This document shows, piece by piece, positions 1-64,000 of a DNA stretch of 64,000 bases. The notes under the pieces are model-generated. The model had not been told where the DNA came from. It searched no databases and worked only from the letters and a program-made list of their open reading frames with translations. The stretch is from a virus. Made by a program: the position numbers and the translations under genes. The stretch covers positions 1 through 64,000 of IMG/VR virus record IMGVR_UViG_3300033058_000221; one strand, 5' to 3'. Within the stretch, counting starts at the first letter, position 1, and every line of letters starts with the position of its first letter.

Positions 1-560
1 GCCCTGATGTCCTCTTGGCTCGGCTGTGGGTCGCCCGATGGGTGATTGTGGACAAGCACGACAGAATTCGCGCTCTCCTCAATGGCAAATCTGAAAATCT
101 CTCTTGGGTGAAAGACACTTGAATTAAGCGTGCCTTCAAAAATCGTTGTCTCATTCAGCATTCTACCCCAATTCAATTCGCCTGCAAGTTCGCCTGCTTT
201 GCCTTTGGCAGTGATACCGCCTTTTGTGTCAAGTGCGAGAACGCAAACGATTTCCTTCGTCAGATACCGCATTTTGGACATAAGCAAATCTGCAACATCA
301 GAAGGTGACGTTATCTTCGACTTCTCGGCGTGGGAACGTGCAAGTCGCTTGCCCAATTCAAGTGCCGCCGCTACCTTCTCGGCGCGCTTCTCTGTGAGTT
401 TGCCGCGCTGCTGTAATTCACTTGTGCTGGCATTTGCTAAGCGTGGCAATTCTGCTTCATAGGCGATTAACAAATCCTCAGCGAGTTTCAAATCCGTTCC
501 CATCACACTCGCAACAAGTTCGGGCGTGGACAGATGCTCGGTCGGTCGCGGTGGATACAC
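1..560 (-). CDS. radC: RadC-like JAB/JAMM-domain protein (C-terminus cut by left window edge; start GTG 560 or ATG 503)
   Basis: Absent from the ORF track because it runs off the edge. My minus-strand translation reads VYPPRPTEHLSTPELVASVMGTDLKLAEDLL...ELQQRGKLTEKRAEKVAAALELGKRL...EIVCVLALDTKGG...SVVLVHNHPSGDPQPSQEDIR. That is the RadC N-terminal region plus the HNHPSG-x-P-x-PS-xx-D JAMM motif. Confidence 0.8.
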   Translation of the reverse strand, partial: MYPPRPTEHLSTPELVASVMGTDLKLAEDLLIAYEAELPRLANASTSELQQRGKLTEKRAEKVAAALELGKRLARSHAEKSKITSPSDVADLLMSKMRYLTKEIVCVLALDTKGGITAKGKAGELAGELNWGRMLNETTIFEGTLNSSVFHPREIFRFAIEESANSVVLVHNHPSGDPQPSQEDIR

Positions 561-612
561 CTTATCCCGAAGTTGTGCAGCTTCACGCCTGAATTTCGCC
601 GCTGCCTGTGCT

Positions 613-939
613 TCAAAGCCGCTTTTCCTCTACCGCGTCTTTGCCGTTGTCGTTCACTTCGTCAACGAACCAGTCTGGAGCGATGGGGGTGATAGTGCCT
701 GCGATATAAACCGCGTGTTTCAAGTCCTCAAACTCAATAACGCTGCTCATATCATCAGAAGCACCGACCAAATAAATATGGATTGTTTCACGCTCCACGC
801 CTTCAGCGTCTATCTCTGAATATCCCGAAAACTTGACAATCTCCACTTGGCGTTGTGCCTGTGTGTCAAATAAAATGTGTCCGATGTCAAAATCGCCAAT
901 GCCGTTGTCAAAACGGCTTGCTTCTAACTCTATACGCAT
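613..939 (-). CDS. hypothetical protein, 108 aa (internal ATG of track ORF 613..1047)
   Basis: ATG at 939 is preceded on the minus strand by cagaggatattttatc (GAGGA RBS). The stop lies about 50 nt upstream of the radC-like start. No family recognised. Confidence 0.6.
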   Translation of the reverse strand: MRIELEASRFDNGIGDFDIGHILFDTQAQRQVEIVKFSGYSEIDAEGVERETIHIYLVGASDDMSSVIEFEDLKHAVYIAGTITPIAPDWFVDEVNDNGKDAVEEKRL

Positions 940-1024
940 GATAAAATATCCTCTGTAGTTAAAAACTATCGTTGAGAAAAATCTAACTAATGGATAGGCG
1001 CGGAATGTGACCGCGCCTGTCCGA

Positions 1025-1255
1025 TTATGGCAGAGCGTTAACAGCATCGTGAAAATTAGCGTCTGTTAACGTCTCTTTGACCTCTTGAAGCGATTTGCAC
1101 CGCTTGATTGCTTCCACCAGCCACGCGTACCCATCGTCATAAAGCGATTCGTTGTAGGCACGTTTCATCGCCTCATCTACAAACATGAGCCGTAGGCGTG
1201 CCGATGCAGTGTTTTGCTTCGTTATCAGTCTTTTCAGACCGTCGAAGTTAATCAT
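1025..1255 (-). CDS. hypothetical protein, 76 aa (MINFDGLKRL...)
   Basis: ATG at 1255 with GGAGG RBS (acggaggtatcacgATG). The longer track ORF 1025..1330 has no RBS and overlaps the upstream small gene. Confidence 0.6.
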   Translation of the reverse strand: MINFDGLKRLITKQNTASARLRLMFVDEAMKRAYNESLYDDGYAWLVEAIKRCKSLQEVKETLTDANFHDAVNALP

Positions 1256-1268
1256 CGTGATACCTCCG

Positions 1269-1445
1269 TTAGCCCTCAATAACAGCAATTTGGTTGCCGT
1301 GCTTATCCCGAAGCGTATCAAAAAGCCCATCGGCTGCCAGAAGCGTTAAGTACGCGATCTTGCCGCCGAAGCGTCTAATATACCGCTTTGCCGTTGCGCG
1401 CGCGATAATCTTGATAACCTTATCGCCGTGCTTAACTTTTCTCAT
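1269..1445 (-). CDS. hypothetical small basic protein, 58 aa (MRKVKHGDKVIKIIARATAKRYIRRFGGK...)
   Basis: Below the track size cutoff; translated by hand. ATG 1445 is preceded by aacggagattttaca (GGAG RBS). The TAA at 1269-1271 abuts the RBS of the next gene. Confidence 0.45.
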   Translation of the reverse strand: MRKVKHGDKVIKIIARATAKRYIRRFGGKIAYLTLLAADGLFDTLRDKHGNQIAVIEG

Positions 1446-1551
1446 TGTAAAATCTCCGTTAGGTTATGCTTGATGCCTGCCTTGATACTCTCAAGACTTA
1501 ACCCACGCCTCCAGCACCAAGCCCGTGCATATCCTGCACGTTGTGGGATTT

Positions 1552-1575
1552 GACGCGCCCCGAAGGACGCGCCCG
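1552..1575 (-). repeat. intergenic hairpin repeat copy 1 (minus-strand RNA cgggcgcgucc-UUCG-ggggcgcguc)
   Basis: The 24-nt sequence gacgcgccccgaaggacgcgcccg is identical to copy 2. On the minus strand it folds into a 9-bp stem (7 WC + 2 G.U) with a UUCG tetraloop. On the plus strand the G.U pairs become C-A mismatches. Confidence 0.75.
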
Positions 1576-1585
1576 AACTGATTGA

Positions 1586-1936
1586 TTAGATAAGTTGCAA
1601 CTTTGCTAAAATCTCGTCTGCCTGTGCTATGTCTCGCTCGGCGTTGGGATTCAAATTCCCCGTCTCGTTAGTCACCAAGCAATACACATCATCATCAAGC
1701 CAGCCCAAAGCAGCCGATTCACGACTTACCTTGCACCGATAGTTATCGCTGTGATACTCGGTAATCTTTTCAAGTGTCATGTAAGCCTGCCCGTCGTTCT
1801 CCTCGTAGAGTGCCTGCAACTTCTGCGTGCAGTGGTTGTTGATACTCGTTATCCTGTATTCTTGCCCATCGGTCGTTGTGAACCACCACGCACCATTAGA
1901 AAATCGCTTTATCTGAATTTCCTGTGATTTATGCAT
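1586..1936 (-). CDS. hypothetical protein, 116 aa (MHKSQEIQIKRF...)
   Basis: ATG 1936 with GGAG RBS (tacggagatttcacATG), 22 nt downstream of hairpin repeat copy 2. The upstream part of track ORF 1586..2089 runs through the repeat and the neighbouring gene. Confidence 0.6.
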   Translation of the reverse strand: MHKSQEIQIKRFSNGAWWFTTTDGQEYRITSINNHCTQKLQALYEENDGQAYMTLEKITEYHSDNYRCKVSRESAALGWLDDDVYCLVTNETGNLNPNAERDIAQADEILAKLQLI

Positions 1937-1958
1937 GTGAAATCTCCGTAAAGTGAGA

Positions 1959-1982
1959 GACGCGCCCCGAAGGACGCGCCCG
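1959..1982 (-). repeat. intergenic hairpin repeat copy 2
   Basis: Identical 24-mer, sited between the stop of the 2-TM gene (1989) and the RBS/ATG of the 116-aa gene. The hairpin ends exactly 22 nt before ATG 1936. Confidence 0.75.
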
Positions 1983-1988
1983 TTCGGT

Positions 1989-2186
1989 TTATTCCTTATT
2001 CTTGACGTTAGGCCCATCGTCAAAGAGTTCTGCCGATAAGCCCGCCCCTGCTGCACAGCAAGGGAACAGAAGCAAGTATTGAACGCCACTGATAACGCTG
2101 CCGATTAGCATGATAAGACCGACAAACGCAACGACTCCAAAGAAAATCATCATCGCCGCGCCAAAGACCATCAAAAAGTTATGCAT
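1989..2186 (-). CDS. small hydrophobic (2-TM) protein, 65 aa
   Basis: ATG 2186 preceded by tatgggggcataca. Sequence MHNFLMVFGAAMMIFFGVVAFVGLIMLIGSVISGVQYLLLFPCCAAGAG is almost entirely hydrophobic. It is the first gene of the leftward operon. Confidence 0.55.
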   Translation of the reverse strand: MHNFLMVFGAAMMIFFGVVAFVGLIMLIGSVISGVQYLLLFPCCAAGAGLSAELFDDGPNVKNKE

Positions 2187-2208
2187 TGTATGCCCCCATA
2201 AACAGAGA

Positions 2209-2231
2209 ACGCGCCCCGAAGGACGCGCCCG
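2209..2231 (-). repeat. intergenic hairpin repeat copy 3
   Basis: 23 of 24 nt identical (acgcgccccgaaggacgcgcccg). The flank gaacgggcgcg...cgcgt[ct]tctc is shared with copy 2. It ends 22 nt before ATG 2186, the same spacing as copy 2. Confidence 0.75.
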
Positions 2232-2261
2232 TTCCGTTAGCAACTGCACGGCGTGTTTATG

Positions 2262-2310
2262 AAAAAAGCAGGAAAACGGCAAACCTTAGATGTGTCTTGC
2301 CGCGTCCTGC
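2262..2310 (-). terminator. intrinsic terminator/attenuator in the leader of the leftward operon
   Basis: Minus-strand RNA is GCAGGA-cgc-GGCAA-(14 nt loop)-UUGCC-guuu-UCCUGC followed directly by UUUUUU (2267-2262). On the plus strand it is also followed by tttt. Confidence 0.55.
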
Positions 2311-2358
2311 TTTTCACGCGCGGGGTGCAGTCGTTATGTGAATTTGTGTGATTTTGTG

Positions 2359-2377
2359 CCAATTCGGTGTGAATTGG
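2359..2377. promoter_or_regulatory. perfect 7-bp inverted repeat ccaattc-ggtgt-gaattgg (candidate operator)
   Basis: Lies about +7 to +25 relative to the leftward promoter. Related tgtgaatt/tgtgattt half-site-like repeats sit at 2337-2358. Confidence 0.45.
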
Positions 2378-2390
2378 TGTGTCTGGTGGT

Positions 2391-2419
2391 ATTATAGCAT
2401 ATCCCAAGCGATATGTCAA
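2391..2419 (-). promoter_or_regulatory. sigma70-type promoter, leftward (TTGACA-17 nt-TATAAT)
   Basis: The minus strand reads TTGACA (2419-2414), tatcgcttgggatatgc (17 nt), TATAAT (2396-2391). Both hexamers match the consensus perfectly. Confidence 0.7.
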
Positions 2420-2714
2420 GCGATTTTGGGGTTTTGGGTGCGAACTTGTCAAAATCTACCTTTTCCAAAGTTCAAACACACGCAAAATCACGCTTTATAG
2501 CACCATGTCAAGGAAAATCAGGCACATCCCAACGCACGCCAGCACGCACATGGCAGGGAATTCGGTCGCAGAGGGGAGGGGTATAGGGCAGCATCGCACA
2601 CAGACCGCTACATCGCCCGCACAGGCAGGACTAATGATTCTTGGGTCCAATTTTCAAAAAAAAATTAGAAAAATGGGAATGAAATTGTCCTTGAGGTATA
2701 CTATAAAGAAAAAT

Positions 2715-2743
2715 TTGACTTAATCAGCGAAAAATTGTAGAAT
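2715..2743 (+). promoter_or_regulatory. sigma70-type promoter, rightward (TTGACT-17 nt-TAGAAT)
   Basis: ttgact (2715-2720), 17-nt spacer, tagaat (2738-2743). It lies upstream of the AT-rich cassette. Confidence 0.6.
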
Positions 2744-2756
2744 TATAGCACATCGG

Positions 2757-2803
2757 CGGATAGGATTCTCAGCTCGATACGTCCTTGTATCGAGTCCTAT
2801 CCG
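2757..2803 (+). promoter_or_regulatory. long interrupted hairpin / inverted repeat in the 5' leader
   Basis: cggatagga (2757-2765) pairs with tcctatccg (2795-2803), and ctcgatac (2773-2780) pairs with gtatcgag (2787-2794). That gives 17 perfect bp with a 7-nt bulge and a 6-nt loop, starting about 10 nt after the predicted TSS. Confidence 0.6.
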
Positions 2804-2874
2804 GTCCCCTGAGAAGGATTTAACCGATTGCGATGGGACCTGAGTATATAGTAACCACAGAAAAGAAGGTATTT

Positions 2875-3081
2875 ATGAGAGGCAAGTTTAACATTTTTCT
2901 TTTGGGTGTTTCCTTAGGCGTTTTACTTGTCGCGTTGATATACTTCGCAGACGATATAAGAAAATTTATTATCAGCAGGAAAAATTGGATTAATCATCTA
3001 ATGCTGATTATGACTTTTATTAATACGTCTCTCATTATCTATATCCTCAGATTAACTAAAAATAATAACAACAGGAGCTAA
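2875..3081 (+). CDS. small 2-TM membrane protein, 68 aa
   Basis: ATG 2875 preceded by aaagaagg. Two hydrophobic spans (FNIFLLGVSLGVLLVALIYFA and WINHLMLIMTFINTSLIIYIL). Very AT-rich codons. Confidence 0.5.
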   Translation: MRGKFNIFLLGVSLGVLLVALIYFADDIRKFIISRKNWINHLMLIMTFINTSLIIYILRLTKNNNNRS

Positions 3082-3084
3082 ATC

Positions 3085-3420
3085 ATGTCAGAAACAACTG
3101 CGGAATACCAGATAAACACCAAGAACCCGAAAACAAACAATAACACACGCAATAGATTTGCGCGTCACGGTTTAGAGATACTCAAGTTAGCTGTCATGGA
3201 GGTGTTATATCAAAAAAAAGAGCATCTCCTCCAGCCTAAAGATATTCGCAACAGCCTGGATCTACCACCCACGAAATACACAGCTGGGAACACCAATAGT
3301 TTAATTCTTGGCGTTCTTTCATATTTAAAAGACGCTGGATATGCCGATCATATTGTCTCTTATGGATGGCAAATCACAGAAAAGGGAATGTTGGTTATTG
3401 AAGGAGGTGATAAAAATTAA
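3085..3420 (+). CDS. winged-helix-like DNA-binding protein (putative), 111 aa
   Basis: AGGAG RBS (caggagctaaatcATG). The segment GLEILKLAVMEVLYQKK...KDIRNSL...NSLILGVLSYLKDAGYADHI..GWQITEKG resembles a wHTH with a wing. No named family recognised. Confidence 0.5.
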   Translation: MSETTAEYQINTKNPKTNNNTRNRFARHGLEILKLAVMEVLYQKKEHLLQPKDIRNSLDLPPTKYTAGNTNSLILGVLSYLKDAGYADHIVSYGWQITEKGMLVIEGGDKN

Positions 3421-3907
3421 TATCGGCAGTTTTGACCTTGAATTCAAGCTTAAAAAACACGGCGGCTATATCTATGATGTCCGAGACAAGAAAAAACCGA
3501 GATTTGTCGGACTTATCATGGAAACAACCGCCGCGAAAGGCTATACATTATGCCCTTTCGTTCGAAGAAGCATACATTTTGATGCTGCAGTGCCGGACAA
3601 TCTTCGATCTCCGCTGAAGGCACAGCATTGGGTCATGGATCACGCAGTTATGTGGAATGCTACTCGAAGATATACAGTATTCAATGGTATTATTGGAATA
3701 CTTGTCCCTATCCCTAGAGTACTTCACGTTCTGCGAGATGTGCGGAGTGCGATAATTGTTCTACAACTGTTTTTTGCAGTGATACTCTACCAGCGTAACC
3801 CGAATAATTTGCTTGAATGGAGTGCTGTTATTATCGCTGCGAGTTGGGCAATTTACAACATTGTTATCCTTTGTAAAGATCATCGTATATTTAGCCGAAG
3901 GTTTTGA
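3341..3907 (+). CDS. membrane protein with soluble N-domain and about 3 C-terminal TM helices (start uncertain: ATG 3341, TTG 3398 or GTG 3407)
   Basis: Open frame overlapping the end of the previous gene. C-terminal hydrophobic spans are FNGIIGILVPIP, AIIVLQLFFAVILY and WSAVIIAASWAIYNIVIL. Confidence 0.45.
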   Translation: MPIILSLMDGKSQKRECWLLKEVIKINIGSFDLEFKLKKHGGYIYDVRDKKKPRFVGLIMETTAAKGYTLCPFVRRSIHFDAAVPDNLRSPLKAQHWVMDHAVMWNATRRYTVFNGIIGILVPIPRVLHVLRDVRSAIIVLQLFFAVILYQRNPNNLLEWSAVIIAASWAIYNIVILCKDHRIFSRRF

Positions 3908-3938
3908 ATCAACAAAATTAAATACTGTTGATTTTTAT
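3907..3938 (+). terminator. AT-rich intrinsic terminator after the cassette
   Basis: atcaaca (3908-3914), 11-nt loop, tgttgat (3926-3932), then tttttat. It begins at the stop codon of the 3341..3907 ORF. The stem is weak (7-8 bp, AT-rich). Confidence 0.4.
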
Positions 3939-3957
3939 ACACCACATCGTGTATAAT
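3928..3957 (+). promoter_or_regulatory. candidate promoter TTGATT-18 nt-TATAAT
   Basis: ttgatt (3928-3933) and tataat (3952-3957) preceded by tg. It overlaps the 3' arm of the terminator above, so only one of the two readings may be functional. Confidence 0.4.
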
Positions 3958-4453
3958 TTTTCAGCAAGATTCCACATTCTTCTGACATTATAAGGTTAAA
4001 GCAGAACCTTATATGCTATGAATGCAATGTGGCATCCCAAACAAGACCGTGTTTGGAGATGTTCCATTATTAAAACACTTTTTGTTTGAAATTTCATTAA
4101 AAAATTTCAATTTCTTGTGTTAATGGAGTAAAATCTTGTCATTTCGCTCAGTCATGTGGGCACGCTGGGATTGCAACGGGGGGGCACGCCGCCCCCTTGC
4201 CCAGTATACCAAAAACAACACATGACGAAGCCACATGACTCTCCAAATATTTGTCTAACGCCCTCATTTCAGGGATATTATGTTTTTTTACCTTGATGAA
4301 CTGTGTGTAGAACGCCGCTACGCCTTGTTTGTGTTGGAGCGGCATATTCTACATTTAACCTACTTTATTTTCCAAGTACGGGCAATCCAAAACCCTACTT
4401 TCTTAACGTTGTGCTGCCCAATCGGGTTGCACAGCGAATAGGGGACTTTTTTT

Positions 4454-5377
4454 ATGAATTTATCAGATTTTTCAACACCAGGTATCCAAGTACCAGAATA
4501 CAAAGAACTCTCGGAGATTAACTTTGCCCTTCCCGCGGTGGAATACACTGATAAGCATGTTCAGGGTATCATTGAGAATGATCTGACACTCCTTGAAACT
4601 GCTTTTTTTCTGAACCTGTTGGGCAATATGATTGCTGATACCGGTATCCTGCACGGTGCGCGTATCTCAACACTCGCCAAACGCCTCGGTTGTACGACAT
4701 CCTGCTTCTACGGTAAGGATAACCTCATAGATCGGATAAATGCCACCGGTATGGCGACGCTTCGGATCAAGAACAAGAAGGTTCACGGTCGCATCCATGA
4801 GCCGCCGAAAAAGCGGACAAAAAACTTGAAGAAGGAGCCGCCGATCTATCCGTTGGCTGTTTCGATGACGCACCGAGTCGCGCTACAAGGGCTGCTCACG
4901 AACACAGAAGCGAAGACTGTCATCCGAACACTGTTGATACTTTCTATGCACTGCGATCTTGATACCGGTGAGATCAACACCGAGCAACGTGCTTGTGAAT
5001 GGGCTGATATGATCGGTGTATCTCGAACATCCATTGAACGTGCGATCGACTGGCTCAATGAAAAAGGCTTTGCCCAATTGGACCGTGATTATGTTGTCAT
5101 CGGGTTTTTGCGATACACCGCCATGGCGCGCGGCTTTCTACGTGTTCACGCTGAAAAGCAAAAAGAGCTGAACGCGAAAACGAAAGCAGAAAAAGCGGCA
5201 CGCGAAGCAAGAGGGCTGCCACCGAAGCCTAATTATGCCGAGATAGAGTTGAAACTGTACAAGTTCTTCGGATTGGACGCTAAAGGGTGGACGCGAACGC
5301 TGTTCAAGGAGGCAACGAAGTTTCTATTGAAAGGGTTTATGCCGGAGGGTGAGTACAACCAAGTTGGCAGCCTGTAG
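4454..5377 (+). CDS. DNA-binding protein with two HTH/winged-helix-like segments (possible replication initiator or regulator)
   Basis: Segments ISTLAKRLGCTTSCFYGKDNLIDRI and WADMIGVSRTSIERAIDWLNEKGFAQL, with a basic coiled C-terminus. It is preceded by an AT-rich repeat-bearing region. The function is inferred only. Confidence 0.6.
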   Translation: MNLSDFSTPGIQVPEYKELSEINFALPAVEYTDKHVQGIIENDLTLLETAFFLNLLGNMIADTGILHGARISTLAKRLGCTTSCFYGKDNLIDRINATGMATLRIKNKKVHGRIHEPPKKRTKNLKKEPPIYPLAVSMTHRVALQGLLTNTEAKTVIRTLLILSMHCDLDTGEINTEQRACEWADMIGVSRTSIERAIDWLNEKGFAQLDRDYVVIGFLRYTAMARGFLRVHAEKQKELNAKTKAEKAAREARGLPPKPNYAEIELKLYKFFGLDAKGWTRTLFKEATKFLLKGFMPEGEYNQVGSL

Positions 5378-5755
5378 GCGTTCCGGTGGGATCGTGAAAA
5401 CGGAGGCACGATAACCACTGGATTCAACGGACTTATCAACAATTTTACGAACAATTCATCCACAATCTTCGCGAATCGTGCAAACCGAAACAGTTTGGAA
5501 AGTGGGGTTATAGACATGTGACGTTTGAAATAGACAAGTGCAATCGTAATTTCAAAATTTTTCGGGAACGCTGATACCCTGTGGGTTATCGGCTGCTTTC
5601 GCGCAAAGTTAAAGTTAACCTCTAAATTTGATAGGGTACTATCTTTAATTTCTAAATATTAATTGTTTAAGCGTGAACGCGGACTCGATAAATAAATGTG
5701 CAGAGGAAGGAGAAGAGAAGAGGTTAACAAGGAAACCGAAGAAGGGAGCGGAAAG

Positions 5756-5965
5756 ATGAACTTTGATGATTTGCTACAGCCACCGTATTTAGAACATCTC
5801 GATGACTCAGACTATTACATTTCGCTGGTCTGCGATGAATGTAGCCAGCCTTTTGAATGCCCGATTGACCAAGCGTTCGCGGACCTTGCATTCAAGGAAG
5901 ATCAGGGTGTTCCGATCTGTTGTCCGGTATGTATGCCACAGGACCCTTATGAAGATGACGTTTGA
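5756..5965 (+). CDS. small acidic zinc-ribbon-like protein, 69 aa
   Basis: ATG 5756 with RBS gaagggagcggaaag. Cys pairs CDEC...CCPVC. Confidence 0.5.
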   Translation: MNFDDLLQPPYLEHLDDSDYYISLVCDECSQPFECPIDQAFADLAFKEDQGVPICCPVCMPQDPYEDDV

Positions 5966-6049
5966 AAGGAGGTGATTGCGGAAACCGGAAGTTGACACCG
6001 TTGACCGTTGTTGGTAGATAGCCTTACTAACAGTGGTGTTAGGAGTTTT

Positions 6050-6089
6050 AGGGCGGTCTTTGCTAGAGGCTGCCCTTTTTCTGTTTTTT
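6050..6089 (+). terminator. Rho-independent terminator
   Basis: agggcgg (6050-6056) pairs with ctgccct (6070-6076), and inner tct pairs with aga. It is followed by ttttctgtttttt. Confidence 0.65.
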
Positions 6090-6091
6090 GC

Positions 6092-6120
6092 TTGACAGAA
6101 AAATAAAAATATTGTAGCAT
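6092..6120 (+). promoter_or_regulatory. sigma70-type promoter TTGACA-17 nt-TAGCAT upstream of the packaging/structural genes
   Basis: ttgaca (6092-6097) and tagcat (6115-6120). It shares the aaaWattgtagNat spacer and -10 context with the promoter at 2715. Confidence 0.55.
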
Positions 6121-6239
6121 ATTATATCAGGCGATTGACATTTGAATATTGGGTAAAAGTGTATTTACTTCAGGCGAACTGTGCTATATGGCACGGATTC
6201 GTCTTTTTTTGCTTTAAGGGGCTATTAAAGGGGTCTATT

Positions 6240-6821
6240 ATGTCATCTGAATCCAACGAACAATCCAAAGAACGCGGTGAACTTGAAATTCCACGATTGA
6301 CTGGTGAAGCACTTGAATTTGCCGAGACGATCCTTTCGATCGGGATGCCTTATGGGTATGCGGTTCAAGCGTTTTTAGAGTCTTTCCCTGCTTATGCGGA
6401 GCATGACGACCTTACAGAAGATGAAATCTCTAATATCCTGTTGGCGCGTTTCAAGCGGATGCGTCGCGACACCCGTAGGCTAAGTTACCAGAAAATCAAA
6501 GAGACGGAAGCCTCGCTGAAGAAGTTGTTAGACTGTATCCCTGTCGCGTCCCCATTGATTCGTTTAATTGAACTTGAAGAGCTGCGTCAGGATCTCGGTT
6601 TGAACTGTGAGCAGCGGATAAAAGTTTTAGGGGCTGCGGCGAAAGAGACCGATCGGTTGATGCCACGTGAACGCACCTCACCCTTTTCGGGGTTACCGGA
6701 TCTGATCCCCACACAAACATCTGAATCTGAAACCCAACCTGAAAAACCTACAAAGGACATTTTCGGTGGAGCGATAATGAACCATGCTAATACAGGACAA
6801 GAAACTTCCGAAGACAGTTGA
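6240..6821 (+). CDS. putative terminase small subunit / DNA-binding packaging protein, 193 aa
   Basis: Position two genes upstream of TerL. N-terminal HTH-like LTGEALEFAETILSIGMPYGYAVQAFL, then a basic RFKRMRRDTRR segment. The call rests on position and weak resemblance. Confidence 0.4.
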   Translation: MSSESNEQSKERGELEIPRLTGEALEFAETILSIGMPYGYAVQAFLESFPAYAEHDDLTEDEISNILLARFKRMRRDTRRLSYQKIKETEASLKKLLDCIPVASPLIRLIELEELRQDLGLNCEQRIKVLGAAAKETDRLMPRERTSPFSGLPDLIPTQTSESETQPEKPTKDIFGGAIMNHANTGQETSEDS

Positions 6822-7119
6822 AGAAGAACGTAAAGAGCTCTATGCAAGTCCAAAAGGGAAAGAGCTGCTCGCCGGTGCCCAGCAGCTTCAGAACGAGATA
6901 CAGGGCATTGCGGATAAAGCGATGCTCGATGCCAAGAAAAAGAAAGGCACGACCGGCATGGATTTTGATGAGTTGGACAACGTTTTGGACGATTTCTCAC
7001 AACATTCGCATACGCCGGCAGTCGCTGCTGCGTCGCGTACGTCGTCCGCTGTAACCCGTTATGTTTTCAAGGACGGTCAATGGGTGAATATCCATAAACC
7101 GCCGCCGTTAAGAGGGTAA
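6784..7119 (+). CDS. hypothetical protein, 111 aa
   Basis: ORF ending 1 nt before the TerL start. It overlaps the preceding gene by 38 nt, so the true start may be later. Confidence 0.4.
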   Translation: MLIQDKKLPKTVEEERKELYASPKGKELLAGAQQLQNEIQGIADKAMLDAKKKKGTTGMDFDELDNVLDDFSQHSHTPAVAAASRTSSAVTRYVFKDGQWVNIHKPPPLRG

Positions 7120-7120
7120 A

Positions 7121-8803
7121 ATGTCGAACCCAGTCGTAGAAGACCTTACCTACCAACCGGATCCGATCGACATCCGTGTGCCGTTCCCGGAGATACGCTT
7201 CAAGAAGACGGGGTTGATCTATCAGCAATCGATCACCGAGAAGCAGAAGGTATTCCACGCTCGCGATGACAAGTTTCGCGCCGTGCAAGCGATGATCGGT
7301 GCTGGTAAATCTGCGATGGCGACGATAGAATCGTTCCGCCATTCCTGGTACTACCGCTCAAATTTCGGGTTCATTATCCGTAAAACCATCCCGCAAGCGA
7401 ATATCTCAGCGATCCCGGATTTGATGGATGTCTGTCCGCGGTGGATGATTATCTCGTGGAACAAGACGGACAAATGCTTGGAGTTGTTGAACCAGTATGG
7501 CTATGAGTTTCTGAAAAATGGTGGCGAATCGTTGCGGAAAGGCGAACAATACGACTGGTTACAGGAGATTGGCGGCACATCCCAAATCATCTTCACCTCT
7601 TTTGAAGGTACCGTCGAAGCGTTAGAGAAATGGGCATCCAGTAACCTGGGCTGGTATTTCATTGATCAGGCGGAGCAGGCGGATGAATCGATCTATGTGA
7701 AGCTTAACGAGCGGATGCGGCGGATGCCCTCAGCGCGTCAAGCGTGGTTTATTGCCAACTTCTCGCGCGATATCCCACAACAATCGGGGTGGTTGTGGCG
7801 ATTTTTCTCTGAAGACTCACCTGAATACCGGGAGAACCACTGGTATACCGACGATATGCCCACAGATGCCAACGCCAAGAACCTGCCCCCCGACTATAAA
7901 GCGACCTTGAAACAGACGATGCATCCTGATGATTATGCCCGTCTGGTGTCTGGTGATAAAGACAAGATGCGGATGTCAAAATCTGTGTTCCCGGAACTCT
8001 CGGATGATGTGCATTTCATTGAACACCAAGAACCGCCGCCACATTGGTATCGCGGTATCGGCTTGGATCCAGGTTTATCAAATCCGACGGCGTTTGTAGA
8101 ATGTGCCTTTTCGCCAAATGGCGATGTCTATATTTACAACGAGTACGAGGAAAAGAACCGTGCCGTCTCCGATGAGGCGATGGTCTTACGAAACCTTATC
8201 ACCCCGCAACATATCTTCTTTTTCATGGACGGCATCGACGGGCTGAAGCGGAACAAAGTTACGATGACATCCTTGCAAGCGGAATACATCGCGCACGGGA
8301 TACCGTTTGATTTGGCACCGAGGGAGGTTGTGCCGGGCGTACAACGCATCAAAGAGTATTTGAAGTTTGACCCGAAGCGGATACACCCCTTCACTGGGAA
8401 ACAGGGCGCGCCGCGAATGTTGATAAGCAGGCGATGTGTGAAGCTTCGACGTGCTTTGATGCTCTATCGGTTTGATGAACGTAAGACGCACACGATATTT
8501 GAGAACGAACCTGAGAAGTTCCGGAAATATCAGGATCACCTCGTCGATGCGGTGCGTTTTATCTTGGCAGGTGCGACGCTTCCGATCGGCGCAAACCAAG
8601 AGATGCCGACATATTCTGCATCAGGTGCCCCGCGTGCGAAAGAAGGACCTATTACACAGCTCCAGTACAACTCGCAAGGACACTTGGATTTCTCGCATGT
8701 GATGCGTTTTGCGAAAGAACCTGTACCGACCGAACCGAAAAAACCGACAACGTCGCGACCGCGTCAAACATCGTGGTCAAGAGGAATAACAGCAAATGCT
8801 TGA
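7121..8803 (+). CDS. terL: terminase large subunit
   Basis: Walker A-like MIGAGKSAMA, Walker B-like WYFIDQAEQ, and the C-terminal RNaseH-fold nuclease start GIGLDPGLSNPTAF. It is 560 aa with an AGAGGG RBS and sits upstream of the portal. Confidence 0.9.
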   Translation: MSNPVVEDLTYQPDPIDIRVPFPEIRFKKTGLIYQQSITEKQKVFHARDDKFRAVQAMIGAGKSAMATIESFRHSWYYRSNFGFIIRKTIPQANISAIPDLMDVCPRWMIISWNKTDKCLELLNQYGYEFLKNGGESLRKGEQYDWLQEIGGTSQIIFTSFEGTVEALEKWASSNLGWYFIDQAEQADESIYVKLNERMRRMPSARQAWFIANFSRDIPQQSGWLWRFFSEDSPEYRENHWYTDDMPTDANAKNLPPDYKATLKQTMHPDDYARLVSGDKDKMRMSKSVFPELSDDVHFIEHQEPPPHWYRGIGLDPGLSNPTAFVECAFSPNGDVYIYNEYEEKNRAVSDEAMVLRNLITPQHIFFFMDGIDGLKRNKVTMTSLQAEYIAHGIPFDLAPREVVPGVQRIKEYLKFDPKRIHPFTGKQGAPRMLISRRCVKLRRALMLYRFDERKTHTIFENEPEKFRKYQDHLVDAVRFILAGATLPIGANQEMPTYSASGAPRAKEGPITQLQYNSQGHLDFSHVMRFAKEPVPTEPKKPTTSRPRQTSWSRGITANA

Positions 8804-9482
8804 TTTTGGACATCCTGTAACATTTAATGAACACGTTGGTGACACCGATGAACATGGGAATCGTGTAGATCGCCAATTCCGATATTACCCGGATGCTCAG
8901 CCGAAGCCTGTGCTGGTCACCGATGGTGGTGTCGGCGGCTCTGAGGAGATGATGCAGGAAGAATCGATTGCTATGCCTGAAGGTGGCATCGCGATCACGG
9001 AAGACACTGAACACGAGCTGCTTGCGTTTTACTGGCAGGCGACGCAGAAATATCGTGAACATCACGATGCGGTCGCACGTGGTGAAAAAGAACCAGCGAA
9101 TACACCCGACGGTAACCCGCCACGCGAGGAGATGAGACCAGATCCACCACCAAACAATATGAACGGACACCATTTTACGCGTCCTGAACAGGGTCCAGGA
9201 GTACCACATATTGAAACCCCAATCTCAGAACCGCCACCGATGGGGCTACCGACGGTCGAAGTGGACATACAGACGTTCACGGAGATGCAGCGGCAAATCA
9301 TTCAGAGCGAGTCTTTGGTGGACTTCTGTGAAACGGTGATCCAGTCACTGTGTATCCAACTCACAGATTTATTGTCACCGGATTCATCGAACCACCAAAT
9401 CAATGAGATGTGGTTGGAAAAAATCGAACAGATGAGGTTAAAACTTTATGGCAGCACAGGAGAAGTTGAAGCAGCTGATTGA
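8796..9482 (+). CDS. hypothetical acidic/Pro-rich protein
   Basis: ATG overlaps the TerL stop by 8 nt. No family recognised. Confidence 0.55.
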   Translation: MLDFGHPVTFNEHVGDTDEHGNRVDRQFRYYPDAQPKPVLVTDGGVGGSEEMMQEESIAMPEGGIAITEDTEHELLAFYWQATQKYREHHDAVARGEKEPANTPDGNPPREEMRPDPPPNNMNGHHFTRPEQGPGVPHIETPISEPPPMGLPTVEVDIQTFTEMQRQIIQSESLVDFCETVIQSLCIQLTDLLSPDSSNHQINEMWLEKIEQMRLKLYGSTGEVEAAD

Positions 9483-9828
9483 TGATGCTTTTGAGAAAGT
9501 TAATCAGGCACATCAGCAGGAAATCGATGTCCTACACGCGAAGATCGAGGAACTCCAAGCGAAGGTGAAAATCCAAACCGAAGCCGAGACGGATACGCGT
9601 ATCCGTGAGATCATAGCGCATGAACAGGTTTCGGTGGAGGCTTGGATAAAAGACGCAATTGAACAAGTGATCGTTTATGGTGATTCTCCGATGATCCGTG
9701 TGGAGTCTTATTGCTATGAGCGGTTGAAGGCACACGCTGCAGCGAAAGGTTTTACGATAGAGGCACTCACAACAAGCCGAGAGGTAGCACAACAGTTAAT
9801 CGCACTTATTGATAATTTTTTGATTTGA
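9448..9828 (+). CDS. hypothetical coiled-coil protein
   Basis: Heptad-like EKLKQLIDDAFEKVNQAHQQEIDVLHAKIEELQAKVK. Sits between TerL and the portal. Confidence 0.5.
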   Translation: MAAQEKLKQLIDDAFEKVNQAHQQEIDVLHAKIEELQAKVKIQTEAETDTRIREIIAHEQVSVEAWIKDAIEQVIVYGDSPMIRVESYCYERLKAHAAAKGFTIEALTTSREVAQQLIALIDNFLI

Positions 9829-9841
9829 ACAGACATCTGAT

Positions 9842-11974
9842 ATGCTACAACAACAGCCCACACTCCCACAATTACAACCGCAGATGATCGACCCAGAAAA
9901 ATGGTTGGTCTCGCAAGGTCGGATGCAGGCACGCAACCCGGATAACACACCACCGGCGGAACGTGCTGCGTTGGTCAAGAAATTCCTACGCGAGTCGGAG
10001 AACTCGGAATGCCGGCAGGAAGCGTTGCGGTATTGGGAGGAGGCGGATCGGCTCACAAAAGGCTATCACTGGTCGGATATGGTATCGGGTTCGGCGGATT
10101 ACCAGTTAGATTTCCACTTCGTTGCGAACCTCATCTATAGCATCAAAGAAAAACTTGTCTCGCTGTTGGTGGAAGGTATCCCTGAGTTAGAGTTTCTTGA
10201 ACGCAACCCGAACCAAACAGATTTCGCTGTGCAGATGGATAATTTCTTCCGGCATGAGTGGGAACGCAATAACTGGATGGCGGCGTTGGTGATTGCTCTT
10301 GATGAATCGATCAAACACCGAACCGGCTGGCTGAAGGTGTTTTGGGATACGCGTGCCGATGGCGGTCGCGGTTCTGTCCGGATAGAATCAGTAAGTAACT
10401 ACGATCTGTTCTTGCACGAAGGTGCGATGATTCGGGAGGGTGAACTCCAATCGAAATATATCATTCATAGGATGGATAAGACGCGCAATGAGATTATCGC
10501 ACAATGGAAAGTTGATCCGTCTGGTGAGTTTCAGCGGCACTTGGGGCAACAGACCGGTAGACAAGACCCGTCTCGTCCGTTTTTGGATCAAGTTCGCAAT
10601 GATGCTTCTACAATGCGCGGAACAAGCACTTCAGAATCGCGTCCCCCGCGGTATGCGGAAAAAAAGGATGTCTATCAGGTCTATGAATGCCATTATAAAG
10701 ACGATTCGCTCATAAAATCGGCAGGCGTGGATGCCACCGAACCGGCGATGCTGCAGTATCCTGCGGGACGTGTGTTGATTGAATGTAACGGGCATCTGCT
10801 ACACGACGGGCCTAATCCGGCAGGTTTTTGTATGTTTGTGCCGTTCACAGTCGATCCGTCTGTGGATGCCGTTTATGGCCCCTCGATCGTCAACCAGTTA
10901 GCAGGTATGCAGATGGCACTCAACAAGTGTATCTCGCAGGCGATAGAGCATACGGAACGGTGTTCAAACCCGGTGCTGAAGATTTCCTCGCTCTCAAAGA
11001 GTTTAAACCAAGATTCGGATATTGGCGCGCCTGGGAGCCGTATCGTCACGATGGAGAACGAAGGTGGCGCGGCGTGGTTGGAGCCGCCGGCGTTAGGTGT
11101 AGAGGTCAAAGAGATATTGGCGTTGATGATTGAGTTGATGGAGAACGTCTCAGGCGTTCATGAGGTCTCACAAGGCGAAACCTCGCCTGCGCGGAGCGGT
11201 ATCGCGATTGAACGGCTTCAAGCTGCCGCGGCAACTCGGTCGAACCTGCGGTCGATTAACTTCGATCAGGGGCTGAAAACCTTTGCCCGCAATGTCTGCT
11301 CACTATTTGTTGATTATGTCAACGAGGACCGGCAGTACCGGTTCTTGGATGAAGACTCGATGATGGAGGCGCACGGCACTTTCAATGCAAAGGCGTTGGT
11401 GACACCGACGCGTCGCGATAAGATTGCGCAACTCCAGGACCAGATGATGCAGATACGCTCAGATTTCACGAACATTGTCCGGTTTCGCTCTGGCGAGGAA
11501 GCGGAGATGCTCCAGGAATACTACATCTCGCTACTTGAGGAGCTGCAACGCGAGATTTATATTGTGCAGGCGTTACCGGCACATGACTTGGTAAGTTTCG
11601 ATGTCCGTATCCAGACAGGGACGCGAAGTATGACGCAAGCGGCGCGTGAAAGCCGTGCATTTATGTTATTTGAACTCGATATTATCACGGAAGCCTCGCT
11701 GTTGAAGATGTTGCGTGTGCCGAATGCACACAAGATGCTACAACTCAAAGCTGAGGAACGCCAAGCGATGGCTGCCGCGCAGCAACAGGGTGCCCAACAA
11801 CAACTCGCACTCGAAACCGAGAAAGACGACGCTGAGCATGACAATGAGATGGAATTGCAAGAGCTCAAGGGTCAATTCGATATAATTGTCGCGAAAATCC
11901 AGGCGAAAGCGGCAGAAGTGCGTGCAAGTAAATCTGCTGATAATTCTAAACGCACCGCCAAAAAGGCGGCTTAA
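9842..11974 (+). CDS. portal protein (by size and position)
   Basis: 710-aa ORF after TerL and immediately before the scaffold-like and capsid-like genes. It has an Ala/Gln/Glu-rich C-terminal tail. No diagnostic motif recognised by eye. Confidence 0.7.
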   Translation: MLQQQPTLPQLQPQMIDPEKWLVSQGRMQARNPDNTPPAERAALVKKFLRESENSECRQEALRYWEEADRLTKGYHWSDMVSGSADYQLDFHFVANLIYSIKEKLVSLLVEGIPELEFLERNPNQTDFAVQMDNFFRHEWERNNWMAALVIALDESIKHRTGWLKVFWDTRADGGRGSVRIESVSNYDLFLHEGAMIREGELQSKYIIHRMDKTRNEIIAQWKVDPSGEFQRHLGQQTGRQDPSRPFLDQVRNDASTMRGTSTSESRPPRYAEKKDVYQVYECHYKDDSLIKSAGVDATEPAMLQYPAGRVLIECNGHLLHDGPNPAGFCMFVPFTVDPSVDAVYGPSIVNQLAGMQMALNKCISQAIEHTERCSNPVLKISSLSKSLNQDSDIGAPGSRIVTMENEGGAAWLEPPALGVEVKEILALMIELMENVSGVHEVSQGETSPARSGIAIERLQAAAATRSNLRSINFDQGLKTFARNVCSLFVDYVNEDRQYRFLDEDSMMEAHGTFNAKALVTPTRRDKIAQLQDQMMQIRSDFTNIVRFRSGEEAEMLQEYYISLLEELQREIYIVQALPAHDLVSFDVRIQTGTRSMTQAARESRAFMLFELDIITEASLLKMLRVPNAHKMLQLKAEERQAMAAAQQQGAQQQLALETEKDDAEHDNEMELQELKGQFDIIVAKIQAKAAEVRASKSADNSKRTAKKAA

Positions 11975-11987
11975 TGGAAGCTAATAA

Positions 11988-12872
11988 ATGGAGGAATTTC
12001 TTATGGCAGGCCCAAACGGAAGTGTCTGGGGCGATGAAGTGATTGTTTCTTCAGCAACAGCACAAGATACCAAACCTGCGGGTGACACAACTGGTGACCA
12101 AAACACAGGTGATGAGAACACAGGCGCAGGTGACGCGGACGACACCAAGCAGTCCGCACCCGAAGCACCGGTGGTACGGCTACCCGACGGTACGGAAGTC
12201 CCGGTAAGCGACTACGATCCGTATGCCCAACAGCGTCAAGACCTCGAAAAACGAGAGACCCGCGCCGATGCGATTCTTGAATTCAACAATGGTAACGGTA
12301 CTGAGACTGGTGAAAACAATACAGGGGGCGATACTCCGCCGGAACACCCGCTGCTCGCAGATAACCCGTTGCTCCAGAAGATTGAACTGGACCCCAACGA
12401 CACGCTCATCACCGAGGAAGAGCGTCAGAGTGCAGAACGGTTTAACAGCCTTGTAGACTACGCCAAAGAGCAGAACCAGACGATCGTCGATATGGAAACC
12501 AACTTTAAGAAGGACATTGACGCGATTCGGGATACCGTCGGCGATCGTTTTGTTCGTGAAGATATTGCGCGCGTGACGGCGACGACAGGCGTATCTGAAC
12601 AAGAGCTACTCGCAGCGAGTAGGGCAACAGGTGTCACGGATGTGCAGACGTTAGCGACGCTCGTTATCGGCGAAAAAGCGATGCAGACCGCCGCTGAGGA
12701 GGCAGAAGCCGCCGCGGAGGCGAAACGGAACGAAGAGGCATCGAATATCGGCGGTGCAAGTCAAGGTGGCGGGAACGGTGGCGATAACGCCCAACCTGAA
12801 GGTCGCGGGGTCAAAAACTGGCGCGATCCCAATGAGGTAGGGGCTGTTTATAAATTCGGAGCCACTGGATAA
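11988..12872 (+). CDS. scaffolding-like protein (start ATG 11988 or ATG 12003 with GGAGG RBS)
   Basis: Acidic, low-complexity N-half (GDTTGDQNTGDENTGAGD) and a helical Ala/Glu-rich C-half. Sits between portal and capsid. Confidence 0.55.
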   Translation: MEEFLMAGPNGSVWGDEVIVSSATAQDTKPAGDTTGDQNTGDENTGAGDADDTKQSAPEAPVVRLPDGTEVPVSDYDPYAQQRQDLEKRETRADAILEFNNGNGTETGENNTGGDTPPEHPLLADNPLLQKIELDPNDTLITEEERQSAERFNSLVDYAKEQNQTIVDMETNFKKDIDAIRDTVGDRFVREDIARVTATTGVSEQELLAASRATGVTDVQTLATLVIGEKAMQTAAEEAEAAAEAKRNEEASNIGGASQGGGNGGDNAQPEGRGVKNWRDPNEVGAVYKFGATG

Positions 12873-12919
12873 CAAAAAAACATAACAGGCGATTCTCAGG
12901 CGAAAAGGTTAGATAGAGA

Positions 12920-13897
12920 ATGTCTTTGAACATTGGGGAACTTGAAGGTTTTACAAAGGACTGGGGACCCAGCATGGTCTCAGATACCTTTTTCAATCAG
13001 CACGTTCTTTTAAAGTCGATGGAATCTGTCCGTCAGACGTATCCTGGTGGTGATTTTATACGCCTGCCGTTGAACGTCCGCGGCGACAGAAACGATCAGA
13101 CCGGTCGTGCACTCGGCTACACGGAATCCTTTGATTTTCCGAAACTCGAAGTCGGGGATGTGGCACGGTTTGAACCGAAAATGGAAGTCCAGGTCATTGT
13201 GATTTGGGACTATGAAGTTGCGAAAAACGGGGCATCGGATGTCCAATACGCCGATTTGGTACAGAACCGGATCTCTTGGTACATGAAACTCATGGCAGAC
13301 CGGAAGTCTCGGTACTTGTACGGTCGCGGTGGGAACACCACGCGTCCCAACGGTTTGATCGACGTGTTTGATAATACAGCGAAATTCGGTCAGATCGACC
13401 GCACCAAGGCACCCACCTACCGTTCATTCCACCTTACCAGCAGTACTACGCGCGGAATCAGCCGTGCATTGCTCTCTGACTCGCTCATTGATGTCTGGGA
13501 CGGCGCGAAGAAGCCTGACATCGGCATCACGACCCCTCGGATATGGTCGAAGATCCACTCGATCCTGATGCGCGATGAACGCTACGTTCAGAACGCTGCG
13601 TTAGCAAATGCTGGCTTCACAAATATTGTGTTCATGGGTGTGCCGATTGTTTTTGATAAGGAACGTCCCGCGAAAGTGTCTGCAAGTAACCACTCCTTGG
13701 ATTGGTTGAACTTTGACCACTTGAGGGATTACGCATGCGAAGGTTTCGACATGCGTAGACACCCTTGGACCCGGATGCCACAGAACACTGGGCAGTATCA
13801 AGTGATTGTTAACTTCGGTAACTTTTGTAGCGATAATCTGCGCTATGAGTGCCGTCTTGACGATCTTGATCCGAATCAGCTCACAGCGGCTGCGTAG
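12920..13897 (+). CDS. major capsid protein (putative)
   Basis: 325 aa, directly after the scaffold-like gene and followed by a strong hairpin. Size and position are typical of HK97-fold/T7-like capsid proteins. No search was done. Confidence 0.65.
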   Translation: MSLNIGELEGFTKDWGPSMVSDTFFNQHVLLKSMESVRQTYPGGDFIRLPLNVRGDRNDQTGRALGYTESFDFPKLEVGDVARFEPKMEVQVIVIWDYEVAKNGASDVQYADLVQNRISWYMKLMADRKSRYLYGRGGNTTRPNGLIDVFDNTAKFGQIDRTKAPTYRSFHLTSSTTRGISRALLSDSLIDVWDGAKKPDIGITTPRIWSKIHSILMRDERYVQNAALANAGFTNIVFMGVPIVFDKERPAKVSASNHSLDWLNFDHLRDYACEGFDMRRHPWTRMPQNTGQYQVIVNFGNFCSDNLRYECRLDDLDPNQLTAAA

Positions 13898-13913
13898 GTT
13901 TCCGGTAATTGTA

Positions 13914-13935
13914 GGTGCGGTTTTCAAACCGCACC
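13914..13935 (+). promoter_or_regulatory. perfect GC-rich hairpin right after the capsid gene (ggtgcggttt/aaaccgcacc)
   Basis: 10-nt perfect inverted repeat separated by tc, effectively a 9-bp stem with a 4-nt loop. It sits 17 nt after the capsid stop and has no U-tract. Confidence 0.6.
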
Positions 13936-13954
13936 AGCTCAAAGGAGAAATGAA

Positions 13955-14815
13955 ATGCCAATTTTTGGTGTACCGACGATATTTGAGGGTCCTTATAAGG
14001 ACGTACACGATAAACCGATCGTCGCGCTGGGTGGCTGTTTTGTTAGCAATGTTGATGACGTTATAATGAGTTTTGTCCGGTTTTCAGAAGATGTGAAAGA
14101 AGGTGATGCGATTCGCACGAAACACATCCTCGGTACAACGATGCCTGTGTTTGCCGCGAGTCAGATTGTCGCTGCAGGGACACAGAAGATTGAGATCGCA
14201 GCTGGCGGTTTAAAAACAGCACTTGCAGGGATCCCTGAGGAACCGACACTCCGTGATTATGCGAAAATCGCCATTACCGGTGGTGATGGCGCGGGTCAAA
14301 GGGGGTACATTACGCACTACACCGACACAGTGCTTAATATGCGGTGGTATGACAAGAATGACGGCACATTGAAAACTGCTATTGGTCACCAAGGGAATTC
14401 GGGTATCACAGCAACCAGTACGCTTGTTATCTGGGCCCCCTGGTATGTTGAACGTGCGTTTTCGGATGCCGCCAACGCCACTGAAGGCACAGTGAACGGG
14501 ATTGTATTAGCACGTTCAGCAAAGAAAGACCAGTACGGTTTTGTCGGCGTTGAGGGCGATTTCCCTGTGAGAGTAAATGTTGATGTTGATGCAGGCGACA
14601 TCTTGATCCCCGCGTTGACAGCGGCACAGGGCGAAGGCACGGTGCCTGATGCTTCAGATGTGCCACCGCCGTATGCCACCGTACATCACGCTTTGGATGT
14701 TAGTGCTGCTTCAGATGATCTTGTAGAAGCAACGGTTTACTGTCGGAAAATCTCGATTGTTAGGGAAATTGCGGAGAGTTTGGTCCGCGGAACCCCGAGG
14801 CCTGAGGCTGTCTAA
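13955..14815 (+). CDS. virion structural protein (hypothetical; possible head decoration)
   Basis: AAGGAG RBS 7 nt upstream. Its position follows the capsid gene. No family recognised. Confidence 0.55.
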   Translation: MPIFGVPTIFEGPYKDVHDKPIVALGGCFVSNVDDVIMSFVRFSEDVKEGDAIRTKHILGTTMPVFAASQIVAAGTQKIEIAAGGLKTALAGIPEEPTLRDYAKIAITGGDGAGQRGYITHYTDTVLNMRWYDKNDGTLKTAIGHQGNSGITATSTLVIWAPWYVERAFSDAANATEGTVNGIVLARSAKKDQYGFVGVEGDFPVRVNVDVDAGDILIPALTAAQGEGTVPDASDVPPPYATVHHALDVSAASDDLVEATVYCRKISIVREIAESLVRGTPRPEAV

Positions 14816-16026
14816 TGGGAACCCCACGTGGTGAAATTCGGCAGAGTGTGCGCTATCACCTCGGCGAACGTACGCCGGGCACTTGGCAAGATGATGAGAT
14901 CAATTATTTTATCCAAGAGTCCGGCAACGAACACGCCAAACGCGCATATTCTGTGAAAACGATTATTTATACATCGACCTTACAGAACGTGCGGGATTAC
15001 GCGTTCCCTCCGAATTTCGGGGATCTGTTGTCTGTCCGGTATCGCGACGAGTCTATCTCCGATGAATGGGGATTAGAGTATGTCATCAAAGACGTACTCC
15101 GTGATTGGTCTTATACCGGCACCGAGAACGGCGACCCCTACTACTACTACCGCGAACAGGATTCTATCGGGCTGTTCCCGATCCCGAATAAACCGCTTGT
15201 TTTGGAATGTAAGTTTGAAAACGATTGCCCAGGGTTCACAGAAATATACGACCGTGAGGCCGAGACTGGCTTCTCGCAGGACATGACGTTAGAGATCGTC
15301 CCTGATACAACCGAACCGACAGAGATGGAGGTACGAGACACAGACTTAGACCCGCGTTGTGTGTGGGTTTCAAACGTTTCTCTGTACCTCCGTCGAAGCG
15401 GTACGTATTTTCCTGGTAAAATCTGGCTTACCTTTACGAACTTGACAGGTGAACACCAGTTTGTGCATGTCTCTGGCGAGTTATCCGCAGACTCGATTAA
15501 CTCGCATCCGGAATGGGTACACTTCGACTTCACACAGAACCCGATCGGTATCGACTCGGATGAACAAACTTTTCGCATGCAGATCCATGTTGATAACGAG
15601 TATATCGAAGCCGAACCCCGTAATTATGGCGGTAGCGGTATCTTGGTCGGGACAGAGACGGTCGAAGAGACACCGCAAGCGTTTTTTCTCATGCACCGGC
15701 TCCGCAACGATCTTGAAGTTGAGTATTATCGCAACACTTGTGACCTAATGACAGAGGACGACGATATACTCAACATCCCGGACCGCTACACGGAAACGAT
15801 CGTTCACATGGTGTTAGAGAAATGTTATCTCAAAGACGGTTATGATCCGCGGCTCGCTGCGTATTGGCATTCAAAAGCAGAGACGGAGATCATGGAGGCA
15901 AAAGCGCAGGCAGTGATTCCAACACTGGGTCGGCGGCGTGAGCTTCGACGGTCTTACCCGCGGCTGTCAAATCTGACATACAACAACACAACAGGAATGT
16001 TCCGACTCCGGTTAGGGAGACCATAA
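14815..16026 (+). CDS. virion structural protein (hypothetical), 403 aa
   Basis: Start overlaps the previous stop (TAATG). No family recognised. Confidence 0.55.
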   Translation: MGTPRGEIRQSVRYHLGERTPGTWQDDEINYFIQESGNEHAKRAYSVKTIIYTSTLQNVRDYAFPPNFGDLLSVRYRDESISDEWGLEYVIKDVLRDWSYTGTENGDPYYYYREQDSIGLFPIPNKPLVLECKFENDCPGFTEIYDREAETGFSQDMTLEIVPDTTEPTEMEVRDTDLDPRCVWVSNVSLYLRRSGTYFPGKIWLTFTNLTGEHQFVHVSGELSADSINSHPEWVHFDFTQNPIGIDSDEQTFRMQIHVDNEYIEAEPRNYGGSGILVGTETVEETPQAFFLMHRLRNDLEVEYYRNTCDLMTEDDDILNIPDRYTETIVHMVLEKCYLKDGYDPRLAAYWHSKAETEIMEAKAQAVIPTLGRRRELRRSYPRLSNLTYNNTTGMFRLRLGRP

Positions 16027-16136
16027 ATGTTTAGGTGTTTACTGTTCTATGTTTTAGCGAGAATTCCGCAGATGTGTAAAATCTGTTTCTACTGGTGTGT
16101 ACCTGCGAAACATTTATATAACACAGCCGAACAGGT

Positions 16137-18134
16137 GTGCGGAAGGTGCTTTTGGACACAGATGAGATGAATATCAACTTTGCTGGCGGACTCGTAACGA
16201 ATGAAGTTTATAACCCTCGCAGTCGCGGGGCATCGGGGCAGTACGTCCGGAATTGCCGTGTGAATGGACACGGCTGGCTTATCCCCAGGAAAGGACGCGT
16301 TCGCGCCGAGGCACCAGATATTTTCTCTTATGCCGATGAATATGGCGGTAACCCGTTGGGCAAGATAGCACCCGGCACAGTTCGCTATGCGGAAGCCGGC
16401 AGTTCGGAAGCGATTGCGTTCGCGCCGGTGAAGATGGTGTTCCAGGCAGTGAAAGTAGACACTTCGCAGGTGGAACAAGCGTTTCCGACGCAACAGGGCG
16501 ATACAGGTGAACCGCCGCCGATCCTATCACCGCGGACGGTGATAGGTGAGCATTCGGATCCGATCACGGTTGAAACCGTGCGTGTCGTGAACGCTGAAGA
16601 TCAGTTTGGTGAGTTTGAAAGGGATCCAGGGAATTCTGCGAGAAGCTACCGTGCCCGTGTGCATACCTTGAAGGTTGTTCATCTTGATGAAGAAAAGATC
16701 GCCGTTAGATTTCGGATTACTGGCGATATAAATCTCAAAGTGGTGATTGTAGATTACGGCTCTAAACAGCCTGTCCGGTATCTCAGGGATACAACATACC
16801 TTGATGGTGGCGAGAACGACAGAGAACCCAACTCTGAAAGCCCGCGGTATAAAGAGGTTATCTGGGACGGAAGAAACGATTTCGGTGAACGCGTTTCGCC
16901 TAACAGTTATTCTGTCGCATTTGAGGAAGCCGTGCCGATAACTCGGCGCAATGCAAACGGAGAGGAGCTGCCCATCTCTGAATATGACTACCGGCGGAGT
17001 TGGCTTCCGTTTGACATTAGATGGGAAACGCTTGAAATTTCGGTGGGTTCTGTCCCTGATGCGACGCATGTCGATATTTTTGTTACAGCGGATCCTGTCT
17101 CTGAACACTATTTTTGGGTTGCAAGGCTACCTATAGACCGGACGGTACATTACCAGTTTCCTGTGCCGGACGTGAACACAGAATCGGTGTTGACTTTTGA
17201 AGATGTCGAGTGGATATATATCGCTGCCAACGAGTTTCGGGCATACACAGCCGAAGCAGACTCGAATCGGGTCTATCTATCACATTTCAATCCGGGGACA
17301 GGGGAACGGTTGTATCAGAACTTCACGGACTTTATTGATCTTGATCTACAGGACGGCTATATCACAGGTCTCCATTTTCTGCGAGATACGCACCTAATTA
17401 TCTACGCGTCAAACCAGATACAGATTTTGGCGACCGATCCGCTCCCGGAACTGCATAGCGTCATTGATTTCATTACACCGAGAGACGATAAAGGAGAGTA
17501 CATCGGCTGCATCTCACCAGATTCTATTGTCGATATGGGCGGCGTTCATTACTTTTTAGCGACCGATAAGCGGATCTATCGCTATGACGGCTCAAATTTG
17601 AGAGAGATGTCGGATAAAATCCACGGGGTGTTGGCTCAGGTTATCGAACTTGAAAATGCTGTTGGGTTCTCGCACGATCAACACTATCTGCTCTCTATAG
17701 AAGACACGACGCTCGTCTACGACTTGATCCATAACGTCTGGTGGCAAGACGATTTCGCAGTCTCTGATGCGATGAAAGACCGTGCCGGTAATGTTTACGG
17801 CGTTATCGACGGAGAGACCTTTCAGCTGTATACCGGTGAGACCGATGACGGTCAACCGATCCGGCGTATCTGGCAGAGTCATCCTTATTATGGGCGTATT
17901 CAACAGAAATGGGAATCGATCCATGTCTTTCCGCAAGCACCGGCAGTAATTGACGTGGAAGCATATACGGAATTCAATCGTGCGGAAGGGAGGCTCGATG
18001 TTGATAGTCTTGCGAACCCTTGGGCACAACGAATGGGATGCCTCCTTCGCGGGCGCACACTCACGGTAGAGATTCAGACTGAATCGACAGCAGCGATTGA
18101 TCGGATAACCGTTAATGAGCGGGTAAGGGGATAA
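16137..18134 (+). CDS. virion structural protein (hypothetical, tail/nozzle-sized), 665 aa
   Basis: Long ORF. The start is uncertain (GTG 16137/16146, TTG 16152 or ATG 16167). No family recognised. Confidence 0.55.
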   Translation: MRKVLLDTDEMNINFAGGLVTNEVYNPRSRGASGQYVRNCRVNGHGWLIPRKGRVRAEAPDIFSYADEYGGNPLGKIAPGTVRYAEAGSSEAIAFAPVKMVFQAVKVDTSQVEQAFPTQQGDTGEPPPILSPRTVIGEHSDPITVETVRVVNAEDQFGEFERDPGNSARSYRARVHTLKVVHLDEEKIAVRFRITGDINLKVVIVDYGSKQPVRYLRDTTYLDGGENDREPNSESPRYKEVIWDGRNDFGERVSPNSYSVAFEEAVPITRRNANGEELPISEYDYRRSWLPFDIRWETLEISVGSVPDATHVDIFVTADPVSEHYFWVARLPIDRTVHYQFPVPDVNTESVLTFEDVEWIYIAANEFRAYTAEADSNRVYLSHFNPGTGERLYQNFTDFIDLDLQDGYITGLHFLRDTHLIIYASNQIQILATDPLPELHSVIDFITPRDDKGEYIGCISPDSIVDMGGVHYFLATDKRIYRYDGSNLREMSDKIHGVLAQVIELENAVGFSHDQHYLLSIEDTTLVYDLIHNVWWQDDFAVSDAMKDRAGNVYGVIDGETFQLYTGETDDGQPIRRIWQSHPYYGRIQQKWESIHVFPQAPAVIDVEAYTEFNRAEGRLDVDSLANPWAQRMGCLLRGRTLTVEIQTESTAAIDRITVNERVRG

Positions 18135-18136
18135 TT

Positions 18137-18766
18137 ATGACATTAGCATTGGATGCGAACAGTCGGACATTGGGAGTGCGCGAAGGGCTGCCCCCTGGTG
18201 AGTTCCTAACGTTGACAGGCGGGGAAACGCCTGTGGAGACACCTGTTGTGGCAAATGCAGCGAAGCGGTTGATGCCACACGGTAATGGTGCAGCACTTGT
18301 TTCCGATAAAGCGAATCAGTTGAATCTCGGCTCTGGTAATCCTCGGGACTCTATTTTGAGTGTTGTTGGCTGGAATCTGAAGATATTAAATCCAGGCTAC
18401 CGGCAGATGCGTCAGATCGAATCGGTTGATGGAAGTGTTTTGACTTTATCGAGTAAGCTTGACTATGTAGAAGGTTTGGGCACATTAACGGCGAATACTA
18501 TTCAATGGGTGATCTATCCGATATTAGCTTTACCGTTGTGTATCCATTACCGCAAAGAGATAGACAGCAGTGCATTGTTTATCGGTTTCACAGATGGAGT
18601 AGCGTATCAACCGACCCCGAAAAAGTATGTAGAGATAGATGGAGGCGAATCTGTGATACTGCCGACACAACAGTTGGACAAGATTTTTTATTGGTTTGGC
18701 GGGGATGCTAAAACAGCAGGCACTGCTGATATTTCCTGGGGCGAACACTGCGTCCGGAGATCGTAA
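18137..18766 (+). CDS. hypothetical structural protein, 209 aa
   Basis: Starts 2 nt after the previous stop, within the structural block. Confidence 0.5.
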   Translation: MTLALDANSRTLGVREGLPPGEFLTLTGGETPVETPVVANAAKRLMPHGNGAALVSDKANQLNLGSGNPRDSILSVVGWNLKILNPGYRQMRQIESVDGSVLTLSSKLDYVEGLGTLTANTIQWVIYPILALPLCIHYRKEIDSSALFIGFTDGVAYQPTPKKYVEIDGGESVILPTQQLDKIFYWFGGDAKTAGTADISWGEHCVRRS

Positions 18767-19035
18767 TGCGTCAAGATAAATGCATTCAAGAGTTCGTTGT
18801 GCCGCGGGAACGCGTTACACCTGAAGTTGCACGTGTGTTTCAATCTATTTTGGTATCGCTACGGAACTTGGAGCGGAAGATTCAGGCACTGCCGGCGGAT
18901 TCAGCCGAGTTGCCCGCATTGCGTGCCGAACTTCAAGATCTAAAGCGTACTTTGCAGCGATCAAAGCAAGAGGTTCGGGTTGATCGGAGACCAAGTCGGG
19001 ACCCTGAAATCCAGTATTCTTCGGAGTTTTCATAG
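18766..19035 (+). CDS. hypothetical coiled-coil protein, 89 aa
   Basis: Start overlaps the previous stop (TAATG). Confidence 0.45.
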   Translation: MRQDKCIQEFVVPRERVTPEVARVFQSILVSLRNLERKIQALPADSAELPALRAELQDLKRTLQRSKQEVRVDRRPSRDPEIQYSSEFS

Positions 19036-19835
19036 TGCCGTTTCGATATGTTGAAACCCTCAACAGAAACGATAAGCAGTTCGTATTTGCTGAAGTCGGT
19101 AATAGTGTTTATCTTCAGTTTGGTCAACTTGGCGCGGACAGTTCGAGACTCAACGAGTCCATCCTCGAAGGGAGTTATATCGGGTTCTTTCAAGGCACGG
19201 AGCGGATTAGAGACCTACTCGTTACCGGCGATTGGGATATTAATGGCATTCCTGTAGAGGAAGTGCCAAGCGAATTGGTGCTTGGCGAAACATACAGAGT
19301 CAAATCCTCACAGGCGCGTCCGGGTACGGATGCTGTTGTCCGGGAAACCGAGACGACTGTAACAGTTATTGAGGACGAGGGTGTTGTCCGTATCACGGAT
19401 AGTTTTGATATTGAAGCGGGCATCAAAGCGACCTTCCCGTTTGACTACCGGGTGGTGAATAAGCGTTATACAGGGTTTCAACCGCGGTTTTATCCGGGTG
19501 TCCAGGAGTTTGATGAGAATGAACCGTTAAGTGAAGACGATGATCGGTATCCCGATGAGATCGCCTTTGATCCAGCAGTTCCATTCCAGCGTGAAGGACT
19601 TTTTGTTCATTATATTTCATTTATCCCGCAAGTGAGTGGAACACTTTTATTTGATATTGAGTTGTTAGCGGAAGAAATGGAAGGCTTTAGGCTTACAGAC
19701 ATCAACGGCAACAGGCTTGTAGACGTGAACGGTAACGTACTTGTTGGTCAAGTGGCACCGATGTTCCAGGTTACAGACATCAACGGCAACAGGCTTGTAG
19801 ATGTAAACAATAACGTCTTGGTAGGGTTTGTATAA
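19035..19835 (+). CDS. hypothetical tail-associated protein with C-terminal TDINGNRLVDVN repeat
   Basis: GTG start overlapping the previous stop. Two copies of TDINGNRLVDVN(G/N)NVLVG lie 26 aa apart at the C-terminus. Confidence 0.5.
   Translation: MPFRYVETLNRNDKQFVFAEVGNSVYLQFGQLGADSSRLNESILEGSYIGFFQGTERIRDLLVTGDWDINGIPVEEVPSELVLGETYRVKSSQARPGTDAVVRETETTVTVIEDEGVVRITDSFDIEAGIKATFPFDYRVVNKRYTGFQPRFYPGVQEFDENEPLSEDDDRYPDEIAFDPAVPFQREGLFVHYISFIPQVSGTLLFDIELLAEEMEGFRLTDINGNRLVDVNGNVLVGQVAPMFQVTDINGNRLVDVNNNVLVGFV
19693..19723 (+). repeat. 31-nt exact direct repeat, copy 1 (ttacagacatcaacggcaacaggcttgtaga)
   Basis: Identical to 19771-19801, 78 nt downstream. It is in frame inside the 19035..19835 ORF. 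Confidence 0.9.
19771..19801 (+). repeat. 31-nt exact direct repeat, copy 2
   Basis: Identical 31-mer. The downstream approx 25 nt are diverged from copy 1 (mostly G/A and C/T differences). Confidence 0.9.
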
Positions 19836-22321
19836 TGGCAACAGATCTTGATGCTCGCAATGTGCCAGACATAGCGAATGCGGAACTTTTCGACAGCGAT
19901 GTAGAGATTGCGCTGCTTGAGGCAGGTGCGTTCAAATACATTGCATCGGTTATATTCCGTCAGATCTTCTCGACATCCCTATTCAAACACGGCACAGCGG
20001 CTCCGGGTGCGTCCGATATTATCGCGAATACGACCGTATTCTACATCCGTACGACGGGTAACAGGCTTTATGTTTCGCTTGTGGGAGCGGACTTCATTGA
20101 GGTTGCTGGTGGTAGTCAGACTGGCTTAACAGCAGAACAGGTGCGCGACGCAGTTGCCGCATTTCTCCGAGAAGGCACAGGGATCAGCATTACGCATGAT
20201 GACGACGGCGACACATTGACGATCGCATCGACCGTAACAGATACGAACACACAACTCACAGATGAGCAACTCCAAGACAAAATCGCAGCGTTTTTGACAG
20301 AAGGCAGCAACGTCAGCATCACTTACGACGATAACGCTGGCACATTGACAATCGCAGCGACCGGAACAGGCGGTGGTGGACTTACAGTTGAGCAGGTGCG
20401 CGATGCAGTTGCTGCATTCATTCAAGAAGGCATAGGGATCACCGTCACGCATGACGACACCGCCGACACACTCACCATTGGTAGCAATATCGTTATCGTT
20501 CAGGCGGTGGGACCTCCATCAAACAGCGATGCAGAAGCGGGTAAACATAAGATTTGGGTAGACTACACAAGGAATGCTATCTATCTATCGTTTAATGGGG
20601 CTAACTTTGAAGCTGCGACTGAAACAGAAAGATCCGTTGGGCAAGTTGACAACTTCGATGGGATGTGGGCGATCGGCAGTGGCGGAAACCCTGGATCAGG
20701 AGAAGCGAAGATTGCCGATGCATCCCTGAAAATCAGTGTCGCAGATTCCGATGGGATGAGCGAAGCCCTGACGCTTTCTCGTATCACTATAGGCGACAGG
20801 TTGAATATCAATGCCATCAACGTGTTTCGCGTGACTGCGGTGCCTGCGCTGAGATCGGATACCCCTGACTACTATGAATTTTCTGGCGTGTGGGAACGGC
20901 GGGTGGATACTGAAGTTGTTGGTGAGACGACACATATCGGGGTGACTTACGCGAATCGTGCTGTCGGTGTCAGTGCCGTTAAGGATTATCATATCGCGGC
21001 GAATTCCGTCGGTTTCTCTGAATTGAAGAACAACCCTGAGAACGCGGACAAGTTCATGGGTTTCAATGCATCAGGAGAGACAATCGCAAAAGACGCACCT
21101 GAAACGGAGTTAACAAACAAAGTCGGTATCGTCGAGGCGTTAGGGGCATGGCGACGGCATAGCAGTATCAGTTCGGGTCAGTATACGGCTGTACATCATA
21201 CAACACCCGGTAATATTGTAGAGTTGGAAATCAATGTAACGAACCGGGCATCGCAGAACAAACAGACAACATTTCAGGCGCTGCAAGCAGATGATATGAT
21301 TGTTGTGCATACGTCTCAATTTGTCAATGCCTTGACGGTTGCAACTGTCTCTGTTCAGAATGATATTGCCGATATTACGGGTACATGGCAAGAGTCTGGC
21401 AGTTTTCCTGGTGATTTCCCAACAGGTTCGGATGCGACGTTCTACCTCATCAAATCCTATAACCGCGTCGGTGATAACGCACCTCAACCGGGCAGGATTG
21501 TCGGTGTTGGAGCTGATTACAACCTTGAGTATGTTGAGAACCCCCAAGGTCAAGGCGGTGAAGATGACGCGACAGAAGTTGTCATCAATAGCGGTATCTA
21601 CAACACGCTCGGCAGTTGGGACAGGGGTTCAGCGAGTATACCGGACACCGGTGACTACTACACGGAAGCGACACAGATCACACTGAATCCGCAGGATAAC
21701 GGTGACACGAACCGAGCGGAGGCAATAGAGGGGTTAGCCGCAGGCGATCGTATCCAGTTCGGTGCGATCAACGCGTTCACCTTGACAGCTGCGCCGACAC
21801 AAGTCAACGGCTGGTCGCTGATAGGGACCTGGGATCACACGTATGCTGCTGCGGACTTCAGTGGTGTTCAGACGCTTTACTACATCAAGAAAAACAACAT
21901 CGTTGCGCACGGCAACGTCGTACCGGGCAGATACCTGAAAATCGGCTCTGATTTGATGATTGAGGCAGAAGAAGCCGACGCGCGGCATGCGAAATTGTTG
22001 TGGGGTGCGCCGGGTTCTGGTGGCATCATTACGACAAGCCAAACGACGACTTACAATCTCAATGCGGGTGAGAAGTTCAGCAACTATAGAGATATCTATG
22101 TAGAGTATGACGCACGTAACGAGGATTATCCGCCAGTTTCACATCGGAATTTCACGTGTGCGGTGTTCCCGTCTGCGTTATGGGCTGTGAATTACCAACC
22201 GCGGGTTGAGCTGCTCAACTTCTACAAAGAGTTCAAAGTGATCACAGATGCCTCGTTTCAAATCTTCGCAGGCAATTCCGAGACGGATATGCATATCCGT
22301 GCGATCTATGGGGGACTATAG
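19835..22321 (+). CDS. tail fibre protein, 828 aa
   Basis: Three tandem repeats of about 34-42 aa of the tail-fibre-repeat type (LTAEQVRDAVAAFLREGTGISITHDDDGDTLTIAS; LTDEQLQDKIAAFLTEGSNVSITYDDNAGTLTIAA; LTVEQVRDAVAAFIQEGIGITVTHDDTADTLTIGS). Large size and position in the tail block also fit. Confidence 0.7.
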   Translation: MATDLDARNVPDIANAELFDSDVEIALLEAGAFKYIASVIFRQIFSTSLFKHGTAAPGASDIIANTTVFYIRTTGNRLYVSLVGADFIEVAGGSQTGLTAEQVRDAVAAFLREGTGISITHDDDGDTLTIASTVTDTNTQLTDEQLQDKIAAFLTEGSNVSITYDDNAGTLTIAATGTGGGGLTVEQVRDAVAAFIQEGIGITVTHDDTADTLTIGSNIVIVQAVGPPSNSDAEAGKHKIWVDYTRNAIYLSFNGANFEAATETERSVGQVDNFDGMWAIGSGGNPGSGEAKIADASLKISVADSDGMSEALTLSRITIGDRLNINAINVFRVTAVPALRSDTPDYYEFSGVWERRVDTEVVGETTHIGVTYANRAVGVSAVKDYHIAANSVGFSELKNNPENADKFMGFNASGETIAKDAPETELTNKVGIVEALGAWRRHSSISSGQYTAVHHTTPGNIVELEINVTNRASQNKQTTFQALQADDMIVVHTSQFVNALTVATVSVQNDIADITGTWQESGSFPGDFPTGSDATFYLIKSYNRVGDNAPQPGRIVGVGADYNLEYVENPQGQGGEDDATEVVINSGIYNTLGSWDRGSASIPDTGDYYTEATQITLNPQDNGDTNRAEAIEGLAAGDRIQFGAINAFTLTAAPTQVNGWSLIGTWDHTYAAADFSGVQTLYYIKKNNIVAHGNVVPGRYLKIGSDLMIEAEEADARHAKLLWGAPGSGGIITTSQTTTYNLNAGEKFSNYRDIYVEYDARNEDYPPVSHRNFTCAVFPSALWAVNYQPRVELLNFYKEFKVITDASFQIFAGNSETDMHIRAIYGGL
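20123..20479 (+). repeat. three tandem in-frame repeats inside the tail fibre gene
   Basis: See the peptide repeats above. At nucleotide level, gaacaggtgcgcgacgcagttgccgcatt versus gagcaggtgcgcgatgcagttgctgcatt. Confidence 0.8.
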
Positions 22322-23241
22322 TGATAAACCTTGATATTCAGTATATCCGAGCGTCTGAAGTGCCGACACTGCCAGAGGTCTTGAAAATCATTGCCATCGC
22401 AAACAAACGGTTGCAAGTGAAGACACGGATGGATACGACTGTCTCTACGTATGATTTCGATTTCCGGCTCTCTGGTACAACACGGAAAGGCACGATTGGG
22501 TTGTCTCCGCAGGGGCATGCGAACATACTTTATCAGTATTTCGTCTCTGCTTCAGATTTAGACGCGACGCTTGTCTGTCCAGTGCCAGCAAACACGCCGC
22601 TCCCGACACCGCTGAATCAGCGGAAAGAGATTTCAACGTTTCCGTCGAACCTGTTCATCGCCACTGGCGAAACAGCGGTAGCCGAAACAACGCACGCTGT
22701 GCCGTCTTGGATACCGGGTGCATTGTCGGAGACAGAAAAGAAAGAGCGTTTTATTCACAAAGTCAAGGCATGGCGAGAGCAGATAAAGAAGTGGCTCTTG
22801 GAAGCACCACAGTATGCTGATCTCGTGCCGGACATTATTAATCACTTGGGCTACTGGCTGCGTGCTGCGGATTGGGTTATCCACCAAGAGGCAACCAAGG
22901 CAGTAGCACAACGCTACGATTGGCTTATCCTTGAAGCGATATGCAAGGAAGCGATGCTGGGACCGAGGACGCTTGATGCCGATGGCGATGGGTCTTACGA
23001 TGTTGTCTTCTTTAGACGGCTGAAGGAAGCAGCAACAACGTTTCCAAATGGCCCTGGTTTTGGTGCGTTATGGGTGCAGACGTGGGATTTGACGAGTCCT
23101 GCGGACGTGTCCCGTGTCGCAGATTTTACAGCAAATGTTATCAATACACATGGAAGTACCAATTCATTTTCACCTGATAGAACCTATCACAACTTGCCAG
23201 CGGCGTATGACCCGACGGCAGAATACTGGAGTAACCTATAG
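22321..23241 (+). CDS. hypothetical protein, 306 aa
   Basis: GTG start overlapping the tail-fibre stop. No family recognised. Confidence 0.5.
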   Translation: MINLDIQYIRASEVPTLPEVLKIIAIANKRLQVKTRMDTTVSTYDFDFRLSGTTRKGTIGLSPQGHANILYQYFVSASDLDATLVCPVPANTPLPTPLNQRKEISTFPSNLFIATGETAVAETTHAVPSWIPGALSETEKKERFIHKVKAWREQIKKWLLEAPQYADLVPDIINHLGYWLRAADWVIHQEATKAVAQRYDWLILEAICKEAMLGPRTLDADGDGSYDVVFFRRLKEAATTFPNGPGFGALWVQTWDLTSPADVSRVADFTANVINTHGSTNSFSPDRTYHNLPAAYDPTAEYWSNL

Positions 23242-24218
23242 TGGCAGCTACAGAAGTAAATCTCAGCGTATTTAAACATGCGCATTATGGCGCAAAGATA
23301 TTTCAGGGCATATTTCAAGCACCAGATTTCATGAAGGCTAAAATATCTCATAAAGGCGATGCCCGCAAACGTATTTATGCCCTCAGTTACGAGTGTGCAG
23401 CAGATAATGTGGTTTATGATTCAGATTCACTTGAGGATATGTCTTTTCTCTGTTCGCATGTTCATTTACAAGGACAAACGCTCTACACAAGGCACTATTG
23501 GGATCATACCTACACAAAACAGATAACGTATGATGACTTCCCGCATTGGTTCTGTCGTGAGAACAACGAGCCGACCTTGACGCACCCCAACCAGTTGATT
23601 GATGAGGGACGCTATTACGCCCCTGCGCCGGAGACGAAACAGGAGTTCTATGAGCGGATGATGCCGTTCCTTCATGAGATCGCTTGGGCAGGCATCGATC
23701 AAGACATGCCACATATCCCGCATTGGACGGGTAATTCTCGCAATGTTAAGAACGCTATCCGGGACACAGCATCAAAGAAACGGTATCAAAGCACTGTGGA
23801 CCGGTTTCGGGTGCCGATCGGGTATGCCGTGCATCAGTTAGAGGCGCACCTCTCTGGCACACCGATCCTGACACGCGGCAACCTTGAAGCCCTGATTCGT
23901 GAACTTCACGAGGTTTTGATCAAGGAAGATTCTTGGCTCAAACATCACAAGGATCACGATTACGCGTATTGGAACAAGCATCTTGACGCATGTCGGGTGC
24001 TCTACGAGACGCGCGATGGCGATGTGGAACTCCTTGTGGACCTCGCAGCGACAACGAAAAAGAACATGCCGCCGGAGACCGAAGATGCGGCGATCAAGGT
24101 CGCAACAGAGAAGTGGTTTCATGAGATAGCGACGACGCATTTCACGACTGCGCTGTACACCCCGCATCGGGAATATGTCAAAAAACGCAAGCTCACCTTC
24201 CAGCAATATGGAGTTTAA
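23241..24218 (+). CDS. hypothetical protein, 325 aa (His/Trp/Tyr-rich)
   Basis: GTG start overlapping the previous stop. No family recognised. Confidence 0.5.
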   Translation: MAATEVNLSVFKHAHYGAKIFQGIFQAPDFMKAKISHKGDARKRIYALSYECAADNVVYDSDSLEDMSFLCSHVHLQGQTLYTRHYWDHTYTKQITYDDFPHWFCRENNEPTLTHPNQLIDEGRYYAPAPETKQEFYERMMPFLHEIAWAGIDQDMPHIPHWTGNSRNVKNAIRDTASKKRYQSTVDRFRVPIGYAVHQLEAHLSGTPILTRGNLEALIRELHEVLIKEDSWLKHHKDHDYAYWNKHLDACRVLYETRDGDVELLVDLAATTKKNMPPETEDAAIKVATEKWFHEIATTHFTTALYTPHREYVKKRKLTFQQYGV

Positions 24219-24220
24219 AG

Positions 24221-24586
24221 ATGGCGACACGTAGGATAGCGGCTGTCATGACAGTATCGGAGCCGACCCCGTTTACTGCCACAGTTGACGGCGACAACAA
24301 TTTCAGTATATACCGCGGGCATCGAACGACAGTTCCGTGTACGTATGAGGCAGGTGGTCCGCCTGTAACGATGGCGGAGATTGTCAATGCGGATATTGAA
24401 ATATTTCAGGATACACAGCGATCGAACCGTCTCGGTGCAGACGATGAAAACGCCTATATCTTTGAGATCACGAATGTGGACACGACGGCGCGCACGTTTG
24501 ACTTGACGTTCGACTTAACAGCAATCACGCCAGTGGGAGACGCGGACGTAACATTCTATATTTATCTCGTTGTGCAGCAAGGATAA
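24221..24586 (+). CDS. hypothetical protein, 121 aa
   Basis: Starts 2 nt after the previous stop, within the tail/receptor-binding block. Confidence 0.5.
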   Translation: MATRRIAAVMTVSEPTPFTATVDGDNNFSIYRGHRTTVPCTYEAGGPPVTMAEIVNADIEIFQDTQRSNRLGADDENAYIFEITNVDTTARTFDLTFDLTAITPVGDADVTFYIYLVVQQG

Positions 24587-24589
24587 TCC

Positions 24590-24886
24590 ATGCAAGTTTT
24601 TCGGGTGCCTCTCACGGTCAGGGTCGTAACACCGGACTTGACGGTGACGGTGTCTTTGTTATCTGCGAACACTGTGCTGATAACTTTTTCAGAACCTGTT
24701 ACGGGCTTTGATGAGACGCATATCACGATCACAGGTGGCAGTTTATCGAACTTCGCGGGCAATCGTAGGGAATTCACGGTGAATGTAGAACGTACAGAAA
24801 CCCAAGCGACAGTATTTGTTCGAGCGGGGGTTGCGACCTCTTATGGACGGACGAATGTGGAATCTAATAGATTGGTGATAACATAA
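24590..24886 (+). CDS. bacterial Ig-like single-domain protein, 98 aa
   Basis: The pattern VTVSLLSANTVLITFSEPVTGFDETHITITGGSLSNFAGNRREFTVNV is typical of Ig-like (Big-type) domains. Confidence 0.5.
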   Translation: MQVFRVPLTVRVVTPDLTVTVSLLSANTVLITFSEPVTGFDETHITITGGSLSNFAGNRREFTVNVERTETQATVFVRAGVATSYGRTNVESNRLVIT

Positions 24887-26385
24887 TGGCAGATTCAACC
24901 CCTAAATCAGAAGTTATATTAGTTAATGTTCGGGCAGATGTGCGTCCTACAATTGATGTCCCGACGAATGTTGTTATGTTCGAGAACTCGTCTCGGCAAA
25001 TAACAATAAGTGTTAACTCAGGGTATCCTGTTCCAGATCGCTTCCGAATTTCTGTTCATGAATCGAACCTTGATGCTGTCAATTATGAAGATCCTTTATC
25101 AGGGCAAAATGTGCCGACTTTTACTTATGATTCATCAGATTTTCCGACGGACTCTAATACAGCGGCAGATATTGATGTCACAATTAATGCGCTTGAGGTG
25201 GCTGGCGAAAATAGGGCTATCTACTATATAAGATTTGAGTATTCGGTTACCGACGAAACGGATGAAACTCGAAATGTAACCGTGTATGACATCATGTGGC
25301 TGTTTATTGATCAGTCACTCCCTGCGCGCATCAGCATTGCCAATTCGCATAGTGCCTATGAAAACCAAAACATCAGTATCCCTTATGATATTTACATGGG
25401 GTCGCCAAATCCTACAACGATACGGCATTCGTGGCACGCAACGTTAGATGATGCGATCAATGATAGAAACCCTGTCACGCATAATAGACCGACGGTTCGC
25501 AACTCATGGACGGATGGTGCGCTGCGCGCATTTAATCCAAGGGGCGACCAACCCTTACAACAGACTGGCACGCTCAGTATGCACACGCCAGATGTTACGA
25601 ATAATTTGCTGATGTATGGTCGTTTGGAAGTCGTTCAGAATGGTAGGGTTGTGAGTACGGCTACCTATACACTGACGGTTACCAACAGCGTGCAACCCTC
25701 AATCACTGTAGGTAACCATACAGGCATTGAGGGCGAAACAATATCGATTGTCGTGATGTATGTTGGCGGTAGACCTGCACCCTCTCGGTGGGAAATCGGG
25801 TGGTCAACAACACGAAGGAATGCCGAAGCTGGTACTTTTGATTTATCTGCTGGGCGGACACCAGAAACAACGTTCAATCCTGCGACACCGCTTCCAAATC
25901 CGAGTACGCGGACGCTAACGATTACAACAGTTTTGACGTATGTAGATCAAGATAGGACTTACTGGGCACGTTTACGGATGGTCGCCGTTGATCCTGAAAC
26001 AGGGCAAGATACCTATACAGATGCTGTTTTTGGTGTAACGATCCTTAACCGTCGCCCCGCGGAAATTGTGTTCCCGGATATGCATACAATGAACGAGTTG
26101 GCGACGGCGGAAATCATGGGGTATTTTATTGTCGGTGTGCCGCGTGCGACACAAATTGAGGCATCTGTCCATGCAAATCAAGCAAACGCAGAACGTGATA
26201 GGAGTCCATTGTCAGGCGAAGGGGTACCGACAGTTTTGCTCTCTGTGACGGATATAGATCAGACGTTAGACTATGACGCGAGAAACGATATTATCCTAAC
26301 GATTGGCTCGCCTGACATCATGATGGATGAGGACTACGGTATAAGGGTTGATATTATTCAAGCAGAAATTACAGACGATCCCTAA
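24886..26385 (+). CDS. repeat-module (4 x approx 120 aa) beta-sandwich-like protein, probable fibre/receptor-binding component
   Basis: Four modules each carry ..E(N/G)..I(S/T)I......G.P.P... and end in ...Y..R.....T...V.I.N (ITISVNSGYPVPDRF; ISIPYDIYMGSPNPT; ISIVVMYVGGRPAPS; IMGYFIVGVPRAT). Confidence 0.5.
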   Translation: MADSTPKSEVILVNVRADVRPTIDVPTNVVMFENSSRQITISVNSGYPVPDRFRISVHESNLDAVNYEDPLSGQNVPTFTYDSSDFPTDSNTAADIDVTINALEVAGENRAIYYIRFEYSVTDETDETRNVTVYDIMWLFIDQSLPARISIANSHSAYENQNISIPYDIYMGSPNPTTIRHSWHATLDDAINDRNPVTHNRPTVRNSWTDGALRAFNPRGDQPLQQTGTLSMHTPDVTNNLLMYGRLEVVQNGRVVSTATYTLTVTNSVQPSITVGNHTGIEGETISIVVMYVGGRPAPSRWEIGWSTTRRNAEAGTFDLSAGRTPETTFNPATPLPNPSTRTLTITTVLTYVDQDRTYWARLRMVAVDPETGQDTYTDAVFGVTILNRRPAEIVFPDMHTMNELATAEIMGYFIVGVPRATQIEASVHANQANAERDRSPLSGEGVPTVLLSVTDIDQTLDYDARNDIILTIGSPDIMMDEDYGIRVDIIQAEITDDP

Positions 26386-27455
26386 TGGCTAAGGTTGCTA
26401 TTATTTCCCTCACGGTTATCGCAACGGTACCTGTTGTTTGGGAGGACCTGCCGAACCTCACGCACGAGGACGGTAATCGTCGGCAACTCCGACTCAGAGA
26501 CTATGTCAACGCACCGCGCGGTCAACTCAATTTTGAGTTACATCCTGATTATACGTTGCCATCAGGGTGGCGACTCTCGAGAACAGGGAACCTTGCGTAT
26601 AACGCAGTTGTGGGACGGACGATTGTCTTACGTTTCAAAGCGACACGGGGCAGTGAGTCGGCATATTCAGGTGAGTTGCGGATTACGCGGCACGTTGCGT
26701 TTGTCACACGGCTGATTCCGAACCGGATCAATCTTGGGCTGACATTCAATAACACTCTAAACGCCCAACGCGTCATCGCCTACAATACAACAGATTTGGA
26801 TGTCAACCCGGTTCGAGACTTCATTTCGGTGTTTAATCTCGCAGGAGACGAGCAGGTATCGGAAAGCCATGAAGTCAGTGATGATAATCCCGAAGGTCGG
26901 TCAGGTATCGGTTTCGATGGCACATATTATTGGGTCTGCGGGCATGATGTTGCTGGTGGTGGGACGCTGAAGAAGTTCAATACCGATGGCACGGTCGCTG
27001 CGACGTATACCTACACCGGTGGCGAAATTGAGTCGATAGCGTTTGATGGCACAGCGATGTGGGGGTTAGATATTGATCGGAGGCAACTTCGGAAGTTTTC
27101 CACTGCTGGCGTTGAGGACACGACTGCGGCGGTCACACTGCCTCGTGCAACGACAGCCGCAGATATGAATGGAATTTATCTTCCGGGAGGGCAATACGGA
27201 CTGGAGTGGGCAGACGGACACTGGTGGATCCCACAGTTTCATATCGAAGGTGTGCAACACCACTATGTTTTCTGTTTCACGACTGCAGGTGTCGCGGTTC
27301 CGACAAGGCATTTTGCAGTGCCGATAACACCTGGGACGATTGTCGGACTCGCTTATAACCCGTCAACAGGGGATATGTGGTATATGTTGGATGGCGAAGA
27401 TTCAGAAGGTGCGCGATTTGGCACATTGCGGGTACATCAGATCGCGACTGTATAA
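26385..27455 (+). CDS. beta-propeller-like (NHL/YWTD-style blades) protein
   Basis: Recurrent blade-like motifs: GIGFDGTYYWVCGHD, IAFDGTAMWGLD, LEWADGHWWIP, LAYNPSTGDMWYMLDG. Confidence 0.5.
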   Translation: MAKVAIISLTVIATVPVVWEDLPNLTHEDGNRRQLRLRDYVNAPRGQLNFELHPDYTLPSGWRLSRTGNLAYNAVVGRTIVLRFKATRGSESAYSGELRITRHVAFVTRLIPNRINLGLTFNNTLNAQRVIAYNTTDLDVNPVRDFISVFNLAGDEQVSESHEVSDDNPEGRSGIGFDGTYYWVCGHDVAGGGTLKKFNTDGTVAATYTYTGGEIESIAFDGTAMWGLDIDRRQLRKFSTAGVEDTTAAVTLPRATTAADMNGIYLPGGQYGLEWADGHWWIPQFHIEGVQHHYVFCFTTAGVAVPTRHFAVPITPGTIVGLAYNPSTGDMWYMLDGEDSEGARFGTLRVHQIATV

Positions 27456-27465
27456 AGGAGGTGAA

Positions 27466-27485
27466 GGGTAGGTCGCCACCTACCC
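27466..27485 (+). promoter_or_regulatory. perfect 8-bp hairpin gggtaggt-cgcc-acctaccc after the structural block
   Basis: Sits 11 nt after stop 27455, with no U-tract. It marks the boundary between the tail genes and the nuclease/lysis block. Confidence 0.5.
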
Positions 27486-27589
27486 GACAATGTCTAATAT
27501 GGTTCGTAGAATAAAACGTTTGTTTCACAATAAACGGAACAAAAACCGCTTGAAAAAAGCGATACGAAAAGACAGAAAGGAGACACGAG

Positions 27590-28183
27590 ATGCGAAACCC
27601 GACAAAACTTAAGCTGGTTCTCTACGCGCTGCTCTTCGGCGCACTGATTGCTATACTCGGCACCGGACTGATGTACTGTATTCTTGCGTTCGCGGAAGAA
27701 CCGCAGCAATGGGACTGCATCATAACCGACCCAATTGCGCAGGTCTACGACGGTGATACCATCAAGGATGTGCGCGTGAAGGTCTTAGATCACGCCTTCG
27801 CGTCGGAGGAGACGGGGTTAAAGTGGCCAGGTGTCATCATCGACGATGACGGTGTGTATGTCGTTACCGACATCCGTATCGCCGGCATCGATACGCCAGA
27901 GAAACGGACATCCACAAAAAACGCGGATGGTAGTCTCCGGTCGGAAGCGAGTCGGAACAAAGAGAAAGCCGCAGCACTCGCTGCACAGCAGGCACTCATC
28001 GACATCATCAAAAACAATAACAACAAAATATCGCTCACCGACGCTCAGCACGGCAAGTACGCCGGACGCACTGTCGCGGACGTTGCCGTTGGCGAGATGG
28101 ACGTAGCATCACTACTTATCCAGTACGGGCATGCCAAACCTTATGACGGCGGCACGAAACCGGAATGGAACTGGGGGAAATAA
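27590..28183 (+). CDS. membrane-anchored staphylococcal-nuclease-like (SNase/thermonuclease) protein
   Basis: N-terminal signal-anchor LKLVLYALLFGALIAILGTGLMYCILAFA. SNase motifs VYDGDT, IRIAGIDTPEKR, GKYAGRTVADV and LLIQYGHAKPY. AAAGGAG RBS. Confidence 0.85.
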   Translation: MRNPTKLKLVLYALLFGALIAILGTGLMYCILAFAEEPQQWDCIITDPIAQVYDGDTIKDVRVKVLDHAFASEETGLKWPGVIIDDDGVYVVTDIRIAGIDTPEKRTSTKNADGSLRSEASRNKEKAAALAAQQALIDIIKNNNNKISLTDAQHGKYAGRTVADVAVGEMDVASLLIQYGHAKPYDGGTKPEWNWGK

Positions 28184-28185
28184 CA

Positions 28186-28485
28186 ATGTTTGGAGATACA
28201 CCGACATGGGCAGTTATCCTGGACTTACTACTATTCTTGAATGCGCTGATTATCTCTTGCCTGCTGACACCGCTCTTGTGGCGTATTTTCGGGAAAATGA
28301 GCAACCTCTGCGAGAGGGTGACGGATACTTCTGATTCTATTATGAAATTGTGCGAATCCGTCAAGGAAATTACCATCGGACTCACCGAGGGGCGCGTGCG
28401 AGATATTGAACTCAAGTCAGAAATTGAGAATATGAAACACGAGCTTCGCGAACACATTCGCGAAGAAAGGGAGCAAAGGAAATGA
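28186..28485 (+). CDS. N-terminal TM + coiled-coil protein, 99 aa (possible lysis accessory)
   Basis: ATG 28186, 2 nt after the previous stop, with a GGGGGA RBS. TM span WAVILDLLLFLNALIISCLLTPLLW followed by a charged coiled coil. Confidence 0.5.
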   Translation: MFGDTPTWAVILDLLLFLNALIISCLLTPLLWRIFGKMSNLCERVTDTSDSIMKLCESVKEITIGLTEGRVRDIELKSEIENMKHELREHIREEREQRK

Positions 28486-29450
28486 AGGTTAGAGGCAAAA
28501 CGCTTTCTGATTATGGTGCAGACGTTCAAGAGAATTATGACTCTTGGGTGACTGCCACAGATGATTTTGCGAAACAATTCATCGAGAATTTCAAGGAAGC
28601 CGTCGCATATATCAATGGTCTCTCTGATGCTGATTTTGATGTGCTTACGCTTGGAAACCCTGAAAAGAACTTACTCCCCTATTTGGATCCGGGGTTCTAT
28701 GGTGACGCATCGGGATTGGCATACTTGAAAGAGACGCTTGCAAACAATAAGGAGTACCAGAAAGAGACTGCCGCGCATGATGCTGAGATGGCAGCGATAC
28801 GTGAGGAGCATGGCGATCGTGTCGGTATGGCGTTGAGTGAGGAAGAAAAAGCAGCGCAACGAGAAGCACAGTCGGCTTATGCCGGACAGAAAGCAATACA
28901 AGACCGTCTCGGTGAATGTTACATTGAGGATTTCGGCGATGATCTGAATGTCGGTGACGGTGAACCGCATACGTCTGCTCCCGATTGGGTGCATGAAGGG
29001 TGGCAAGCCTTGAAAGACTACTGGGGCGCAGAAGACTTTAAGTCTATCGCTCAGAATGTTCGGAATCGGTTGATAGGGCAATCGGATAGACGTGTTGCTT
29101 TTGATTCTGTGCCTTATGGCACAATGCGCAATGTTACGATCAGCCAGCTGAGTCATGACGGTGTTGTTTCAACAGAATATATCCCTGACGCAGAGGAAGC
29201 GAAACGGACAATCGCATGGCGGCGCGAACAGATTCGTCTGTTCCGTGCTGGTGAGATTGAGGAAATCAACTGGCGACCCCCTAACACATCAGACCCGATT
29301 GTTGCTGCGGTTCAAGCAATCAAGGACCGAGGGGATGAATCTGATTTCACGAGACGCGGTCACCCCTCGGTGCGTGCGACGAGCAGAGAAGCCGAGCGGC
29401 GGGTATCCGCGAAAGAACGCGATAAAGCGTGGGAGAAGTCAAATGAATAA
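28482..29450 (+). CDS. hypothetical protein, 322 aa
   Basis: ATGA start/stop overlap with the previous gene. No family recognised. Confidence 0.5.
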   Translation: MKVRGKTLSDYGADVQENYDSWVTATDDFAKQFIENFKEAVAYINGLSDADFDVLTLGNPEKNLLPYLDPGFYGDASGLAYLKETLANNKEYQKETAAHDAEMAAIREEHGDRVGMALSEEEKAAQREAQSAYAGQKAIQDRLGECYIEDFGDDLNVGDGEPHTSAPDWVHEGWQALKDYWGAEDFKSIAQNVRNRLIGQSDRRVAFDSVPYGTMRNVTISQLSHDGVVSTEYIPDAEEAKRTIAWRREQIRLFRAGEIEEINWRPPNTSDPIVAAVQAIKDRGDESDFTRRGHPSVRATSREAERRVSAKERDKAWEKSNE

Positions 29451-29664
29451 GGAAACTTGGGACGAACTTCAACAGACATTGCTTCTCGGCTTGTCATTTG
29501 GGATGTGGATCGTTTTTGAATACTGGTGCTACAAAAGCCCTGATTTTGCCTCCGCATCGCACACAACAGCCGTGAGACTTGTGCTAACGAATATCGTCAC
29601 TGGTATCTTCGCGTATATCTACACGAAAAGTACCGGACAAGGAGATAAGAAACCGAATGGATAA
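29443..29664 (+). CDS. holin-like 2-TM protein, 73 aa
   Basis: ATG 29443 with RBS gggagaag. Two hydrophobic spans (LLLGLSFGMWIVFEYW and VRLVLTNIVTGIFAYIY) and a charged C-terminus. It lies immediately upstream of, and overlaps, the lysozyme gene. Confidence 0.55.
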   Translation: MNKETWDELQQTLLLGLSFGMWIVFEYWCYKSPDFASASHTTAVRLVLTNIVTGIFAYIYTKSTGQGDKKPNG

Positions 29665-30241
29665 CACTTTACTGCGGCAACTTTTGATGGACGAGGAAGG
29701 TTTTAACCCGAAGGCACATCGTGTTGAAGGGATATGGCACATCGGCATCGGTCATAACCTGGAGATTGAGCAGACTGAAGAAGAACTTGCCATCCTCGGA
29801 AACTACAGCATGGACACCGTGCATACCTTATCGCTCACCGAGGAACAGTGTTATGCCCTGTTTGACATAGATGTAGCAGACGCACTTGAGGATGTGCAAC
29901 CGACGTTCATGCCGGACGAGTTAGAAGCGTTAGGTGAAACCCGGCGTGCTGTGATTCTCTCGATGGTCTTTCAAGTTGGGGGTGCAGGTTTCCGCAAATT
30001 CAAGAAGTTTATCGCTGCTGTGAAAGATCGAGACTTCAGGACGGCTTCTATAGAGATGATGGATTCGCTGGCAGCGAAACAGACACCTGCGCGCTGGGAA
30101 CGAGCATCTTATGCAATGCGCGAGGGGTATTTCAAGGAATATGCCAACGCACCCACAGAGATACCACAAGACACGCCTTTAGGCAATCTATCAAACGACG
30201 ATCTCCTTGCTGAGATCGAACGGAGGTTAAAAAAAAAGTGA
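29657..30241 (+). CDS. endolysin, T4-type lysozyme (GH24)
   Basis: DEEGF...WHIGIGHNL (catalytic Glu plus the TIGIGH-like block), RRAVILSMVFQVGGAGFRKFKKF, and AAKQTPARWER. These align by eye along the length of T4 lysozyme. Confidence 0.9.
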   Translation: MDNTLLRQLLMDEEGFNPKAHRVEGIWHIGIGHNLEIEQTEEELAILGNYSMDTVHTLSLTEEQCYALFDIDVADALEDVQPTFMPDELEALGETRRAVILSMVFQVGGAGFRKFKKFIAAVKDRDFRTASIEMMDSLAAKQTPARWERASYAMREGYFKEYANAPTEIPQDTPLGNLSNDDLLAEIERRLKKK

Positions 30242-30990
30242 GAGTTCAAGACATAGAACCGAGATTTGACGACATAGAGGGACGGCTGACGGCACTTGAA
30301 GCGGATAGCCACACCCACGACGACGGACAACCCGATCAACGCATCCCAACACCTCATCGCTCACAGAGGAACAGCACCGCCGGGGAGGCAGCTGAAGAAG
30401 CTTCTACGTTTCCGACCGCGAAAAAAGCGGACGCTCATGCAGGTCTTAAGGCGGATATTCAGGCTGACATAAAGGTTTACGATGCCGGTGTCGTCGGACA
30501 GGCACTCATGAACCAAGTTGCACTTCGCAACGGCAACAACGACTTCTGTCGGCATGAAGCGTTTGTGATGAGAACCGGAGAGACGACCCGGGTTCAGCCT
30601 TTTGTTCTGACGGACGCACTGTATGATGTTCCGACAGAAGATATGCTAAAGCGGGTTCTCGCCACGACCGACATTGACAAAATCAAATGGGTTGCTGAGA
30701 AGATGGACTGCGAGAAGATCGCTCGTGAATTCGTTGATGCGTGTGCGGAACTCGGACTCACCGATGCCGTCGGTCGTATCTTCGCAGCATCCGGCAATCA
30801 CGCTTTTATCGTGGCATTGGTGCAGGACGGTGAGGATGTCAAAGTCGTGTTCATTGAGCCACAAAACGATGAATTCGTTGAGCCGATCTCCCTGAAAGAC
30901 AAGGCGGCGATTACTGCGTACTTGTCCGAAGGCGGGGATAAGGATCAACTGAAATATAATATCTACAACGCATTGATGGTTGTTAGCTAA
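30238..30990 (+). CDS. hypothetical protein with C-terminal Cys/His papain- or transglutaminase-like motif
   Basis: GTG start overlapping the lysozyme stop. N-terminal MRVQDIEPRFDDIEGRLTALE. C-terminal DCEKIAREF...SGNHAFIVAL...VVFIEPQND resembles BTLCP/transglutaminase-like Cys peptidases, but only weakly. Confidence 0.45.
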   Translation: MRVQDIEPRFDDIEGRLTALEADSHTHDDGQPDQRIPTPHRSQRNSTAGEAAEEASTFPTAKKADAHAGLKADIQADIKVYDAGVVGQALMNQVALRNGNNDFCRHEAFVMRTGETTRVQPFVLTDALYDVPTEDMLKRVLATTDIDKIKWVAEKMDCEKIAREFVDACAELGLTDAVGRIFAASGNHAFIVALVQDGEDVKVVFIEPQNDEFVEPISLKDKAAITAYLSEGGDKDQLKYNIYNALMVVS

Positions 30991-31048
30991 CAGTCGATGG
31001 TCACCAGATAACAGTCACATAAACCTGTGACTCATGGAGGTTTTGAAA

Positions 31049-31561
31049 GTGAATATTAACCAGATCGAACCGAAATTTAAGGAACTTGAAAAAGGCGTTG
31101 ACGGCGCAATGGAGCAGATCGGATCGATTGAAAAACGTCTTGAACAAATTGCAGCACGGCTTCAAGAACACGAAGGAGCAACCGCAGACGACGCTCACGG
31201 TGTTGAAGTTGAACCCACCGGAGACGAAGCGGAGCAGGAAGCAGAAACGCCTACCGAAATCGCAACCGAGACCGCAGAAGAAGCGGTTGGTACGACGGTT
31301 GGTCCGCTTGGCAATGTGCCTGGTGCTGCGGAAAGAATCTTTGAAACGGCAGAGGAATCCGTAGAAAAGGAGGAGTTCATAGACGAGGATGCCACCTTTC
31401 GAGTTCCCGAACAGGAACCCGAACCGGAAAAGGTGGAGCCTGTGGCGACTGTTAAAGTGGTTGTTTCGGGCGACTTAGACCCCGTCACCGCGTCGCTTCT
31501 TAAGCGTCTGGAACACATTAATACAGACGTTGTGAAAGTTACTGTTGATAAACGAGAATAA
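31049..31561 (+). CDS. acidic hypothetical protein (GTG 31049 preferred over ATG 31034)
   Basis: GGAGG lies 8 nt before GTG 31049, while ATG 31034 has no SD. The N-terminus VNINQIEPKFKELEKG parallels the N-terminus of the preceding protein. Confidence 0.45.
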   Translation: MNINQIEPKFKELEKGVDGAMEQIGSIEKRLEQIAARLQEHEGATADDAHGVEVEPTGDEAEQEAETPTEIATETAEEAVGTTVGPLGNVPGAAERIFETAEESVEKEEFIDEDATFRVPEQEPEPEKVEPVATVKVVVSGDLDPVTASLLKRLEHINTDVVKVTVDKRE

Positions 31562-31776
31562 TGGAAAGAATCAGAGTAGACGGTATCATCATCAAGGCGT
31601 ATAAGGGCACGAGGTTCGATGTGCGATCTGACGAGAATCCTAACCATATCGTCTTTTGCACGCTGTCGGGTAAAATGCGACAACGCAAATTCCGTGTCAA
31701 CCCCGGCGATGCCGTCATTATTGAAATATCACCGTATGACCTCACAAAAGGTCGTATCGTATGGAGGAAAAAATGA
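31561..31776 (+). CDS. infA: translation initiation factor IF-1 homologue, 71 aa
   Basis: Full-length S1-like OB similarity to bacterial InfA: ...SGKMRQRKFRVNPGDAVIIEISPYDLTKGRIVWR versus E. coli [34 protein letters not shown]. Confidence 0.9.
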   Translation: MERIRVDGIIIKAYKGTRFDVRSDENPNHIVFCTLSGKMRQRKFRVNPGDAVIIEISPYDLTKGRIVWRKK

Positions 31777-32504
31777 GAGATCTATGGCTGGTTATACTAC
31801 TTGCGATCCTGATCGCATTTCCAGTGTACGCGAACGAAATCGGTTTTACCATATCACAACTTCACGAAGAAATAGACTGGGGAGGCACCGCTAATTTAAG
31901 CGGCACCCTTGCAGGTCTCGACGCTGAGTTAGACATCCAGGCACAATCGGGTGATCTCATTCGCGGACGCTACCGCGGAGAAGTCGGACTCGCAAACTTC
32001 AAGGTTTTTCAGGATGGAACTTTCAAAGGCTATACCCTTGACTCGCTCGGTCGTCAATCCGATATTGGCATCAAGGGTGAAGTTGGTGTCGGGGGTCTGA
32101 ACGTTGCCGTCGGTATTTTCGGACGAAACGCAGGGGAATTCGGGCCCCCCAACGCCTACGGCACACTTCGCGACTTGGGCTACGACGAAGCCACTCTCGA
32201 AGCGATCGGTGGGCTGGATACACTCAACCCTGCACCAACGGGGCTTTCTATTCGAGGCGGTAATTCTCTGAATCTGCTACTCTCAACTGAGTTTGAAGTC
32301 GCTGATCTCGATGTGGAATTGCGAGTGCTACCCCAACTCACTGGCGAGGTCAAGGCACACCAAGCGTTGCTGCTTTTACAAACCGATTATCAGTTGACAG
32401 ATAACTTGAAACTCAACCTCGGTGCCGACATCGCGACGCAGCTTGTAGAGGATACAATCGAGTATGAAACAGCGACCGTCGCGACGGTTTCACTTGAGTT
32501 TTGA
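31773..32504 (+). CDS. secreted beta-barrel outer-membrane-like protein, 243 aa
   Basis: ATG 31773 (GGAGG RBS, ATGA overlap with infA). Signal peptide MRDLWLVILLAILIAFPVYA-NE. Alternating Gly/aromatic strands and a C-terminal ...VSLEF ending in Phe, as in OMP beta-signals. Confidence 0.55.
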   Translation: MRDLWLVILLAILIAFPVYANEIGFTISQLHEEIDWGGTANLSGTLAGLDAELDIQAQSGDLIRGRYRGEVGLANFKVFQDGTFKGYTLDSLGRQSDIGIKGEVGVGGLNVAVGIFGRNAGEFGPPNAYGTLRDLGYDEATLEAIGGLDTLNPAPTGLSIRGGNSLNLLLSTEFEVADLDVELRVLPQLTGEVKAHQALLLLQTDYQLTDNLKLNLGADIATQLVEDTIEYETATVATVSLEF

Positions 32505-32506
32505 CA

Positions 32507-32535
32507 TTGACAAAAATGGGGCAATAGTGTAAAAT
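32507..32535 (+). promoter_or_regulatory. sigma70-type promoter TTGACA-17 nt-TAAAAT
   Basis: ttgaca (32507-32512; a second ttgaca sits at 32501) and taaaat (32530-32535). It follows the OMP stop and lies about 190 nt upstream of the tRNA. Confidence 0.55.
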
Positions 32536-32724
32536 AACTTTAATAAATATATATCCAATTTAGTATATATTTATGCCCCAAATTGTGCCGGTGGGTAGGA
32601 TGAGGAATCCCGTCTGTTTCCTTGCAGACGAAAACAGCACACTCGGTTAGTTTGAAGTGCAGGTTAGGCGTGGCTTTGGCAACAACATACGATACGAGGT
32701 GTCAGTCACGCCTGCCTAAAATAC

Positions 32725-32797
32725 TGCAGGGTGGAGAAATTGGTATCTCACAAGGCTCATAACCTTGAGGTTGCTCGTTCAAGTCGAGTCCCTGCAA
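32725..32797 (+). tRNA. tRNA with anticodon CAT (elongator Met or Ile2/lysidine type; no encoded CCA)
   Basis: Hand-folded cloverleaf: acceptor tgcaggg/ccctgca, U8, D-stem gaga/tctc with loop aattggta (G18G19), anticodon stem caagg/ccttg with loop ctCATaa, variable aggtt, T-arm gctcg-ttcaagt-cgagt, discriminator A. Confidence 0.85.
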
Positions 32798-32815
32798 TCG
32801 AGATAAGGAGAAAAC

Positions 32816-33190
32816 ATGGCAGCAAATCTAATTGAACCTATTGAAATCTATCGCGACGACTATATCACAGTGTTTGTTATGGACGAACAGGGGGCAGGTG
32901 GCGCACACCATGTCTACCATATCTACGATGGGACAGACCCTTCTATAGATGAACCGATCGCTGTTATTCCATTCCAAGAGGGTGTCATCCTGGAGAACGG
33001 TGTCAACGGTGTCACCAACGAGGCACTGCTTGCGATTATAGGGCATCGGTTGAACTGTTTCCAGCAGGGACCGTTCCCATCCGATTTTAATAAGGCAGCT
33101 CTCTCAGGTGTTGACTTCGCGAAGGTTGTCTTGGGGATGCGCACAAAAGACAGGCAAGCGCGCGGCGTTGAGGGGCAGGAAAAGGAATGA
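32816..33190 (+). CDS. conserved-looking phage hypothetical protein, 124 aa
   Basis: AAGGAG RBS. The motif NGVTNEALLAIIGHRLNCFQQGPF...R..RGVEG looks like a recurrent phage family that I cannot name. Confidence 0.55.
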   Translation: MAANLIEPIEIYRDDYITVFVMDEQGAGGAHHVYHIYDGTDPSIDEPIAVIPFQEGVILENGVNGVTNEALLAIIGHRLNCFQQGPFPSDFNKAALSGVDFAKVVLGMRTKDRQARGVEGQEKE

Positions 33191-33348
33191 AATCGCTATT
33201 CAAGAAACTCTTTAGATGGTTATTACCAGACTGCCCGCACTGTTTCGATGCGAAGTTGCATCATTTCGGGTATCATACCACGCCGTCACTTGACATGAGA
33301 CCTATCTATAAGTGCGAGCAATGTGAGACAGAGTTTATCTCAATTTAA
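33187..33348 (+). CDS. zinc-ribbon mini-protein, 53 aa (hand-called)
   Basis: ATGA overlap with the previous stop. MKSLFKKLFRWLLPDCPHCFDAKLHHFGYHTTPSLDMRPIYKCEQCETEFISI carries CxxC...CxxC. Below the track cutoff. Confidence 0.45.
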   Translation: MKSLFKKLFRWLLPDCPHCFDAKLHHFGYHTTPSLDMRPIYKCEQCETEFISI

Positions 33349-33356
33349 GGGGAAAT

Positions 33357-33962
33357 ATGCCGTATTATCAGAAGTTGCCCGTCGTTATTGAAGCGGAGGG
33401 TCCTATCACGGAAGAGCAGATCATCCCGACCCTTAAAGGCGATATGAAAGCCGATGTAGGTGATTTTATTATCACCGGTGTGCAGGGTGAGCGGTATCCG
33501 TGTAAACCTGACATCTTCCATAAGACGTATCACGCCGTCGAGAACAAGGAGGGTGTCGCGTTCGTTGATGTCTGTGTGGACTTCGATGGCGTTGTTCATG
33601 AGTATTCGTCGGGCTGGCAAGGTGCAGATGTGATTCCCGATCCGCCGATCGTTGACACACTTAAGGTGCTTTATGAGTATCTTGACGCTGGGCTTACAAT
33701 CGCGATCCATTCGGCACGCTCGGCACAGCCAGGTGGCATTGAAGCGATGCGAAACTGGTTGAATAAGCATGATTTTGAATACAGAAAAGCGATGAAACCA
33801 GTACAGGAGCCACTGGCTTGGGAGATAATGTTCCCGATCTGCAAGCCTGCTGCTGGTATGTACATCGACGACCGCGGCTATCCGTATAACGGTCCTGGGA
33901 CGTTGCCGGACCCCGGGGTAATCAAATTGTTTCGTCCGTGGAATTGGAAACTGAAACCATAG
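33357..33962 (+). CDS. fusion of a small phage N-domain with a HAD-superfamily phosphatase / 5'-nucleotidase-like domain
   Basis: N-terminal KLPVVIEA...VGDFIITGVQGERYPCKPDIFHKTY. HAD motif I VDFDGVV, motif II IAIHSARS, motif III/IV CKPAAGMYIDDR. Confidence 0.6.
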   Translation: MPYYQKLPVVIEAEGPITEEQIIPTLKGDMKADVGDFIITGVQGERYPCKPDIFHKTYHAVENKEGVAFVDVCVDFDGVVHEYSSGWQGADVIPDPPIVDTLKVLYEYLDAGLTIAIHSARSAQPGGIEAMRNWLNKHDFEYRKAMKPVQEPLAWEIMFPICKPAAGMYIDDRGYPYNGPGTLPDPGVIKLFRPWNWKLKP

Positions 33963-34028
33963 GAAACCTCGCCATTTGGCGAAGGGGTAAGATGCGTCGA
34001 TTCGCTATATTTGAGAGGTGTTAGTTAA

Positions 34029-35036
34029 ATGGATATTCTCGTTTTGGACGTCGGTTGCACGCATATGAAAGCTGTTGTTGTTCGCGCACAGACAGTTATT
34101 GAAAAAATCAAAGTGAATACTCCTCAATTAGCAGAGGGTATTGTCCGTACTGCCAAGTCGTTTGTAGATCGCGTGTTTTCGCAAGGCTACGAACTGCAAG
34201 GGGTTATCCCAATTTCTTTCAGTGAGTCTATCATATCCGAAACGGATGACGGTCGCCTGCGTTTGTGGGGACCTACGTATTGGGATGACGATCTATCAGT
34301 TAGCATCATCGGTGGTGACTATGAAAAATCAGGATACCCCGATGTGTTTCCGGGTGTTTACAAATACTTGAGTTACATAGATTTTTTGAGTGAAAAGCAA
34401 GATGCACATTTCAAGCGGGTGCTTCCTGTCTCTACGATGATTGCTGCGCAACTTGTTGGGAATAGGGGTTGGAATATGTGGGATTGTACCCACGCGTCGA
34501 ATACCGGTTTGTATGGTGATGGTCAATGGTTGTCGGAGGCTTCTGAAAAGTATAGTCGATGGTTCGACACCAAACGGACAGTGACTTCATACACAGAGGT
34601 TGGAAGAATCCTACCGAATATCCCTGTTTTCGCGGGTGGGCATGACACACTCCTTGCCATGTTTCCAAAACATTATGCGTATATCAGTTGTGGCACATAT
34701 ATCATCGCGTCCCAGCCGACACAATGGATGCAAGAAGTCAAAGAAGACTATCCTGCGAAAGTGCGTTACTTGCAATCCCCGACTTATCAGTATCAACGCC
34801 AGCTGTGCATGAAAAGCAAAGGGCGTATTGATCATGATCAGATTAACGAGATTCGGCAGTTCATGACGACAGATGATGTTGTTGTGATGGGAAATTGGGC
34901 ATCCGAGATGGCTGAAGTCTTGGTAGACTATAGTTTTAATCCTGTCGTTAAAACAGACGAACAATTTATCGGGGCAGCTGCAGCTGCTCAGCAAGGTGTT
35001 TATGATAGACAAAATATTGGTTCTTTCGCTGCGTAG
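34029..35036 (+). CDS. FGGY-like (ASKHA-fold) carbohydrate kinase, short form
   Basis: ILVLDVGCTHMKAVVV (phosphate-1), WDCTHASNTGLYGDGQW (FGGY signature-like), VFAGGHDTLLAMF and ISCGTYII. Confidence 0.55.
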   Translation: MDILVLDVGCTHMKAVVVRAQTVIEKIKVNTPQLAEGIVRTAKSFVDRVFSQGYELQGVIPISFSESIISETDDGRLRLWGPTYWDDDLSVSIIGGDYEKSGYPDVFPGVYKYLSYIDFLSEKQDAHFKRVLPVSTMIAAQLVGNRGWNMWDCTHASNTGLYGDGQWLSEASEKYSRWFDTKRTVTSYTEVGRILPNIPVFAGGHDTLLAMFPKHYAYISCGTYIIASQPTQWMQEVKEDYPAKVRYLQSPTYQYQRQLCMKSKGRIDHDQINEIRQFMTTDDVVVMGNWASEMAEVLVDYSFNPVVKTDEQFIGAAAAAQQGVYDRQNIGSFAA

Positions 35037-35853
35037 GTGTTCCGAGCGTCATTATACGTGGTTGGGCGCGAGCAAGATGCGAAACATCCCTATTGAATGC
35101 GTTGAATTTGTTGAGGGGCATGATGGCAGTCTTTATGAGAGTATGGAGGACGTTGCGGACTTCGCGAAAGCTGACGGTTTTGATTTTGTAGAAGAATATG
35201 CGGTCGGCACGACCACCGAATACGTCCAACAGACAACAGCCTCTGTCTCACAAATATGGAATTTCGCGCGGATTTTTCGGCATATTGCAAACGGTGAAAA
35301 GGTGTGTATGGTATTGGCAGATGATAAGATGATCACTGTCTCCTTCAACATAATTTCGCTGATTGTTCAGGAGCTTCGTATCCAAGACGCTGAATTCTTG
35401 GCGTTTCAATTGCTGCAGCGCGGTGATATAAACGAGTTAGATTGTGAAGATAAAGGCAAATACGATATAGCAGAGTATAGTGGGCATGTCTTCGATGCTA
35501 TCTTCAAAAAGGAAATTCCGAGTTATGCCGATTTTTTTCTGAAACTTGGGTTATGCGGGTATGACGAATCGTTTGTTTTGTCACCAGAGGGTGCGAGTTG
35601 GATTCTCGATTGTCTGAACACCGCGGACGATTTCTATATTTTCTTTGACCACTTCATTCATAACAGGCTCACCAAAGATACGGTAGTCGCTATTGAGAAT
35701 GGGAAAGGCGTTTATTGTCCGAAAGAATATGGTTATACCTTTGTGGAAACAATTATGCCGATGAAAACGACTACCCATTGGGCTCCGGAAGGCACACATC
35801 ATTATGAGGAGTCTATTAAAACAACAGATGTCCCTTGGGGGGATATACCATGA
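35002..35853 (+). CDS. glycosyltransferase family 25-like protein
   Basis: N-terminal MIDKILVLSLRRCSERHYTW...VEFVEGHDG matches the GT25 (LgtB/Lic2B-type) I.VI(S/N)L..s..RR opening. Start taken at ATG 35002. Confidence 0.6.
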   Translation: MIDKILVLSLRRCSERHYTWLGASKMRNIPIECVEFVEGHDGSLYESMEDVADFAKADGFDFVEEYAVGTTTEYVQQTTASVSQIWNFARIFRHIANGEKVCMVLADDKMITVSFNIISLIVQELRIQDAEFLAFQLLQRGDINELDCEDKGKYDIAEYSGHVFDAIFKKEIPSYADFFLKLGLCGYDESFVLSPEGASWILDCLNTADDFYIFFDHFIHNRLTKDTVVAIENGKGVYCPKEYGYTFVETIMPMKTTTHWAPEGTHHYEESIKTTDVPWGDIP

Positions 35854-36317
35854 AAATTATTGGTTTTGTTTCGGGGTGCTTCGACTGGATGTCGCCCGGA
35901 CACATTAGGCTTTTCAAAGAAGCAAAGCGACACTGTAATAAGCTTCACATATTGATGGCAGATGATGTCACAGTTGGATACTATAAAGGCGTTGGACGAC
36001 CGTTGTTAACTTATGAGGAAAGATGTGAGATTTTAGAGGGTTGTATATATATTGACGAAATCCACAAGCTTCATAAAACACAGGATCTCTCAAACCAGTT
36101 TGAACTCATTAAAAAAATTAATCCGCATATCTATTTTGAGGGTGCAGACGCAACGGACAAAGAGATAGGGGAATACCTTGATAGGTTGGGAGTTTTGCGT
36201 AAAATGCTGAATACATCACAGTTGCACATTTCAGATATTCTCCGTCGCTATGATGCAGCGCGTTATGATGCATCGATCACTGACCATGCAATGCTTGCAG
36301 AAGATGCGGGGTTATAA
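35850..36317 (+). CDS. cytidylyltransferase-family nucleotidyltransferase (TagD / RfaE domain II-like)
   Basis: KIIGFVSGCFDWMSPGHIRLFKEAK matches the G-x-F-D-x-x-(H)-x-G-H signature, with Ser replacing the first His. The C-terminal TSQLHISDIL is similar to the RTxGISTT block. ATGA overlap with the upstream GT. Confidence 0.65.
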   Translation: MKIIGFVSGCFDWMSPGHIRLFKEAKRHCNKLHILMADDVTVGYYKGVGRPLLTYEERCEILEGCIYIDEIHKLHKTQDLSNQFELIKKINPHIYFEGADATDKEIGEYLDRLGVLRKMLNTSQLHISDILRRYDAARYDASITDHAMLAEDAGL

Positions 36318-36322
36318 TATAA

Positions 36323-36970
36323 ATGCAAGGAAAATGTTTACAATTTGGGTTATGTACAACCGCGGAATACATATATCTGCTTGAACCGAATTGGCGGGAA
36401 ACAGAGAAGATCGTATTACCAGTAAACAAAGTACCGCCCGAATTGCATTACATAGACAATTGGGTGTACTATGGCATAGACCACGATATTGGTACAATTT
36501 TTGGGATGGCTGAAAGATTTTCACACCACACCCATCCACATGCTCATTGGATTGCAGCAAATATGGTTGGAAAGGACCCTGGTGTTGCGCTTGTGCCATC
36601 GAGTCTCAGTCTCTACAATGAAATTATTAGGGGTATTGGACACACACTTGCGAAAAATAGTGTTGTGTTTCTACCGCAAGTTACCCTCGATTTTTTGTTG
36701 TCAAAATTATCGCTTACTGAAGTTCATATCCTTAAGATGGACATTGAAGGTGCAGAGGTCGATGTCTTTACACATTACAGTTGGCGAATAAAGCCGAAGT
36801 TCGTCGCAGTAGAGTTTCATGACATTTACCAGCCTATGGAACAAGAAGATTTTGAGCAACTGTTTTACAGGCAGGGTTACATTAAAATCTTTGAAGATTT
36901 TAATATTGTGGACAATAAACTGCATACAACCGAACTGCATTTTTGGTTAAACGGAGCTGAACATGATTGA
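36323..36970 (+). CDS. FkbM-family methyltransferase-like protein
   Basis: VHILKMDIEGAEVDVF matches the FkbM (Methyltransf_21) hallmark iDllKiDvEGaE. The N-terminal SAM-binding loop is diverged. Confidence 0.55.
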   Translation: MQGKCLQFGLCTTAEYIYLLEPNWRETEKIVLPVNKVPPELHYIDNWVYYGIDHDIGTIFGMAERFSHHTHPHAHWIAANMVGKDPGVALVPSSLSLYNEIIRGIGHTLAKNSVVFLPQVTLDFLLSKLSLTEVHILKMDIEGAEVDVFTHYSWRIKPKFVAVEFHDIYQPMEQEDFEQLFYRQGYIKIFEDFNIVDNKLHTTELHFWLNGAEHD

Positions 36971-37763
36971 TAAAGTCTATATTCTGAACATAGAGAGCGA
37001 ACAGGAAAGACGGGAAAATGCGATGGAACACTTGTCAGATATAGGTGTTCCTGTATCTAAAATTGAGATATGGGATGCCAAGACCTGTGCGCCGTATGCC
37101 AAGACTGCCGACCTTTGTGCTGCTGCGGGCGAAACGCTTCCGATTTTTCGGAATCTGCTTGCGTCTGGCAACTACAAGGAATGCTATATTACGTATCTCG
37201 CACAGGCGTGGAGTTATCTCTCGTTTTGGCAGCACTTACAACGTACTGGCGAAACAGCGATACTCATGCATGATGACGTGGATTTTCTCTGTAGTTTTGA
37301 GAACGTTTTAAAAGCCTGCGATAAACTGCCAAAAGATGTCTTTTTCGCTTTTCTCTCGTTTGCGCGGGAGGCACCGATAGACGTTTCCCAAATTGTGAGT
37401 TATGATGAGCCATGGATACGCTATGTTGATGACCGATTCCAGTGGGACGCTGTGATGTTGTTCACATCTTCTGGTAGTGATCTATTACTTTCCGAATTTA
37501 ATAAGTTGGATTGGCTCGGTGACGGCTGGTTCATGAACGGTATCTGGCGTAACGAATTTTTTGATGGTTGTGGTGGGATTTACGAGTTAGCTGTTAATCC
37601 TAACAAACTTACCCAAACGCGAGAGGCTTTAACGTCGATGGTGACAACGCCACCGCGCTATGAAACAGAATTCAGTTCTGTTACCAACAACGATTTAGCC
37701 TTTCCGACCGTCATCCGTGATTCAGACTCACGGTTACTGCGATCCAAAGAATCAACAAATTAG
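36963..37763 (+). CDS. glycosyltransferase family 25-like protein (second copy)
   Basis: MIDKVYILNIESEQERRENAMEHLSDIGVPVSKIEIWDA, the same GT25-type opening as 35002..35853. Confidence 0.6.
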   Translation: MIDKVYILNIESEQERRENAMEHLSDIGVPVSKIEIWDAKTCAPYAKTADLCAAAGETLPIFRNLLASGNYKECYITYLAQAWSYLSFWQHLQRTGETAILMHDDVDFLCSFENVLKACDKLPKDVFFAFLSFAREAPIDVSQIVSYDEPWIRYVDDRFQWDAVMLFTSSGSDLLLSEFNKLDWLGDGWFMNGIWRNEFFDGCGGIYELAVNPNKLTQTREALTSMVTTPPRYETEFSSVTNNDLAFPTVIRDSDSRLLRSKESTN

Positions 37764-37771
37764 GGGATAAA

Positions 37772-39865
37772 ATGCGATTTGTAGAATACTTGCCTATTAT
37801 TTCAGAGCAGCTTCCGGTCTGTTTGGATGGTACGGATGTCTCTGTCTCTTATTATCTGTTCAATAAAGGGGCATCAGCCGAGAACCCCAACGGCGATAAC
37901 TTCCCGATTCTCCACTACGCACATGAGGTTGCCTATGCTTACCGGCAACTTATAAACTGCACCAATATACTTGACTGCGGACGGGTGCGATTTTTCATGG
38001 CGGAGCAGGCACAAGAACAGATGATGCCCTACTTTAAGGAGATCGGTCTATCTTCGCTTGTTGTGCCTATTGAAGTGCCGGTGGGTGTGCAGTTATCGGG
38101 TTATATTCCGCATCTATCGAGTGAGCACTTGGACCCTTGTAAATATCGTTTCCATAACGACACTGATTTGTGGTGGTTGTTGCCAGAAGGTGCTGAAAAG
38201 TTTGATTGGCGAAACTTCTGTAATCTTTTAGATACGGCGAATGACGATGCTTTTTTTGGTCAACCGATAGAGAAGCCGGAATGGGTGTACCAAGTGAATT
38301 TTTCGCAACACGCATTACCGCACAACGCAAGGGAAAAGGCTGCGGAGACATTGCGCAAGATTTTCGGACCCCGTATCCCTTTGGAATTTATTGCTATGGC
38401 AACAGCAGATGCCGAGGCACTACGTGAACAGAAACGTCCGTCAAGTTTACGGTGTTTCGGTGGCTGGTTCGTTGGTATAAAGTCTCAGTCGAATGCCGAA
38501 TGGTATCTCCAAGACTTCTATGAGAAGCATAAAGAAGTCTTGAGTGATGACGAGGGTTTGTATGCGTTGCTGTTTCATCTGTTCCCTTTCCTTGAGCAGT
38601 TCCAAGTCTTACAGGGTAGCCATCCCCCGATCGAAAATCAGGTAGAACAGACATCGTTGCTAAACTTTACAAGCCTTGAAAATGCGGGTGTTATCAATGT
38701 CGGTGTCCAAGAATTCTATACCGATCAATATCGAAACGAGCGGATAGGGCTTTCGGAATTTATACTCGGTGAACCCCATGCGTTTGAAAACGTTGTAGCC
38801 GAATCCGAGCAGATCACGACGGAAGGCGCTGATTTAACGATACCGGCACATCATTTGCGTATGTTTGGCAAGCACATCATTGGGACTTATGCGTTGGACG
38901 CGAACGGGTGTGTATTCCCTTTAATAACGCATTCAGAGAACAATCACTCGGTACTCTTTGGGTTTCCGTCAGCATTTATGCCGATCAAATATCCGATTCC
39001 GTATTCTCTAACGGATACCCCTGAAGTCGTTGTTTTTTTCTGTATCTTCAGTCACCCGATGAACGCGACGCACGAGGTGCATGCGTATGCGAAATCTATG
39101 ACCTATGCGGCCAAGATGCTCGCAAAGAACACAAACATTTTTGATGTCGGCAGGGTGCTGATTTTCGTTGATGAGCGGGTAATGAACACTGTCTATCCGT
39201 ATTGCCGAGAAGCAAATCTCCAAAAATTAGTTGTACCTTTCAAATCTAACAAACAGGTGCAATACGCTGCTTATATTCCTCATTTCTACCACGAAGCGAT
39301 GGGTGATATTCCCATACGCATGTATATGGACGTAGATATGTGGTGGATCAATCTCGCCAACGATGAAAAGTTTGACTACCGGCATTTGGCAAAAGCGTTT
39401 CGTGAATGTGAGGCAGATGTGTTTGGTAATTCTGTGCCGAAAAGACCCGATTGGACGTATCAAGATTTGTATAGCCGTTCTATCTATGAGGGCGACACGC
39501 ATGTTGAGCGTGCCAAGCGATGGATGGTGGAAAACTTTGGGGCAGAAGTGCCAGATACGACGAGAAGTATTACGGGTTGCCACAACGGTATCCGGTTAGG
39601 ATTGTCGTTAGAAAAGTTAGAACGCTTCTACGAAGAGGTCGGCGAATTCATTAGGGACGACGAAGCGTTTTGGACGGTTTTTTTCGCGCGGCATCCCGAA
39701 ATTCAGATCAAGCAGATAACCGATTTGATTCGGGGCGTAAGTTTCAGAAATCAAGAAGTTAAGCTCCACGATAAAGCCGAATTATCGCACGTGGGGACTT
39801 ATATGTTTGAACATTTTTTTGGCAAACCGAATGCTAAGAAGTTTTATGAGCATTGTTCTGAATAA
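37772..39865 (+). CDS. 697-aa protein made of two homologous halves, each with a DxD-containing transferase-like core
   Basis: Half 1 (aa approx 20-200) and half 2 (aa approx 417-590) share HEV.(Y)A...NI.D.GRV..F..E.....PY..E..L..LVVP, YIPH, D(T/V)D(L/M)WW, EKFD(W/Y)R and FG...P.KP(E/D)W.YQ. Confidence 0.55.
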   Translation: MRFVEYLPIISEQLPVCLDGTDVSVSYYLFNKGASAENPNGDNFPILHYAHEVAYAYRQLINCTNILDCGRVRFFMAEQAQEQMMPYFKEIGLSSLVVPIEVPVGVQLSGYIPHLSSEHLDPCKYRFHNDTDLWWLLPEGAEKFDWRNFCNLLDTANDDAFFGQPIEKPEWVYQVNFSQHALPHNAREKAAETLRKIFGPRIPLEFIAMATADAEALREQKRPSSLRCFGGWFVGIKSQSNAEWYLQDFYEKHKEVLSDDEGLYALLFHLFPFLEQFQVLQGSHPPIENQVEQTSLLNFTSLENAGVINVGVQEFYTDQYRNERIGLSEFILGEPHAFENVVAESEQITTEGADLTIPAHHLRMFGKHIIGTYALDANGCVFPLITHSENNHSVLFGFPSAFMPIKYPIPYSLTDTPEVVVFFCIFSHPMNATHEVHAYAKSMTYAAKMLAKNTNIFDVGRVLIFVDERVMNTVYPYCREANLQKLVVPFKSNKQVQYAAYIPHFYHEAMGDIPIRMYMDVDMWWINLANDEKFDYRHLAKAFRECEADVFGNSVPKRPDWTYQDLYSRSIYEGDTHVERAKRWMVENFGAEVPDTTRSITGCHNGIRLGLSLEKLERFYEEVGEFIRDDEAFWTVFFARHPEIQIKQITDLIRGVSFRNQEVKLHDKAELSHVGTYMFEHFFGKPNAKKFYEHCSE

Positions 39866-39875
39866 GGAGTTTTAC

Positions 39876-40040
39876 ATGTCATCTTTTAAAACGACGTTGA
39901 ATCGCAAGAAGAAAGTTAAAAAACGAAAGATTTTCATAGGGTTATCAGTAGCTGTCGCCGCTGCGATGATCGGCATGCCGGACGACTCTTTTGACTTTCA
40001 TTTCACGATCTATGGTCGCCGTAGTGGCAGTGGCAGTTAA
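39876..40040 (+). CDS. small basic single-TM protein, 54 aa
   Basis: AAGGAG RBS 6 nt before ATG 39876. Sequence MSSFKTTLNRKKKVKKRKIFIGLSVAVAAAMIG... Confidence 0.4.
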   Translation: MSSFKTTLNRKKKVKKRKIFIGLSVAVAAAMIGMPDDSFDFHFTIYGRRSGSGS

Positions 40041-40082
40041 ACCGAAACGTCCCACACAGGGACACAAAACAAGGAAAAACAA

Positions 40083-41063
40083 ATGAAACGAAAACTATTT
40101 TTGATACTCATAGCACTGTGTGTTTATCTTGCTGGTTGTGGTGATGAGGGTGTGATCCTTGACGGGCTTGTGGCTCCGACCGCACCTTCCGTAGAAGGCG
40201 TTGTTGGACCCGTGCCTGAAGAAGTTAAAAAGATGCTTTGGGGTCGGGGTTCCGATACGATGATAGCAGACTTCAAAGAGGATATAATAGAGGCTGACGC
40301 AAACGGTCGTAATATAGATATAGCAGGTGATATTCACAGTATTTGTTTCAGGCGTGATCAGGAAGCGTATTATGGGAAGTACATCTCTGCTGATGGCGTT
40401 GTGATCATGGGGCACCGGCATGTCTCTGACCGTCACTTTTATGCAGCACGCGACATCGTTTTGGGTATGACACAAAAGCATCCTGAACTTAGAGCGTTGC
40501 TTACACCGAGTCGTGAAAACCGACCTGGCGCGACGCAGCTCGACGGACAACATGATGTTACGAAACAACCTACACCGAGTCGTCTGTTCCGTTATGTTCT
40601 TGTGCATAACGATATGTCTTACGCATCGATACCTGAGTTACAGTATGTTGGCCCTGAGGTTCAGTTTAATGTTGCCCCGGGATTAGGCAGCTTTTGGCCC
40701 AGTTTCGCTTGGGGGTATGTCGGTGGCTATGAACATTCAAAAACAATATTGATATATTCGGTGTTTGCACACGAGTTTGCTCACATGATCCATCTTGCAA
40801 TTAATATCTTAGACCCGACGTTCGATGATCAGCTTAGAGCCGCGTACAAAGTTGCGAGAGAAAATCAGGCGATTACCACCACCTCGCGTGGTTGGCATGA
40901 GTACTGGGCAGAAAATGTTGAAAAATGGTTTAGGAAGACAGCGGATCCAAAACAAAAATGGTATCACGATATGGTTCTTGAGCAGGACCCGTTGCTATAT
41001 GCGTTGATGTCAGAATGGTTTGATTTGATATACCTTGCTGATGTTGAAACGAAAGACTATTAA
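40083..41063 (+). CDS. lipoprotein zinc metallopeptidase (HExxH)
   Basis: Signal plus lipobox MKRKLFLILIALCVYLAG-C. Zincin motif SVFAHEFAHMIH. 326 aa. Confidence 0.6.
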   Translation: MKRKLFLILIALCVYLAGCGDEGVILDGLVAPTAPSVEGVVGPVPEEVKKMLWGRGSDTMIADFKEDIIEADANGRNIDIAGDIHSICFRRDQEAYYGKYISADGVVIMGHRHVSDRHFYAARDIVLGMTQKHPELRALLTPSRENRPGATQLDGQHDVTKQPTPSRLFRYVLVHNDMSYASIPELQYVGPEVQFNVAPGLGSFWPSFAWGYVGGYEHSKTILIYSVFAHEFAHMIHLAINILDPTFDDQLRAAYKVARENQAITTTSRGWHEYWAENVEKWFRKTADPKQKWYHDMVLEQDPLLYALMSEWFDLIYLADVETKDY

Positions 41064-41074
41064 GAGGATTAATC

Positions 41075-41482
41075 ATGGCAGCTGAAATTTGTACAGATAG
41101 TTTTTTAATCAATATGTTGGGCAACTTGCAATGCACGTTCAGTATTGAAAACCGAACGACTGTACAAGCTGTCTATGGCACAAACACATTCTCGAAAACC
41201 TTTTTATATACGCCCGGCACATTTGTGGATACAGAACATGCGAACTACGGCTTTTTTGTTCGTTACGATCCTGCGCCGGGCGATACCGATTTCCCAGCAG
41301 GTGTGACGATTACAGGTAGTTTTGTTGATGAGGAAGGGAATCCCGCTACACCGGACCTATCAGGTAACTTGACAGAGGCGAGAAAGGCGACATTCAGGTT
41401 CACGATAACGATGGATAGAGACACATATCCTGGTGGTGAGTTCAGTGTTACTGTGACACTTGGCTTTAATCCAGGTGCCTAA
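41075..41482 (+). CDS. paralogue 1 of a small Cys-motif protein family, 135 aa
   Basis: N-terminal EICTDSFLIN....LQCTF and C-terminal VTVTLGFNPGA. See the family finding. Confidence 0.55.
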   Translation: MAAEICTDSFLINMLGNLQCTFSIENRTTVQAVYGTNTFSKTFLYTPGTFVDTEHANYGFFVRYDPAPGDTDFPAGVTITGSFVDEEGNPATPDLSGNLTEARKATFRFTITMDRDTYPGGEFSVTVTLGFNPGA

Positions 41483-41494
41483 GGAGAAACAGCT

Positions 41495-41989
41495 ATGGAA
41501 CGTGGAGTTTTTGACTTTTTTTCGTCCGACCCTGACACAATTAATAAGCACTTACAATCTGGCAAAGCCGTGTGTATGTTGCTGAACAAAGATTTACCGG
41601 GCCCATCTATCGTTCAAGGTATAAGCTATGGGTACGTGCTTGTTGTTGAATATAACGGGGAAGAGCGTCTTGCCGTCGCGCACGGGTGCTATAAGAAACC
41701 TATTAAGCGGTTTGATTTGCCTGATCCAGAAGTGTTGCGGAAATGCAAAAAGGTGCAATCGCTGACGGAAGGTATCTATCCGAAAAAGATTTTCAAAAAG
41801 CATCTTGAAGACCCACTAAGTATTCTGCTGCATACCTCACTAACAGACGAGCAGTTAGAGATGTTCAAGCGTAATTATGAAGTTTTTGGAATCGAACATG
41901 AAGATGAGATGCATAATGCAATTGCATGTGTATATTTTAATCCAAATTATGAAACAGAGGGCAAGGTTATTGCCCAGTGGTATGAATAA
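41495..41989 (+). CDS. hypothetical protein, 164 aa (interrupts the paralogue array)
   Basis: AAGGAG RBS. No family recognised. Confidence 0.5.
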   Translation: MERGVFDFFSSDPDTINKHLQSGKAVCMLLNKDLPGPSIVQGISYGYVLVVEYNGEERLAVAHGCYKKPIKRFDLPDPEVLRKCKKVQSLTEGIYPKKIFKKHLEDPLSILLHTSLTDEQLEMFKRNYEVFGIEHEDEMHNAIACVYFNPNYETEGKVIAQWYE

Positions 41990-42000
41990 GGAGCAGAAAA

Positions 42001-42438
42001 ATGCCTGTTACCAACCTTGACGATTTTGAATGCAGTGATTCGTTTATAATCAATTTTACCGGGGTAACCGAATGTACATTTGTACCAAAAGTATTTGATG
42101 ACCCCGGCGACAGTAGGGATCCAAATGTGGCTGTCAAAGCAGTTGCAGGTAGAACAACCTTCGCTAAACATTTCATTTTTACCCGAGGCTCAAATACAGC
42201 AGGTGTTTTTGATGAACATGTCGCGTGGTCGGCAACGGCTCAGGATGAGACAGTGTCCAATACGGTGAACACACCACCAACGGGTGTAACGTTCAATGGT
42301 GCCTTCAATGTAGCACCCGACTTTTCTGTGCCAGCACTGACTGTGCAGCCAGTTGTATATTCTGGTAATATTAATGTCACCAATTTTGAAGGTAAGCGGT
42401 TTACTGCCACTGTTACGGTAGGTTTTGATCCGCCATAA
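42001..42438 (+). CDS. paralogue 2, 145 aa
   Basis: FECSDSFIINFTGVTECTF ... TATVTVGFDPP. Confidence 0.55.
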   Translation: MPVTNLDDFECSDSFIINFTGVTECTFVPKVFDDPGDSRDPNVAVKAVAGRTTFAKHFIFTRGSNTAGVFDEHVAWSATAQDETVSNTVNTPPTGVTFNGAFNVAPDFSVPALTVQPVVYSGNINVTNFEGKRFTATVTVGFDPP

Positions 42439-42443
42439 AGAGA

Positions 42444-42842
42444 ATGGCTTTTCCTTTTGAATGCTCAATGTCCTTTATGATTAGCTATACTGCTGCGACG
42501 ACGTGTACAATCACGCTCGATGATGGGAGTGATATTACTGTTCGCGCGTCGCAGAATAGCATATCATTTGTGAAATTGTTTATGTACACGCTTGGACCCG
42601 AGCCGGACAGAGATTCTGAGAATTACGGGTTCGATCTTGAGATTACGGGTGATGGGGCGCGCGTTGTTGATACGCGATTCTTTTTTCAACCAACAACACC
42701 GCGCTTCGATCCAAACATACCAGAGCCGAAGAACGGACAGGTCACAATAACGATGACGATTGACAAGGCACTCGCTCGCAGTTTGGGGTTCACAGGGACG
42801 GTTACGGCGACTGTGGAAGTAAAAATGAACACAGGTACATAG
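42444..42842 (+). CDS. paralogue 3, 132 aa
   Basis: FECSMSFMISYTAATTCTI ... ENYGFDLEI (compare ANYGFFVRY in paralogue 1) ... GTVTATVEVKMNTGT. Confidence 0.55.
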   Translation: MAFPFECSMSFMISYTAATTCTITLDDGSDITVRASQNSISFVKLFMYTLGPEPDRDSENYGFDLEITGDGARVVDTRFFFQPTTPRFDPNIPEPKNGQVTITMTIDKALARSLGFTGTVTATVEVKMNTGT

Positions 42843-43181
42843 ATGGGAACTGAATGCTCAGCATCCTTTGGTGTTAATTTTATATTGAGTATCGATGCAG
42901 ACGTTACGCTAACCCGTGTATCCGTCGAGCAGCAGCCTGGGTTTGTCAGTATCTGGTATTGGAGCGTCTATTTCACGTATGTGACAGGGGATCCGCCAGC
43001 GACGGCGTTTCGTCTTAATTCTGCCGACGGTCTGACAGGTACGTTCTCTCCGCGCAAGCCGAAGAGCGGCGATAATCCGTTGGAAGTCAGAAACGGTGTT
43101 TTATTCGGCACAGTGCAGCAGGTAATACCAGAGGGGCAGAGTGCTACCTATAACGGCACAGTTACAATCATACAAGCATAG
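42843..43181 (+). CDS. paralogue 4 (most diverged), 112 aa
   Basis: MGTECSASFGVNF ... YNGTVTIIQA. It lacks the second Cys and starts directly after the previous stop. Confidence 0.5.
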   Translation: MGTECSASFGVNFILSIDADVTLTRVSVEQQPGFVSIWYWSVYFTYVTGDPPATAFRLNSADGLTGTFSPRKPKSGDNPLEVRNGVLFGTVQQVIPEGQSATYNGTVTIIQA

Positions 43182-43190
43182 GTGGTTTTT

Positions 43191-44003
43191 ATGTCAACAG
43201 CGAAAGCAGCCGTTCAGCATGCTGCGATTTTTACGACTGAGATCGTCTATGCGCGGGCTTTTTTTCTAACAAGTCCTACGGAACGTCCGTTGACACCGGG
43301 CGAGACACGGCAGTATCCGCTGAAGTATATGGTGGGTAACCGCTCATCTGCGACAGCGTTTCGTCTGGATTGGTACGCCACACGTGCTGATGCCGACGCT
43401 CGACAGAACAAGTTGACAGACACCGATAGGCTACCGACGGCGCAATTCATACCGGCAACACCGAACACAGATGGGGCAGCTGATGCGCTAAAAGATGGCA
43501 CAGTGCTTTTGACAGCACCCGCTTCAAACGGATATGAGAATCCTGTTGGTATCATCGAGATGGTGCAGGATACGGGGGATTTCATTAAGCCCCACATCTA
43601 CCTGCTGAACGACACAATCGAAACCTTTTTTGATGTCGAGTTTCGGGAGTATCAATTGCGATACTGGGTCGGATACCCGGCGATAAATATGTTTGAAGTT
43701 GCGTGGTATGGGAACCGGTCAGACGCGAACTTGATGGTAGATCAGTTAACGGATGCTGACAGGTTGCCGCGTGTGGTCTTTATACCAGCGACACCGAACA
43801 CCGAGAATATCGAGGCAGGGACGTTGCAAAACGGTGTATTACGGTTGTACCGTCCAGTGAGTGATACGCCTTATGAAACGGCAGTCGGGCTTCTGTGTGT
43901 GCGTCAAGGCGGACTCACGGAGAAGGGTGACCCGAAAAAAAATCCTGTGAACTCGATTCAACCGCCTCGCCGTCGGCATTATCCGACCTGGGAGATACGG
44001 TAG
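43191..44003 (+). CDS. hypothetical protein with internal tandem duplication, 270 aa
   Basis: Track-ORF aa approx 40-131 and approx 151-244 both contain Y.L.Y.VG, WY..R.DA, LTD.DRLP, FIPATPNT, L..G and .VG. ATG 43191 is preceded by aggtgg. Confidence 0.5.
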   Translation: MSTAKAAVQHAAIFTTEIVYARAFFLTSPTERPLTPGETRQYPLKYMVGNRSSATAFRLDWYATRADADARQNKLTDTDRLPTAQFIPATPNTDGAADALKDGTVLLTAPASNGYENPVGIIEMVQDTGDFIKPHIYLLNDTIETFFDVEFREYQLRYWVGYPAINMFEVAWYGNRSDANLMVDQLTDADRLPRVVFIPATPNTENIEAGTLQNGVLRLYRPVSDTPYETAVGLLCVRQGGLTEKGDPKKNPVNSIQPPRRRHYPTWEIR

Positions 44004-44017
44004 AGAGGTAAATAATC

Positions 44018-45109
44018 ATGGCATGGACAGATTATGCAGACGATGTAGGTATAGGGGCACTTAGTGGTGCTGCGACGGGTGCAGCGCTCGGATCTTTTGT
44101 TCCGATTATTGGAACTGGACTCGGCGCAGCTGCCGGCGGGCTTATTGGCGGTATCGGCGGTTGGTTCTCTGAACGTGACCGCAAGAAGAATGCGAACTCC
44201 GCTGAGAACTTAATCAAGCAGTTTGCCGCTGGGCATAAGGACCCGTTATCTCCGGCACTGCGAGCGCGTGCGCAACGGCTTGCTATGGGTGGTCAAGGGG
44301 TTGATCCGCAGATGCAACGGCTTGCGCGGGCATGGGCTGCCGGTGAAGGTGGTATCTCCTACGACACGAACCTTGCGAATCAGATGCTCCGCGGCGATAT
44401 ACCCCCGTCGATGGCAGCAGCGATGGATCGCAGGATTGGCAATCGGTTTGACACCTTACGTCGTCAACAAGGCGGTCAACTCGCACGGACGGGTGTACTC
44501 CGGTCGTCTGCTGGTGGTCGTCTGATGGCAGATACCTACGACTCTGAACGCAACGCCTTGACAGACACATACATGAACACGATGCTCCAAAGGCAGGGTC
44601 TCGGACTGAATATCCTTGGTGCTGCTAACGCAGATTTGCGAGCGCGTCAAATGATGGGTGCGTCTGAATTGGGACGGCAGGCAGACAGAGATATGGCGTA
44701 CCAGCGACTCGGCTTCTCAATGCTCACAGACCCAAGCACATTAAACAGAGACAGTATTGCGTTGAATGCTCGATTGGGCTTACTCGGTCAGCAACAGGTG
44801 CGTAGAGATGCAACATTGGAGTCTGCGGGAAATCTCCTTTCCGGTCTCTATACGAATTACCAAGACCAGCAACGCTTTGATAAACTGCTCTCACAGCAAA
44901 ATAACCAGTTCTCACAGTTGATGGGGCTTTCATCTGGTGGTGGCGGCGGAAAGATTTCTCCGATCATGGCAAAAGCGAACCTATCGGCAGTGCAGCTCGG
45001 GGGTGGCAACATTTTAGGCAGTCGCGATCCGTTCAAGTTGTTAAGCCAGCAACGGACAGGTGCTGGTGGCTACGGTGCCCGGAACACGCCCTTGACAAGC
45101 AGGTATTGA
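44018..45109 (+). CDS. Gly-zipper N-terminal TM protein, internal-virion/ejection-protein-like, 363 aa
   Basis: GIGALSGAATGAALGSFVPIIGTGLGAAAGGLIGGIGGWF followed by a Gln/Arg/Leu-rich helical body. Its position lies upstream of the giant ORF. Confidence 0.5.
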   Translation: MAWTDYADDVGIGALSGAATGAALGSFVPIIGTGLGAAAGGLIGGIGGWFSERDRKKNANSAENLIKQFAAGHKDPLSPALRARAQRLAMGGQGVDPQMQRLARAWAAGEGGISYDTNLANQMLRGDIPPSMAAAMDRRIGNRFDTLRRQQGGQLARTGVLRSSAGGRLMADTYDSERNALTDTYMNTMLQRQGLGLNILGAANADLRARQMMGASELGRQADRDMAYQRLGFSMLTDPSTLNRDSIALNARLGLLGQQQVRRDATLESAGNLLSGLYTNYQDQQRFDKLLSQQNNQFSQLMGLSSGGGGGKISPIMAKANLSAVQLGGGNILGSRDPFKLLSQQRTGAGGYGARNTPLTSRY

Positions 45110-45112
45110 TGT

Positions 45113-45640
45113 ATGAAACAAAAAGTGTTTGAGGAAAAAGTCAGGCTCATTCTTTTCTGTGTCGGAAAAGATCGGTTTCGGACACCGCTCGAAGCTGCGC
45201 AAGGTTACCTCGGCGCGGCAGAAGAGACTTTGAAACTCGCGAAACAACTGAAAGCCGCAAAACGTGCTGTCAAAGATGTTAAAAGGGACATCAAAGTAGT
45301 AAAGTTGATTATATCGGAATTGGAGCAGTCGGATGATCTCTTAGAGATCGAAAAACGGTTGTTGATAAAGCAGTGCTTCAGGTGCCATGTTTGCGAAAAG
45401 ACCTTTACAGAGTCAGATATGAAAGTCGGCATTATGCATGTTGGGAGAGCCGATACGGAGAGTCGGTACAACCTCTGTAATGCCTGCTATCAAAACCGTC
45501 ATAAGATAAGCGAGTTAGAGACTGTTTGTTTTACGTGTCTGCATTGCAGAAACGCACTCGAGCACTATGTTTTAGAAAAAACAGATGACGGATGGCAGTG
45601 CCGGAAACCTTACGGCTTCTGCTTCCAAGGAGGTGAATAA
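45113..45640 (+). CDS. coiled-coil + Cys-rich (3 x CxxC) zinc-finger-like protein, 175 aa
   Basis: CFRCHVCEKTF...CNACYQNRH...CFTCLHCRNALEH. Confidence 0.5.
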   Translation: MKQKVFEEKVRLILFCVGKDRFRTPLEAAQGYLGAAEETLKLAKQLKAAKRAVKDVKRDIKVVKLIISELEQSDDLLEIEKRLLIKQCFRCHVCEKTFTESDMKVGIMHVGRADTESRYNLCNACYQNRHKISELETVCFTCLHCRNALEHYVLEKTDDGWQCRKPYGFCFQGGE

Positions 45641-46866
45641 TGTTAGGGCTCTTACGCGGTATAGACCGTGGTGTACAAAGGGAAGGCGCGGCACAGCGCG
45701 ACTATTACGGCACTGTGCTAAGCTCTAAAGAGAACCACCTCGACCGGCTGTTAAATCAGATTAGATACAACCAGCAGAGAAAATACCAGCGTGACCGCGA
45801 TGCTCGTGCTGATTATGTGTCCGATAGAAGCCACCAATACCGCCAAGACCGCGCAGAGCGTCAAGACTTTGTGACGGATCGTGCGTATGACAGGAGTATA
45901 ATAGAATCCGACAGAAGCCATGCGCTCCGTCAAAACGCCGATAGACGTGCCGGTGAAGCACACGAATTTCTATACGATCCGGAGACAGGGTATCAGGTCA
46001 TGCAGCGTGATTATCTCGGCAAACAGATCGAGGAATGGGATCTGGGCGCACCGAATCGCGCGTTGCAGCGGAAGCACGATGCGGCGATCATGGCTTACGA
46101 CATGGGCGAAGGGCTGAACACCCGTCGCCAACGGGACGCGATGACCCGTGAGGAATACATGGAATACTTGAGAGACGCGCCGCTCCGCGACTTAGAAAGA
46201 CGACGGCTTCAGAAGTACACGGAATACGAAATCGGTGAAGGGTTTGACGAGTACCGCGAAGACAGAAGTCTCAAGCAAGACCTTATCCGTGCGCAGATCA
46301 ATAACCTCAACCGTCCGCGGTCAACTTCGTCGAGTGGTCCCAAACCCTTGTCACCGACGTGGGCACAGACCCGCGACATCACCGTTGAGTCGCTTGCACC
46401 CCAGATCGCTGACCATGTTATGCGATACGGGGATTCTGGGCACTGGAACCCCGGCATCCCTTTTGTAGGGGGCCCTACATTCAAAAAGGAACACCCTTGG
46501 TCGAGTACGAACCCGAACGATCTGAGTCAGACGAAGTTGCTCCGCCAAGCGGGTGCGAACCTGATGCGTGAATTGACAGAGCGTGGCGTGGACCCGTTAT
46601 CTGCGCAGCGGATGGTGCCGGACTATTTCGACCAAATCCTTGAATCACGGGGCGACCTCTGGAGTCGTCTGAAACGGACATCGCAAACCGAAGGCTACAC
46701 AGATGCGGAACTGCGCAGAGAGATTAGAGACATTGTCTATCAGGGTGCCTGGAATTATACAATGTTCCCGGAAGGCGATGGGGACGCGCGACCCGGCGGA
46801 CAACAGGGTTCTGATGCGGACGCAATTCTTGATAGACCTTTAGGCATTGGCAATATTACAAGGTGA
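45640..46866 (+). CDS. Arg/Asp/Gln-rich hypothetical protein, 408 aa
   Basis: ATAATG-type overlap with the previous gene. Degenerate repeats DR(S/A)H.YRQDR / DRAYDRS / DRSHALRQ. Confidence 0.5.
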   Translation: MLGLLRGIDRGVQREGAAQRDYYGTVLSSKENHLDRLLNQIRYNQQRKYQRDRDARADYVSDRSHQYRQDRAERQDFVTDRAYDRSIIESDRSHALRQNADRRAGEAHEFLYDPETGYQVMQRDYLGKQIEEWDLGAPNRALQRKHDAAIMAYDMGEGLNTRRQRDAMTREEYMEYLRDAPLRDLERRRLQKYTEYEIGEGFDEYREDRSLKQDLIRAQINNLNRPRSTSSSGPKPLSPTWAQTRDITVESLAPQIADHVMRYGDSGHWNPGIPFVGGPTFKKEHPWSSTNPNDLSQTKLLRQAGANLMRELTERGVDPLSAQRMVPDYFDQILESRGDLWSRLKRTSQTEGYTDAELRREIRDIVYQGAWNYTMFPEGDGDARPGGQQGSDADAILDRPLGIGNITR

Positions 46867-47153
46867 TGAAAACAATTGAATCACGGTTAGAGATCCAATT
46901 CTCACAAGACAGGAAAACTTGGCGCGAGGGGCTCGCCCAAGGTGGCGATCTGTTTTTCCGAACCCGTTCGGTTATTAGTGGTGTCCCCACCAGATGGAAA
47001 GCGTATTGCCTTCCGGCTTATTTTATAGGTGTTCCTATCCCGGTCGTATGGCACATGCTCAAAGATATGCCAGAGAAACCGATAACTGTTGAAGAATATG
47101 ACACGATGTGTGCAGTTGCCGATGCTATTGGTAAATTGGTAGAGGAGAGATAA
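46863..47153 (+). CDS. hypothetical protein, 96 aa
   Basis: GTGATG overlap with the previous stop. It ends immediately before the giant ORF start. Confidence 0.45.
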   Translation: MMKTIESRLEIQFSQDRKTWREGLAQGGDLFFRTRSVISGVPTRWKAYCLPAYFIGVPIPVVWHMLKDMPEKPITVEEYDTMCAVADAIGKLVEER

Positions 47154-50100
47154 ATGGCTACACTTAGAGAGTATCTCACCCCAGCAGAACAAGAACGGTT
47201 TCGCAAATTGCATGCCCAGGGCTACTTTGACCCGATCACGCTCAATCGGTTCACGCAGCGGATGCGTCAAGAGTTTGAATATATCGACATGCTCCAGCGG
47301 CAGTTAGATCGTGCGACATCCGACATCGGGCGCGTAAGGGGCTCAACAGCACAGGATGTCGAAACCCGTTCAAGGCTTCAATACACGATTGACTACACGA
47401 AAGATCGGATACCGAGGCTTCGTGCAGGTGCCTTTGATTCTGCGTTGTCTGGCGACTTAAGCGGTCGGACGCGTCGGGCGATCCAAGACTTTGAGCGTGC
47501 AACACATGTACGTGAAGACGGTCAGTTAACATCCGCTGGCGATGCGTTTGCGGCGATTCCGTGGATTGGGGACTCTGCCGAAAAGAACTTAATGGCACGG
47601 GATTTGGAGAACCAGATACGTGAGCAGGGTATTGTAGATTACACAATCAACCTCGCTGGAAGTATGATCACAAGTCCTATCCGCGGTGCACACCAACTCA
47701 CGACAGGCGGTTTGGGTGAGAACCCGCTTGAAGCGATCGCAGAGATCGGCTCTGTGCTTCCGATCGGACGTGCTTTTGGGCGGTTCGCGCGTCCTGGCAG
47801 TCTTACCTCAAAAGCCGTGAGAAGCCCGTTATGGACGGTGCCCTCCTACACCGCACAGGTTTCGGATATCGTCGGTGCCGGCGAAGGTGCTTATAGCGAA
47901 CTGTTGGCAGAAGGTGCGATAGAGGCGATCGGTAGCGGTAGGGATTTAGTCCGGCATATCAGACAGCGACGCGCCTTCCCGGGTGTAGACCCCCAGCAAG
48001 AGATAGAAAGCCGTCAAGCCACCGAATCCACCACTGAACACGACAGGACGACAGGTTCACGCACTGCACCGGGAACACAAGGGCTATCGCCTGAAACGGC
48101 GCGTGCCGTAGAGCGTGCGCGTGCCGATTCGGCAGTGGAATCTGCTGAAGCGCAAGCTGCGTTAGATGCTGCCAAAGAAGAGCGTCGGACATCCATGGAC
48201 CAAGAACTGCGCAGGGCTGCTTGGGAACGGATGCTCATCGAGGCGGAGGAACGCGAAGCCGCCGAGGCGGAGCAAGCTGCTCGCGAGCAACGGTTTATCG
48301 ACCAAGACGATGCGTACACAGCGCAACAGCAGGCGGAAGCAGAAGCTGCCGCGGAACAACAGACTGCCGAAGCAGACCGCATCGAACACACCAAGAACTG
48401 GTTGCCCTTCTATTCGGATATGGCAGGCGGTTCACAGTCGGAAGGCATCCGCTTACTCAACCAAGAATACGAGGCTGGGGTCCGTGACCCCATAGCACAC
48501 CGCTATGACCAGATCGCATCGGGGTTAAGGGAACAGATGGGTGCTGCGCCATCAGAACTACACCGTGAAGCAGATAAACGTCTGCGGCAGCAGATCGGCG
48601 AGAAGTGGTATAACATCCACCGCGGCATAGACCAGCGACCGACACCCCAGGAACGTGCAGCGCGTGCTGAAGAAGCTGCCGAAAAGATTGTGGAGGGCAC
48701 AGATGAAGGAACAGACGGAGATACCGATACCGGAACCACTGCTACAGGCACTCAACAAACGGATAGAGAGACACAACAGGGAAGTGGCGAGGCGCAACCC
48801 GACGAAACCGATGTCGATAATGTACCCGCAACGGATATTCCTGACCCACGTGACAGTGTACCACCATCCCGGATCGGAACTGAAAACAGAGGCTACGAAT
48901 CCGACGGCACCACCGGACACAACGTCCGACCCGTCCTCCGAGAGTTAGACGATCTCGTACCCTCGCACCAGTTAGACGGCGAGGCACGCGAAGACTACCC
49001 GCAAGACTTGCAACCGAGAGGAGGGCGTGGTGGTGCGATCTCGATGGAACAGGTACGCAACACCGCCCGGAATCCGAACTTCGCTTTCCTCTTAGAGTTT
49101 TTCAAACAGTTTCGCGACGGCGCACCCGTGACGAGTAAGAAACACCCCCGGCGCGTCGTATCTGGTAACGGTCGCACGTTGGCACTGCAATTCATGCAGC
49201 AGAACTACCCGGAGAACTGGGAGGCATACCAAGCCGCGCTCCGTGAGGAACTCGCACGTGTCGGGATCGACCCTGCGGAAGCGGATGCGATGGAAGCACC
49301 CGTACTGACGTATGAGTTGATGGACGACATTGACGAGGTAGCACTCGCGAAAGATGCCAACACACAGGCAACCCTGGACCACACCGCCGCTGAACAAGCC
49401 GGTCAAGATGCGCAATACTTCGATAACGATTTGATGGCGTTATGGGAACCGGGTGAAGGAAGTTTTGAAGAGGTCTTGAAAAGCGAAGGAAACCAAGCAT
49501 TCCGGACAGCACTTTTCAGGCGTATCCCGACGCAATTGGTATCGGCGTTTATGACGGCGGATAACCGAAACTTCTCCGACGACGGTATCAAACGGATTCA
49601 GAATGCAATGATCCGATACGTGTTCGGTGAAGACATCGGTGACCAGCTGGCAAACGTTTTGATTGAACAGGGGCTGGAAGATGTCAAGAATGTTGAGACG
49701 ATGCTCCGGCATGCGATCGCATCACTCGCTTATGCGAAAGCAAACGGGCAGGATATTTCTACGCAGTTAGCATCGGCTATTTTTAGGTTCATTGAATTCA
49801 ATAAAACCGCCGAACGCGAGGCACGCGAACGCAAGCAGCCCAAAGATGTGATGCTCTATGCCAGCATTGAGGCGTTCTATAAGTCCGGCACACTCATCGA
49901 CGCACCCACACTGCTTGAAAAACAGTTGCTTTATCTTGTCTATGCCAAGCGGAACGCGCCGCGGCAACTCGCAGACGATTTCCAAGTGTGGGCACAAAAC
50001 GTTGTCGCCAGGGGACAGGCAGATGCAGCGAGTCTCTTTGACACAGCGATTTCAGAGGCGATCTTCGCAGGGATGATACGCGACTATATCCGTGAGACGA

Positions 50101-53100
50101 TCCTTGAGACCCAACAAACACAAGACGGGCAGACGGTGCTGGTGCCACCTGAAAGCATGCCACCCGAACTCGTAAGCCTACGCAGAGAGATGGACAAGAT
50201 GTCGGGCACCGCGGATAAAGATCGGTTCGCGAACGACTGGATCGATGCATTCCTGCGGATGATGAACGAAGGGGAGGAACAAAGTGAAACACAAGTCGAA
50301 GCAGATGTCGGAGGCACAGATGCAGGAGCTACGGGAACACCACGAGGAACAGGCGAAGATACAGACGAAGGAGTACCTGATCCAGGACGTGATACCGGAG
50401 CTGCAGCAACACCCGAAAGTGAAGGAGGCGTGGCCCCAACACAGCCACAAGGAACTGACGGAGATGACACTGGAGCAGCTGAAGGAGCTGCGGACGATGT
50501 ACCAGTTGACGATCGAGGATCAGATTTAAGTGTTTCCCGCGATAGTTTATCAGCACTCTTTGGCGGTCGGGTATGGATTACTGATGCGATTGTAGACAGA
50601 ATTAATGATGTGCTTCAGCAAAAAGGTGACCAGACAGATCGCACGGATATCCGCACAGTCAAATGGGAAAACGACAATGGGGAACGCGTCGGGTTCAGCG
50701 ATGCACAAATCAATTTGCTGATGTATTCACTCGCAACGGGACAGACACCAAACCAGATGCCAGATGGGTTCAGTAGCCGGCTTTCCGGCAGCGCGCTTGA
50801 AACCATCGCAGACTTTAGGAGGATCGCAGATGAAACTGACACGGTGGATGCTGATCAAGATGTTTCTACAGAGGAAGGTGGGGTGGACGCAGCTAATGTT
50901 CCACCTACGGAAACGCCGGTCGACGCGAACCAAGTCGTCGGTGTCAGCCGTCGGATCGAAACATCCGAAACAACCGTCTCACCTGTCATAGCAAACGCCT
51001 TACAGATGCTCGGTGTTTCTGCGGAGGAATGGGAACGCCAGAAGGCAGAAGGTACTGCGGAAGAATTTTTGAACACGCTCCCGCAAGATGAAGATTATCA
51101 GATTGATGCGGTTATCGATCTCGCAGGCGATATTGCCGGTGAGATGGATTATGATGATATAGCAGATGAAGACCTCGATCTCGACGACGAAGATTTCTTT
51201 TCCGATGTTGATGACGGAATTCTTCGCGATATTACCGACCAGCAAAGATCCGATTTCGAGACTGTCCGCAAGAAGTTATTCCTCTCAAAAACGATCGCAC
51301 GGCTTGAAGCGAAGGGCACGGATCGGACACCTATTGAGACGGCACGGCTCCGGGCATTGCAAGCACCGCAACGCACCGACCAACAACAGAGTATCTATGA
51401 AGAGATGCTCACTGCGTTTATTGATCAGCGGGTGGCATACCTTCAATCGAAACCGCAACGCAACACAACAGAAAACCGTATCCTCGAAGCTCTGGTTGCG
51501 GTACAAGCAGACGGACTCCCCGAAGAAGCATCAGACCTCTCACTCTACTCGGATTTAGAGACACCCGACCAGGAACACAGCCGTCCGCTCGCGGAGACGC
51601 GCACCCTTGCCGGCGTACAAGCACCCGATACCGCGGACACAGAACTCGATCTCCCGGAAGATGTTACTGCGGATAAAAACAAACTCTCGCCTGCGCAACA
51701 AAGCAGTGTGAAAGCGATTATCGCAGCGTTCCTGCGGAAGATCCACACCGATACCGACACGACCGTTCAAGGCGGATTCCTGCTCGGCGACAAACCGGGT
51801 GTCGGCAAAACACGCCAGGCGTTGGCGGCCATGTGGCACTACATCCGTCAAGGGATCAACAAACACTTCGTCCTCGCCCCGAACCAACAGATTTTGGATA
51901 ACTACTCAAAAGATATGCAAGCGATGGGCGGTCCCGCATCGGACATCTCGCACTACGATTCGGGTAATAAGAAACTGAAAACCCCGATCGGCACGGCGAC
52001 CTATTCCATGATTACCCGGAAACCTGACTTGGTGAACTTCGCCACCGCAGGAGGTAGCCAGAACGCTATTGCCGACATCGTTGAACACTTGACAGGCACA
52101 CGCCCGACACTCCAACAGACGCACCCGGCGGCGTATCAGGCACTCCGTGAAGCGTATGCCCGGATATTCCCAAACCTCCAAGACGGCGCATCTGTGGCGG
52201 ACGTGGTGGCAGAACTTCAACGGCAGGCTGGCACGGTGAACCGCGAAAACGCCGCGCATGTTCAGAATTTCCGTCAACGCGTAACACCGATGCTTGCCGA
52301 TTTACTGTTGGCAGAGGATGGGCAACAAGAATTGATTGCCGCCGGTGCGGAAGGCTCAGAGCTCTATACGCGCGTCGAGCAGCTGTTGAATTTTGCAGAG
52401 ACACACTTCGCTGCGCAAACCGATCCCAATTTCCGTAGCACGACCGAAGCCTTTGAAGGTGTGATCGTCCTCGATGAGATGCATAAAACCGCAGGCACGA
52501 ACTCACAGATCGGGCAGACGATTGCGAAACTTCATGAGCTGCTCCCGAACGCGAAATTCTTGTATATGTCCGCGACACCGTTCAAAGAGATCGATAACTT
52601 CTGGGTCGCAGAACGGCTTGGGCTTTGGGGTGCGAACCAACCCTTCCCGAGCTTCGACCGCTTCCGTCGGACGTTCAGACGTGCCTCGCGCGCTGTGAAA
52701 GAAGTTATCCCGCTCCACTTAAAACAGATCGGACGCTACATCTCGCGTGCGCTCTCATCAAAAGAGACACGCTACACACCCGTGGAAGTGCCGCTCACCG
52801 ACACAGAGAAACGGCAATACGATACAGCCGTCCAACTCGTACAAGGTATCCGCCAACGGTTTGACGCAGCGATCGACGCAGCACTGCGCACGGCGTGGGG
52901 CAGTATCATCGAAAGCGAAGGGATGGACGGTCAATACCGCGCGAAATACATGCGGATGTACTACGGTGCGATGCAGGTGTTCTACCTCGCAGTCTTGGAT
53001 GCCATGAAAGCACAGGGGCTTGAAGCAGACATCAAAGAGAAGCTCCAAAACGGCGATAAGGTGATCGTCCAGTTGGAAAACACGTGGGAAAAGTCAATCG

Positions 53101-56100
53101 CACGTGCAAAAGAACGCAAGAAAGGCGGCACCATCGGTCCCTTTGACCTTTTGGTAGATTTCGTTGAAAACGAGAACACGTTCCCGATACATGAACACAC
53201 CACAGAGGTGCGCACCCGTTCCGACGGCTCGCATTACACAGTCGTTATACCGCGTATGAGATATGATGCCGAAGGGAATCAAGTACGGTCTGTCGATCCG
53301 AATCTCAAACGGCTACAGACACAACTCATCGCAGCACTCCGCCAAGAGATGCAACGCAGTGTATTTACCGCGGGGCTTCCGTTTGCCGCAGACATCATCC
53401 ATGAGATTGCAATATCTGCTGGGGTGGCGAGCGGCGAGATATCCGGACGGACAGAAACATTTTCACGGAATAACCCGCAACGGATGCCACAAGACCCCGC
53501 TTCCCGGATCGGACGCGCCAAAGCCTTCTCCGAGACCACCGATTTGAACCTGATCGTTTTGGGCCCCGCAGGGCTGACAGGTATCAACCTCCCCGTCTCT
53601 GAAGCCATCAAAGACAAGGTTGGCGGACTGTTCCACTACCTTGTGCAATCCTCGTGGAATGTGAATACCTTTGAACAGGGTTTAGGGCGTGGCAAGCGGT
53701 CTAACTCGGCGATCGATCCGCAGTACCAAGTCGTCTACCAGGATCTACCCGGTGCCGATCGTGTGTTGGGTGCAACACTCGCCAAGTTTGCTGAGATGGG
53801 TGCACTCGCGGGGCAAGCAGATAACGCCTTGATGCAGAACATCGACAAGGTAGAAGGTGAAACAAACCTCGACGATGACCCAGAGGCGGATGTCCCGGAT
53901 GTTTTCGATGAGACACAAGACACCGGCGAGCGGAGCCATGTGTTCGGCGTACACGGACAGGAAGCACTCGCACAACTCTGGCGCGATATGCATGAAGCCG
54001 GTGATATGGAGATCGCTGATACGCTCGGACTCGTACGCCCCGAACTCGCAGGCAACACAGGGCTGATCGACCCCGACACCATCCCAAGCGTGCAGCAGTT
54101 CTTCCAACGGCTCTTACACCAATCGACAACCGAGCAACCCCGTATTTATGAACAGTTTGAATCGCGTCTGAAACGGATTATCGCCTACAGGCGCGAGTTA
54201 GGTGAGTTGGATGTCGGGGCGAATGATCTCAACTCTAAAGATGGGCAGGTAACCGATAGGCTGACGATCTACACCGACCCGGATACCGGACAGACAGCAG
54301 AGATGGTGAAGTTAAGCGTGAAGCGGAAACTGCCGCGTCGGAGCTGGGAATTCGCACAGAAAGTTATCCGCGGTGAAGAAGGTTATGAACATCACGGTCG
54401 CAACTTCATCGGGATTTATCAAGATGCCGATGGTCACGTCTGGGCGGTCTTCGAAGCACCCTTTAGACAGGGCAGCGGAACGGAATACATCCGTTGGGGT
54501 CCCCGCGGTACACCCATTCAAGGTATCCATCAAGGCGAAAATCGGATAACTGCCGAAGAACTCGCAAACGATTTTACGCATATCTCCGTACCCAGCCAAC
54601 CCCAAATCACAGATGTAGACGCAGCGAAACAGCTCTGGGAGGCAGAAGATGCTGATGCCGATACTTATGTCGATTCAGAGCTCTTTATGGCGACAGGGCT
54701 TATCCTCCCGAAATGGAGCAATCTCTCGACACAGCGGATGCACGCACTGATGGCAGTCATCCCGATGTTAGACGGCTCAAACTTACACGGTCGAGTGATA
54801 CCGTCGGGACGCGTCTCGGAAGTATTGGAACAGATCGGCGGTGTCGATCCGAACCACTTTGATGCAGACAGAACAGAAACCACCACACCCGATACAGATA
54901 CAGAGACATCGCCAAATGGCGATGGGAACACCTTCGCCGAGATCGACATCCCCCAGTTTGTACGCGATATTATCGGGCAACAGACGGATACGCGCATCGC
55001 TGAGCGACTTGAAACCATCGTTGAAGCGATTCATAAGGGAATGCCGATGCTGTTGCGTGGACATCGTGTGAGAGACGCTGCCGAAGCTGCGCTCTTGGGG
55101 CAACTCATCCGTGACCCGCAAGTTGAACACACCTGGATCGTCTACAGGAAAGACGGTCGGATCGTCAAAATCGAGCCGATGAGTCTCAACAGGAAAACCG
55201 AAACGAAGGCAGGGGACTTTACACACATCAAAAGAACGGCTGCCAAAGAAAAAGCAGATTCCGTGTTGCGTATCCATAACCATCCGTCCGGGGTGGCGAA
55301 GTGGTCAGACACGGATAAACGCGTCGCGATGCAGTGGCACACGGAACTCGGCACACTCATGGCGGAAGATATTATCGTTGACTCCGGCACGTATGCTTAT
55401 CGGACTTTTGAAAACGGTGAATACACCTGGCACCAAGATGTCGTGTTAGATGCGACAGCTGCCGGTTTCGATACCAGCCCAGCGGCGGTCCCGGATGCGA
55501 CAGGTGAAGTCAAGCCGACCGATCCGCTCTATCAGAACCCGTTGATTAGGGGTGCGCGTGAAGCGGCGACCTACATGCTCGGACTCAAACACCGAACAGA
55601 CGTGGCAGAGTTGATTTTCGTTGATCCAAAGACAGGCAGGGTTACCGATACCGTTACAGATACACTGCTCCGAACTTCGCGTGTAGATGCCGAGATTGTC
55701 CAACGGCTGAAAGACTTGATCGCCCAAAGACCCGGACAACACGTGCATGTCGTGATGTGGGGTGGTAACCCTGCGTACACCACAGCGAAAGTGTTGATGA
55801 AAGCGAATATAGACGGCATGGATTCTGTCTGGGTGGATAGCACTCGTGGGCAAGGCATCGACTCGATTAGTACTTCCGATCAGGGAGACGCATCGGATAC
55901 CACAACAGACACTGACACTGAACCCGACACGATAACGATAAAGATAGGTGACGAAGATCACACGCTCATCCGGTCACCAGATGACGATACCGATACCGAC
56001 ACCGATACGCTTTCAGATGTTATCACGGATTTGATCACGGATTTGAAGAAGTGGTGGGACAGGCTCACTAAGAAAGAAAAAGCGGATATACGGAAGAAAC

Positions 56101-59100
56101 GGAAATTCACGAAGCCTGTTATAATTGCCGGTGTCCACAAACATGAACTATACCCAGACAAAGAGCGTAGGCTTCAAAACAGATATGATCGGGGTATTGA
56201 TGCCGAACACATGGTAAGAGGTGATGAAAAAGAGAACCTACGGTCAATCCTTGGATCCGGCACGCTCAAGAAAGCGGGTACTTATCCAGGTGTAGAAGGC
56301 TCCGGTCCCCGCGTATTTTTCTCCTACGGTCCTTACTACCGCAGAAACGAAAGCAGGCATGATTATGGCGTTATTTTAGACCTTGAGAAAATGCTGCGCG
56401 AGATACCGGGCATGTACGGGACGATTCACACCCGAAACAATTGGGGCACCCGCCGAGCGATTACTTCTGTCAAAGAGATGCGGAAACTCGTGAACTCCAA
56501 TCAGATCGGACACCCCGATACCGTCATTGAGATTAGTTTCCCACAAGATATTGACATCTCGAAATATTTTGTCGGTATCGTCGAAGATGGCAAGGTCTAT
56601 GCGAAAAAAGAGTATCTTGTTGAGAGCCAGTTGACCCGCGAACAAATACCCGCAGAATTTCCGACAACAAAATCCGAAAGCGAATTGAAGCAAGATATTC
56701 GGGCATACAAAGCGAAGATTAAAGAACTCATTGCTGAGATAAAACCGAGATTTGACCGTGCAATCCAAGAAGAAAAAGACAGGATACAACGTCTTGATAA
56801 AAGCATAGATAGGCGCGACATAGAAATTAATAAATTATACAGTAATCTTCATTTCAACAGGACCAAAACCCCCCATTCGGATAGAAGCCGTATCAAAACG
56901 CTCAAATCTATGCTTTCAAGAGAGATCGATCAGCGCAGAGATGCACAAAAACGACTTGAAGAACTTCGCAAGTGGGAAGGCACAATTTTCTTTGCCAAGC
57001 CCCATGCAGCTTATATACTCAAGGAAATACAGCAGGAATTGAAACAGGCATCACGCCAACTCAAAGAGAAGCAGAACCCAAGACGCAAGCGACAAGGTGT
57101 GTTGATGAGTGATGTTACCACCGATGGCGACAACATCCTCTCCGACTACACCGCGCAAGTCCAACGCACCAACCCCGATTCTGTTGTCTACCGTGTGCAT
57201 GCCCCAGAGGATTTAGCAATGACGGGTCGCGGACGTGCCAAATCCGCAGAAATAGGCGAAAAAGCACTCAACACGTTCCTGGATTCTAACGCCGGCATCA
57301 TGGGTGTCTTGAAAGCCTGGTCCCCGACTGCACGTCGATGGGCACGGCTAACGAAAAACGAATTCGTCTCCGGGTTCGGACGGCTTACAGATTTAGAAGC
57401 ACCCCAAGGAAGCGATGCACCGTCGCCTGCCGATGTCTTGAAAGAGATTCTCCGGGAACGGCAGATGATCTCTAAACTCAATGCTGGGCGTGCGTTATCA
57501 GCACTCGAACCGCCATTACTCGCGTTCAATAAACTTGCACGGAAACGCACAAGACTGCGCACAACCGCCGCAGCACCCGGCACACGCAAGGCAACGCGGA
57601 CAGCGATGTCACACAAAGTTTGGAACTTCATTGAGTATAACACCCCTATCGAAAATGATCCGGAACTGCTTGAAGCCGCAGAGAATTTGAAGGAGGCTTG
57701 GCGTGAGCTGCTGATCTACGACACCGAGAAGATCGTCGAACTCATGGGCGAATTGGAAACAATCAACGAGAAGCTCTACGTAACCGATTCCGCAGGCAAA
57801 CGCGTAGAATGGTACGGCGAATCCTTTGACGGTTTCGAGTGGGATCCTGAAACGAAAGGCTACACCAAAGACGGAAAGGCATACACCATCGAGGAAGCAC
57901 ACAGGGCAGCGAACAAACTCTATATGCCCCACTACTTCCGCGGTAAATCGCCACTACAGCAATACGCCGCACTCTCTAAGATGCAAGACGACTTGAACAA
58001 GTTGCTCGCCTCTGATGATCCCGCGGCACAAAAAGAGCTACTCCAACGCTTTGAAATCGAGATCGATCCCGGCGGCTTCCAGTACACGCACCTACCGACG
58101 GGCAAAACCGCTTCAACAGCGTATGAGATGGTACGCATCGTCGCCGACCACCTGTCCAACGAAGACGCAGCCCTACAGGGCATTATGAACTACTACCAAG
58201 ACGAAGGGCGTGTCGGCTACTACGGACACCTCGAAAGGACACGTGAAACAGACGACAGGTTCTATGCCCGGGATGTGGCACTACTCGCAGAAAACCGCAT
58301 CCGTTTATGGGACCGGCTCGCAGAAGTCGCAACGATCGGACAGCAACACCCGCTCATCGGGGATAGCCCGCGTATGAAAACGCTCATTGAACAGGTGATG
58401 ACTTTCGATAAGACACCCCGCGAAGCAGCACTTCGTAAATTTATTGATCCCTTGAAACCCGGAGATGAAGGGATGTTTGAACGGCTCCCACAATTCGCCT
58501 CCGGTGTCGATACGGCATTAGACATCATGCAGCACTGGTTGGAACGCGACGCAGACGGACAGAAAACCGGGAACTACCAAGAGATCGACATCGGACGGAT
58601 GAACCTCGACGACGCAACGCTCACAGAATTGGAACGGATCGGACTCATCGAGAAGGACGGAGACTCCTGGAAAGTCGTCGGTGAAGATATTGCGCAACGT
58701 CACGCAACGCTGGCACGGCATATCCACGAATTCTATAACACGCTCGCACAACGGAAAAACGCCGTGCATTCATTAGTGCTTGGGCTTGGCAATTGGCATA
58801 CCCGGGATCCGTTAGAGATGGAATCTTCGGAGTTTTGGAAGAAGATCAACGACGCGATCACTGTATTGACTTTGAATCACGGTGTCGCGATCCAGAACAT
58901 GTTAGAGATACCGCTGATTTCAATGATGACCGGTGCCAACCCGCTCTTTAAAGGGTTGAAGAACATGGCGAACAAGGAATATCGCGATGCTATGCAACAA
59001 CTCGCACGCGGCTTGAGCCATGCCCGCAAATTCATGGCAGATACATCGCTCGCCGATAAGTATCTCGGTTCGCCGTTGACGTTCTTCTCCAAATCGGATG

Positions 59101-59981
59101 AATTCTCAAGAGCTGCCGGCTTAGGGATCGGCTTAGAGAATGCGAAAGCGAAGATCCAACGCTACGCCGAAGCAGAAGGGAAACGCCGTGATGCGATCGG
59201 GCGTGAGATGGATGCCATCCGTCTGAACAAAGAGGTAATCGCGGGTATCCCAGTAGACCAGTTATCTGATGTTTTGACAGCCGCAGAGGAACTGATCCTC
59301 AACAACGAGGTGGACACCGTGTTCTCATCAGAGAAAGGCGGCGAACTCTCCGCTGCGGAACGACTCGCTGGTACAATGCTCCGCTCGATGTTCTATGTCT
59401 CCGATGAGACGTTCAAACAGTACGATGCGTCATCATTACCGGCGTTTATGGTCTCACGCAACCCGCTTATCCGGGTGTTCATGAAATACAAGTCTTGGAT
59501 GTTACAACAGAATAGATTGGTCTATAACCAACTCAAGCGCGCCTATCGCGAAGCGAAACAAGGCAACCCTGAACCGCTCGGCAACTTCATTGCGTCGTCG
59601 GCGATGATGGGACTCGGCACCGGGGGCTTATTGTGGCTCTATTCGGGCTTACAGGGTGATGACGACGATAAGACGGTCACAGAACGGCTCATGAAAGGGC
59701 TTGCCGCGGCACAGACATTCGGGATCGGGTCGGTGATGTTTGAACTGGCGATGTATGCCGAAGGGAACTGGTATCAGATGTCGAACCTCTTGGCGAAACA
59801 GGCTGCGGGTCCGACGTTCTCGGTCGCAGCACAGATGATCGGTCCGGTGTTCACAGGCGACTTCGGACAGGCGGGTGAGGAAGCACTCCGCAGATTACCG
59901 ATCGTTAGCTTCTCACGGCGTGTCGGTGGCTGGCGACTGCTTGAAGAAGCGACGGGCATAGGGGAGGACAATGAAGAATAA
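47154..59981 (+). CDS. giant (4275 aa) polyvalent protein: ParB-like domain, strawberry-notch-type SF2 helicase, RadC/JAB domain, plus large unassigned regions
   Basis: Single uninterrupted frame with a GGAGAG RBS. Motifs: DYPQDLQPRGGRGG (aa 619) and VVSGNGRTLAL (668); GDKPGVGKTRQ (1545), LDEMHK (1773), MSATPF (1805), NGDKVIVQLENTWEKS, QGLGRGKRSNS (2175); RIHNHPSGVAKWSDTDK (2708). All antisense and alternative-frame ORFs inside it are short. Confidence 0.85.
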   Translation: MATLREYLTPAEQERFRKLHAQGYFDPITLNRFTQRMRQEFEYIDMLQRQLDRATSDIGRVRGSTAQDVETRSRLQYTIDYTKDRIPRLRAGAFDSALSGDLSGRTRRAIQDFERATHVREDGQLTSAGDAFAAIPWIGDSAEKNLMARDLENQIREQGIVDYTINLAGSMITSPIRGAHQLTTGGLGENPLEAIAEIGSVLPIGRAFGRFARPGSLTSKAVRSPLWTVPSYTAQVSDIVGAGEGAYSELLAEGAIEAIGSGRDLVRHIRQRRAFPGVDPQQEIESRQATESTTEHDRTTGSRTAPGTQGLSPETARAVERARADSAVESAEAQAALDAAKEERRTSMDQELRRAAWERMLIEAEEREAAEAEQAAREQRFIDQDDAYTAQQQAEAEAAAEQQTAEADRIEHTKNWLPFYSDMAGGSQSEGIRLLNQEYEAGVRDPIAHRYDQIASGLREQMGAAPSELHREADKRLRQQIGEKWYNIHRGIDQRPTPQERAARAEEAAEKIVEGTDEGTDGDTDTGTTATGTQQTDRETQQGSGEAQPDETDVDNVPATDIPDPRDSVPPSRIGTENRGYESDGTTGHNVRPVLRELDDLVPSHQLDGEAREDYPQDLQPRGGRGGAISMEQVRNTARNPNFAFLLEFFKQFRDGAPVTSKKHPRRVVSGNGRTLALQFMQQNYPENWEAYQAALREELARVGIDPAEADAMEAPVLTYELMDDIDEVALAKDANTQATLDHTAAEQAGQDAQYFDNDLMALWEPGEGSFEEVLKSEGNQAFRTALFRRIPTQLVSAFMTADNRNFSDDGIKRIQNAMIRYVFGEDIGDQLANVLIEQGLEDVKNVETMLRHAIASLAYAKANGQDISTQLASAIFRFIEFNKTAEREARERKQPKDVMLYASIEAFYKSGTLIDAPTLLEKQLLYLVYAKRNAPRQLADDFQVWAQNVVARGQADAASLFDTAISEAIFAGMIRDYIRETILETQQTQDGQTVLVPPESMPPELVSLRREMDKMSGTADKDRFANDWIDAFLRMMNEGEEQSETQVEADVGGTDAGATGTPRGTGEDTDEGVPDPGRDTGAAATPESEGGVAPTQPQGTDGDDTGAAEGAADDVPVDDRGSDLSVSRDSLSALFGGRVWITDAIVDRINDVLQQKGDQTDRTDIRTVKWENDNGERVGFSDAQINLLMYSLATGQTPNQMPDGFSSRLSGSALETIADFRRIADETDTVDADQDVSTEEGGVDAANVPPTETPVDANQVVGVSRRIETSETTVSPVIANALQMLGVSAEEWERQKAEGTAEEFLNTLPQDEDYQIDAVIDLAGDIAGEMDYDDIADEDLDLDDEDFFSDVDDGILRDITDQQRSDFETVRKKLFLSKTIARLEAKGTDRTPIETARLRALQAPQRTDQQQSIYEEMLTAFIDQRVAYLQSKPQRNTTENRILEALVAVQADGLPEEASDLSLYSDLETPDQEHSRPLAETRTLAGVQAPDTADTELDLPEDVTADKNKLSPAQQSSVKAIIAAFLRKIHTDTDTTVQGGFLLGDKPGVGKTRQALAAMWHYIRQGINKHFVLAPNQQILDNYSKDMQAMGGPASDISHYDSGNKKLKTPIGTATYSMITRKPDLVNFATAGGSQNAIADIVEHLTGTRPTLQQTHPAAYQALREAYARIFPNLQDGASVADVVAELQRQAGTVNRENAAHVQNFRQRVTPMLADLLLAEDGQQELIAAGAEGSELYTRVEQLLNFAETHFAAQTDPNFRSTTEAFEGVIVLDEMHKTAGTNSQIGQTIAKLHELLPNAKFLYMSATPFKEIDNFWVAERLGLWGANQPFPSFDRFRRTFRRASRAVKEVIPLHLKQIGRYISRALSSKETRYTPVEVPLTDTEKRQYDTAVQLVQGIRQRFDAAIDAALRTAWGSIIESEGMDGQYRAKYMRMYYGAMQVFYLAVLDAMKAQGLEADIKEKLQNGDKVIVQLENTWEKSIARAKERKKGGTIGPFDLLVDFVENENTFPIHEHTTEVRTRSDGSHYTVVIPRMRYDAEGNQVRSVDPNLKRLQTQLIAALRQEMQRSVFTAGLPFAADIIHEIAISAGVASGEISGRTETFSRNNPQRMPQDPASRIGRAKAFSETTDLNLIVLGPAGLTGINLPVSEAIKDKVGGLFHYLVQSSWNVNTFEQGLGRGKRSNSAIDPQYQVVYQDLPGADRVLGATLAKFAEMGALAGQADNALMQNIDKVEGETNLDDDPEADVPDVFDETQDTGERSHVFGVHGQEALAQLWRDMHEAGDMEIADTLGLVRPELAGNTGLIDPDTIPSVQQFFQRLLHQSTTEQPRIYEQFESRLKRIIAYRRELGELDVGANDLNSKDGQVTDRLTIYTDPDTGQTAEMVKLSVKRKLPRRSWEFAQKVIRGEEGYEHHGRNFIGIYQDADGHVWAVFEAPFRQGSGTEYIRWGPRGTPIQGIHQGENRITAEELANDFTHISVPSQPQITDVDAAKQLWEAEDADADTYVDSELFMATGLILPKWSNLSTQRMHALMAVIPMLDGSNLHGRVIPSGRVSEVLEQIGGVDPNHFDADRTETTTPDTDTETSPNGDGNTFAEIDIPQFVRDIIGQQTDTRIAERLETIVEAIHKGMPMLLRGHRVRDAAEAALLGQLIRDPQVEHTWIVYRKDGRIVKIEPMSLNRKTETKAGDFTHIKRTAAKEKADSVLRIHNHPSGVAKWSDTDKRVAMQWHTELGTLMAEDIIVDSGTYAYRTFENGEYTWHQDVVLDATAAGFDTSPAAVPDATGEVKPTDPLYQNPLIRGAREAATYMLGLKHRTDVAELIFVDPKTGRVTDTVTDTLLRTSRVDAEIVQRLKDLIAQRPGQHVHVVMWGGNPAYTTAKVLMKANIDGMDSVWVDSTRGQGIDSISTSDQGDASDTTTDTDTEPDTITIKIGDEDHTLIRSPDDDTDTDTDTLSDVITDLITDLKKWWDRLTKKEKADIRKKRKFTKPVIIAGVHKHELYPDKERRLQNRYDRGIDAEHMVRGDEKENLRSILGSGTLKKAGTYPGVEGSGPRVFFSYGPYYRRNESRHDYGVILDLEKMLREIPGMYGTIHTRNNWGTRRAITSVKEMRKLVNSNQIGHPDTVIEISFPQDIDISKYFVGIVEDGKVYAKKEYLVESQLTREQIPAEFPTTKSESELKQDIRAYKAKIKELIAEIKPRFDRAIQEEKDRIQRLDKSIDRRDIEINKLYSNLHFNRTKTPHSDRSRIKTLKSMLSREIDQRRDAQKRLEELRKWEGTIFFAKPHAAYILKEIQQELKQASRQLKEKQNPRRKRQGVLMSDVTTDGDNILSDYTAQVQRTNPDSVVYRVHAPEDLAMTGRGRAKSAEIGEKALNTFLDSNAGIMGVLKAWSPTARRWARLTKNEFVSGFGRLTDLEAPQGSDAPSPADVLKEILRERQMISKLNAGRALSALEPPLLAFNKLARKRTRLRTTAAAPGTRKATRTAMSHKVWNFIEYNTPIENDPELLEAAENLKEAWRELLIYDTEKIVELMGELETINEKLYVTDSAGKRVEWYGESFDGFEWDPETKGYTKDGKAYTIEEAHRAANKLYMPHYFRGKSPLQQYAALSKMQDDLNKLLASDDPAAQKELLQRFEIEIDPGGFQYTHLPTGKTASTAYEMVRIVADHLSNEDAALQGIMNYYQDEGRVGYYGHLERTRETDDRFYARDVALLAENRIRLWDRLAEVATIGQQHPLIGDSPRMKTLIEQVMTFDKTPREAALRKFIDPLKPGDEGMFERLPQFASGVDTALDIMQHWLERDADGQKTGNYQEIDIGRMNLDDATLTELERIGLIEKDGDSWKVVGEDIAQRHATLARHIHEFYNTLAQRKNAVHSLVLGLGNWHTRDPLEMESSEFWKKINDAITVLTLNHGVAIQNMLEIPLISMMTGANPLFKGLKNMANKEYRDAMQQLARGLSHARKFMADTSLADKYLGSPLTFFSKSDEFSRAAGLGIGLENAKAKIQRYAEAEGKRRDAIGREMDAIRLNKEVIAGIPVDQLSDVLTAAEELILNNEVDTVFSSEKGGELSAAERLAGTMLRSMFYVSDETFKQYDASSLPAFMVSRNPLIRVFMKYKSWMLQQNRLVYNQLKRAYREAKQGNPEPLGNFIASSAMMGLGTGGLLWLYSGLQGDDDDKTVTERLMKGLAAAQTFGIGSVMFELAMYAEGNWYQMSNLLAKQAAGPTFSVAAQMIGPVFTGDFGQAGEEALRRLPIVSFSRRVGGWRLLEEATGIGEDNEE
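48924..49420 (+). other. ParB/Srx-fold nuclease-like domain within the giant ORF (boundaries approximate)
   Basis: VRPVLRELDDLVPSH...DYPQDLQPRGGRGG...GAPVTSKKHPRRVVSGNGRTLAL. The pattern matches ParB-like domains (xxQPRxR ... GNxRxxA). Confidence 0.6.
51684..53800 (+). other. SF2 helicase region, strawberry-notch (Sno)-like (boundaries approximate)
   Basis: Motif I GFLLGDKPGVGKTRQ, motif II VIVLDEMHKTAG, motif III LYMSATPF, the inter-lobe GDKVIVQLENTWEKS (compare the Sno GKxVVIGLQSTGEA), and motif VI FEQGLGRGKRSNSA. Confidence 0.7.
55041..55410 (+). other. RadC-like JAB/JAMM domain within the giant ORF (boundaries approximate)
   Basis: LRGHRVRDAAEAALLGQLI...EHTWIVYRKDGRIV...SVLRIHNHPSGVAKWSDTDKRVA. 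The same HNHPSG..S..D motif occurs in the stand-alone RadC at the left edge. Confidence 0.75.
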
Positions 59982-60165
59982 AAAACGACTCCTTTATTAT
60001 TTCTGGTCAATTCTTGTCACCTTTGCATTTGTATTCATTGTTACCGCGAAGGTATTGGGTATCTTTCCATGGAAACTCTACGACCTTATTGGTATCCCTT
60101 CTGCATTGTTTTTAGTCGTTATTTTACTTGCAAAATTCATCAACGACGATTATGAGGAGGAATAA
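59971..60165 (+). CDS. small 2-TM membrane protein, 64 aa
   Basis: GGGGAGG RBS inside the end of the giant ORF, overlapping its stop by 11 nt. Hydrophobic spans YYFWSILVTFAFVFIVTA and IPSALFLVVILLA. Confidence 0.5.
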   Translation: MKNKKRLLYYFWSILVTFAFVFIVTAKVLGIFPWKLYDLIGIPSALFLVVILLAKFINDDYEEE

Positions 60166-60166
60166 C

Positions 60167-60358
60167 GTGACTGTCAAGGAATTGAAAGAAATTCTCGAAG
60201 ATTGCGATGACGACATGCTAATTGTTGTCGATCGTGAGGAATACGGATACTTGGAAGTCGAGCGGACAGAGCGCGTAACGCACATAAGGGGATATAAAGG
60301 GTTTCTTCAAGGAAACGACGAGGTCCCGGCACTGCGTATCGTCGGGAAACCTTTTTAG
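60167..60358 (+). CDS. hypothetical acidic protein, 63 aa (GTG start)
   Basis: GAGGAGG lies 6 nt before GTG 60167, just after the previous stop. The longer track ORF from 60128 overlaps the upstream gene. Confidence 0.45.
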   Translation: MTVKELKEILEDCDDDMLIVVDREEYGYLEVERTERVTHIRGYKGFLQGNDEVPALRIVGKPF

Positions 60359-60367
60359 GAGGAACAG

Positions 60368-60946
60368 ATGTCAGACACTGTAGACGAACTTATCGAAAAA
60401 ATAAACAACGAATTCGGTGAAGATTTCAAAGTGGATGAGCATGCACACGCACCTACGGCACACAGGCTGGTGGAGATGAATACAATCCCTGTAGGGTTAT
60501 ACCTCAATGAGCTGGTAGAGAACGGTAACTGTCTTTGTGGGCTACCCCTTTTTTTTCCAAAACAGCCGTCCGTAGATATTTATAGCCTCGATTTTGGATA
60601 TTTCGAAGATCTTGGATGCCATGATGATAATATAGCATATATAGAATTTGATGTTTATTGTCGTCGGGATCATCACCAAAACTTTGAATCCATATCTTTC
60701 AACGTCGCATGGGAAGGCCCGGAAGAGCTGCAATCAAGACTACTCTATAGCCAAGAGATAGACGTAGAAGCGTATGACGGCGCTAGGGCAGAAATCAATA
60801 AAAAGTGTGGACGGATCCGCAGCGAAGGCTGGCAGAAGTTGATAGCACTTTATGATCCGAATTCCTTTATCTGCCAATTTTTTCAATTTTACAAAAAGTT
60901 CACAGATACGACAGGAGAATATGTAAAACTCAGGGAGGGGCTGTAA
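60368..60946 (+). CDS. hypothetical protein, 192 aa
   Basis: AGGAGG RBS. No family recognised. Confidence 0.5.
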   Translation: MSDTVDELIEKINNEFGEDFKVDEHAHAPTAHRLVEMNTIPVGLYLNELVENGNCLCGLPLFFPKQPSVDIYSLDFGYFEDLGCHDDNIAYIEFDVYCRRDHHQNFESISFNVAWEGPEELQSRLLYSQEIDVEAYDGARAEINKKCGRIRSEGWQKLIALYDPNSFICQFFQFYKKFTDTTGEYVKLREGL

Positions 60947-61192
60947 ATGGAATCTAATTGGTTTGAATACAAAGGCAATATTATCAACCTTGACAACATC
61001 GAGGGCTTTCGTGTCCACAAGGCACGCAAAGAGGATATAGCCTACACCGATATATCAACGGCAAAAGGTAAAAAACTCTGGATTCTCCATGCCGGGTATA
61101 CCGCGCTGGATTCCTTTAGCACCAAAGACGAGGCGTTGCGTGTCGCTCGTGATATTATCGCCGGTAAGCATAAGGTGAAATTGCCGAAATGA
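60947..61192 (+). CDS. hypothetical protein, 81 aa
   Basis: Starts directly after the previous stop. Confidence 0.45.
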   Translation: MESNWFEYKGNIINLDNIEGFRVHKARKEDIAYTDISTAKGKKLWILHAGYTALDSFSTKDEALRVARDIIAGKHKVKLPK

Positions 61193-61389
61193 CCAGCTCA
61201 GAATATCGACAATTCATAGCTAACCGTGCTGCGATCTACAGGCGCATTATGACCGAGCGAAAACTAAAAGAGAAACCCGCGATCGACGCTCTTTGCGCCG
61301 GTCTGGACGTACTCAACGAACAATTCGCAGAGACGCTCGCCCGAAGTGTAGACCACAATAGACGGTCTTTTTATATACTCGCGCTTTGA
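61189..61389 (+). CDS. hypothetical protein, 66 aa
   Basis: ATGA overlap with the previous gene. Confidence 0.45.
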   Translation: MTSSEYRQFIANRAAIYRRIMTERKLKEKPAIDALCAGLDVLNEQFAETLARSVDHNRRSFYILAL

Positions 61390-61397
61390 AGGTAACA

Positions 61398-61967
61398 ATG
61401 CTTCAGTTTCTTAGCCCAGACAGCCGCTTTCGGATGTTGATCGACGAAGTATCACGCCAGATTCAGCACACCGATTTTTCGGATGCCAAGATCGCCGAGG
61501 CGTGTTTCACATCAAGGGAATTTGTCCGTCGGCAACGCAAATTTCTAAAACTCTGCCCAGATGGGGTATGCTTTAAAGAGGTTGAGATGCCAAAGAAAAT
61601 ACCGATCTCCCGGGAAGACTTACATCGTGAGTACGTCGAGAACGAAAAAACACTTGCAGAGTGTGCCGAATTCTTCGGTTGTTCAGTGGGTGTAATCATG
61701 AACAGAATGGAAGAATACGAGATACCAACACGATCACGTGGAGGTTTCCGGAAAAAATCGGAGACAACGTTAGAAGAAATAACAACACCGGATACTGAAA
61801 CCGAATTACTGGAAACTAAACTCAAAGAACCTTTTGAGGTTATCGAGGAGCGGAAGCGGATGTTGGAAAGGCTTGTCCTGCTCTCAATCTTTACAGAGAT
61901 GAGCATCCAAGAACTCTTGGAAGAGGCTCTGGAGATACTCTTTGAAAAATACGCTAAGGATGTGTAA
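61398..61967 (+). CDS. HTH DNA-binding protein (putative), 189 aa
   Basis: ATG 61398 with a GAAGG RBS. Two HTH-like segments, DAKIAEACFTSREFVRRQRK and KTLAECAEFFGCSVGVIMNRMEEYEI. Confidence 0.5.
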   Translation: MLQFLSPDSRFRMLIDEVSRQIQHTDFSDAKIAEACFTSREFVRRQRKFLKLCPDGVCFKEVEMPKKIPISREDLHREYVENEKTLAECAEFFGCSVGVIMNRMEEYEIPTRSRGGFRKKSETTLEEITTPDTETELLETKLKEPFEVIEERKRMLERLVLLSIFTEMSIQELLEEALEILFEKYAKDV

Positions 61968-61968
61968 T

Positions 61969-62166
61969 ATGAAAACAGGCACTAAAATTCGTTTCAAGGT
62001 GGCAAACTATAATGCCGGTAAACGCATAGAAGAGACAGGTGAAGTGGCAGACGGAACGGTTATCAGACGCGAGGGGAACGGTTTCGTTATTCGTGTAGAA
62101 GGGCATGAACTGCCGTTTTATGCCACGCATGATGATATTATCGAGGAAGGTGATGGCGAAGAATAG
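61969..62166 (+). CDS. hypothetical protein, 65 aa
   Basis: ATG 61969, 1 nt after the previous stop, with an AAGGA RBS. Confidence 0.45.
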   Translation: MKTGTKIRFKVANYNAGKRIEETGEVADGTVIRREGNGFVIRVEGHELPFYATHDDIIEEGDGEE

Positions 62167-62716
62167 AACGCATCTCGTTTTTCCGATCCTGCCGTCGGAA
62201 CTCAAGGCACTCGAATTAAGCAAACTCCCGGAACACATTGATATTGGGGGCTTGATCTTCACGCGCTATGAGATCGAACAGGCACTTCGCCGGTGGCAAC
62301 ACCGTAAACACCAGAACCCTTTACAACATCCGTCGCGCTCGCAGTATATCCGGACCCTTTTAAAATCACAAGCACAGACCGATGTCGCTGTCAAAAAGAT
62401 GCGGACGGCTTACGCGAAAATCCAAGACGATATAGAGGTGGCAAAAACCGACATTCTCTGTAAGATCACCGAGAAAGCCGACCTTGAACGCGACCTACAG
62501 CACGAGATCGCTTTAAGGCAGAACGCCGAACGCGAACAGAAAATAAGCGAGGATATCATCCAGGCACAGAAACGGAAACTTGACACCGCGGAGCAACAGG
62601 CTGAGCTCCTACGGAAAACCATTGAACGTTATGAAATCCGATACCAGACCATCAAGAACGAATACCCGCTGAACTGGCTACAACGGTTCATCGGCTGGGT
62701 TTTTAGGATATGCTAA
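62153..62716 (+). CDS. coiled-coil protein, 187 aa
   Basis: ATG 62153 preceded by GAGGA. Long heptad region (DLERDLQHEIALRQNAEREQKISEDIIQAQKRKLDTAEQQAELLRK). Confidence 0.45.
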   Translation: MAKNRTHLVFPILPSELKALELSKLPEHIDIGGLIFTRYEIEQALRRWQHRKHQNPLQHPSRSQYIRTLLKSQAQTDVAVKKMRTAYAKIQDDIEVAKTDILCKITEKADLERDLQHEIALRQNAEREQKISEDIIQAQKRKLDTAEQQAELLRKTIERYEIRYQTIKNEYPLNWLQRFIGWVFRIC

Positions 62717-63045
62717 TGAAACCTATAGAATTACTCGACGCGCGTATGCCACACGACCAAAACCGTTTCTGTCTGTTGGTGAAGATCGACTTTATCTATC
62801 ACAGAAAGAAAGATCCACCTTATACGCAGTGGGCGGATTACCGGAAAGTCGGGGACGCGTATATTCTATCAAGTATGGAGAATTGGCTGCCTGAAGAACT
62901 ACACCAGCTGACACCGGAGACGCACAAGATTAAGGTTGTTCCGAACAATGATAAACGGCAGATACGCCCTGTGCGCATAAAAAACGTTAGATCAAGTAGC
63001 TGGTATGACGGTTTTATGCCAGATAGAAGAGAAATCATTTACTGA
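62710..63045 (+). CDS. hypothetical protein, 111 aa
   Basis: ATG overlaps the previous stop. No family recognised. Confidence 0.45.
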   Translation: MLMKPIELLDARMPHDQNRFCLLVKIDFIYHRKKDPPYTQWADYRKVGDAYILSSMENWLPEELHQLTPETHKIKVVPNNDKRQIRPVRIKNVRSSSWYDGFMPDRREIIY

Positions 63046-63057
63046 TAGGAGGAAACC

Positions 63058-63237
63058 ATGTACCTTGTCCTACTCGCTAATGAAAGCGGTGAACAGGCAC
63101 ACAGCATCATCGAGGCAACGCACCCGCTTTTGCGATCGACACTTCAATCGCTCGCAAACACGCACCGATGCACCGTCATCGCACGACGGCTGCTCGGTCC
63201 GAGACAGACAGAGGAACTCAAATTTGAACCACAATAA
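63058..63237 (+). CDS. hypothetical protein, 59 aa (hand-called)
   Basis: Strong AGGAGG RBS 5 nt before ATG 63058. MYLVLLANESGEQAHSIIEATHPLLRSTLQSLANTHRCTVIARRLLGPRQTEELKFEPQ. It competes with the 5' part of track ORF 63005..63598, whose translation there is Arg/Ser-rich junk-like. Confidence 0.45.
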   Translation: MYLVLLANESGEQAHSIIEATHPLLRSTLQSLANTHRCTVIARRLLGPRQTEELKFEPQ

Positions 63238-63598
63238 GATCGTAGAGATACCCGACTCCCATTTCCAACACGACGAGGGCGACAAGGATACACCATCTCT
63301 ATATGACCGAATCATCGCAAAGAAACCGAAGAATAGATACCCGCGTCCGCCGATCTCTACCGTGTCGTTCTCGTGTCCGTCGTGTGGTGCCGAGACAAGC
63401 GTCTGGTGTCGTGACGAACATGGACGCGAGACGGAAGGTGTCTGCGAGGCACGCACAGCGATATACACAACGGTCTGTGACCGGTATGCCGAGAAAGTTG
63501 AAAACGGCAGCTTGCGTCTACATGTTATGACGCATGCCGATGTTGAAAAGGAAATCCAAAAACTTATACAGGAGGCAATCGCCAACTATGAACGATGA
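63224..63598 (+). CDS. zinc-ribbon-like protein, 124 aa (TTG start proposed)
   Basis: Same frame as track ORF 63005..63598. GAGGA lies 7 nt before TTG 63224. Cys pattern CPSCGAETSVWC...C. Confidence 0.35.
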   Translation: MNHNKIVEIPDSHFQHDEGDKDTPSLYDRIIAKKPKNRYPRPPISTVSFSCPSCGAETSVWCRDEHGRETEGVCEARTAIYTTVCDRYAEKVENGSLRLHVMTHADVEKEIQKLIQEAIANYER

Positions 63599-63887
63599 AA
63601 GACAAGATGAAAGACAAGATTTAGCACCCGACACGGACGAAGCCGCACCGCAGATGCACTATGAAGATTTGAAATATCCGCTGCTCCAGCGCGGACTGCC
63701 GGTCCCTTCGGCGATGGAAGACTACATTCGTGGATTAATCGTCCGCGATATGCTCAGCGACGAGGAGATCGAGCAGATCCGCAAAGAGATGGTACAAGCG
63801 TTCCAGAATGAAGGGCAGCCAGTGCCTAACAATTTTCACGAAAACTTTGATACATGGTTTCCGCACAATAAACCGAACAAACAGTAA
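63588..63887 (+). CDS. hypothetical acidic protein, 99 aa
   Basis: ATG 63588 overlaps the previous stop. MNDERQDERQDLAPD... Confidence 0.45.
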   Translation: MNDERQDERQDLAPDTDEAAPQMHYEDLKYPLLQRGLPVPSAMEDYIRGLIVRDMLSDEEIEQIRKEMVQAFQNEGQPVPNNFHENFDTWFPHNKPNKQ

Positions 63888-64000
63888 AATCGTGGAGAGC
63901 GGGGTAGAAGCGGACATTCGCCTGACCGCTGAAACTTTTGCTACTTGCGCCACCGGATCCGGCTCTCCGGTGGGCGTGGCGTGCACCCACGCATCCTTAA

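Follow-up and report, generated by a model that had tools for sequence, protein, structure and literature searches.

A divergent initiation factor IF-1 homologue and an initiator-derived tRNA in a 70-kb temperate phage

Genes for IF1 and IF3, both initiation factors, were reported in huge phages in 2020 (Al-Shayeb et al., PMC7162821), and IF-1A is a core gene of the Jug phages (PMC12880540). IF-1 is also carried by Lak megaphages and by a 469-kb Sinorhizobium phage, and at least 553 stretches that encode it are present in IMG/VR. Phage IF-1 as such is already known, mostly from giant phages, and the takeover of translation initiation by phages has so far been inferred almost wholly from the gene lists of huge uncultured phages. 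The IMG/VR contigs with IF-1 that we checked were, without exception (15 of 15), fragments that are 4-49% complete and imply genomes of approximately 200-590 kb, in agreement with an earlier sequence-only reading of this DNA, which held that phage translation factors occur mainly in huge genomes. As all of these contigs come from large genomes, the complete 70-kb temperate phage described here is an atypical carrier.

Some viral IF-1 loci have tRNA genes in the vicinity. On two IMG/VR contigs of 373 and 390 kb (L032:6207-6281 and L034:6207-6281), a tRNA with the anticodon CUA (amber suppressor type; called Pyl by ARAGORN) lies 9 nt after IF-1, which hints at a recoded phage with a suppressor tRNA as the neighbour of IF-1. 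In one clade of fragments from huge phages, unusually long tRNA calls of 99-101 nt were found about 0.4-1.1 kb upstream of IF-1 (L010:5488-5586, L011:5051-5150, L013:3074-3174, and L014:4814-4914). For two of them a four-base 'tggg' anticodon was called, and these calls may represent intron-bearing or otherwise odd tRNAs.

The phage and its late gene block

The stretch of DNA that we analysed, hereafter the window, comprises the first 64 kb of a 70,164-bp contig (C51) that belongs to a 4.9-Mb assembly of 131 contigs (G000). C51 closes with a second copy of its first 55 bases; such an overlap usually marks a molecule that is circular or terminally redundant, and the contig thus seems to have been assembled whole. 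It encodes a large terminase subunit (TerL), a portal protein, a major head protein, a lysozyme, an SNase-type nuclease, and a tyrosine integrase (87 bits), and its GC content is 49.3%, compared with 56.6% for the assembly. We found no sequence, spacer-like or other, common to C51 and the rest of the assembly. Taken together, the hallmark genes, the integrase, the overlapping ends, and the lack of shared sequence identify C51 as a complete temperate tailed phage of approximately 70.1 kb that was binned with a bacterium.

Judged from records with an identical InfA, the bin is a Chloroflexota MAG (Anaerolineae, Aggregatilineales/Phototrophicaceae). The link to this bacterium as the host of the phage is unsupported. 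Capsid relatives were detected neither in 150 other genomes of the MAG's family nor in GTDB representatives, and two capsid homologues with 92-94% identity (P0122 and P0123), on contigs of up to 69 kb, had been binned by their submitters in Candidatus Poribacteria MAGs. Binning of this family of phages of about 70 kb is thus inconsistent between Poribacteria and, for C51, Chloroflexota; the 49% GC content and an OMP-like gene of C51 would fit a diderm host better. The source records suggest a sponge-type microbiome. A near-DNA search with 20 kb of the phage gave no match among deposited phages, a capsid scan of the viral collection returned a single 17.5-kb relative that ends before the position of IF-1, and a scan with the OMP-like gene added little.

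The IF-1 homologue is an ATG-initiated ORF of 71 codons on the plus strand (31561-31776). It lies in the lysis/late block, which is marked by a phage lysozyme (29657-30241, plus strand; PF00959, 29.8 bits; phrog_7 endolysin), and is preceded by a gene for an acidic coiled-coil protein (31034-31561, plus strand) and followed by one for an OMP-like, secreted, beta-rich protein with a signal peptide (31773-32504, plus strand). The translational coupling to both neighbours that had been proposed from the sequence is borne out at both junctions. Upstream, a TAATG stop-start overlap (31559-31563, plus strand) makes the last base of the preceding TAA (31559-31561) the first base of the IF-1 ATG (31561-63), and the Shine-Dalgarno sequence of the IF-1 gene itself is weak. 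Downstream, the TGA of IF-1 (31774-76, plus strand) overlaps the next ATG (31773-75) as ATGA, and a GGAGG Shine-Dalgarno sequence within the last codons of IF-1 (31763-67, plus strand) is separated from that ATG by a 5-nt spacer. Overlaps of 1 or 4 nt between stop and start codons were counted in 20 of 74 same-strand phage gene pairs and, with the same crude gene calling, in 47 of 342 pairs on four contigs of the MAG, a modest excess that is typical of phages.

Five related viral contigs were identified in IMG/VR, with lysozymes 72-79% identical to that of C51. Four of them (L044-L047) share the order of a nuclease, a holin-like gene, the lysozyme, and two post-lysozyme genes; by tblastn, the coiled-coil protein is 52-56% identical in these four contigs, with the same gene order, and the OMP-like gene, which is reached in L044 and L045, is 34-42% identical. 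Instead of IF-1, the relatives have two unrelated ORFs at this position, one of 64-66 aa and the other of 168-241 aa. These ORFs were located at L044:10012-10937, L045:9026-9747, and L046:10070-10814, and the longer one varies between contigs by internal deletion or frameshift. Since the relatives have other genes here, IF-1 can be regarded as cargo that occupies a variable position within the conserved late block; its absence from the close relatives L044-L047 also indicates that it is dispensable for this phage type. Neither a promoter nor a terminator was detected from the lysis genes up to IF-1, and late co-transcription with the lysis block is consequently the probable mode of expression. 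The only strong promoter within 27.4-33.4 kb is a near-consensus sigma-70 promoter (TTGACA-17-TAAAAT, 11 of 12 positions; 32507-32535, plus strand), which follows the OMP-like gene.

The MAG has a canonical infA of its own on another contig, C122 (119.8 bits), whose product is 44% identical to the phage protein. This gene lies about 220 bp from that for bS21 (G000:C122:88760-89348, minus strand), forming an infA-rpsU pair rather than being part of the usual ribosomal-protein (spc/alpha-type) cluster. The GC and GC3 contents of the phage IF-1 gene match those of its phage neighbours. With phage genes on both flanks, phage-like GC, and this low identity to the MAG's infA, the ORF is phage-encoded and not a misassembled host gene, the outcome that the sequence-only reading had said would refute it.

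A conserved docking surface and a rebuilt helix-44 loop

The similarity of the ORF to InfA, which had been noticed by eye, lies far above chance. The 71-residue protein is present exactly as described and exceeded the curated cut-offs of both TIGR00008 (NCBIfam; 71.4 bits, E = 4.4e-20, residues 3-70; cut-off 61.15) and PF01176 (Pfam; 67.7 bits, E = 6.7e-19, full length; cut-off 30.2), and its sequence matched 12 chains of solved IF-1 structures (E from 1e-14 to 1e-7). It also matched phrog_30201 over its whole length (59 bits). The AF2 model (pLDDT 91.3) has five strands (residues 4-13, 18-23, 30-35, 51-56, and 63-69) and a short helix between strands 3 and 4 (residues 37-41), which corresponds to a predicted single OB fold. 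In a Foldseek search with the model, the top 11 matches were all bacterial IF-1 (TM 0.87-0.95), and superposition on 30S-bound E. coli IF1 (9fco_I) gave a TM of 0.93 and an rmsd of 0.7 A, an agreement that is partly built in because the alignment used by AF2 consisted mostly of canonical IF-1s.

We compared the phage protein column by column with 119 bacterial IF-1 sequences, and invariance was also read in 81 aligned sequences. All invariant residues are kept (S36-G37-K38-M39-R40, G49, D50, V52, Y59, D60, G64, R65, and R69). In C. difficile numbering, K39, R41, and R46 of IF-1 contact the 530 loop and A1492/A1493, Y60 and R66 form the S12 face, and Arg69 is the C-terminal contact (PMC10913371, PMC4611024). 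The corresponding contact residues of the phage protein, K38, R40, R45, Y59, R65, and R69, are all present; five of these six positions are invariant in the 81 sequences, and position 45 is R or K.

The beta1-beta2 loop, which in cellular IF-1 enters the 16S helix 44 minor groove, is different. The canonical loop L-P-N-x-x-F-(R/K)-V, whose L, P, and R/K occur in 116, 111, and 99 of the 119 bacterial sequences, reads Y-K-G-T-R-F-D-V in the phage protein, in which only F and V are kept. Near-invariant positions are altered at residues 14 (Y instead of L), 15 (K instead of P), 20 (D instead of R/K), 23, 25, 32, 34, and 44, the last three being L32F, H34T, and I44F, and two residues are inserted at 26-27, in the beta2-beta3 turn. 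The departures are concentrated at residues 14-34, with I44F in addition, so the N-terminal third is, as had been remarked earlier, the most diverged part of the protein. Basic residues in the rebuilt loop are relocated (K15, R18) but still present, and the net charge is +8, against +5 for the InfA of the MAG. The main docking surface is thus kept and the helix-44 loop rebuilt, and with the loss of the L-P-N...F-(R/K)-V loop the binding geometry or the function of the phage IF-1 may differ. The combination of kept ribosome contacts with a rebuilt loop offers a natural experiment on the role of the helix-44 loop in IF-1.

Close relatives of the protein are scarce. Among 5.8 billion clustered proteins, the closest (P0002, on a 5.6-kb contig) is 86% identical and the next best at most 57%. 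None of the 10 residues at which the phage IF-1 and P0002 differ falls on any of the 28 conserved positions (P = 0.004 if placement were random), a pattern that points to purifying selection. When a profile of the three most similar sequences was run against 1.84 billion representatives, only the query's own cluster scored below 1e-30. Approximately 15 representatives among the top 150 profile matches combine the two-residue insertion and W68 with a (K/R)-G loop that replaces L-P-N; across this group, which we call the KG-loop clade, the ribosome-specific residues, Arg69 and the SGKMR helix among them, are all invariant. Its members form clusters of 1-5 sequences, come from metagenomes only, and lie on contigs of at most 196 kb. 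In a quick tree built after removal of the loop columns (58 columns), 14 of the 15 members were split from all canonical bacterial and viral IF-1s (SH-aLRT 94), a result to be read knowing that the group had been picked by the loop feature itself and that long branches may attract each other. On this evidence, the phage IF-1 belongs to a small, rare, metagenome-only KG-loop clade.

Most viral IF-1s retain an L-P-(N/G) loop. When about 187 IMG/VR loci with IF-1 were screened, the KG-loop signature turned up once, and only in part (L241), and in deposited phage genomes the KG-loop members had no match above 52%. In tree analysis the phage protein fell outside the main IMG/VR viral IF-1 clade, and no donor was identifiable in the IF-1 tree (72 columns, unstarred branches). 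A metagenome scan with IF-1 was dominated by cellular IF-1s sharing one motif.

An initiator-derived tRNA downstream of IF-1

About 950 bp downstream of IF-1 and 190 nt behind the strong promoter, ARAGORN predicts a 73-nt tRNA-Met(CAU) without an encoded CCA (32725-32797, plus strand; Rfam tRNA, 61 bits). It has A11:U24, G2:C71, C3:G70, and A73, a Watson-Crick U1:A72 pair, and an anticodon stem with A29:U41, G30:C40, and G31:C39, the au/GC/GC type. An elongator reading of this tRNA was dropped after comparison with the three CAU tRNAs of the assembly. A11:U24, a purine11:pyrimidine24 pair, is an initiator hallmark, and in the assembly it was found only in the phage tRNA, the initiator of the MAG, and one tRNA-Pro, with Y11:R24 in 44 of the 47 tRNAs. 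The tRNA-Pro(UGG) in question, on G000:C54, is the only non-initiator cellular tRNA with A11:U24; it has an imperfect anticodon stem, and its contig may be foreign to the MAG. In a BLAST search of the assembly and 20 related genomes, the phage tRNA matched in G000 and also in 11 of the 20, where each genome had one locus except G006, which had two. All matches that were inspected (G000 and five genomes of the same genus) were initiator tRNAs, with 72-75% identity. The phage tRNA and the MAG initiator have the same anticodon loop, and both stems of the phage tRNA differ from those of the cellular initiators. The initiator tRNAs of the MAG genus have U1xU72 instead of the usual C1xA72 (G000:C57:203702-203774, minus strand, and loci L137-L141 in five related genomes).

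In bacterial initiators, formylation is determined and EF-Tu kept out by the 1x72 mismatch in combination with pairs 2:71 and 3:70 (PMC3017606), and a paired 1:72 was found in work on E. coli to permit use by EF-Tu and to weaken initiator identity. The phage tRNA lacks the mismatch, and with its U1:A72 pair we class it as initiator-derived rather than as a proven initiator. The au/GC/GC stem is a natural initiator variant of mycoplasmas and rhizobia that sustains E. coli, with G30:C40 as the critical pair (PMC5389676), and in place of three consecutive G:C pairs at 29-31:39-41 it is this variant that we observed. Five further viral contigs of 14-55 kb (L291-L295) encode an initiator-type tRNA(CAU) whose 22-nt au/GC/GC anticodon arm is identical to that of the phage tRNA; in four of them the 1x72 mismatch is present. 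An initiator tRNA with this arm is a recurrent phage variant. No IF-1 was present in the fetched flanks of these five contigs, no tRNA in the examined parts of the relatives L043-L048, and no tRNA(CAU) within 6 kb of IF-1 at any of 40 other viral IF-1 loci. The existence of an initiator-like tRNA whose 1:72 is paired is relevant to the question of how strictly bacteria enforce initiator identity.

Proposed role and comparison with known systems

With moderate confidence, we consider the protein most likely to be a ribosome-binding IF-1 that is made late in infection. The gene would be the penultimate one of the lysis/late transcript, with its translation coupled to that of the preceding gene. 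Because the residues for the 530 loop, for the flipped-out A1492/A1493, for S12, and for the Arg69 contact are kept, the phage IF-1 would be expected to bind, like cellular IF-1, in the A site of the host 30S; owing to the rebuilt loop it should still bind, but with changed affinity or release kinetics. That the protein binds the ribosome, is made late, and benefits the phage is predicted from the sequence. IF-1 and the initiator-derived tRNA would together raise the supply of two small initiation components, which would suit a genome with many stop-start overlaps, and translation of IF-1 itself would depend on such a junction. Translational coupling is stimulated by IF1 and falls sharply when IF1 is depleted to 25%, and initiator tRNA can displace the P-site tRNA to start scanning (both in work reviewed in PMC12548453). 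As IF1 and initiator tRNA stimulate coupled re-initiation, the earlier suggestion about stop-start overlaps, made in connection with a possible bias of initiation towards phage mRNAs, has some backing in the literature. A further and more tentative proposal, which we consider possible though doubtful, is that the KG-loop IF-1s constitute a phage-borne class of initiation factors with a re-engineered helix-44 contact, paired here with a phage initiator-type tRNA to change how host ribosomes start. Such a pair might favour termination-reinitiation at overlapping phage genes or relax IF3-type proofreading, and, if real, would mean that a small temperate phage has a module of two genes for initiation.

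Four other readings were weighed. In one, the phage copies are a back-up that replaces host IF-1 and, above all, initiator tRNA when initiation is stopped by host shutoff or by an abortive-infection toxin such as a tRNA-fMet-cutting nuclease of the VapC type; IF-1 would then act as IF-1, and the benefit would be insurance rather than reprogramming. VapC toxins do cleave initiator tRNA, and phage tRNAs have been proposed to counter tRNA-depleting defences (PMC10264068). The strong promoter of the phage tRNA, its divergence from cellular initiators in both stems, and the identical arm on initiator-type tRNAs of five other viral contigs are consistent with such a role. However, no defence known to be directed against IF-1 was found, the anticodon loop equals that of the MAG initiator whereas the evasion signature in PMC10264068 consists of loop mutations, and IF-1 and the tRNA lie in separate transcription units, so that we regard this reading as unlikely.

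The protein could also work off the ribosome as a general RNA chaperone, a cold-shock-like OB-fold protein that melts structure in late mRNAs or antiterminates and is no longer an initiation factor. Cellular IF1 has chaperone activity, and its overproduction can suppress csp defects; the S1/CspA-like OB fold, the raised positive charge, and the lost canonical helix-44 loop of the phage protein point in the same direction. A generic chaperone, however, would not need the ribosome-specific residues, including Arg69 and the SGKMR helix, that are invariant across the KG-loop clade, which makes this role quite improbable. An A-site blocker is a very unlikely third reading, in which the protein with its altered loop would mimic IF-1 but leave the ribosome slowly, and would thereby throttle host translation or exclude superinfecting phages. 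The changed part is indeed the kinetic element, the helix-44 loop, and an IF1-derived peptide and excess IF1 have been reported or argued to inhibit translation (PMC10913371); yet the gene is placed in the late/lysis block, when the phage needs maximal translation, its own mRNAs would be affected as well, and there is no separate promoter for expression in a lysogen. Finally, although the contig was binned with a bacterial MAG, the idea of an artefact, whether as an infA of the host on a contig that is chimeric or misbinned or as a passenger gene in decay, is exceedingly improbable and refuted as far as the sequence goes, since the flanking phage genes recur in the same order in IMG/VR viral contigs, the ORF and both overlaps are intact, the ORF is constrained, the GC is phage-like, the identity to the MAG infA is low, and nothing is shared with the assembly.

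Compared with cellular IF-1 (TIGR00008, PF01176; PDB 1HR0, 9FCO, 4QL5), the phage protein has the same length and the same five-strand OB barrel with a short helix, and shares the invariant beta3-beta4 helix loop, the SPYDL...GRI strand, and Arg69. No cellular IF-1 is more than 57% identical to it, and the phage gene sits in the late operon of a temperate phage without adjoining ribosomal-protein genes. The whole-length match to phrog_30201, a phage family without functional annotation, indicates that IF-1-like proteins are already catalogued among phage proteins; as this score is below that of the cellular IF-1 model, the phage IF-1 is not a typical member of that family. The natural au/GC/GC initiators (PMC5389676) share A29:U41, G30:C40, G31:C39, the CAU anticodon, A11:U24, G2:C71, and C3:G70 with the phage tRNA, which differs from them in having a U1:A72 pair and no mismatch, in being phage-encoded, and in having its own promoter.

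With the huge phages (PMC7162821, Lak, and Jug PMC12880540) the locus has in common a phage-borne, small, single-domain infA homologue that is presumed to act on host ribosomes. In contrast to those phages, with genomes of at least 200 kb and several translation genes, the genome here is complete, temperate, and 70 kb in size. Six-frame searches of the phage contig found no Fmt, Def, bS21, or IF-3, and Pfam scans of about 48 ORFs of C51 found no other translation genes, so that the one tRNA is the sole other translation gene. Such a compact temperate phage provides a minimal system in which cloning for work in laboratory strains would involve only a 216-bp gene and a tRNA. Relative to the known phage IF-1s, three things are new: the temperate genome is small, the protein belongs to the rare KG-loop clade and has a rebuilt loop for helix 44, and an initiator-derived tRNA accompanies the gene.

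Follow-up and report, generated by a model that had tools for sequence, protein, structure and literature searches.

A phage-restricted, horizontally mobile predicted glycan-assembly cassette in an IMG/VR viral genome and its candidate acceptors

A run of seven genes in a viral genome (IMG/VR record IMGVR_UViG_3300033058_000221, positions 1 to 64,000, hereafter the window) was predicted from sequence to form a phage-borne set for sugar activation, methylation and transfer. This locus raises the question of whether these genes form a genuine unit, and of which acceptor such a unit would modify. Profile and structure searches support most of the family labels, and the answer to the second part is given below in graded form.

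Layout and composition of the locus

All seven ORFs (g1 to g7) lie on the + strand at the coordinates first assigned to them, and every motif quoted in the original prediction was located at its position. The features discussed here are as follows.

32507..32535, + strand: sigma-70-like promoter candidate, TTGACA-17-TAAAAT (best-scoring site, 11/12, in 29-47.5 kb)
33357..33962, + strand: g1, 201 aa, PGDYG-like domain plus HAD-like phosphatase (PHROG matches, motifs)
34029..35036, + strand: g2, 335 aa, shortened FGGY-fold (ASKHA) carbohydrate kinase (predicted fold, motifs)
35002..35853, + strand: g3 (GTa), 283 aa, putative GT-A glycosyltransferase, distantly GT25-like (homology to GTb, motifs)
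35850..36317, + strand: g4 (NT), 155 aa, cytidylyltransferase-like HIGH-type nucleotidyltransferase (Pfam PF01467)
36323..36970, + strand: g5, 215 aa, FkbM-type SAM-dependent methyltransferase (Pfam Methyltransf_21)
36963..37763, + strand: g6 (GTb), 266 aa, putative GT-A glycosyltransferase, GTa paralogue (weak GT25 similarity)
37772..39865, + strand: g7, 697 aa, predicted tandem GT-A glycosyltransferase (AF2 model, Foldseek, DxD motifs)
39876..40040, + strand: small basic ORF, 54 aa, directly 3' of g7 and inside the end coordinate originally given for the island

The seven genes had been described as translationally coupled, but close packing is confined to g2 to g7, where neighbours overlap or are separated by at most 10 nt; between g1 and g2, which are not coupled, there are 66 nt that include a hairpin. 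An earlier impression of AT-richness was borne out, as the cassette core has a GC content of 0.442 against 0.498 in the rest of the window, whose lowest-GC 6.5 kb stretch begins at 35501; g1, at 0.508, is backbone-like. No transmembrane segments were found in g1 to g7, all of whose products are soluble. Neither a transporter nor a primer was detected in the window's cassette or in the genes next to it, and this cassette lacks a flippase, an ABC exporter and a polyprenol-phosphate primer.

Families and predicted folds of the encoded enzymes

The g2 product carries a phosphate-1 motif (DVGCTHMK, within LDVGCTHMK), the motif DCTHASNTGLY and a catalytic-Asp motif (GGHDT). Its assignment as an FGGY-like kinase is upheld by the predicted fold but not by the sequence profile: with an AF2 model of high confidence (pLDDT 92, pTM 0.92), FGGY kinases made up 50 of the 50 Foldseek PDB matches listed (query TM-score 0.62-0.77, best E = 1e-15), whereas the FGGY profile gave E = 0.1 against the g2 sequence, short of its threshold. 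FGGY_N does match 11 of 39 members of the g2 family. The predicted structure thus shows an FGGY kinase fold. Within this family (47 representatives among 1.84 billion proteins) G203/G204 are invariant, and D7, G9, K14 and D206 nearly so. FGGY kinases (glycerol, xylulose, ribulose, rhamnulose and fuculose kinases) usually phosphorylate a terminal, non-anomeric hydroxyl, so that a glycosyl-1-phosphate is not an obvious product of g2. The earlier description of a complete pathway is not supported as it stood: no isomerase or mutase was detected, and the FGGY product is likely a non-anomeric phosphate.

The labels given to g4 and g5 are both supported by Pfam. The g4 product, which bears GCFDWMSPGH, a form of the variant signature GCFDW(M/L)(S/T)PGH, matches CTP_transf_like (PF01467) at 1.1e-12 (48.7 bits, cut-off 21), in agreement with its designation as a cytidylyl/adenylyl-transferase. 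Among NCBIfam models it matches rfaE_dom_II (1.2e-17) and TagD (7.5e-6), both under their equivalog cut-offs, and its best PDB sequence match is ethanolamine-phosphate cytidylyltransferase (3elb, 1.9e-9). The FkbM-type methyltransferase g5 scores 36.5 bits against Methyltransf_21/FkbM (6.9e-9, cut-off 22.7), the match covering only the C-terminal half of the profile (positions 97-170), while TIGR01444 stays below its cut-off. Its motifs are G-I/V-D at aa 51-53 and KMDIEGAE at aa 138-145, and G51, D53, D140, G143 and E145 are invariant in the family.

Two GT25-like genes had been proposed, of which g6 retains a weak, sub-threshold link to that family (E = 0.0055, 17 bits, cut-off 24), with GT25 matched by 3 of 12 GTb family members (best 3.5e-4), and g3 has no GT25 match. 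GTa and GTb are nevertheless homologous to each other (hhalign 99.4%, E = 5e-22), and g3 and g6 are thus paralogues, whose GT25 likeness is a weak resemblance, not membership. The g3 protein opens with MIDK..(L/V)L....R (MIDKIL in g3 itself), carries an invariant DDK at aa 107-109 and is without a Pfam, PDB-sequence or isolated-phage match; its 19 homologue clusters are all metagenomic. The g6 protein opens with MIDKVYILN...ERR and has HDD at aa 103-105, and the best PDB profile match of GTb is the Mimivirus R655 glycosyltransferase (E = 0.013, both motifs covered).

For g7, the division into two DxD-containing halves was confirmed (28% identity between the halves, E = 2e-30), while its tandem GT-A architecture and polymerase-like structural neighbours had been missed. 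The N-terminal half (aa 1-336, DxD at 130-132 in HNDTDLWW) and the C-terminal half (aa 370-697, DxD at 520-522 in YMDVDMWW) are joined by a disordered linker (aa 337-369), which has low confidence in an AF2 model with a pLDDT of 86. The top Foldseek PDB matches are LARGE1, LH3, CHSY3-CHPF, K4CP, COLGALT1 and PmHS2, those to single domains are GT31, GT6 and GT8 enzymes, and those in BFVD are multidomain glycosyltransferases from giant viruses and uncultured phages. The predicted model of g7 resembles the bifunctional glycan polymerases LARGE1, K4CP and PmHS2, and g7 may therefore be a bifunctional or polymerising enzyme. D132, D520 and D522 are invariant across 17 sequences. Only 19 homologue clusters of g7 were found, all from metagenomes or viral contigs, and a profile scan of 185,579 cellular genome representatives returned no relative.

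The g1 product combines an N-terminal PGDYG-like domain (aa 1-67; phrog_419, 8e-22) with a small HAD-like phosphatase domain (aa ~69-180; phrog_1238, 1e-13), the Pfam PGDYG model being below its cut-off. The HAD phosphatase assignment stands on the PHROG matches and four motifs, DFDGVV (aa 75-80), HSARS, KP and YIDDR (aa 169-173), all of which are covered by an alignment with P-SSM2_311 (E = 0.006). The PGDYG-like domain is found alone in hundreds of unrelated phages.

Conservation, mobility and genomic context

Nine related loci, equal to seven lineages, were compared. The kinase, NT and GTa are present in 9/9 loci (7/7 lineages) and GTb and the tandem glycosyltransferase in 8/9, the exception being the variant locus L013; these five proteins show 23-68% amino-acid identity across loci, and GTa (41-61%) and NT (28-68%) are the best conserved. 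A methyltransferase occurs in 6/7 lineages, with a Methyltransf_24-like protein in place of the FkbM type in L005. As this conservation persists while the flanks differ, the ORFs are real genes and not chance ORFs. The HAD gene g1 is found only in the window and L001 (2/7 lineages); on this comparison the conserved unit comprises g2 to g7 only, and g1, originally drawn as part of it, is treated as an accessory neighbour.

Few flanking genes are common to different loci. The cassette is carried both by contigs of ~43-72 kb, some of which have P22-type portal or SU10-type adaptor genes, and by circular contigs of ~245 kb. Together with the lowest GC in the window, these features point to movement between unrelated phage backbones. 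The genes g2 to g7 are best explained as a self-contained, horizontally mobile, phage-restricted glycan-assembly cassette of soluble cytoplasmic enzymes. The original prediction had called the domain set unusual, and it is, because the kinase, GTa and the tandem glycosyltransferase g7 were found in no isolated phage searched.

In the window the cassette follows a lysozyme region and precedes genes for beta-sandwich paralogues, for a tail-lysin-like protein and for a polyvalent protein (ParB-helicase) of 4275 aa that is presumed to be injected. It runs in the same direction as the late and virion genes and is closely packed with them, and no clear terminator follows it. Its neighbours in the jumbo-sized contigs are LRR-cohesin-dockerin proteins on one side and collagen-like fibre proteins on the other. 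In L013 it adjoins genes for HTH regulators and DNA methyltransferases and is divergent from the structural genes, so that the structural-module context is not universal. The promoter candidate is in a ~220 bp intergenic gap whose 5' end is AT-rich; downstream of it come tRNA-Met, a gene of 124 aa, a zinc-ribbon ORF of 53 aa and the cassette. The transcription unit may begin at this site, which is only a lead, because the total of promoter-like sites in the scan equals chance expectation. An Acb2/Tad1-related gene is located just upstream of the cassette, and the phage encodes an integrase and ParB. The host is probably Gram-negative, since an OMP-like protein ending in Phe and a lipoprotein are encoded nearby.

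In L001, L003, L004 and L009/L010 the cassette is likewise followed by a small basic ORF, which shows a loose K/R-rich ... (I/V)(F/Y)(I/V)GL pattern, and L005 has a small ORF at the same place without this pattern; BLAST found no similarity among them. The 54-aa ORF of the window has a borderline peak hydrophobicity of 1.54, and its cassette membership and function are uncertain.

Proposed mechanism and the nature of the acceptor

Acting in concert, the sugar kinase, the activating enzyme, the methyltransferase and the four glycosyltransferase domains should produce a methylated glycan. Tentatively, and at rather less than even confidence, the cassette is proposed to carry out cytoplasmic glycosylation of phage virion proteins before or during assembly. 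For the order of steps, the donor, any polymerisation and the acceptor, we infer that the g2 kinase would phosphorylate a small sugar, ketose or polyol drawn from host metabolism, and that g4 would join this phosphate ester to a nucleotide, giving an ADP- or CDP-activated donor not supplied by the host. GTa, which is inherited with these two in every locus, would then put this special residue on the acceptor, and GTb and the two GT-A domains of g7 would lengthen the chain using ordinary host nucleotide sugars, with alternating disaccharide addition possible in g7, as in its structural neighbours. O-methylation by g5 would perhaps cap the glycan, and the g1 phosphatase could be an optional helper in some lineages. 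A virion protein is considered the most likely acceptor because the cassette has no flippase, exporter or primer and its neighbours are lysis, fibre-like and internal-virion genes. A precedent is described for cluster O mycobacteriophages, in which, according to the account in PMC11600133 (citing Freeman 2023), three glycosyltransferase genes accompany an O-methyltransferase and the enzymes modify capsid and tail tube.

Several observations count against virion-protein glycosylation. GTa is highly conserved (41-71% identity) among phages with unrelated virion genes, which suits an acceptor that is universal (lipid A-core, a lipid carrier or DNA) more than capsid or fibre proteins, which diverge, and the L013 context outside the structural module also weighs against a virion protein. 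The strong promoter candidate and the upstream Acb2/Tad1-related gene could reflect early or lysogenic expression, and the integrase makes lysogenic conversion possible. In addition, GT-A enzymes normally use glycosyl-1-phosphate-linked nucleotide sugars, so that with non-anomeric FGGY phosphates the donor chemistry does not obviously close.

The main rival, considered rather unlikely but to be taken seriously, is remodelling of the host envelope, in which the cassette would act on lipid A-core (LOS/LPS) or another glycolipid at the cytoplasmic face and the product would be exported by host MsbA/Lpt, so that receptors would change (superinfection exclusion, serotype conversion) in infected cells or in lysogens. 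LOS core enzymes work without a dedicated exporter, a conserved host acceptor would suit the GTa conservation in unrelated phages, and the probable Gram-negative host, the integrase and ParB, and the promoter candidate before the unit are in keeping with such a role. The only family-level similarity of GTb is to GT25, a family of LOS/LPS core transferases, although below the membership threshold, and NT most resembles domain II of HldE, from the ADP-heptose route. Homologues of NT and the small HAD also occur in a gene cluster of cyanomyovirus P-SSM2 that its authors proposed as LPS genes (PMC1079782). Against this stand the packing of the cassette with late and virion genes and its presence in the circular contigs of ~245 kb, which seem less likely to bring about lysogenic conversion. 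Conversion genes usually come from host gene pools, whereas g7 homologues are confined to metagenomic and viral clusters.

Hypermodification of DNA, with the GT-A enzymes placing a methylated oligosaccharide on 5hmC, 5hmU or 5hoC as protection from restriction, is improbable. There are phage GT-A enzymes that attach mono- to trisaccharides, heptose included, to 5hmC (10.1101/2023.12.21.572611), and RB69 and DLP3 use the kinase, HAD and nucleotidyltransferase logic for UDP-arabinofuranose (PMC13326640). DNA is also an acceptor that every carrier phage has, which would account for the GTa conservation, and the Acb2/Tad1-annotated gene relative and the giant polyvalent protein are possible anti-defence neighbours. 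However, the parts of the ~70 kb genome that were examined (the window except about 22-27.5 kb of it) and the 10 kb around the cassette in each related locus yielded no ThyA homologue, no 5mYOX/TET-JBP dioxygenase and no C5 cytosine methyltransferase; dCTPase, dNMP kinase and DNA polymerase were not seen either. Known DNA-glycosylation clusters adjoin genes of these kinds (10.1101/2023.12.21.572611; PMC13326640). With many genes unannotated, their absence here is not proven. Of the three targets originally put forward, DNA thus recedes, and virion proteins and host LPS/LOS remain candidates.

A further alternative, judged unlikely, concerns chemistry and is compatible with any of these targets: the donor would be a CDP/ADP-linked polyol or ketose phosphate, giving phosphodiester substituents or a teichoic-acid- or capsule-like polymer instead of an O-glycan. 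FGGY kinases yield the terminal-hydroxyl phosphates on which most HIGH-type nucleotidyltransferases (TagD, ECT, CCT, PPAT) act, and in capsule polymerases HAD phosphatases are known that take off a phosphate once transfer is complete. The FGGY fold of g2 and the TagD and ethanolamine-phosphate cytidylyltransferase matches of NT agree with this chemistry. On the other side, no phosphotransferase resembling TagF, LicD or the Stealth type was detected, all four transferase domains are GT-A-like with DxD or DD motifs, and the best score of NT is to a heptose-1-phosphate adenylyltransferase model.

The cassette and its relatives

The phage is uncultured, with a genome of ~70 kb (ENA contig, 70,250 bp); its genes include those for a portal of the P22 type, an adaptor of the SU10 type, the major capsid protein (12920-13897), an integrase, ParB and a polyvalent protein of 4275 aa. 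The original prediction described seven consecutive, translationally coupled genes for sugar activation, methylation and transfer; all seven ORFs were found on the + strand, with each of the described motifs in its predicted place. The features of the locus are as follows:

32507-32797: near-consensus sigma-70-like promoter candidate (TTGACA-17-TAAAAT), in an intergenic gap with an AT-rich 5' end, and the tRNA gene that follows it
33357-33962, + strand: g1, PGDYG-like/HAD gene
34029-39865, + strand: the cassette, comprising the kinase (g2), the transferase GTa (g3), the nucleotidyltransferase (g4), the FkbM methyltransferase (g5), the transferase GTb (g6) and the 697-aa tandem glycosyltransferase (g7)
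39876-40040: small basic ORF of 54 aa, directly after g7

The window's only tRNA gene, tRNA-Met (CAT), follows the promoter candidate and lies just upstream of the cassette.

The proposed coupling holds for g2-g7, which are tightly packed (g2 and g3 overlap by 35 nt, g3 and g4 share ATGA, and the remaining junctions are gaps or overlaps of 5-10 nt), but not for g1, which is separated from g2 by 66 nt with a hairpin in between. An impression that the island is AT-rich is borne out by its base composition, as the GC content of 34029-39865 is 0.442 versus 0.498 in the rest of the window, whose lowest-GC 6.5 kb stretch starts at 35501; g1 has a backbone-like GC of 0.508. The peak 19-residue hydrophobicity is <1.5 in g1-g7, and the lack of any hydrophobic segment indicates that the products are soluble.

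Nine related loci from seven lineages were compared with the cassette. The kinase, the nucleotidyltransferase and GTa are found in every related locus, GTb and the tandem glycosyltransferase in all except the variant locus L013, and a methyltransferase in six of the seven lineages, with locus L005 encoding a Methyltransf_24-like protein instead of FkbM. Gene order varies, the kinase being last in locus L001, and the carriers range from contigs of ~43-72 kb up to circular contigs of ~245 kb, with mostly unrelated flanking genes. These comparisons, together with the dip in GC, argue that g2-g7 is a mobile cassette that is under selection as a unit. The HAD phosphatase, by contrast, had been counted as part of the pathway, and its confinement to the window and L001, its GC and its distance from g2 rule out g1 as an integral member.

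The g1 product is a fusion of an N-terminal PGDYG-like small domain and a C-terminal small HAD-like domain. The latter has PHROG matches and no Pfam or NCBIfam match, and all four catalytic motifs can be read from its sequence (DFDGVV, aa 75-80; HSARS, 118-122; KP, 163-164; YIDDR, 169-173). The N-terminal domain (33357-33557, ~64 aa) stands alone in hundreds of unrelated phages and is 52-63% identical to small proteins of Streptococcus, Staphylococcus, Bacillus and Mycobacterium phages; when the DNA of the island was compared with 50,697 phage records, the sole match was 100 nt within this domain.

Departures from the common layout were seen among the relatives. In L013 (10001-16626) there are two GTa-like genes, a single 336-aa DxD protein, FkbM, the kinase, a 259-aa protein and a nucleotidyltransferase that is fused to a ~160-aa N-terminal domain; this cassette adjoins HTH regulators, a PAPS-reductase-like gene and an MT-A70 methyltransferase, not virion genes. 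In four further loci on ENA contigs (L009, L010, L011 and L014), of which two are circular and ~245 kb long, the cassette is expanded: FkbM and GTb-like genes are each present twice, and there are additional small ORFs. Its neighbours are a GH108 lysin and several LRR-cohesin-dockerin proteins of ~1030 aa, and collagen-like fibre proteins follow downstream.

A g7 profile scan of 185,579 GTDB genome representatives and GTa and g7 profile scans of the JGI metagenome contig collection gave no confirmed relative, although such pattern-based scans may miss relatives, seeing that a JGI contig is among those known. In protein-level searches, the kinase, GTa and the tandem glycosyltransferase had no homologue in isolated phages, and a set of 5.8 billion proteins contains only 19 clusters homologous to g7 and 19 homologous to GTa. 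A marine sponge metagenome is the source of one relative. On these sequence comparisons, the cassette appears to be restricted to phages.

Enzyme families

The g2 product scores 12.6 bits against FGGY_N (E = 0.1), below the Pfam gathering cut-off of 28.8, and 11 of 39 members of its family match this model (best 5e-8); a set of 1.84 billion proteins contains 47 representatives of this family. When its AF2 model (pLDDT 92, pTM 0.92) was submitted to Foldseek, the 50 matches listed were FGGY kinases only (xylulo-, rhamnulo-, fuculo-, glycerol and gluconate kinases and LsrK), with a TM-score on the query of 0.62-0.77. The predicted structure is strong evidence for an ASKHA fold of two domains that comes closest to the FGGY kinases. 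Both the phosphate-1 motif DxGxT/SxxK and the catalytic Asp in GG(H)D are present, and across 39 family sequences D7, G9, K14 and D206 hardly vary and G203/G204 do not vary at all. At 335 aa, as opposed to ~470-530 aa for full FGGY proteins, g2 does not have the full-length C-terminal domain, and a TM-score on the target of only 0.45-0.56 indicates that about one third of the FGGY structure is missing. A single-sequence search of the PDB with g2 gave no match, and the family profile gave only marginal ones, including N-acetylmannosamine kinases, rhamnulokinase and an FGGY kinase.

GTa and GTb are paralogous (hhalign 99.4%) and had been described as GT25-like, which stands as a resemblance and not as family membership, because GTb is sub-threshold (17 bits against Pfam GT25, PF01755, with a gathering cut-off of 24) and GTa has no Pfam match and none in PDB sequence/profile searches. 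The GT25 model is matched by three of 12 GTb members (best 3.5e-4) and by none of the 19 GTa members, and GTb has a marginal PDB profile match to the Mimivirus R655 glycosyltransferase (E = 0.013). Shared with GT25 enzymes (LgtB/Lic2A, COLGALT1, Mimivirus R655) are the N-terminal opening x-I-x-V-I-N-L-x-x-x-x-x-R-R and a DD-containing strand, whereas the C-terminal halves show no sequence relation.

The two halves of g7 are paralogues of each other (28% identical, E = 2e-30), which points to an internal duplication, and its AF2 model (pLDDT 86) is that of a tandem GT-A protein with a disordered linker at aa 337-369. Its top Foldseek neighbours in the PDB are the bifunctional dual GT-A enzymes LARGE1, K4CP, CHSY3-CHPF, PmHS2, LH3 and COLGALT1, and the neighbours with one domain are GT31, GT6 and GT8 enzymes; in a viral structure library, it matches multidomain glycosyltransferases of giant viruses and uncultured phages. 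As in the dual GT-A polymerases LARGE1, E. coli K4CP, Pasteurella PmHS2 and CHSY3-CHPF, each of the two GT-A domains in the chain has its own conserved DxD (D132, D520 and D522 invariant; D130 replaced by N in two of 17 sequences). Sequence identity to these enzymes is 8-10%, and the different arrangement of the domains keeps the TM-scores for the whole chain low (0.16-0.25). In hhalign comparisons, g7 showed no relation to GTa and a weak, unreliable link to the 336-aa DxD protein of L013 (13% probability), and a sequence/profile search of the PDB with g7 gave no match.

The remaining two enzymes fall within known families. The g4 product scores 48.7 bits against the cytidylyltransferase-like family PF01467 (gathering cut-off 21), and its nearest NCBIfam model is HldE domain II (TIGR02199; 1.2e-17, 64.1 bits), with TagD (TIGR01518) weaker at 26.1 bits, both far from their equivalog cut-offs of 181.5 and 165.4 bits; its best PDB sequence match is an ethanolamine-phosphate cytidylyltransferase. 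The HxGH position reads (S/T)PGH in the cassette family and TPAH in L005, while the canonical HxGH is kept in the nucleotidyltransferases of L013 and of phage P-SSM2; PPAT likewise lacks the first His. The g5 product scores 36.5 bits against PF05050 (FkbM; gathering cut-off 22.7), in an alignment that spans only profile positions 97-170 of 173, the C-terminal half, and 29.2 bits against TIGR01444 (cut-off 37.7). D140, G143 and E145 of the hallmark D-(I/V)-E-G-x-E are invariant in its family, and an invariant G-x-D at aa 51-53 could be the SAM-binding motif I. No Pfam model is reached by this phage's short FGGY-fold kinase, GTa/GTb or tandem glycosyltransferase, and these families have no characterised member.

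Relation to known systems

To our knowledge, phage-encoded glycosylation is known in few systems, namely glucosylated or arabinosylated DNA, mycobacteriophage capsids and serotype conversion. While phages that activate a sugar of their own and transfer it are already known in principle, no description of this gene set, of its three protein families or of their mobile, phage-only distribution was found in the literature searched.

One such comparison is with the PSSM2_309-313 cluster of P-SSM2, which is likewise phage-borne and combines a nucleotidyltransferase of the CTP_transf_like type (27% identity to g4) with a carbohydrate kinase and a small HAD-like protein, annotated as "phosphoheptose isomerase", that aligns with the HAD domain of g1. 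This cluster lies between tail-fibre-like genes, and it has been proposed to consist of LPS genes (PMC1079782). It differs in that its kinase is PfkB, not FGGY, the HAD protein is fixed rather than optional, a cupin-type isomerase and an epimerase are added, and homologues of GTa, GTb, the tandem glycosyltransferase and FkbM are missing. In the UDP-arabinofuranose pathway of RB69 and DLP3, a nucleotide sugar is also made by the phage through the logic of a kinase, HAD phosphatase and nucleotidyltransferase and is transferred several times (PMC13326640). The enzymes are different, however, being an APH-type kinase fused to a MurU-like nucleotidyltransferase, an arabinose-5-P isomerase and GT-B transferases, and the pathway depends on a ThyA-homologue 5hodCMP synthase (PMC13326640), of which none was detected here.

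Another example is in the cluster O mycobacteriophages, which carry three glycosyltransferase genes and an O-methyltransferase (Freeman et al., 2023, as cited in PMC11600133). Compared by description only, the likeness lies in several tandem glycosyltransferase genes with an O-methyltransferase and, if virion proteins are also the acceptor here, in their modification in the cytoplasm. These phages infect actinobacteria, and the description in PMC11600133, as far as it goes, mentions neither a donor-making kinase or nucleotidyltransferase nor a tandem GT-A protein. The bacterial ADP-heptose pathway (GmhA, HldE, GmhB) shares the logic of kinase, phosphatase and nucleotidyltransferase, with g4 nearest to HldE domain II, as opposed to which the cassette has no GmhA isomerase, its kinase is of the FGGY fold and not PfkB, its nucleotidyltransferase is far below the equivalog cut-off (64 vs 181.5 bits) and the phosphatase is usually missing.

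Proposed pathway, acceptor and surrounding genes

The folds and families of the enzymes, the conservation of their catalytic motifs, their co-inheritance and their solubility are established here, and on this basis a pathway can be proposed in which the kinase and nucleotidyltransferase would produce a nucleotide-activated donor absent from the host, which GTa, as the always-linked transferase, would install. GTb and both domains of g7 would then lengthen the glycan using host nucleotide sugars, with g7 possibly acting as an alternating co-polymerase by analogy with its structural neighbours, and the methyltransferase would O-methylate or cap the product. FGGY kinases, like most HIGH-type nucleotidyltransferases, work with non-anomeric phosphates, the logic behind CDP-glycerol/ribitol-type donors; set against such a donor, the nucleotidyltransferase scores best on the heptose-1-phosphate adenylyltransferase model, and all four transferase domains resemble GT-A sugar transferases of the ordinary kind.

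With respect to the acceptor, we tentatively favour virion proteins, a reading that we regard as quite possible rather than probable, because the enzymes are cytoplasmic with no exporter encoded, the cassette is packed co-directionally with lysis, fibre-like and internal-virion genes in most loci and is absent from the cellular genomes searched, and the mycobacteriophages with three glycosyltransferase genes and an O-methyltransferase serve as a precedent, as described in PMC11600133. No flippase, ABC transporter or polyprenol-phosphate priming transferase, the membrane components of exported-polysaccharide loci of the Wzx/Wzy, ABC-transporter or Gtr type, was detected in the window's cassette or in the genes directly beside it. 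The evidence between virion and host LPS/LOS is nevertheless mixed. Modification of the host envelope, which we consider somewhat unlikely, would be in keeping with the resemblance of GTb to GT25 and of the nucleotidyltransferase to HldE, with the integrase, the strong sigma-70-like promoter candidate upstream and the non-structural context of the L013 variant, with the high conservation of GTa across phages with unrelated virions, and with the nucleotidyltransferase and HAD homologues in the P-SSM2 cluster proposed as LPS genes (PMC1079782).

Phage DNA is a highly improbable acceptor. Known phage DNA glycosylation needs a nearby ThyA homologue, or a C5-methyltransferase and a 5mYOX dioxygenase (PMC13326640; 10.1101/2023.12.21.572611), and no Pfam match to ThyA, or to a C5-methyltransferase plus 5mYOX, was found in the examined called genes of the 70 kb contig (those outside window ~22-27.5 kb), nor were these domains found in any related locus; this lack of a detected hydroxylated-base enzyme disfavours DNA, and in this respect the locus does not resemble a hypermodification cluster. 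The rest of the probability falls to other acceptors. A more far-reaching version, which seems to us unlikely, is that a phage-exclusive pathway makes a host-absent activated sugar or polyol and that a LARGE1-like g7 coats virions or DNA with a methyl-capped heteropolysaccharide repeat; if true, this portable "glycan shield" would be a module that jumps between unrelated phage lineages with genomes of ~45 to ~245 kb.

The cassette would add to the known systems a conserved, mobile, phage-restricted module with apparent synthesis of its own donor, four transferase domains and a methyltransferase, and its kinase and nucleotidyltransferase pair may define a new activated sugar or polyol. Its value hinges on the identity of donor and acceptor. 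If virion proteins are the acceptor, it would bear on phage stability, receptor binding and immune recognition and offer a portable tool for glyco-engineering phages; with host LPS or phage DNA as the acceptor, it would instead be a new route to conversion or to protection from restriction.

Several other genes were noted around the cassette:

31561-31776: phage-encoded 71-aa protein with an eIF-1a/IF1-type fold
31761-32504: 247-aa protein with a signal peptide and C-terminal Phe, resembling an outer-membrane beta-barrel
32816-33190: 124-aa protein, 33% identical (E = 7e-16) to an L005 gene with a Pfam Acb2_Tad1_hairpin domain
40083-41063: 326-aa predicted lipoprotein with lipobox LAGC and the zinc-metalloprotease motif HEFAH
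41075-43181: four tandem paralogous small proteins of 135, 145, 132 and 112 aa, the series being broken by a 164-aa gene
47154-59981: 4275-aa protein with ddrB-ParB, ResIII, AAA_34/Helicase_C_4 (SNF2-like) and RadC domains

The outer-membrane-like 247-aa protein suggests a Gram-negative host. The Acb2_Tad1_hairpin domain is an anti-CBASS/Thoeris sponge, and the 124-aa protein has no Pfam match of its own; PADLOC returned no defence-system match. The lipoprotein lies in the low-GC tract of the cassette and has a 26%-identical homologue ~3 kb downstream of the L005 cassette. The four paralogues have in common an N-terminal EC(S/T)xSFxIN motif, and there is a weak LtfC beta-sandwich match; proteins of 404-435 aa just downstream of the cassette in loci L003, L004 and L005 open with a similar Cys...Phe motif. 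They may belong to fibres or serve as decoration proteins, or else accept the glycan. The EC(S/T)xSF paralogues and the small basic ORF were considered as possible acceptors, with only motif-level similarity to go by. The 4275-aa protein is presumably an injected, polyvalent anti-defence protein; its ddrB-ParB, AAA_34, Helicase_C_4 and RadC domains rule out an N4-like virion RNA polymerase, and its relative in L003, at 4878 aa, has a methyltransferase domain in addition.

Follow-up and report, generated by a model that had tools for sequence, protein, structure and literature searches.

A giant cysteine-free phage protein with fixed end modules and exchangeable enzymatic cargo, and a possible route for its delivery

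No part of phage entry and of early counter-defence is understood less well than the giant proteins that are injected; to our knowledge, only N4 vRNAP, T7 gp16, P1 Dar and Bcep22 gp75 have any experimental footing. The window analyzed here, 64,000 nucleotides of an uncultured phage (IMG/VR record IMGVR_UViG_3300033058_000221), contains one gene that takes up 18% of the ~70-kb phage genome, and it raises the question of whether so long a reading frame is a single gene and, if so, what kind of protein it encodes. The window protein has the marks of a new family among the giant proteins that some phages pack in the virion and inject. The reading we favor, with a probability of about 0.62, is that it is packaged in the virion and ejected with the DNA, and that it serves as a delivery scaffold for exchangeable enzymatic cargo.

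Integrity and domain content of the giant gene

The original prediction of a single uninterrupted 12.8-kb frame is borne out by the ORF listing, by identical copies and by ten further intact homologues. The ORF is uninterrupted over 4275 codons from an ATG start (Table 1), a stop-free run with a chance probability of ~1e-82 given the local base composition, and the longest ORF in the other frames of the region is at most 171 aa. The ATG, which the stop codon of the preceding gene directly abuts, is preceded at 5 nt by a strong Shine-Dalgarno sequence, GAGGAGAG. Several independent contigs (Logan, ENA, NCBI, IMG), the longest of 70,250 bp, carry the identical 4275-aa protein.

An assembly chimera, or a sequencing error that falsely fused several genes, would fit the fact that in two relatives known from 5-6x long-read assemblies (L001, L009) the region is split into 5-7 ORFs. 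However, these fragments keep the order they have in the giant, and neighboring alignments overlap across the frame changes, which is the pattern expected of indel errors at low coverage. Since the exact window protein was also found again on contigs from different pipelines, and ten more intact giants are known, we regard a false fusion as exceedingly improbable.

Table 1. Features of the giant gene and its upstream neighbors (window coordinates).
Feature	Position	Strand	Properties or basis
363-aa protein, Cys-free, N-terminal glycine zipper	44018..45109	+	Kyte-Doolittle 1.58
175-aa protein, 11 Cys, CxxC pairs, zinc-finger-like	45113..45640	+	kept near giant gene in relatives
408-aa protein, Cys-free, highly charged, Arg/Asp/Gln/Tyr-rich	45640..46866	+	synteny
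95-aa protein	46866..47153	+	stop adjoins giant's ATG; also upstream of giant gene in L001
Giant gene	47154..59981	+	4275 aa, 477 kDa, pI 5.0, net charge ~-172, 0 Cys
N-module, aa 1-285	47154..48008	+	at N-terminus of most family giants
Small conserved domain, aa 409-520	48378..48713	+	alignment with P0013, P0020
DdrB-like block (ddrB-ParB aa 588-718 + C-terminal extension)	48906..50258	+	Pfam, PHROG, tblastn
Orphan region, aa 1131-1470	50544..51563	+	small segments between acidic linkers
Strawberry-notch-type SF2 helicase/translocase (AAA_34 + Helicase_C_4)	51570..54839	+	Pfam, motifs
RadC-type JAB domain	54960..55643	+	Pfam, PDB match, metal-site motif
Conserved alpha/beta domain, aa 2975-3165	56076..56648	+	alignment, AF2, Foldseek
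Lys/Arg/Glu-rich coiled-coil linker, aa 3166-3319	56649..57110	+	sequence read directly
C-module, aa 3320-4275	57111..59978	+	mostly alpha-helical; ends every family protein

The three enzymatic signatures that had been read by eye, ParB-like, Strawberry-notch-type (Sno) helicase and RadC/JAB, all score above their Pfam cut-offs where they had been placed, and the motifs quoted for them are present. The ddrB-ParB domain (PF18763, aa 588-718) reaches 57.9 bits against a cut-off of 27.6 (E 1.4e-15), with the motifs DLQPRGGRGG at 618-627 and VVSGNGRTLAL at 668-678; aa 596-888 match PHROG 5143/2299, and aa 601-950 are homologous to aa ~52-394 of P1 DdrB (27% over 350 aa, tblastn E 4e-17). The helicase consists of AAA_34 (PF13872, 148.9 bits), found together with ResIII at aa 1510-1618 and 1765-1891, and Helicase_C_4 (PF13871, 60.3 bits) at aa 2119-2357; its Walker A (GDKPGVGKTRQ, 1545-1555), DEMH (LDEMHK, 1773-1778) and SAT motifs and its arginine finger are intact, and QGLGRGKRSNS is at 2175-2185. 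The RadC domain (PF04002, aa 2648-2730) is closer to its threshold (26.4 bits against 22.1, E 6.8e-6); its JAMM motif HNHPSGVAKWSDTD at 2708-2721 has a complete H-x-H-x7-S-x2-D metal site, and the region matches the RadC structure 2qlc in the PDB (0.0032). Pfam searches gave no MuF, portal, MPTase or catalogued LPD domain, with no SLT or LPD match even at E up to 1, and neither a methyltransferase nor an RNA polymerase family was matched in Pfam or NCBIfam.

The part that had been read as unassigned, over half of the protein, can be divided up: it is made of conserved modules of the scaffold, linkers of acidic composition, a coiled coil and a single small domain that is a candidate enzyme. The linkers between folded domains are long (30-90 aa) and acidic, made up of Thr/Asp/Glu/Gly. 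The orphan region occupies the position that an N6-adenine-type methyltransferase has in most of the distant relatives, and the small domain at aa 409-520 is 55-57% identical to two homologues (P0013, P0020) which elsewhere are 23-30% identical. The candidate enzyme domain, aa 2975-3165, has the invariant motifs DAEH, YYRR, YGxxLD, IE and GVIED, and in relatives it is interrupted by a helical insert of 100-350 aa. Its AF2 model (pLDDT 73, pTM 0.69) has DarT as five of the six best PDB matches in Foldseek (E 0.016-0.07, TM 0.34-0.40; for the top hits E 0.016, prob 0.98, TM 0.36-0.40); Pfam gave no ART match. On the basis of this model the fold is tentatively that of a DarT-like ADP-ribosyltransferase, with invariant H3019, a Tyr and E3126 as candidates for the NAD-binding His/Arg, the aromatic residue and the catalytic Glu of an ART fold.

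A protein family with fixed ends and an exchangeable middle

The family is rare, with 51 representatives among 1.84 billion. Ten intact homologues of 4,129-4,946 aa were found besides the window protein, and the 11 intact proteins with a length of 4,000 aa or more have identities of 27-84%. A single syntax describes the family: an N-module, which begins most of the giants, then variable cargo, then a 950-aa C-module, which is the protein end in 51/51 representatives. Among the 11 giants the Sno helicase is found throughout (9/11 by Pfam) and RadC in at least nine, alongside a methyltransferase (6/11), ddrB-ParB (3/11) and DprA_WH (2/11). The giant gene is mosaic: in P0011 and P0015 the cargo block is 60% identical to that of the window protein and the C-modules just 30-33%. 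In a relative on a Tara contig, the N-module together with aa 286-514 is a separate 589-aa gene, which follows the same two upstream genes.

Two further members, P0022 (2550 aa) and P0023 (3073 aa), are intact and have the N-module, C-module, ParB and RadC, with the helicase absent; no helicase fragment was called in the adjoining sequence. The translocase is therefore dispensable for the core function of the family, and this bears on a quite different role for the protein. In N4 it is a virion RNA polymerase that pulls the phage genome into the cell, and in T7 it is gp16 together with RNA polymerase. The Sno SF2 dsDNA translocase, anchored at the inner membrane by the end modules, might likewise pull the genome in with host ATP, the other domains being accessory. 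It is the largest conserved enzymatic block, each of the 11 giants has it with intact ATPase motifs, and both the cysteine suppression described below and the conserved end modules suit an envelope-anchored ejected protein; the giant ejected enzymes of N4 and DEV can moreover serve at the same time as a "genome ejection motor" (PMC11445570, PMC13434306). Set against the two intact members that do without a helicase, and with no membrane-spanning helix predicted, such a motor seems to us unlikely, and we prefer to see in the helicase one cargo of a delivered scaffold.

What the end modules resemble was sought by profile and structure comparison. The N-module has no match in Pfam, PHROG or PDB, and hhalign comparison with proteins of T7, N4, P1, Bcep22 and KPP25 was negative. 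The C-module is absent from Pfam, and Foldseek against the PDB gave nothing with E <0.5; for both modules, hhalign against T7 gp14/15/16 and N4 gp50/51/52 remained at Prob <3% throughout. The predicted C-module model is of moderate confidence (pLDDT 68, pTM 0.45). Against BFVD, Foldseek matched it to the C-terminal parts of "large polyvalent protein" entries and to KPP25 ORF088 with E 8e-6 to 8e-5 and prob 1.0, at TM-scores which are low (0.2-0.26), and weakly to "internal virion protein D" entries (E 4e-3 and 0.4); hhalign aligned it with the KPP25 ORF088 C-terminus (Prob 69%, E 4.6e-5). The likeness of the C-module to the C-termini of a KPP25 protein with a structural annotation, and of other polyvalent proteins from phages, is weak.

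The original prediction had the protein ending in hydrophobic helices and saw in it an ejectosome fusion. Three conserved, Gly/Ala-rich and moderately hydrophobic segments do lie near the C-terminus (4144-4166, 4182-4202, 4219-4235), but at Kyte-Doolittle values of 1.22-1.25, comparable with the 1.32-1.44 of T7 gp16, none attains a classical transmembrane score; the highest 19-residue mean is 1.25, and the protein has no classical transmembrane helix. Judged by comparison with T7 gp14-16 and N4 gp50-52, to which neither end module has detectable homology, and given the lack of such a helix, the idea of an ejectosome fusion would be one drawn from analogy.

A C-module that is long and helical, with hydrophobic Gly-rich segments near its end as in tape-measure proteins, might instead suggest a structural part of the tail, a tape-measure-like, needle or plug protein with acquired enzyme domains, and a few tape-measure entries do appear low in the Foldseek list. 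However, these matches (E 0.5-0.7) are not significant, most of the chain consists of globular enzymes and acidic linkers, no sheath, tube or chaperone genes were recognized beside the giant gene, and a span of 2550 to 4946 aa among family members in syntenic genomes is unfit for a length ruler. We consider a tail part highly improbable.

Cysteine suppression, genomic neighborhood and the case for delivery

The window protein has no cysteine in 4275 aa, compared with 0.96% Cys in the other genes of the window (P ~1e-18); base composition alone (T 0.189 x G 0.271 x (C+T) 0.45 per codon) predicts ~98 Cys codons. The same is true of the family, with 0 Cys in the 50,116 residues of the 11 giants. 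Cysteine suppression is a published signature of proteins encoded in ejection operons, where it is read as a need for crossing the periplasm (PMC11445570). Cysteine-free comparators are N4 gp50 (vRNAP), gp51 and gp52, T7 gp15 and gp16, Bcep22 gp75, gp74 and gp70, and KPP25 ORF088, whereas P1 DarB has 9 Cys and P1 DdrB has 2. Low cysteine content is not confined to ejected proteins; some non-ejected ones show the same, and the N4 major capsid protein, which is not ejected, also has none.

The phage context is clear, with TerL, portal and major head genes at 7-14 kb of the window and relatives' genomes that are syntenic with it; an integrase and one integrated copy identify the phage as temperate. 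Upstream of the giant gene, the glycine-zipper, Cys-rich and Arg/Asp-rich proteins of the original prediction are all present (Table 1). The 363-aa glycine-zipper protein, of which L008 has a partial homologue upstream of its giant gene, is a candidate membrane-inserting ejection protein. The 408-aa charged protein is a candidate ejection protein of the periplasmic-tunnel type, and L003 and L008 have a syntenic homologue just upstream of the N-module or giant gene. The Cys-rich 175-aa protein is probably not ejected and is perhaps an assembly factor.

Packaging and ejection of the giant as an effector find independent but indirect support in the family-wide cysteine suppression, a property common to known ejection proteins; in the stretch aa 601-950, which is homologous to a protein of the P1 Dar system, DdrB; in the conservation of the Cys-free upstream neighbor genes; in the likeness of the C-module to KPP25 ORF088 and to phage polyvalent C-termini; and in the detection in virions of JC1 gp69, an analogue in size and position (PMC9144972). 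On the reading we favor, the N- and C-modules would be needed for incorporation into the capsid and for passage through tail and envelope, working together with the Cys-free 363-aa and 408-aa proteins. Folded domains strung on acidic linkers like beads on a string could let the 477-kDa chain thread a narrow channel unfolded, and the absence of cysteine would avoid disulfide trapping in the oxidizing periplasm. The cargo comprises a ParB/Srx domain of the DdrB type, an SF2 dsDNA translocase of the Sno type, a RadC/JAB metalloenzyme and possibly a DarT-like ADP-ribosyltransferase. After its arrival in the cytoplasm it would work in cis on the incoming genome, or else on factors of the host, in the first minutes of infection, in a counter-defence like that of DarB and Dar. 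This last role would follow entirely from the domain families, two of which, DdrB-ParB and RadC, are themselves of unsettled role.

Some observations count against a packaged scaffold. The end modules have no detectable homology to any experimentally characterized ejection protein; unlike T7 gp16 and Bcep22 gp75, the protein has neither a classical transmembrane helix nor a lytic transglycosylase domain; and to these are added the 10-kb stretch that sets the gene apart from the head genes, the low TM-scores and moderately confident model of the C-module, and the Cys-free N4 capsid protein.

A protein that is never packaged, but made after infection as an intracellular complex for replication, recombination or counter-defence, would owe its composition to its acidic linkers as a by-product. 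Every recognizable domain acts on nucleic acids or nucleotides, and the gene is located 33 kb downstream of the head genes and behind non-structural genes; among the genes of the 10-kb stretch between head genes and giant gene are an endonuclease, an endolysin-like gene and genes for sugar modification. Yet the shortfall of cysteine codons extends to the 50,116 residues of the giants, cysteine is present in counterparts that are cytoplasmic or from myoviruses, P1 DarB among them, and a purely enzymatic role leaves the terminal C-module, and the swapping of cargo between fixed ends, unexplained. With the analogue JC1 gp69 associated with virions as well, we think that a protein confined to the cytoplasm is an unlikely alternative to the packaged scaffold.

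A bolder version of the scaffold reading, which we offer as speculative and think unlikely, is that of a modular protein-injection platform, previously unrecognized, in a deep-branching clade of temperate and largely marine phages. The end modules would be packaging and translocation signals between which any cassette could recombine, those known so far being methylase, ParB, helicase, RadC, DprA-WH and the DarT-like ART, and in lineages that have the helicase, this one included, a membrane-tethered Sno translocase would at the same time be an ATP-driven motor reeling in the genome. If true, the Sno motor would be a third solution to genome entry, after the RNA-polymerase-driven (T7, N4) and pressure-driven ones.

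The family is an independent example of fixed ends and swappable enzymatic cargo with 0 Cys in >50,000 residues, and comparative genomics alone was enough to tell "delivery" from "payload" sequence. As candidate packaging and ejection signals, the end modules may serve to load foreign cargo into capsids. The cargo adds to the catalogue of first-delivered phage proteins, including RadC and a possible DNA ADP-ribosyltransferase, and the family lends support to predicting ejected proteins from sequence alone, by their cysteine suppression, outside Schitoviridae as well.

Comparison with known giant phage proteins

By the definition of Iyer, Burroughs, Anand, de Souza and Aravind (Iyer et al., 2017; PMC5512222), the window protein is polyvalent: at least two disparate activities are joined in one chain, in a phage with TerL, portal and major head protein, and domains are shuffled between relatives. 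In that census DdrB-ParB is a listed hub domain and the Sno-type ATPase occurs "in a few instances"; DdrB-ParB was found only in phage-type proteins and RadC only in proteins of conjugative elements (PMC5512222). Here, in contrast, a single protein of a phage combines the two, and the census has no description of the invariant N- and C-modules.

P1 DarB had been named as the paradigm, and this comparison did not survive: the window protein has no methyltransferase, its Sno-type helicase has no DarB match, and DarB contains cysteine. In a tblastn search of aa 583-2830 against 50,697 phage records, only ddrB-like genes and not darB were matched at E 1e-5, and no DarA or Hdf homologue was seen. 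The Dar members of P1 (DarB, DdrB, DarA, Hdf, DdrA and Ulx) are separate proteins of a myovirus, and for them as for the window protein a role in protecting incoming DNA is presumed; most of the distant relatives of the window protein do have a methyltransferase-helicase pair like that of DarB.

N4 vRNAP offers the model of a giant enzyme that is ejected, with domains that are loosely connected and ends formed by dedicated domains (PMC13434306). The window protein is alike in plan to this 3500-aa, Cys-free gp50, the end domains of which are unrelated to its catalytic center, and both have smaller Cys-free partner genes (150 + 644 aa in N4, 363 + 408 aa here). The RNA polymerase domain is absent, the cargo being helicase, ParB and RadC instead, and the two share no sequence or profile similarity; the C-module likewise shows none to the C-terminal domain of gp50. 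A further difference from N4 is that the window phage is temperate.

KPP25 ORF088 (AB910393), from a Pseudomonas podophage, is a 2009-aa "structural protein", Cys-free and the last gene of the structural block. Its C-terminal 300-1000 aa are like the C-module (Foldseek E 8e-5, prob 1.0; hhalign E 4.6e-5, with a shared GN-x-x-P motif and end-to-end register), a likeness which is remote, at 18% identity and limited to the C-terminal part. It is half the size of the window protein, and no enzyme domain was recognized in it by Pfam.

The nearest known analogue, judged by size, position and composition, would be the 4,500-4,600-aa virion-associated "DarB-like" protein of the Bcep22-like podophages. 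JC1 gp69 (4515 aa) and Bcep22 gp75 (4602 aa) take up ~22% of genomes of 61-64 kb and close the morphogenesis module, and 51 peptides of JC1 gp69 were detected by mass spectrometry in CsCl-purified virions (PMC9144972). The domains differ: Bcep22 gp75 has SLT, an Eco57I-type methylase, a SNF2/ResIII helicase, LPD3 and LPD38, whereas in the window protein ddrB-ParB, Sno helicase and RadC stand between end modules that are Pfam orphans; there was no blastp match between the window protein and gp75, and hhalign of the C-module gave Prob 3%. The organization is nevertheless held in common: each is a Cys-free ORF of >4000 aa and the last gene of the plus-strand late block, preceded by mid-sized Cys-free proteins and with a recombinase on the opposite strand, and both gp75 and the window protein combine DNA enzymes with an SF2 helicase and have segments of moderate hydrophobicity that lie a few hundred residues before the C-terminal end.

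Integrity of the giant gene and its phage context

The giant gene is present once in the window, as a single open reading frame of 4275 codons that begins with ATG, and the longest open reading frame in the other frames over the same interval is at most 171 codons. Given the local base composition, the chance of so long a run without a stop is ~1e-82. The ATG abuts the stop of the 95-aa gene upstream and is preceded by the Shine-Dalgarno sequence GAGGAGAG. The identical 4275-aa protein is encoded on several independently assembled contigs (Logan, ENA, NCBI and IMG), the longest of which is 70,250 bp, and an exhaustive HMMER scan of 1.84 billion representatives recovered 10 further intact proteins of 4,129-4,946 aa. 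In two relatives from 5-6x long-read assemblies the region is broken into 5-7 ORFs; the pieces keep the order of the giant and overlap where the frame shifts, a pattern typical of indel errors. The possibility that the frame is a chimera or a frameshift product can largely be set aside, and the frame length, the identical copies and the intact homologues confirm the uninterrupted frame of the original prediction. A promoter and terminator scan around the gene stayed at shuffle expectation, and no internal tandem repeats of note were found in it. The GC content is 0.53-0.555 at window positions 48000-60000, versus 0.42-0.51 in most of the window, and the coding strand of the gene has a strong excess of A over T (AT skew 0.14-0.25; T only 18.9%).

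Genes for a large terminase, a portal and a major head protein identify the window as that of a phage, with all of its long genes on the + strand. Among 50,697 phage records, tblastn found no match to the portal, the terminase and major capsid protein reached only 22-26% identity to scattered phages, and neither the giant gene (megablast) nor aa 1-585 and 2830-4275 of its product (tblastn) had a match; a cultured close relative thus appears to be absent from these records. Beyond the window, the same contig carries on the - strand genes for a ParB_N protein, a sigma-70 region-4-like regulator and a tyrosine recombinase. A helicase-less family member of 3073 aa (P0023) lies inside a 5.9-Mb circular bacterial chromosome (ENA ERZ25069580, ctg105762_10x_c), where its locus is an integrated prophage; WD40, metallophosphatase and cadherin-repeat genes are among its neighbours, and this prophage could reveal the host phylum. 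The recombinase on the contig and the chromosomal family member together show the clade to be temperate. With genomes of 70-72 kb, the giant gene takes up ~18% of the genome.

Several other genes of the window deserve mention. An endonuclease-like gene and a gene resembling endolysins or the "internal virion lysozyme motif" lie between the head and tail genes and the giant-gene block, and the product of the latter could supply in trans a peptidoglycan-cutting activity that is absent from the giant. A single tRNA-Met gene sits between two late gene blocks. Just upstream of the late block are genes for an FkbM-family methyltransferase and a GT25-like glycosyltransferase; a related contig has a sulfotransferase and a GT1 glycosyltransferase in the equivalent place (L008, 1-1648), and these variable genes may serve phage-borne glycan modification, perhaps in lysogenic conversion.

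Domains and family architecture of the giant protein

Pfam places the ParB-like, Sno-type helicase and RadC/JAB signatures where they had been recognised by eye (see table), and the reading of the giant as a polyvalent protein is borne out by the presence of all three in one phage protein. The catalytic motifs are intact: Walker A, DEMH, SAT, arginine finger and the JAMM motif H-x-H-x7-S-x2-D. Residues 596-888 match PHROGs 5143 and 2299, and aa 601-950 align with DdrB of phage P1 (27% identity, E 4e-17) and with many P1-like phages; as these alignments extend beyond the ParB block, ~450 aa (585-1035) are DdrB-like. Neither Pfam nor NCBIfam detected a methyltransferase, peptidase, MuF, lysozyme or RNA polymerase domain in the giant, and a degenerate methyltransferase in aa 1131-1470 was rejected after comparison by eye with the methyltransferase consensus of the relatives.

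Features of the window and of the giant protein (window positions in nucleotides; aa, residues of the giant)
Feature	Position	Strand	Basis
Large terminase gene	7121-8803	+	
Portal gene	9842-11974	+	
Major head protein gene	12920-13897	+	
Endonuclease-like gene	27590-28183	+	PHROG 452
Endolysin or "internal virion lysozyme motif"-like gene	29657-30241	+	PHROGs 7, 2083
tRNA-Met (CAT)	32725-32797	+	
FkbM-family methyltransferase and GT25-like glycosyltransferase genes	36323-37763	+	
Gene for 175-aa protein	45113-45640	+	
Giant gene	47154-59981	+	
64-aa ORF	59971-60165	+	
N-module	aa 1-265		family alignment
Conserved ~100-aa segment	aa 409-520 (48378-48713)		
ddrB-ParB (PF18763)	aa 588-718		Pfam, 57.9 bits
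Sno helicase	aa 1473-2562		family alignment
AAA_34 with ResIII	aa 1510-1618 and 1765-1891		Pfam, 148.9 bits
Helicase_C_4	aa 2119-2357		Pfam, 60.3 bits
RadC	aa 2603-2800		family alignment
RadC	aa 2648-2730		Pfam, 26.4 bits
Small domain (candidate ART)	aa 3024-3165		family alignment
C-module	aa 3320-4265		family alignment

The stretches originally left unassigned fall, judged by alignment, into a family whose syntax is fixed. A search with the last 986 aa of the giant matched 51 representatives, and in 51/51 the match reaches the C-terminus of the protein. Aligning the giant to the family gave a conserved order of N-module, optional DdrB-ParB, Sno helicase, RadC, a small domain and C-module. Across 11 diverse relatives the helicase is found in 9, a methyltransferase in 6 (absent from the giant of the window), RadC in 4 by Pfam and in more by BLAST, ddrB-ParB in 3 and a DprA winged helix in 2, and a helicase is lacking from two intact members (2550 and 3073 aa) that carry both end modules, ParB and RadC. 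Two relatives, P0011 and P0015, are ~60% identical to the giant in the cargo block (aa 566-2905) but only 30-33% identical in the C-module. The C-module is 82% identical to that of P0003 and 40% identical to those of P0007 and P0008, yet the helicases of the latter two are only 27-28% identical. By these comparisons the gene is a mosaic. On a Tara contig the equivalent of aa 1-514 is a separate 589-aa gene, and long, acidic, hydrophobic-poor linkers lie between the folded parts (aa 489-569, 1037-1127, 2559-2602 and 2894-2938). The picture suggested by these sequences is of a scaffold of two end modules carrying recombining cargo. C-modules that seemed to stand alone (P0026 and others) were rejected as independent genes; they come from a 5x long-read contig in which pieces of the helicase and of RadC lie directly upstream in other frames.

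Further variation was seen among the relatives. The ~100-aa segment at aa 409-520, the best conserved piece of the N-terminal third and of no known family, is 55-57% identical in relatives that are otherwise 23-30% identical. The 4407-aa relative P0015 has two RadC copies in one protein (equivalent of aa 2615-2748, and 3042-3175). The closest split relative (L001) carries two inserted genes at L001 207-668, one HAD_PNKP-like and one coding for 74 aa, that separate the 95-aa gene from the giant gene, and a different, longer segment takes the place of aa 2842-3029 of the window's giant; together these indicate local cassette exchange.

The small domain, with wider limits at aa 2975-3165, has invariant DAEH, YYRR, YGxxLD, IE and GVIED motifs and is conserved in 6 relatives, where it is split by a helical insert of 100-350 aa. 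In searches with its predicted structure (pLDDT 73, pTM 0.69), DarT DNA ADP-ribosyltransferases made up 5 of the 6 best PDB matches, all weak (E 0.016-0.07, TM 0.34-0.40); sequence searches (profile against PDB sequences, Pfam on all 7 members, profile against a large protein index) were empty. The modelled resemblance to an ART fold is a lead only.

Cysteine suppression and the end modules

The giant has no cysteine, although ~98 Cys codons would be expected from base composition alone; across the remaining 40 genes of the window the mean is 0.96% (P ~1e-18). All 11 family representatives of at least 4000 aa likewise have none in 50,116 residues, and the 26 of at least 1200 aa total 8 in 84,476. 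Four genes lie immediately upstream, encoding proteins of 363 aa (N-terminal glycine zipper), 175 aa (11 Cys), 408 aa (highly charged) and 95 aa, so that the glycine-zipper, Cys-rich and charged neighbours are as originally described. The 363-aa and 408-aa proteins are free of cysteine, as is the homologue of the latter in a distant relative. A homologue of the 408-aa gene lies upstream of the giant gene in a relative with no more than 27-40% identity, and the N-module gene of the Tara contig is preceded by homologues of the 175-aa and 408-aa genes.

Cysteine is also absent from N4 vRNAP gp50 (3500 aa), gp51 (644 aa) and gp52 (150 aa), T7 gp15 (747 aa) and gp16 (1318 aa), Bcep22 gp75 (4602 aa), gp74 (532 aa) and gp70 (331 aa), and KPP25 ORF088 (2009 aa); P1 DarB (2255 aa) has 9. 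Polymerases, terminases and portals of the reference phages have the usual numbers (N4 DNA polymerase 12, T7 terminase 5, KPP25 terminase 6). Cysteine suppression was described as a conserved feature of the Schitoviridae ejection operon in a study of phage DEV, which cites an earlier proposal that it reflects passage through the periplasm (PMC11445570). It is the strongest single argument that the giant and its two Cys-free neighbours pass from the virion through the envelope, as a correlate rather than a proof. The original interpretation is supported in part: the giant is a polyvalent protein and probably travels with the phage DNA, and its roles as ejectosome fusion and anti-defence factor are inferred.

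The 175-aa protein, encoded between two Cys-free proteins, has CxxC-type Cys pairs and a weak Baculo_IE-1 match; its gene is conserved in relatives and in L001 lies downstream of the giant gene, not upstream. The protein may bind zinc and remain in the cell as an assembly or chaperone factor. The 64-aa ORF shares 11 nt with the end of the giant gene, and its very hydrophobic product, apparently with two TM segments, could be holin-like or another membrane protein.

Modelled by AlphaFold2 from 22 family sequences, the C-module is mostly helical, with moderate confidence (pLDDT 68, pTM 0.45). Foldseek found no match to PDB structures (best E 0.6), and a profile search of PDB sequences was also empty. 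In a library of predicted viral structures the model resembled C-terminal parts of proteins from uncultured phages that are labelled "large polyvalent protein associated domain" (E 8e-6), ORF088 of the Pseudomonas podophage KPP25, annotated as structural (E 8e-5, prob 1.0), and, more weakly, entries named "internal virion protein D" (E 4e-3 and 0.4), with TM-scores low throughout (0.2-0.26). By hhalign, the last 300 residues of the family profile and of ORF088 aligned end to end (Prob 69%, E 4.6e-5), and the comparison with the C-terminal domain of N4 vRNAP was negative. No Pfam model covers the C-module, and neither LPD38 nor another catalogued LPD matched it even at E up to 1. Back-translated peptides found nothing in IMG/VR, and a degenerate motif hit 36 loci in 185,579 genomes (Desulfovibrio, Streptococcus and others), 0/36 of which encode relatives by tblastn. 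The N-module profile gave Prob <= 2.6% by hhalign against every comparator (T7 gp14/15/16, N4 gp50/51/52, P1 DarA/DarB/DdrB, Bcep22 gp67/70/74/75, KPP25 ORF001/088).

The original prediction had the giant ending in hydrophobic helices. Three hydrophobic, Gly/Ala-rich segments are indeed present near its end, but their Kyte-Doolittle scores (1.2-1.25, 19-residue window), similar to those of late segments of T7 gp16 (1.32-1.44), all fall below that of a classical transmembrane helix.

Comparison with known systems

Polyvalent proteins were defined by Iyer et al. (2017), who name DdrB-ParB a hub domain and count Sno ATPases among the rare components; in that census RadC occurred only in proteins of conjugative elements and DdrB-ParB only in phage proteins (PMC5512222). 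In contrast, both occur together in the giant, and RadC is common across its phage family. P1 DarB, proposed earlier as the paradigm, does not fit, as the giant departs from it on both of the domains that define DarB. The family is new, rare and internally consistent, within an already known class: the literature has the cysteine criterion and giant DarB-like proteins associated with virions, whereas the two end modules, one conserved domain or more, and the platform as a whole are so far undescribed. The family is most useful in that scaffold and cargo separate cleanly and that its cysteine suppression is absolute.

Among known proteins, the "massive DarB-like protein" of Bcep22-like podophages comes closest as a concrete precedent. 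Bcep22 gp75 is like the giant in size, position, cysteine suppression and its Cys-free upstream virion proteins, and its LPD38 occupies the place equivalent to the C-module; it differs in having no detectable sequence similarity and in its SLT, Eco57I-type methylase, SNF2, LPD3 and LPD38 domains. Another protein of this kind, JC1 gp69 (4515 aa, 22% of the genome), is encoded by the last gene of its morphogenesis block, and 51 unique peptides of it were detected in virions purified on CsCl (PMC9144972). N4 vRNAP, a giant ejected enzyme with loosely connected domains, end domains unrelated to its catalytic core and two small partners (PMC13434306), serves as the mechanistic model.
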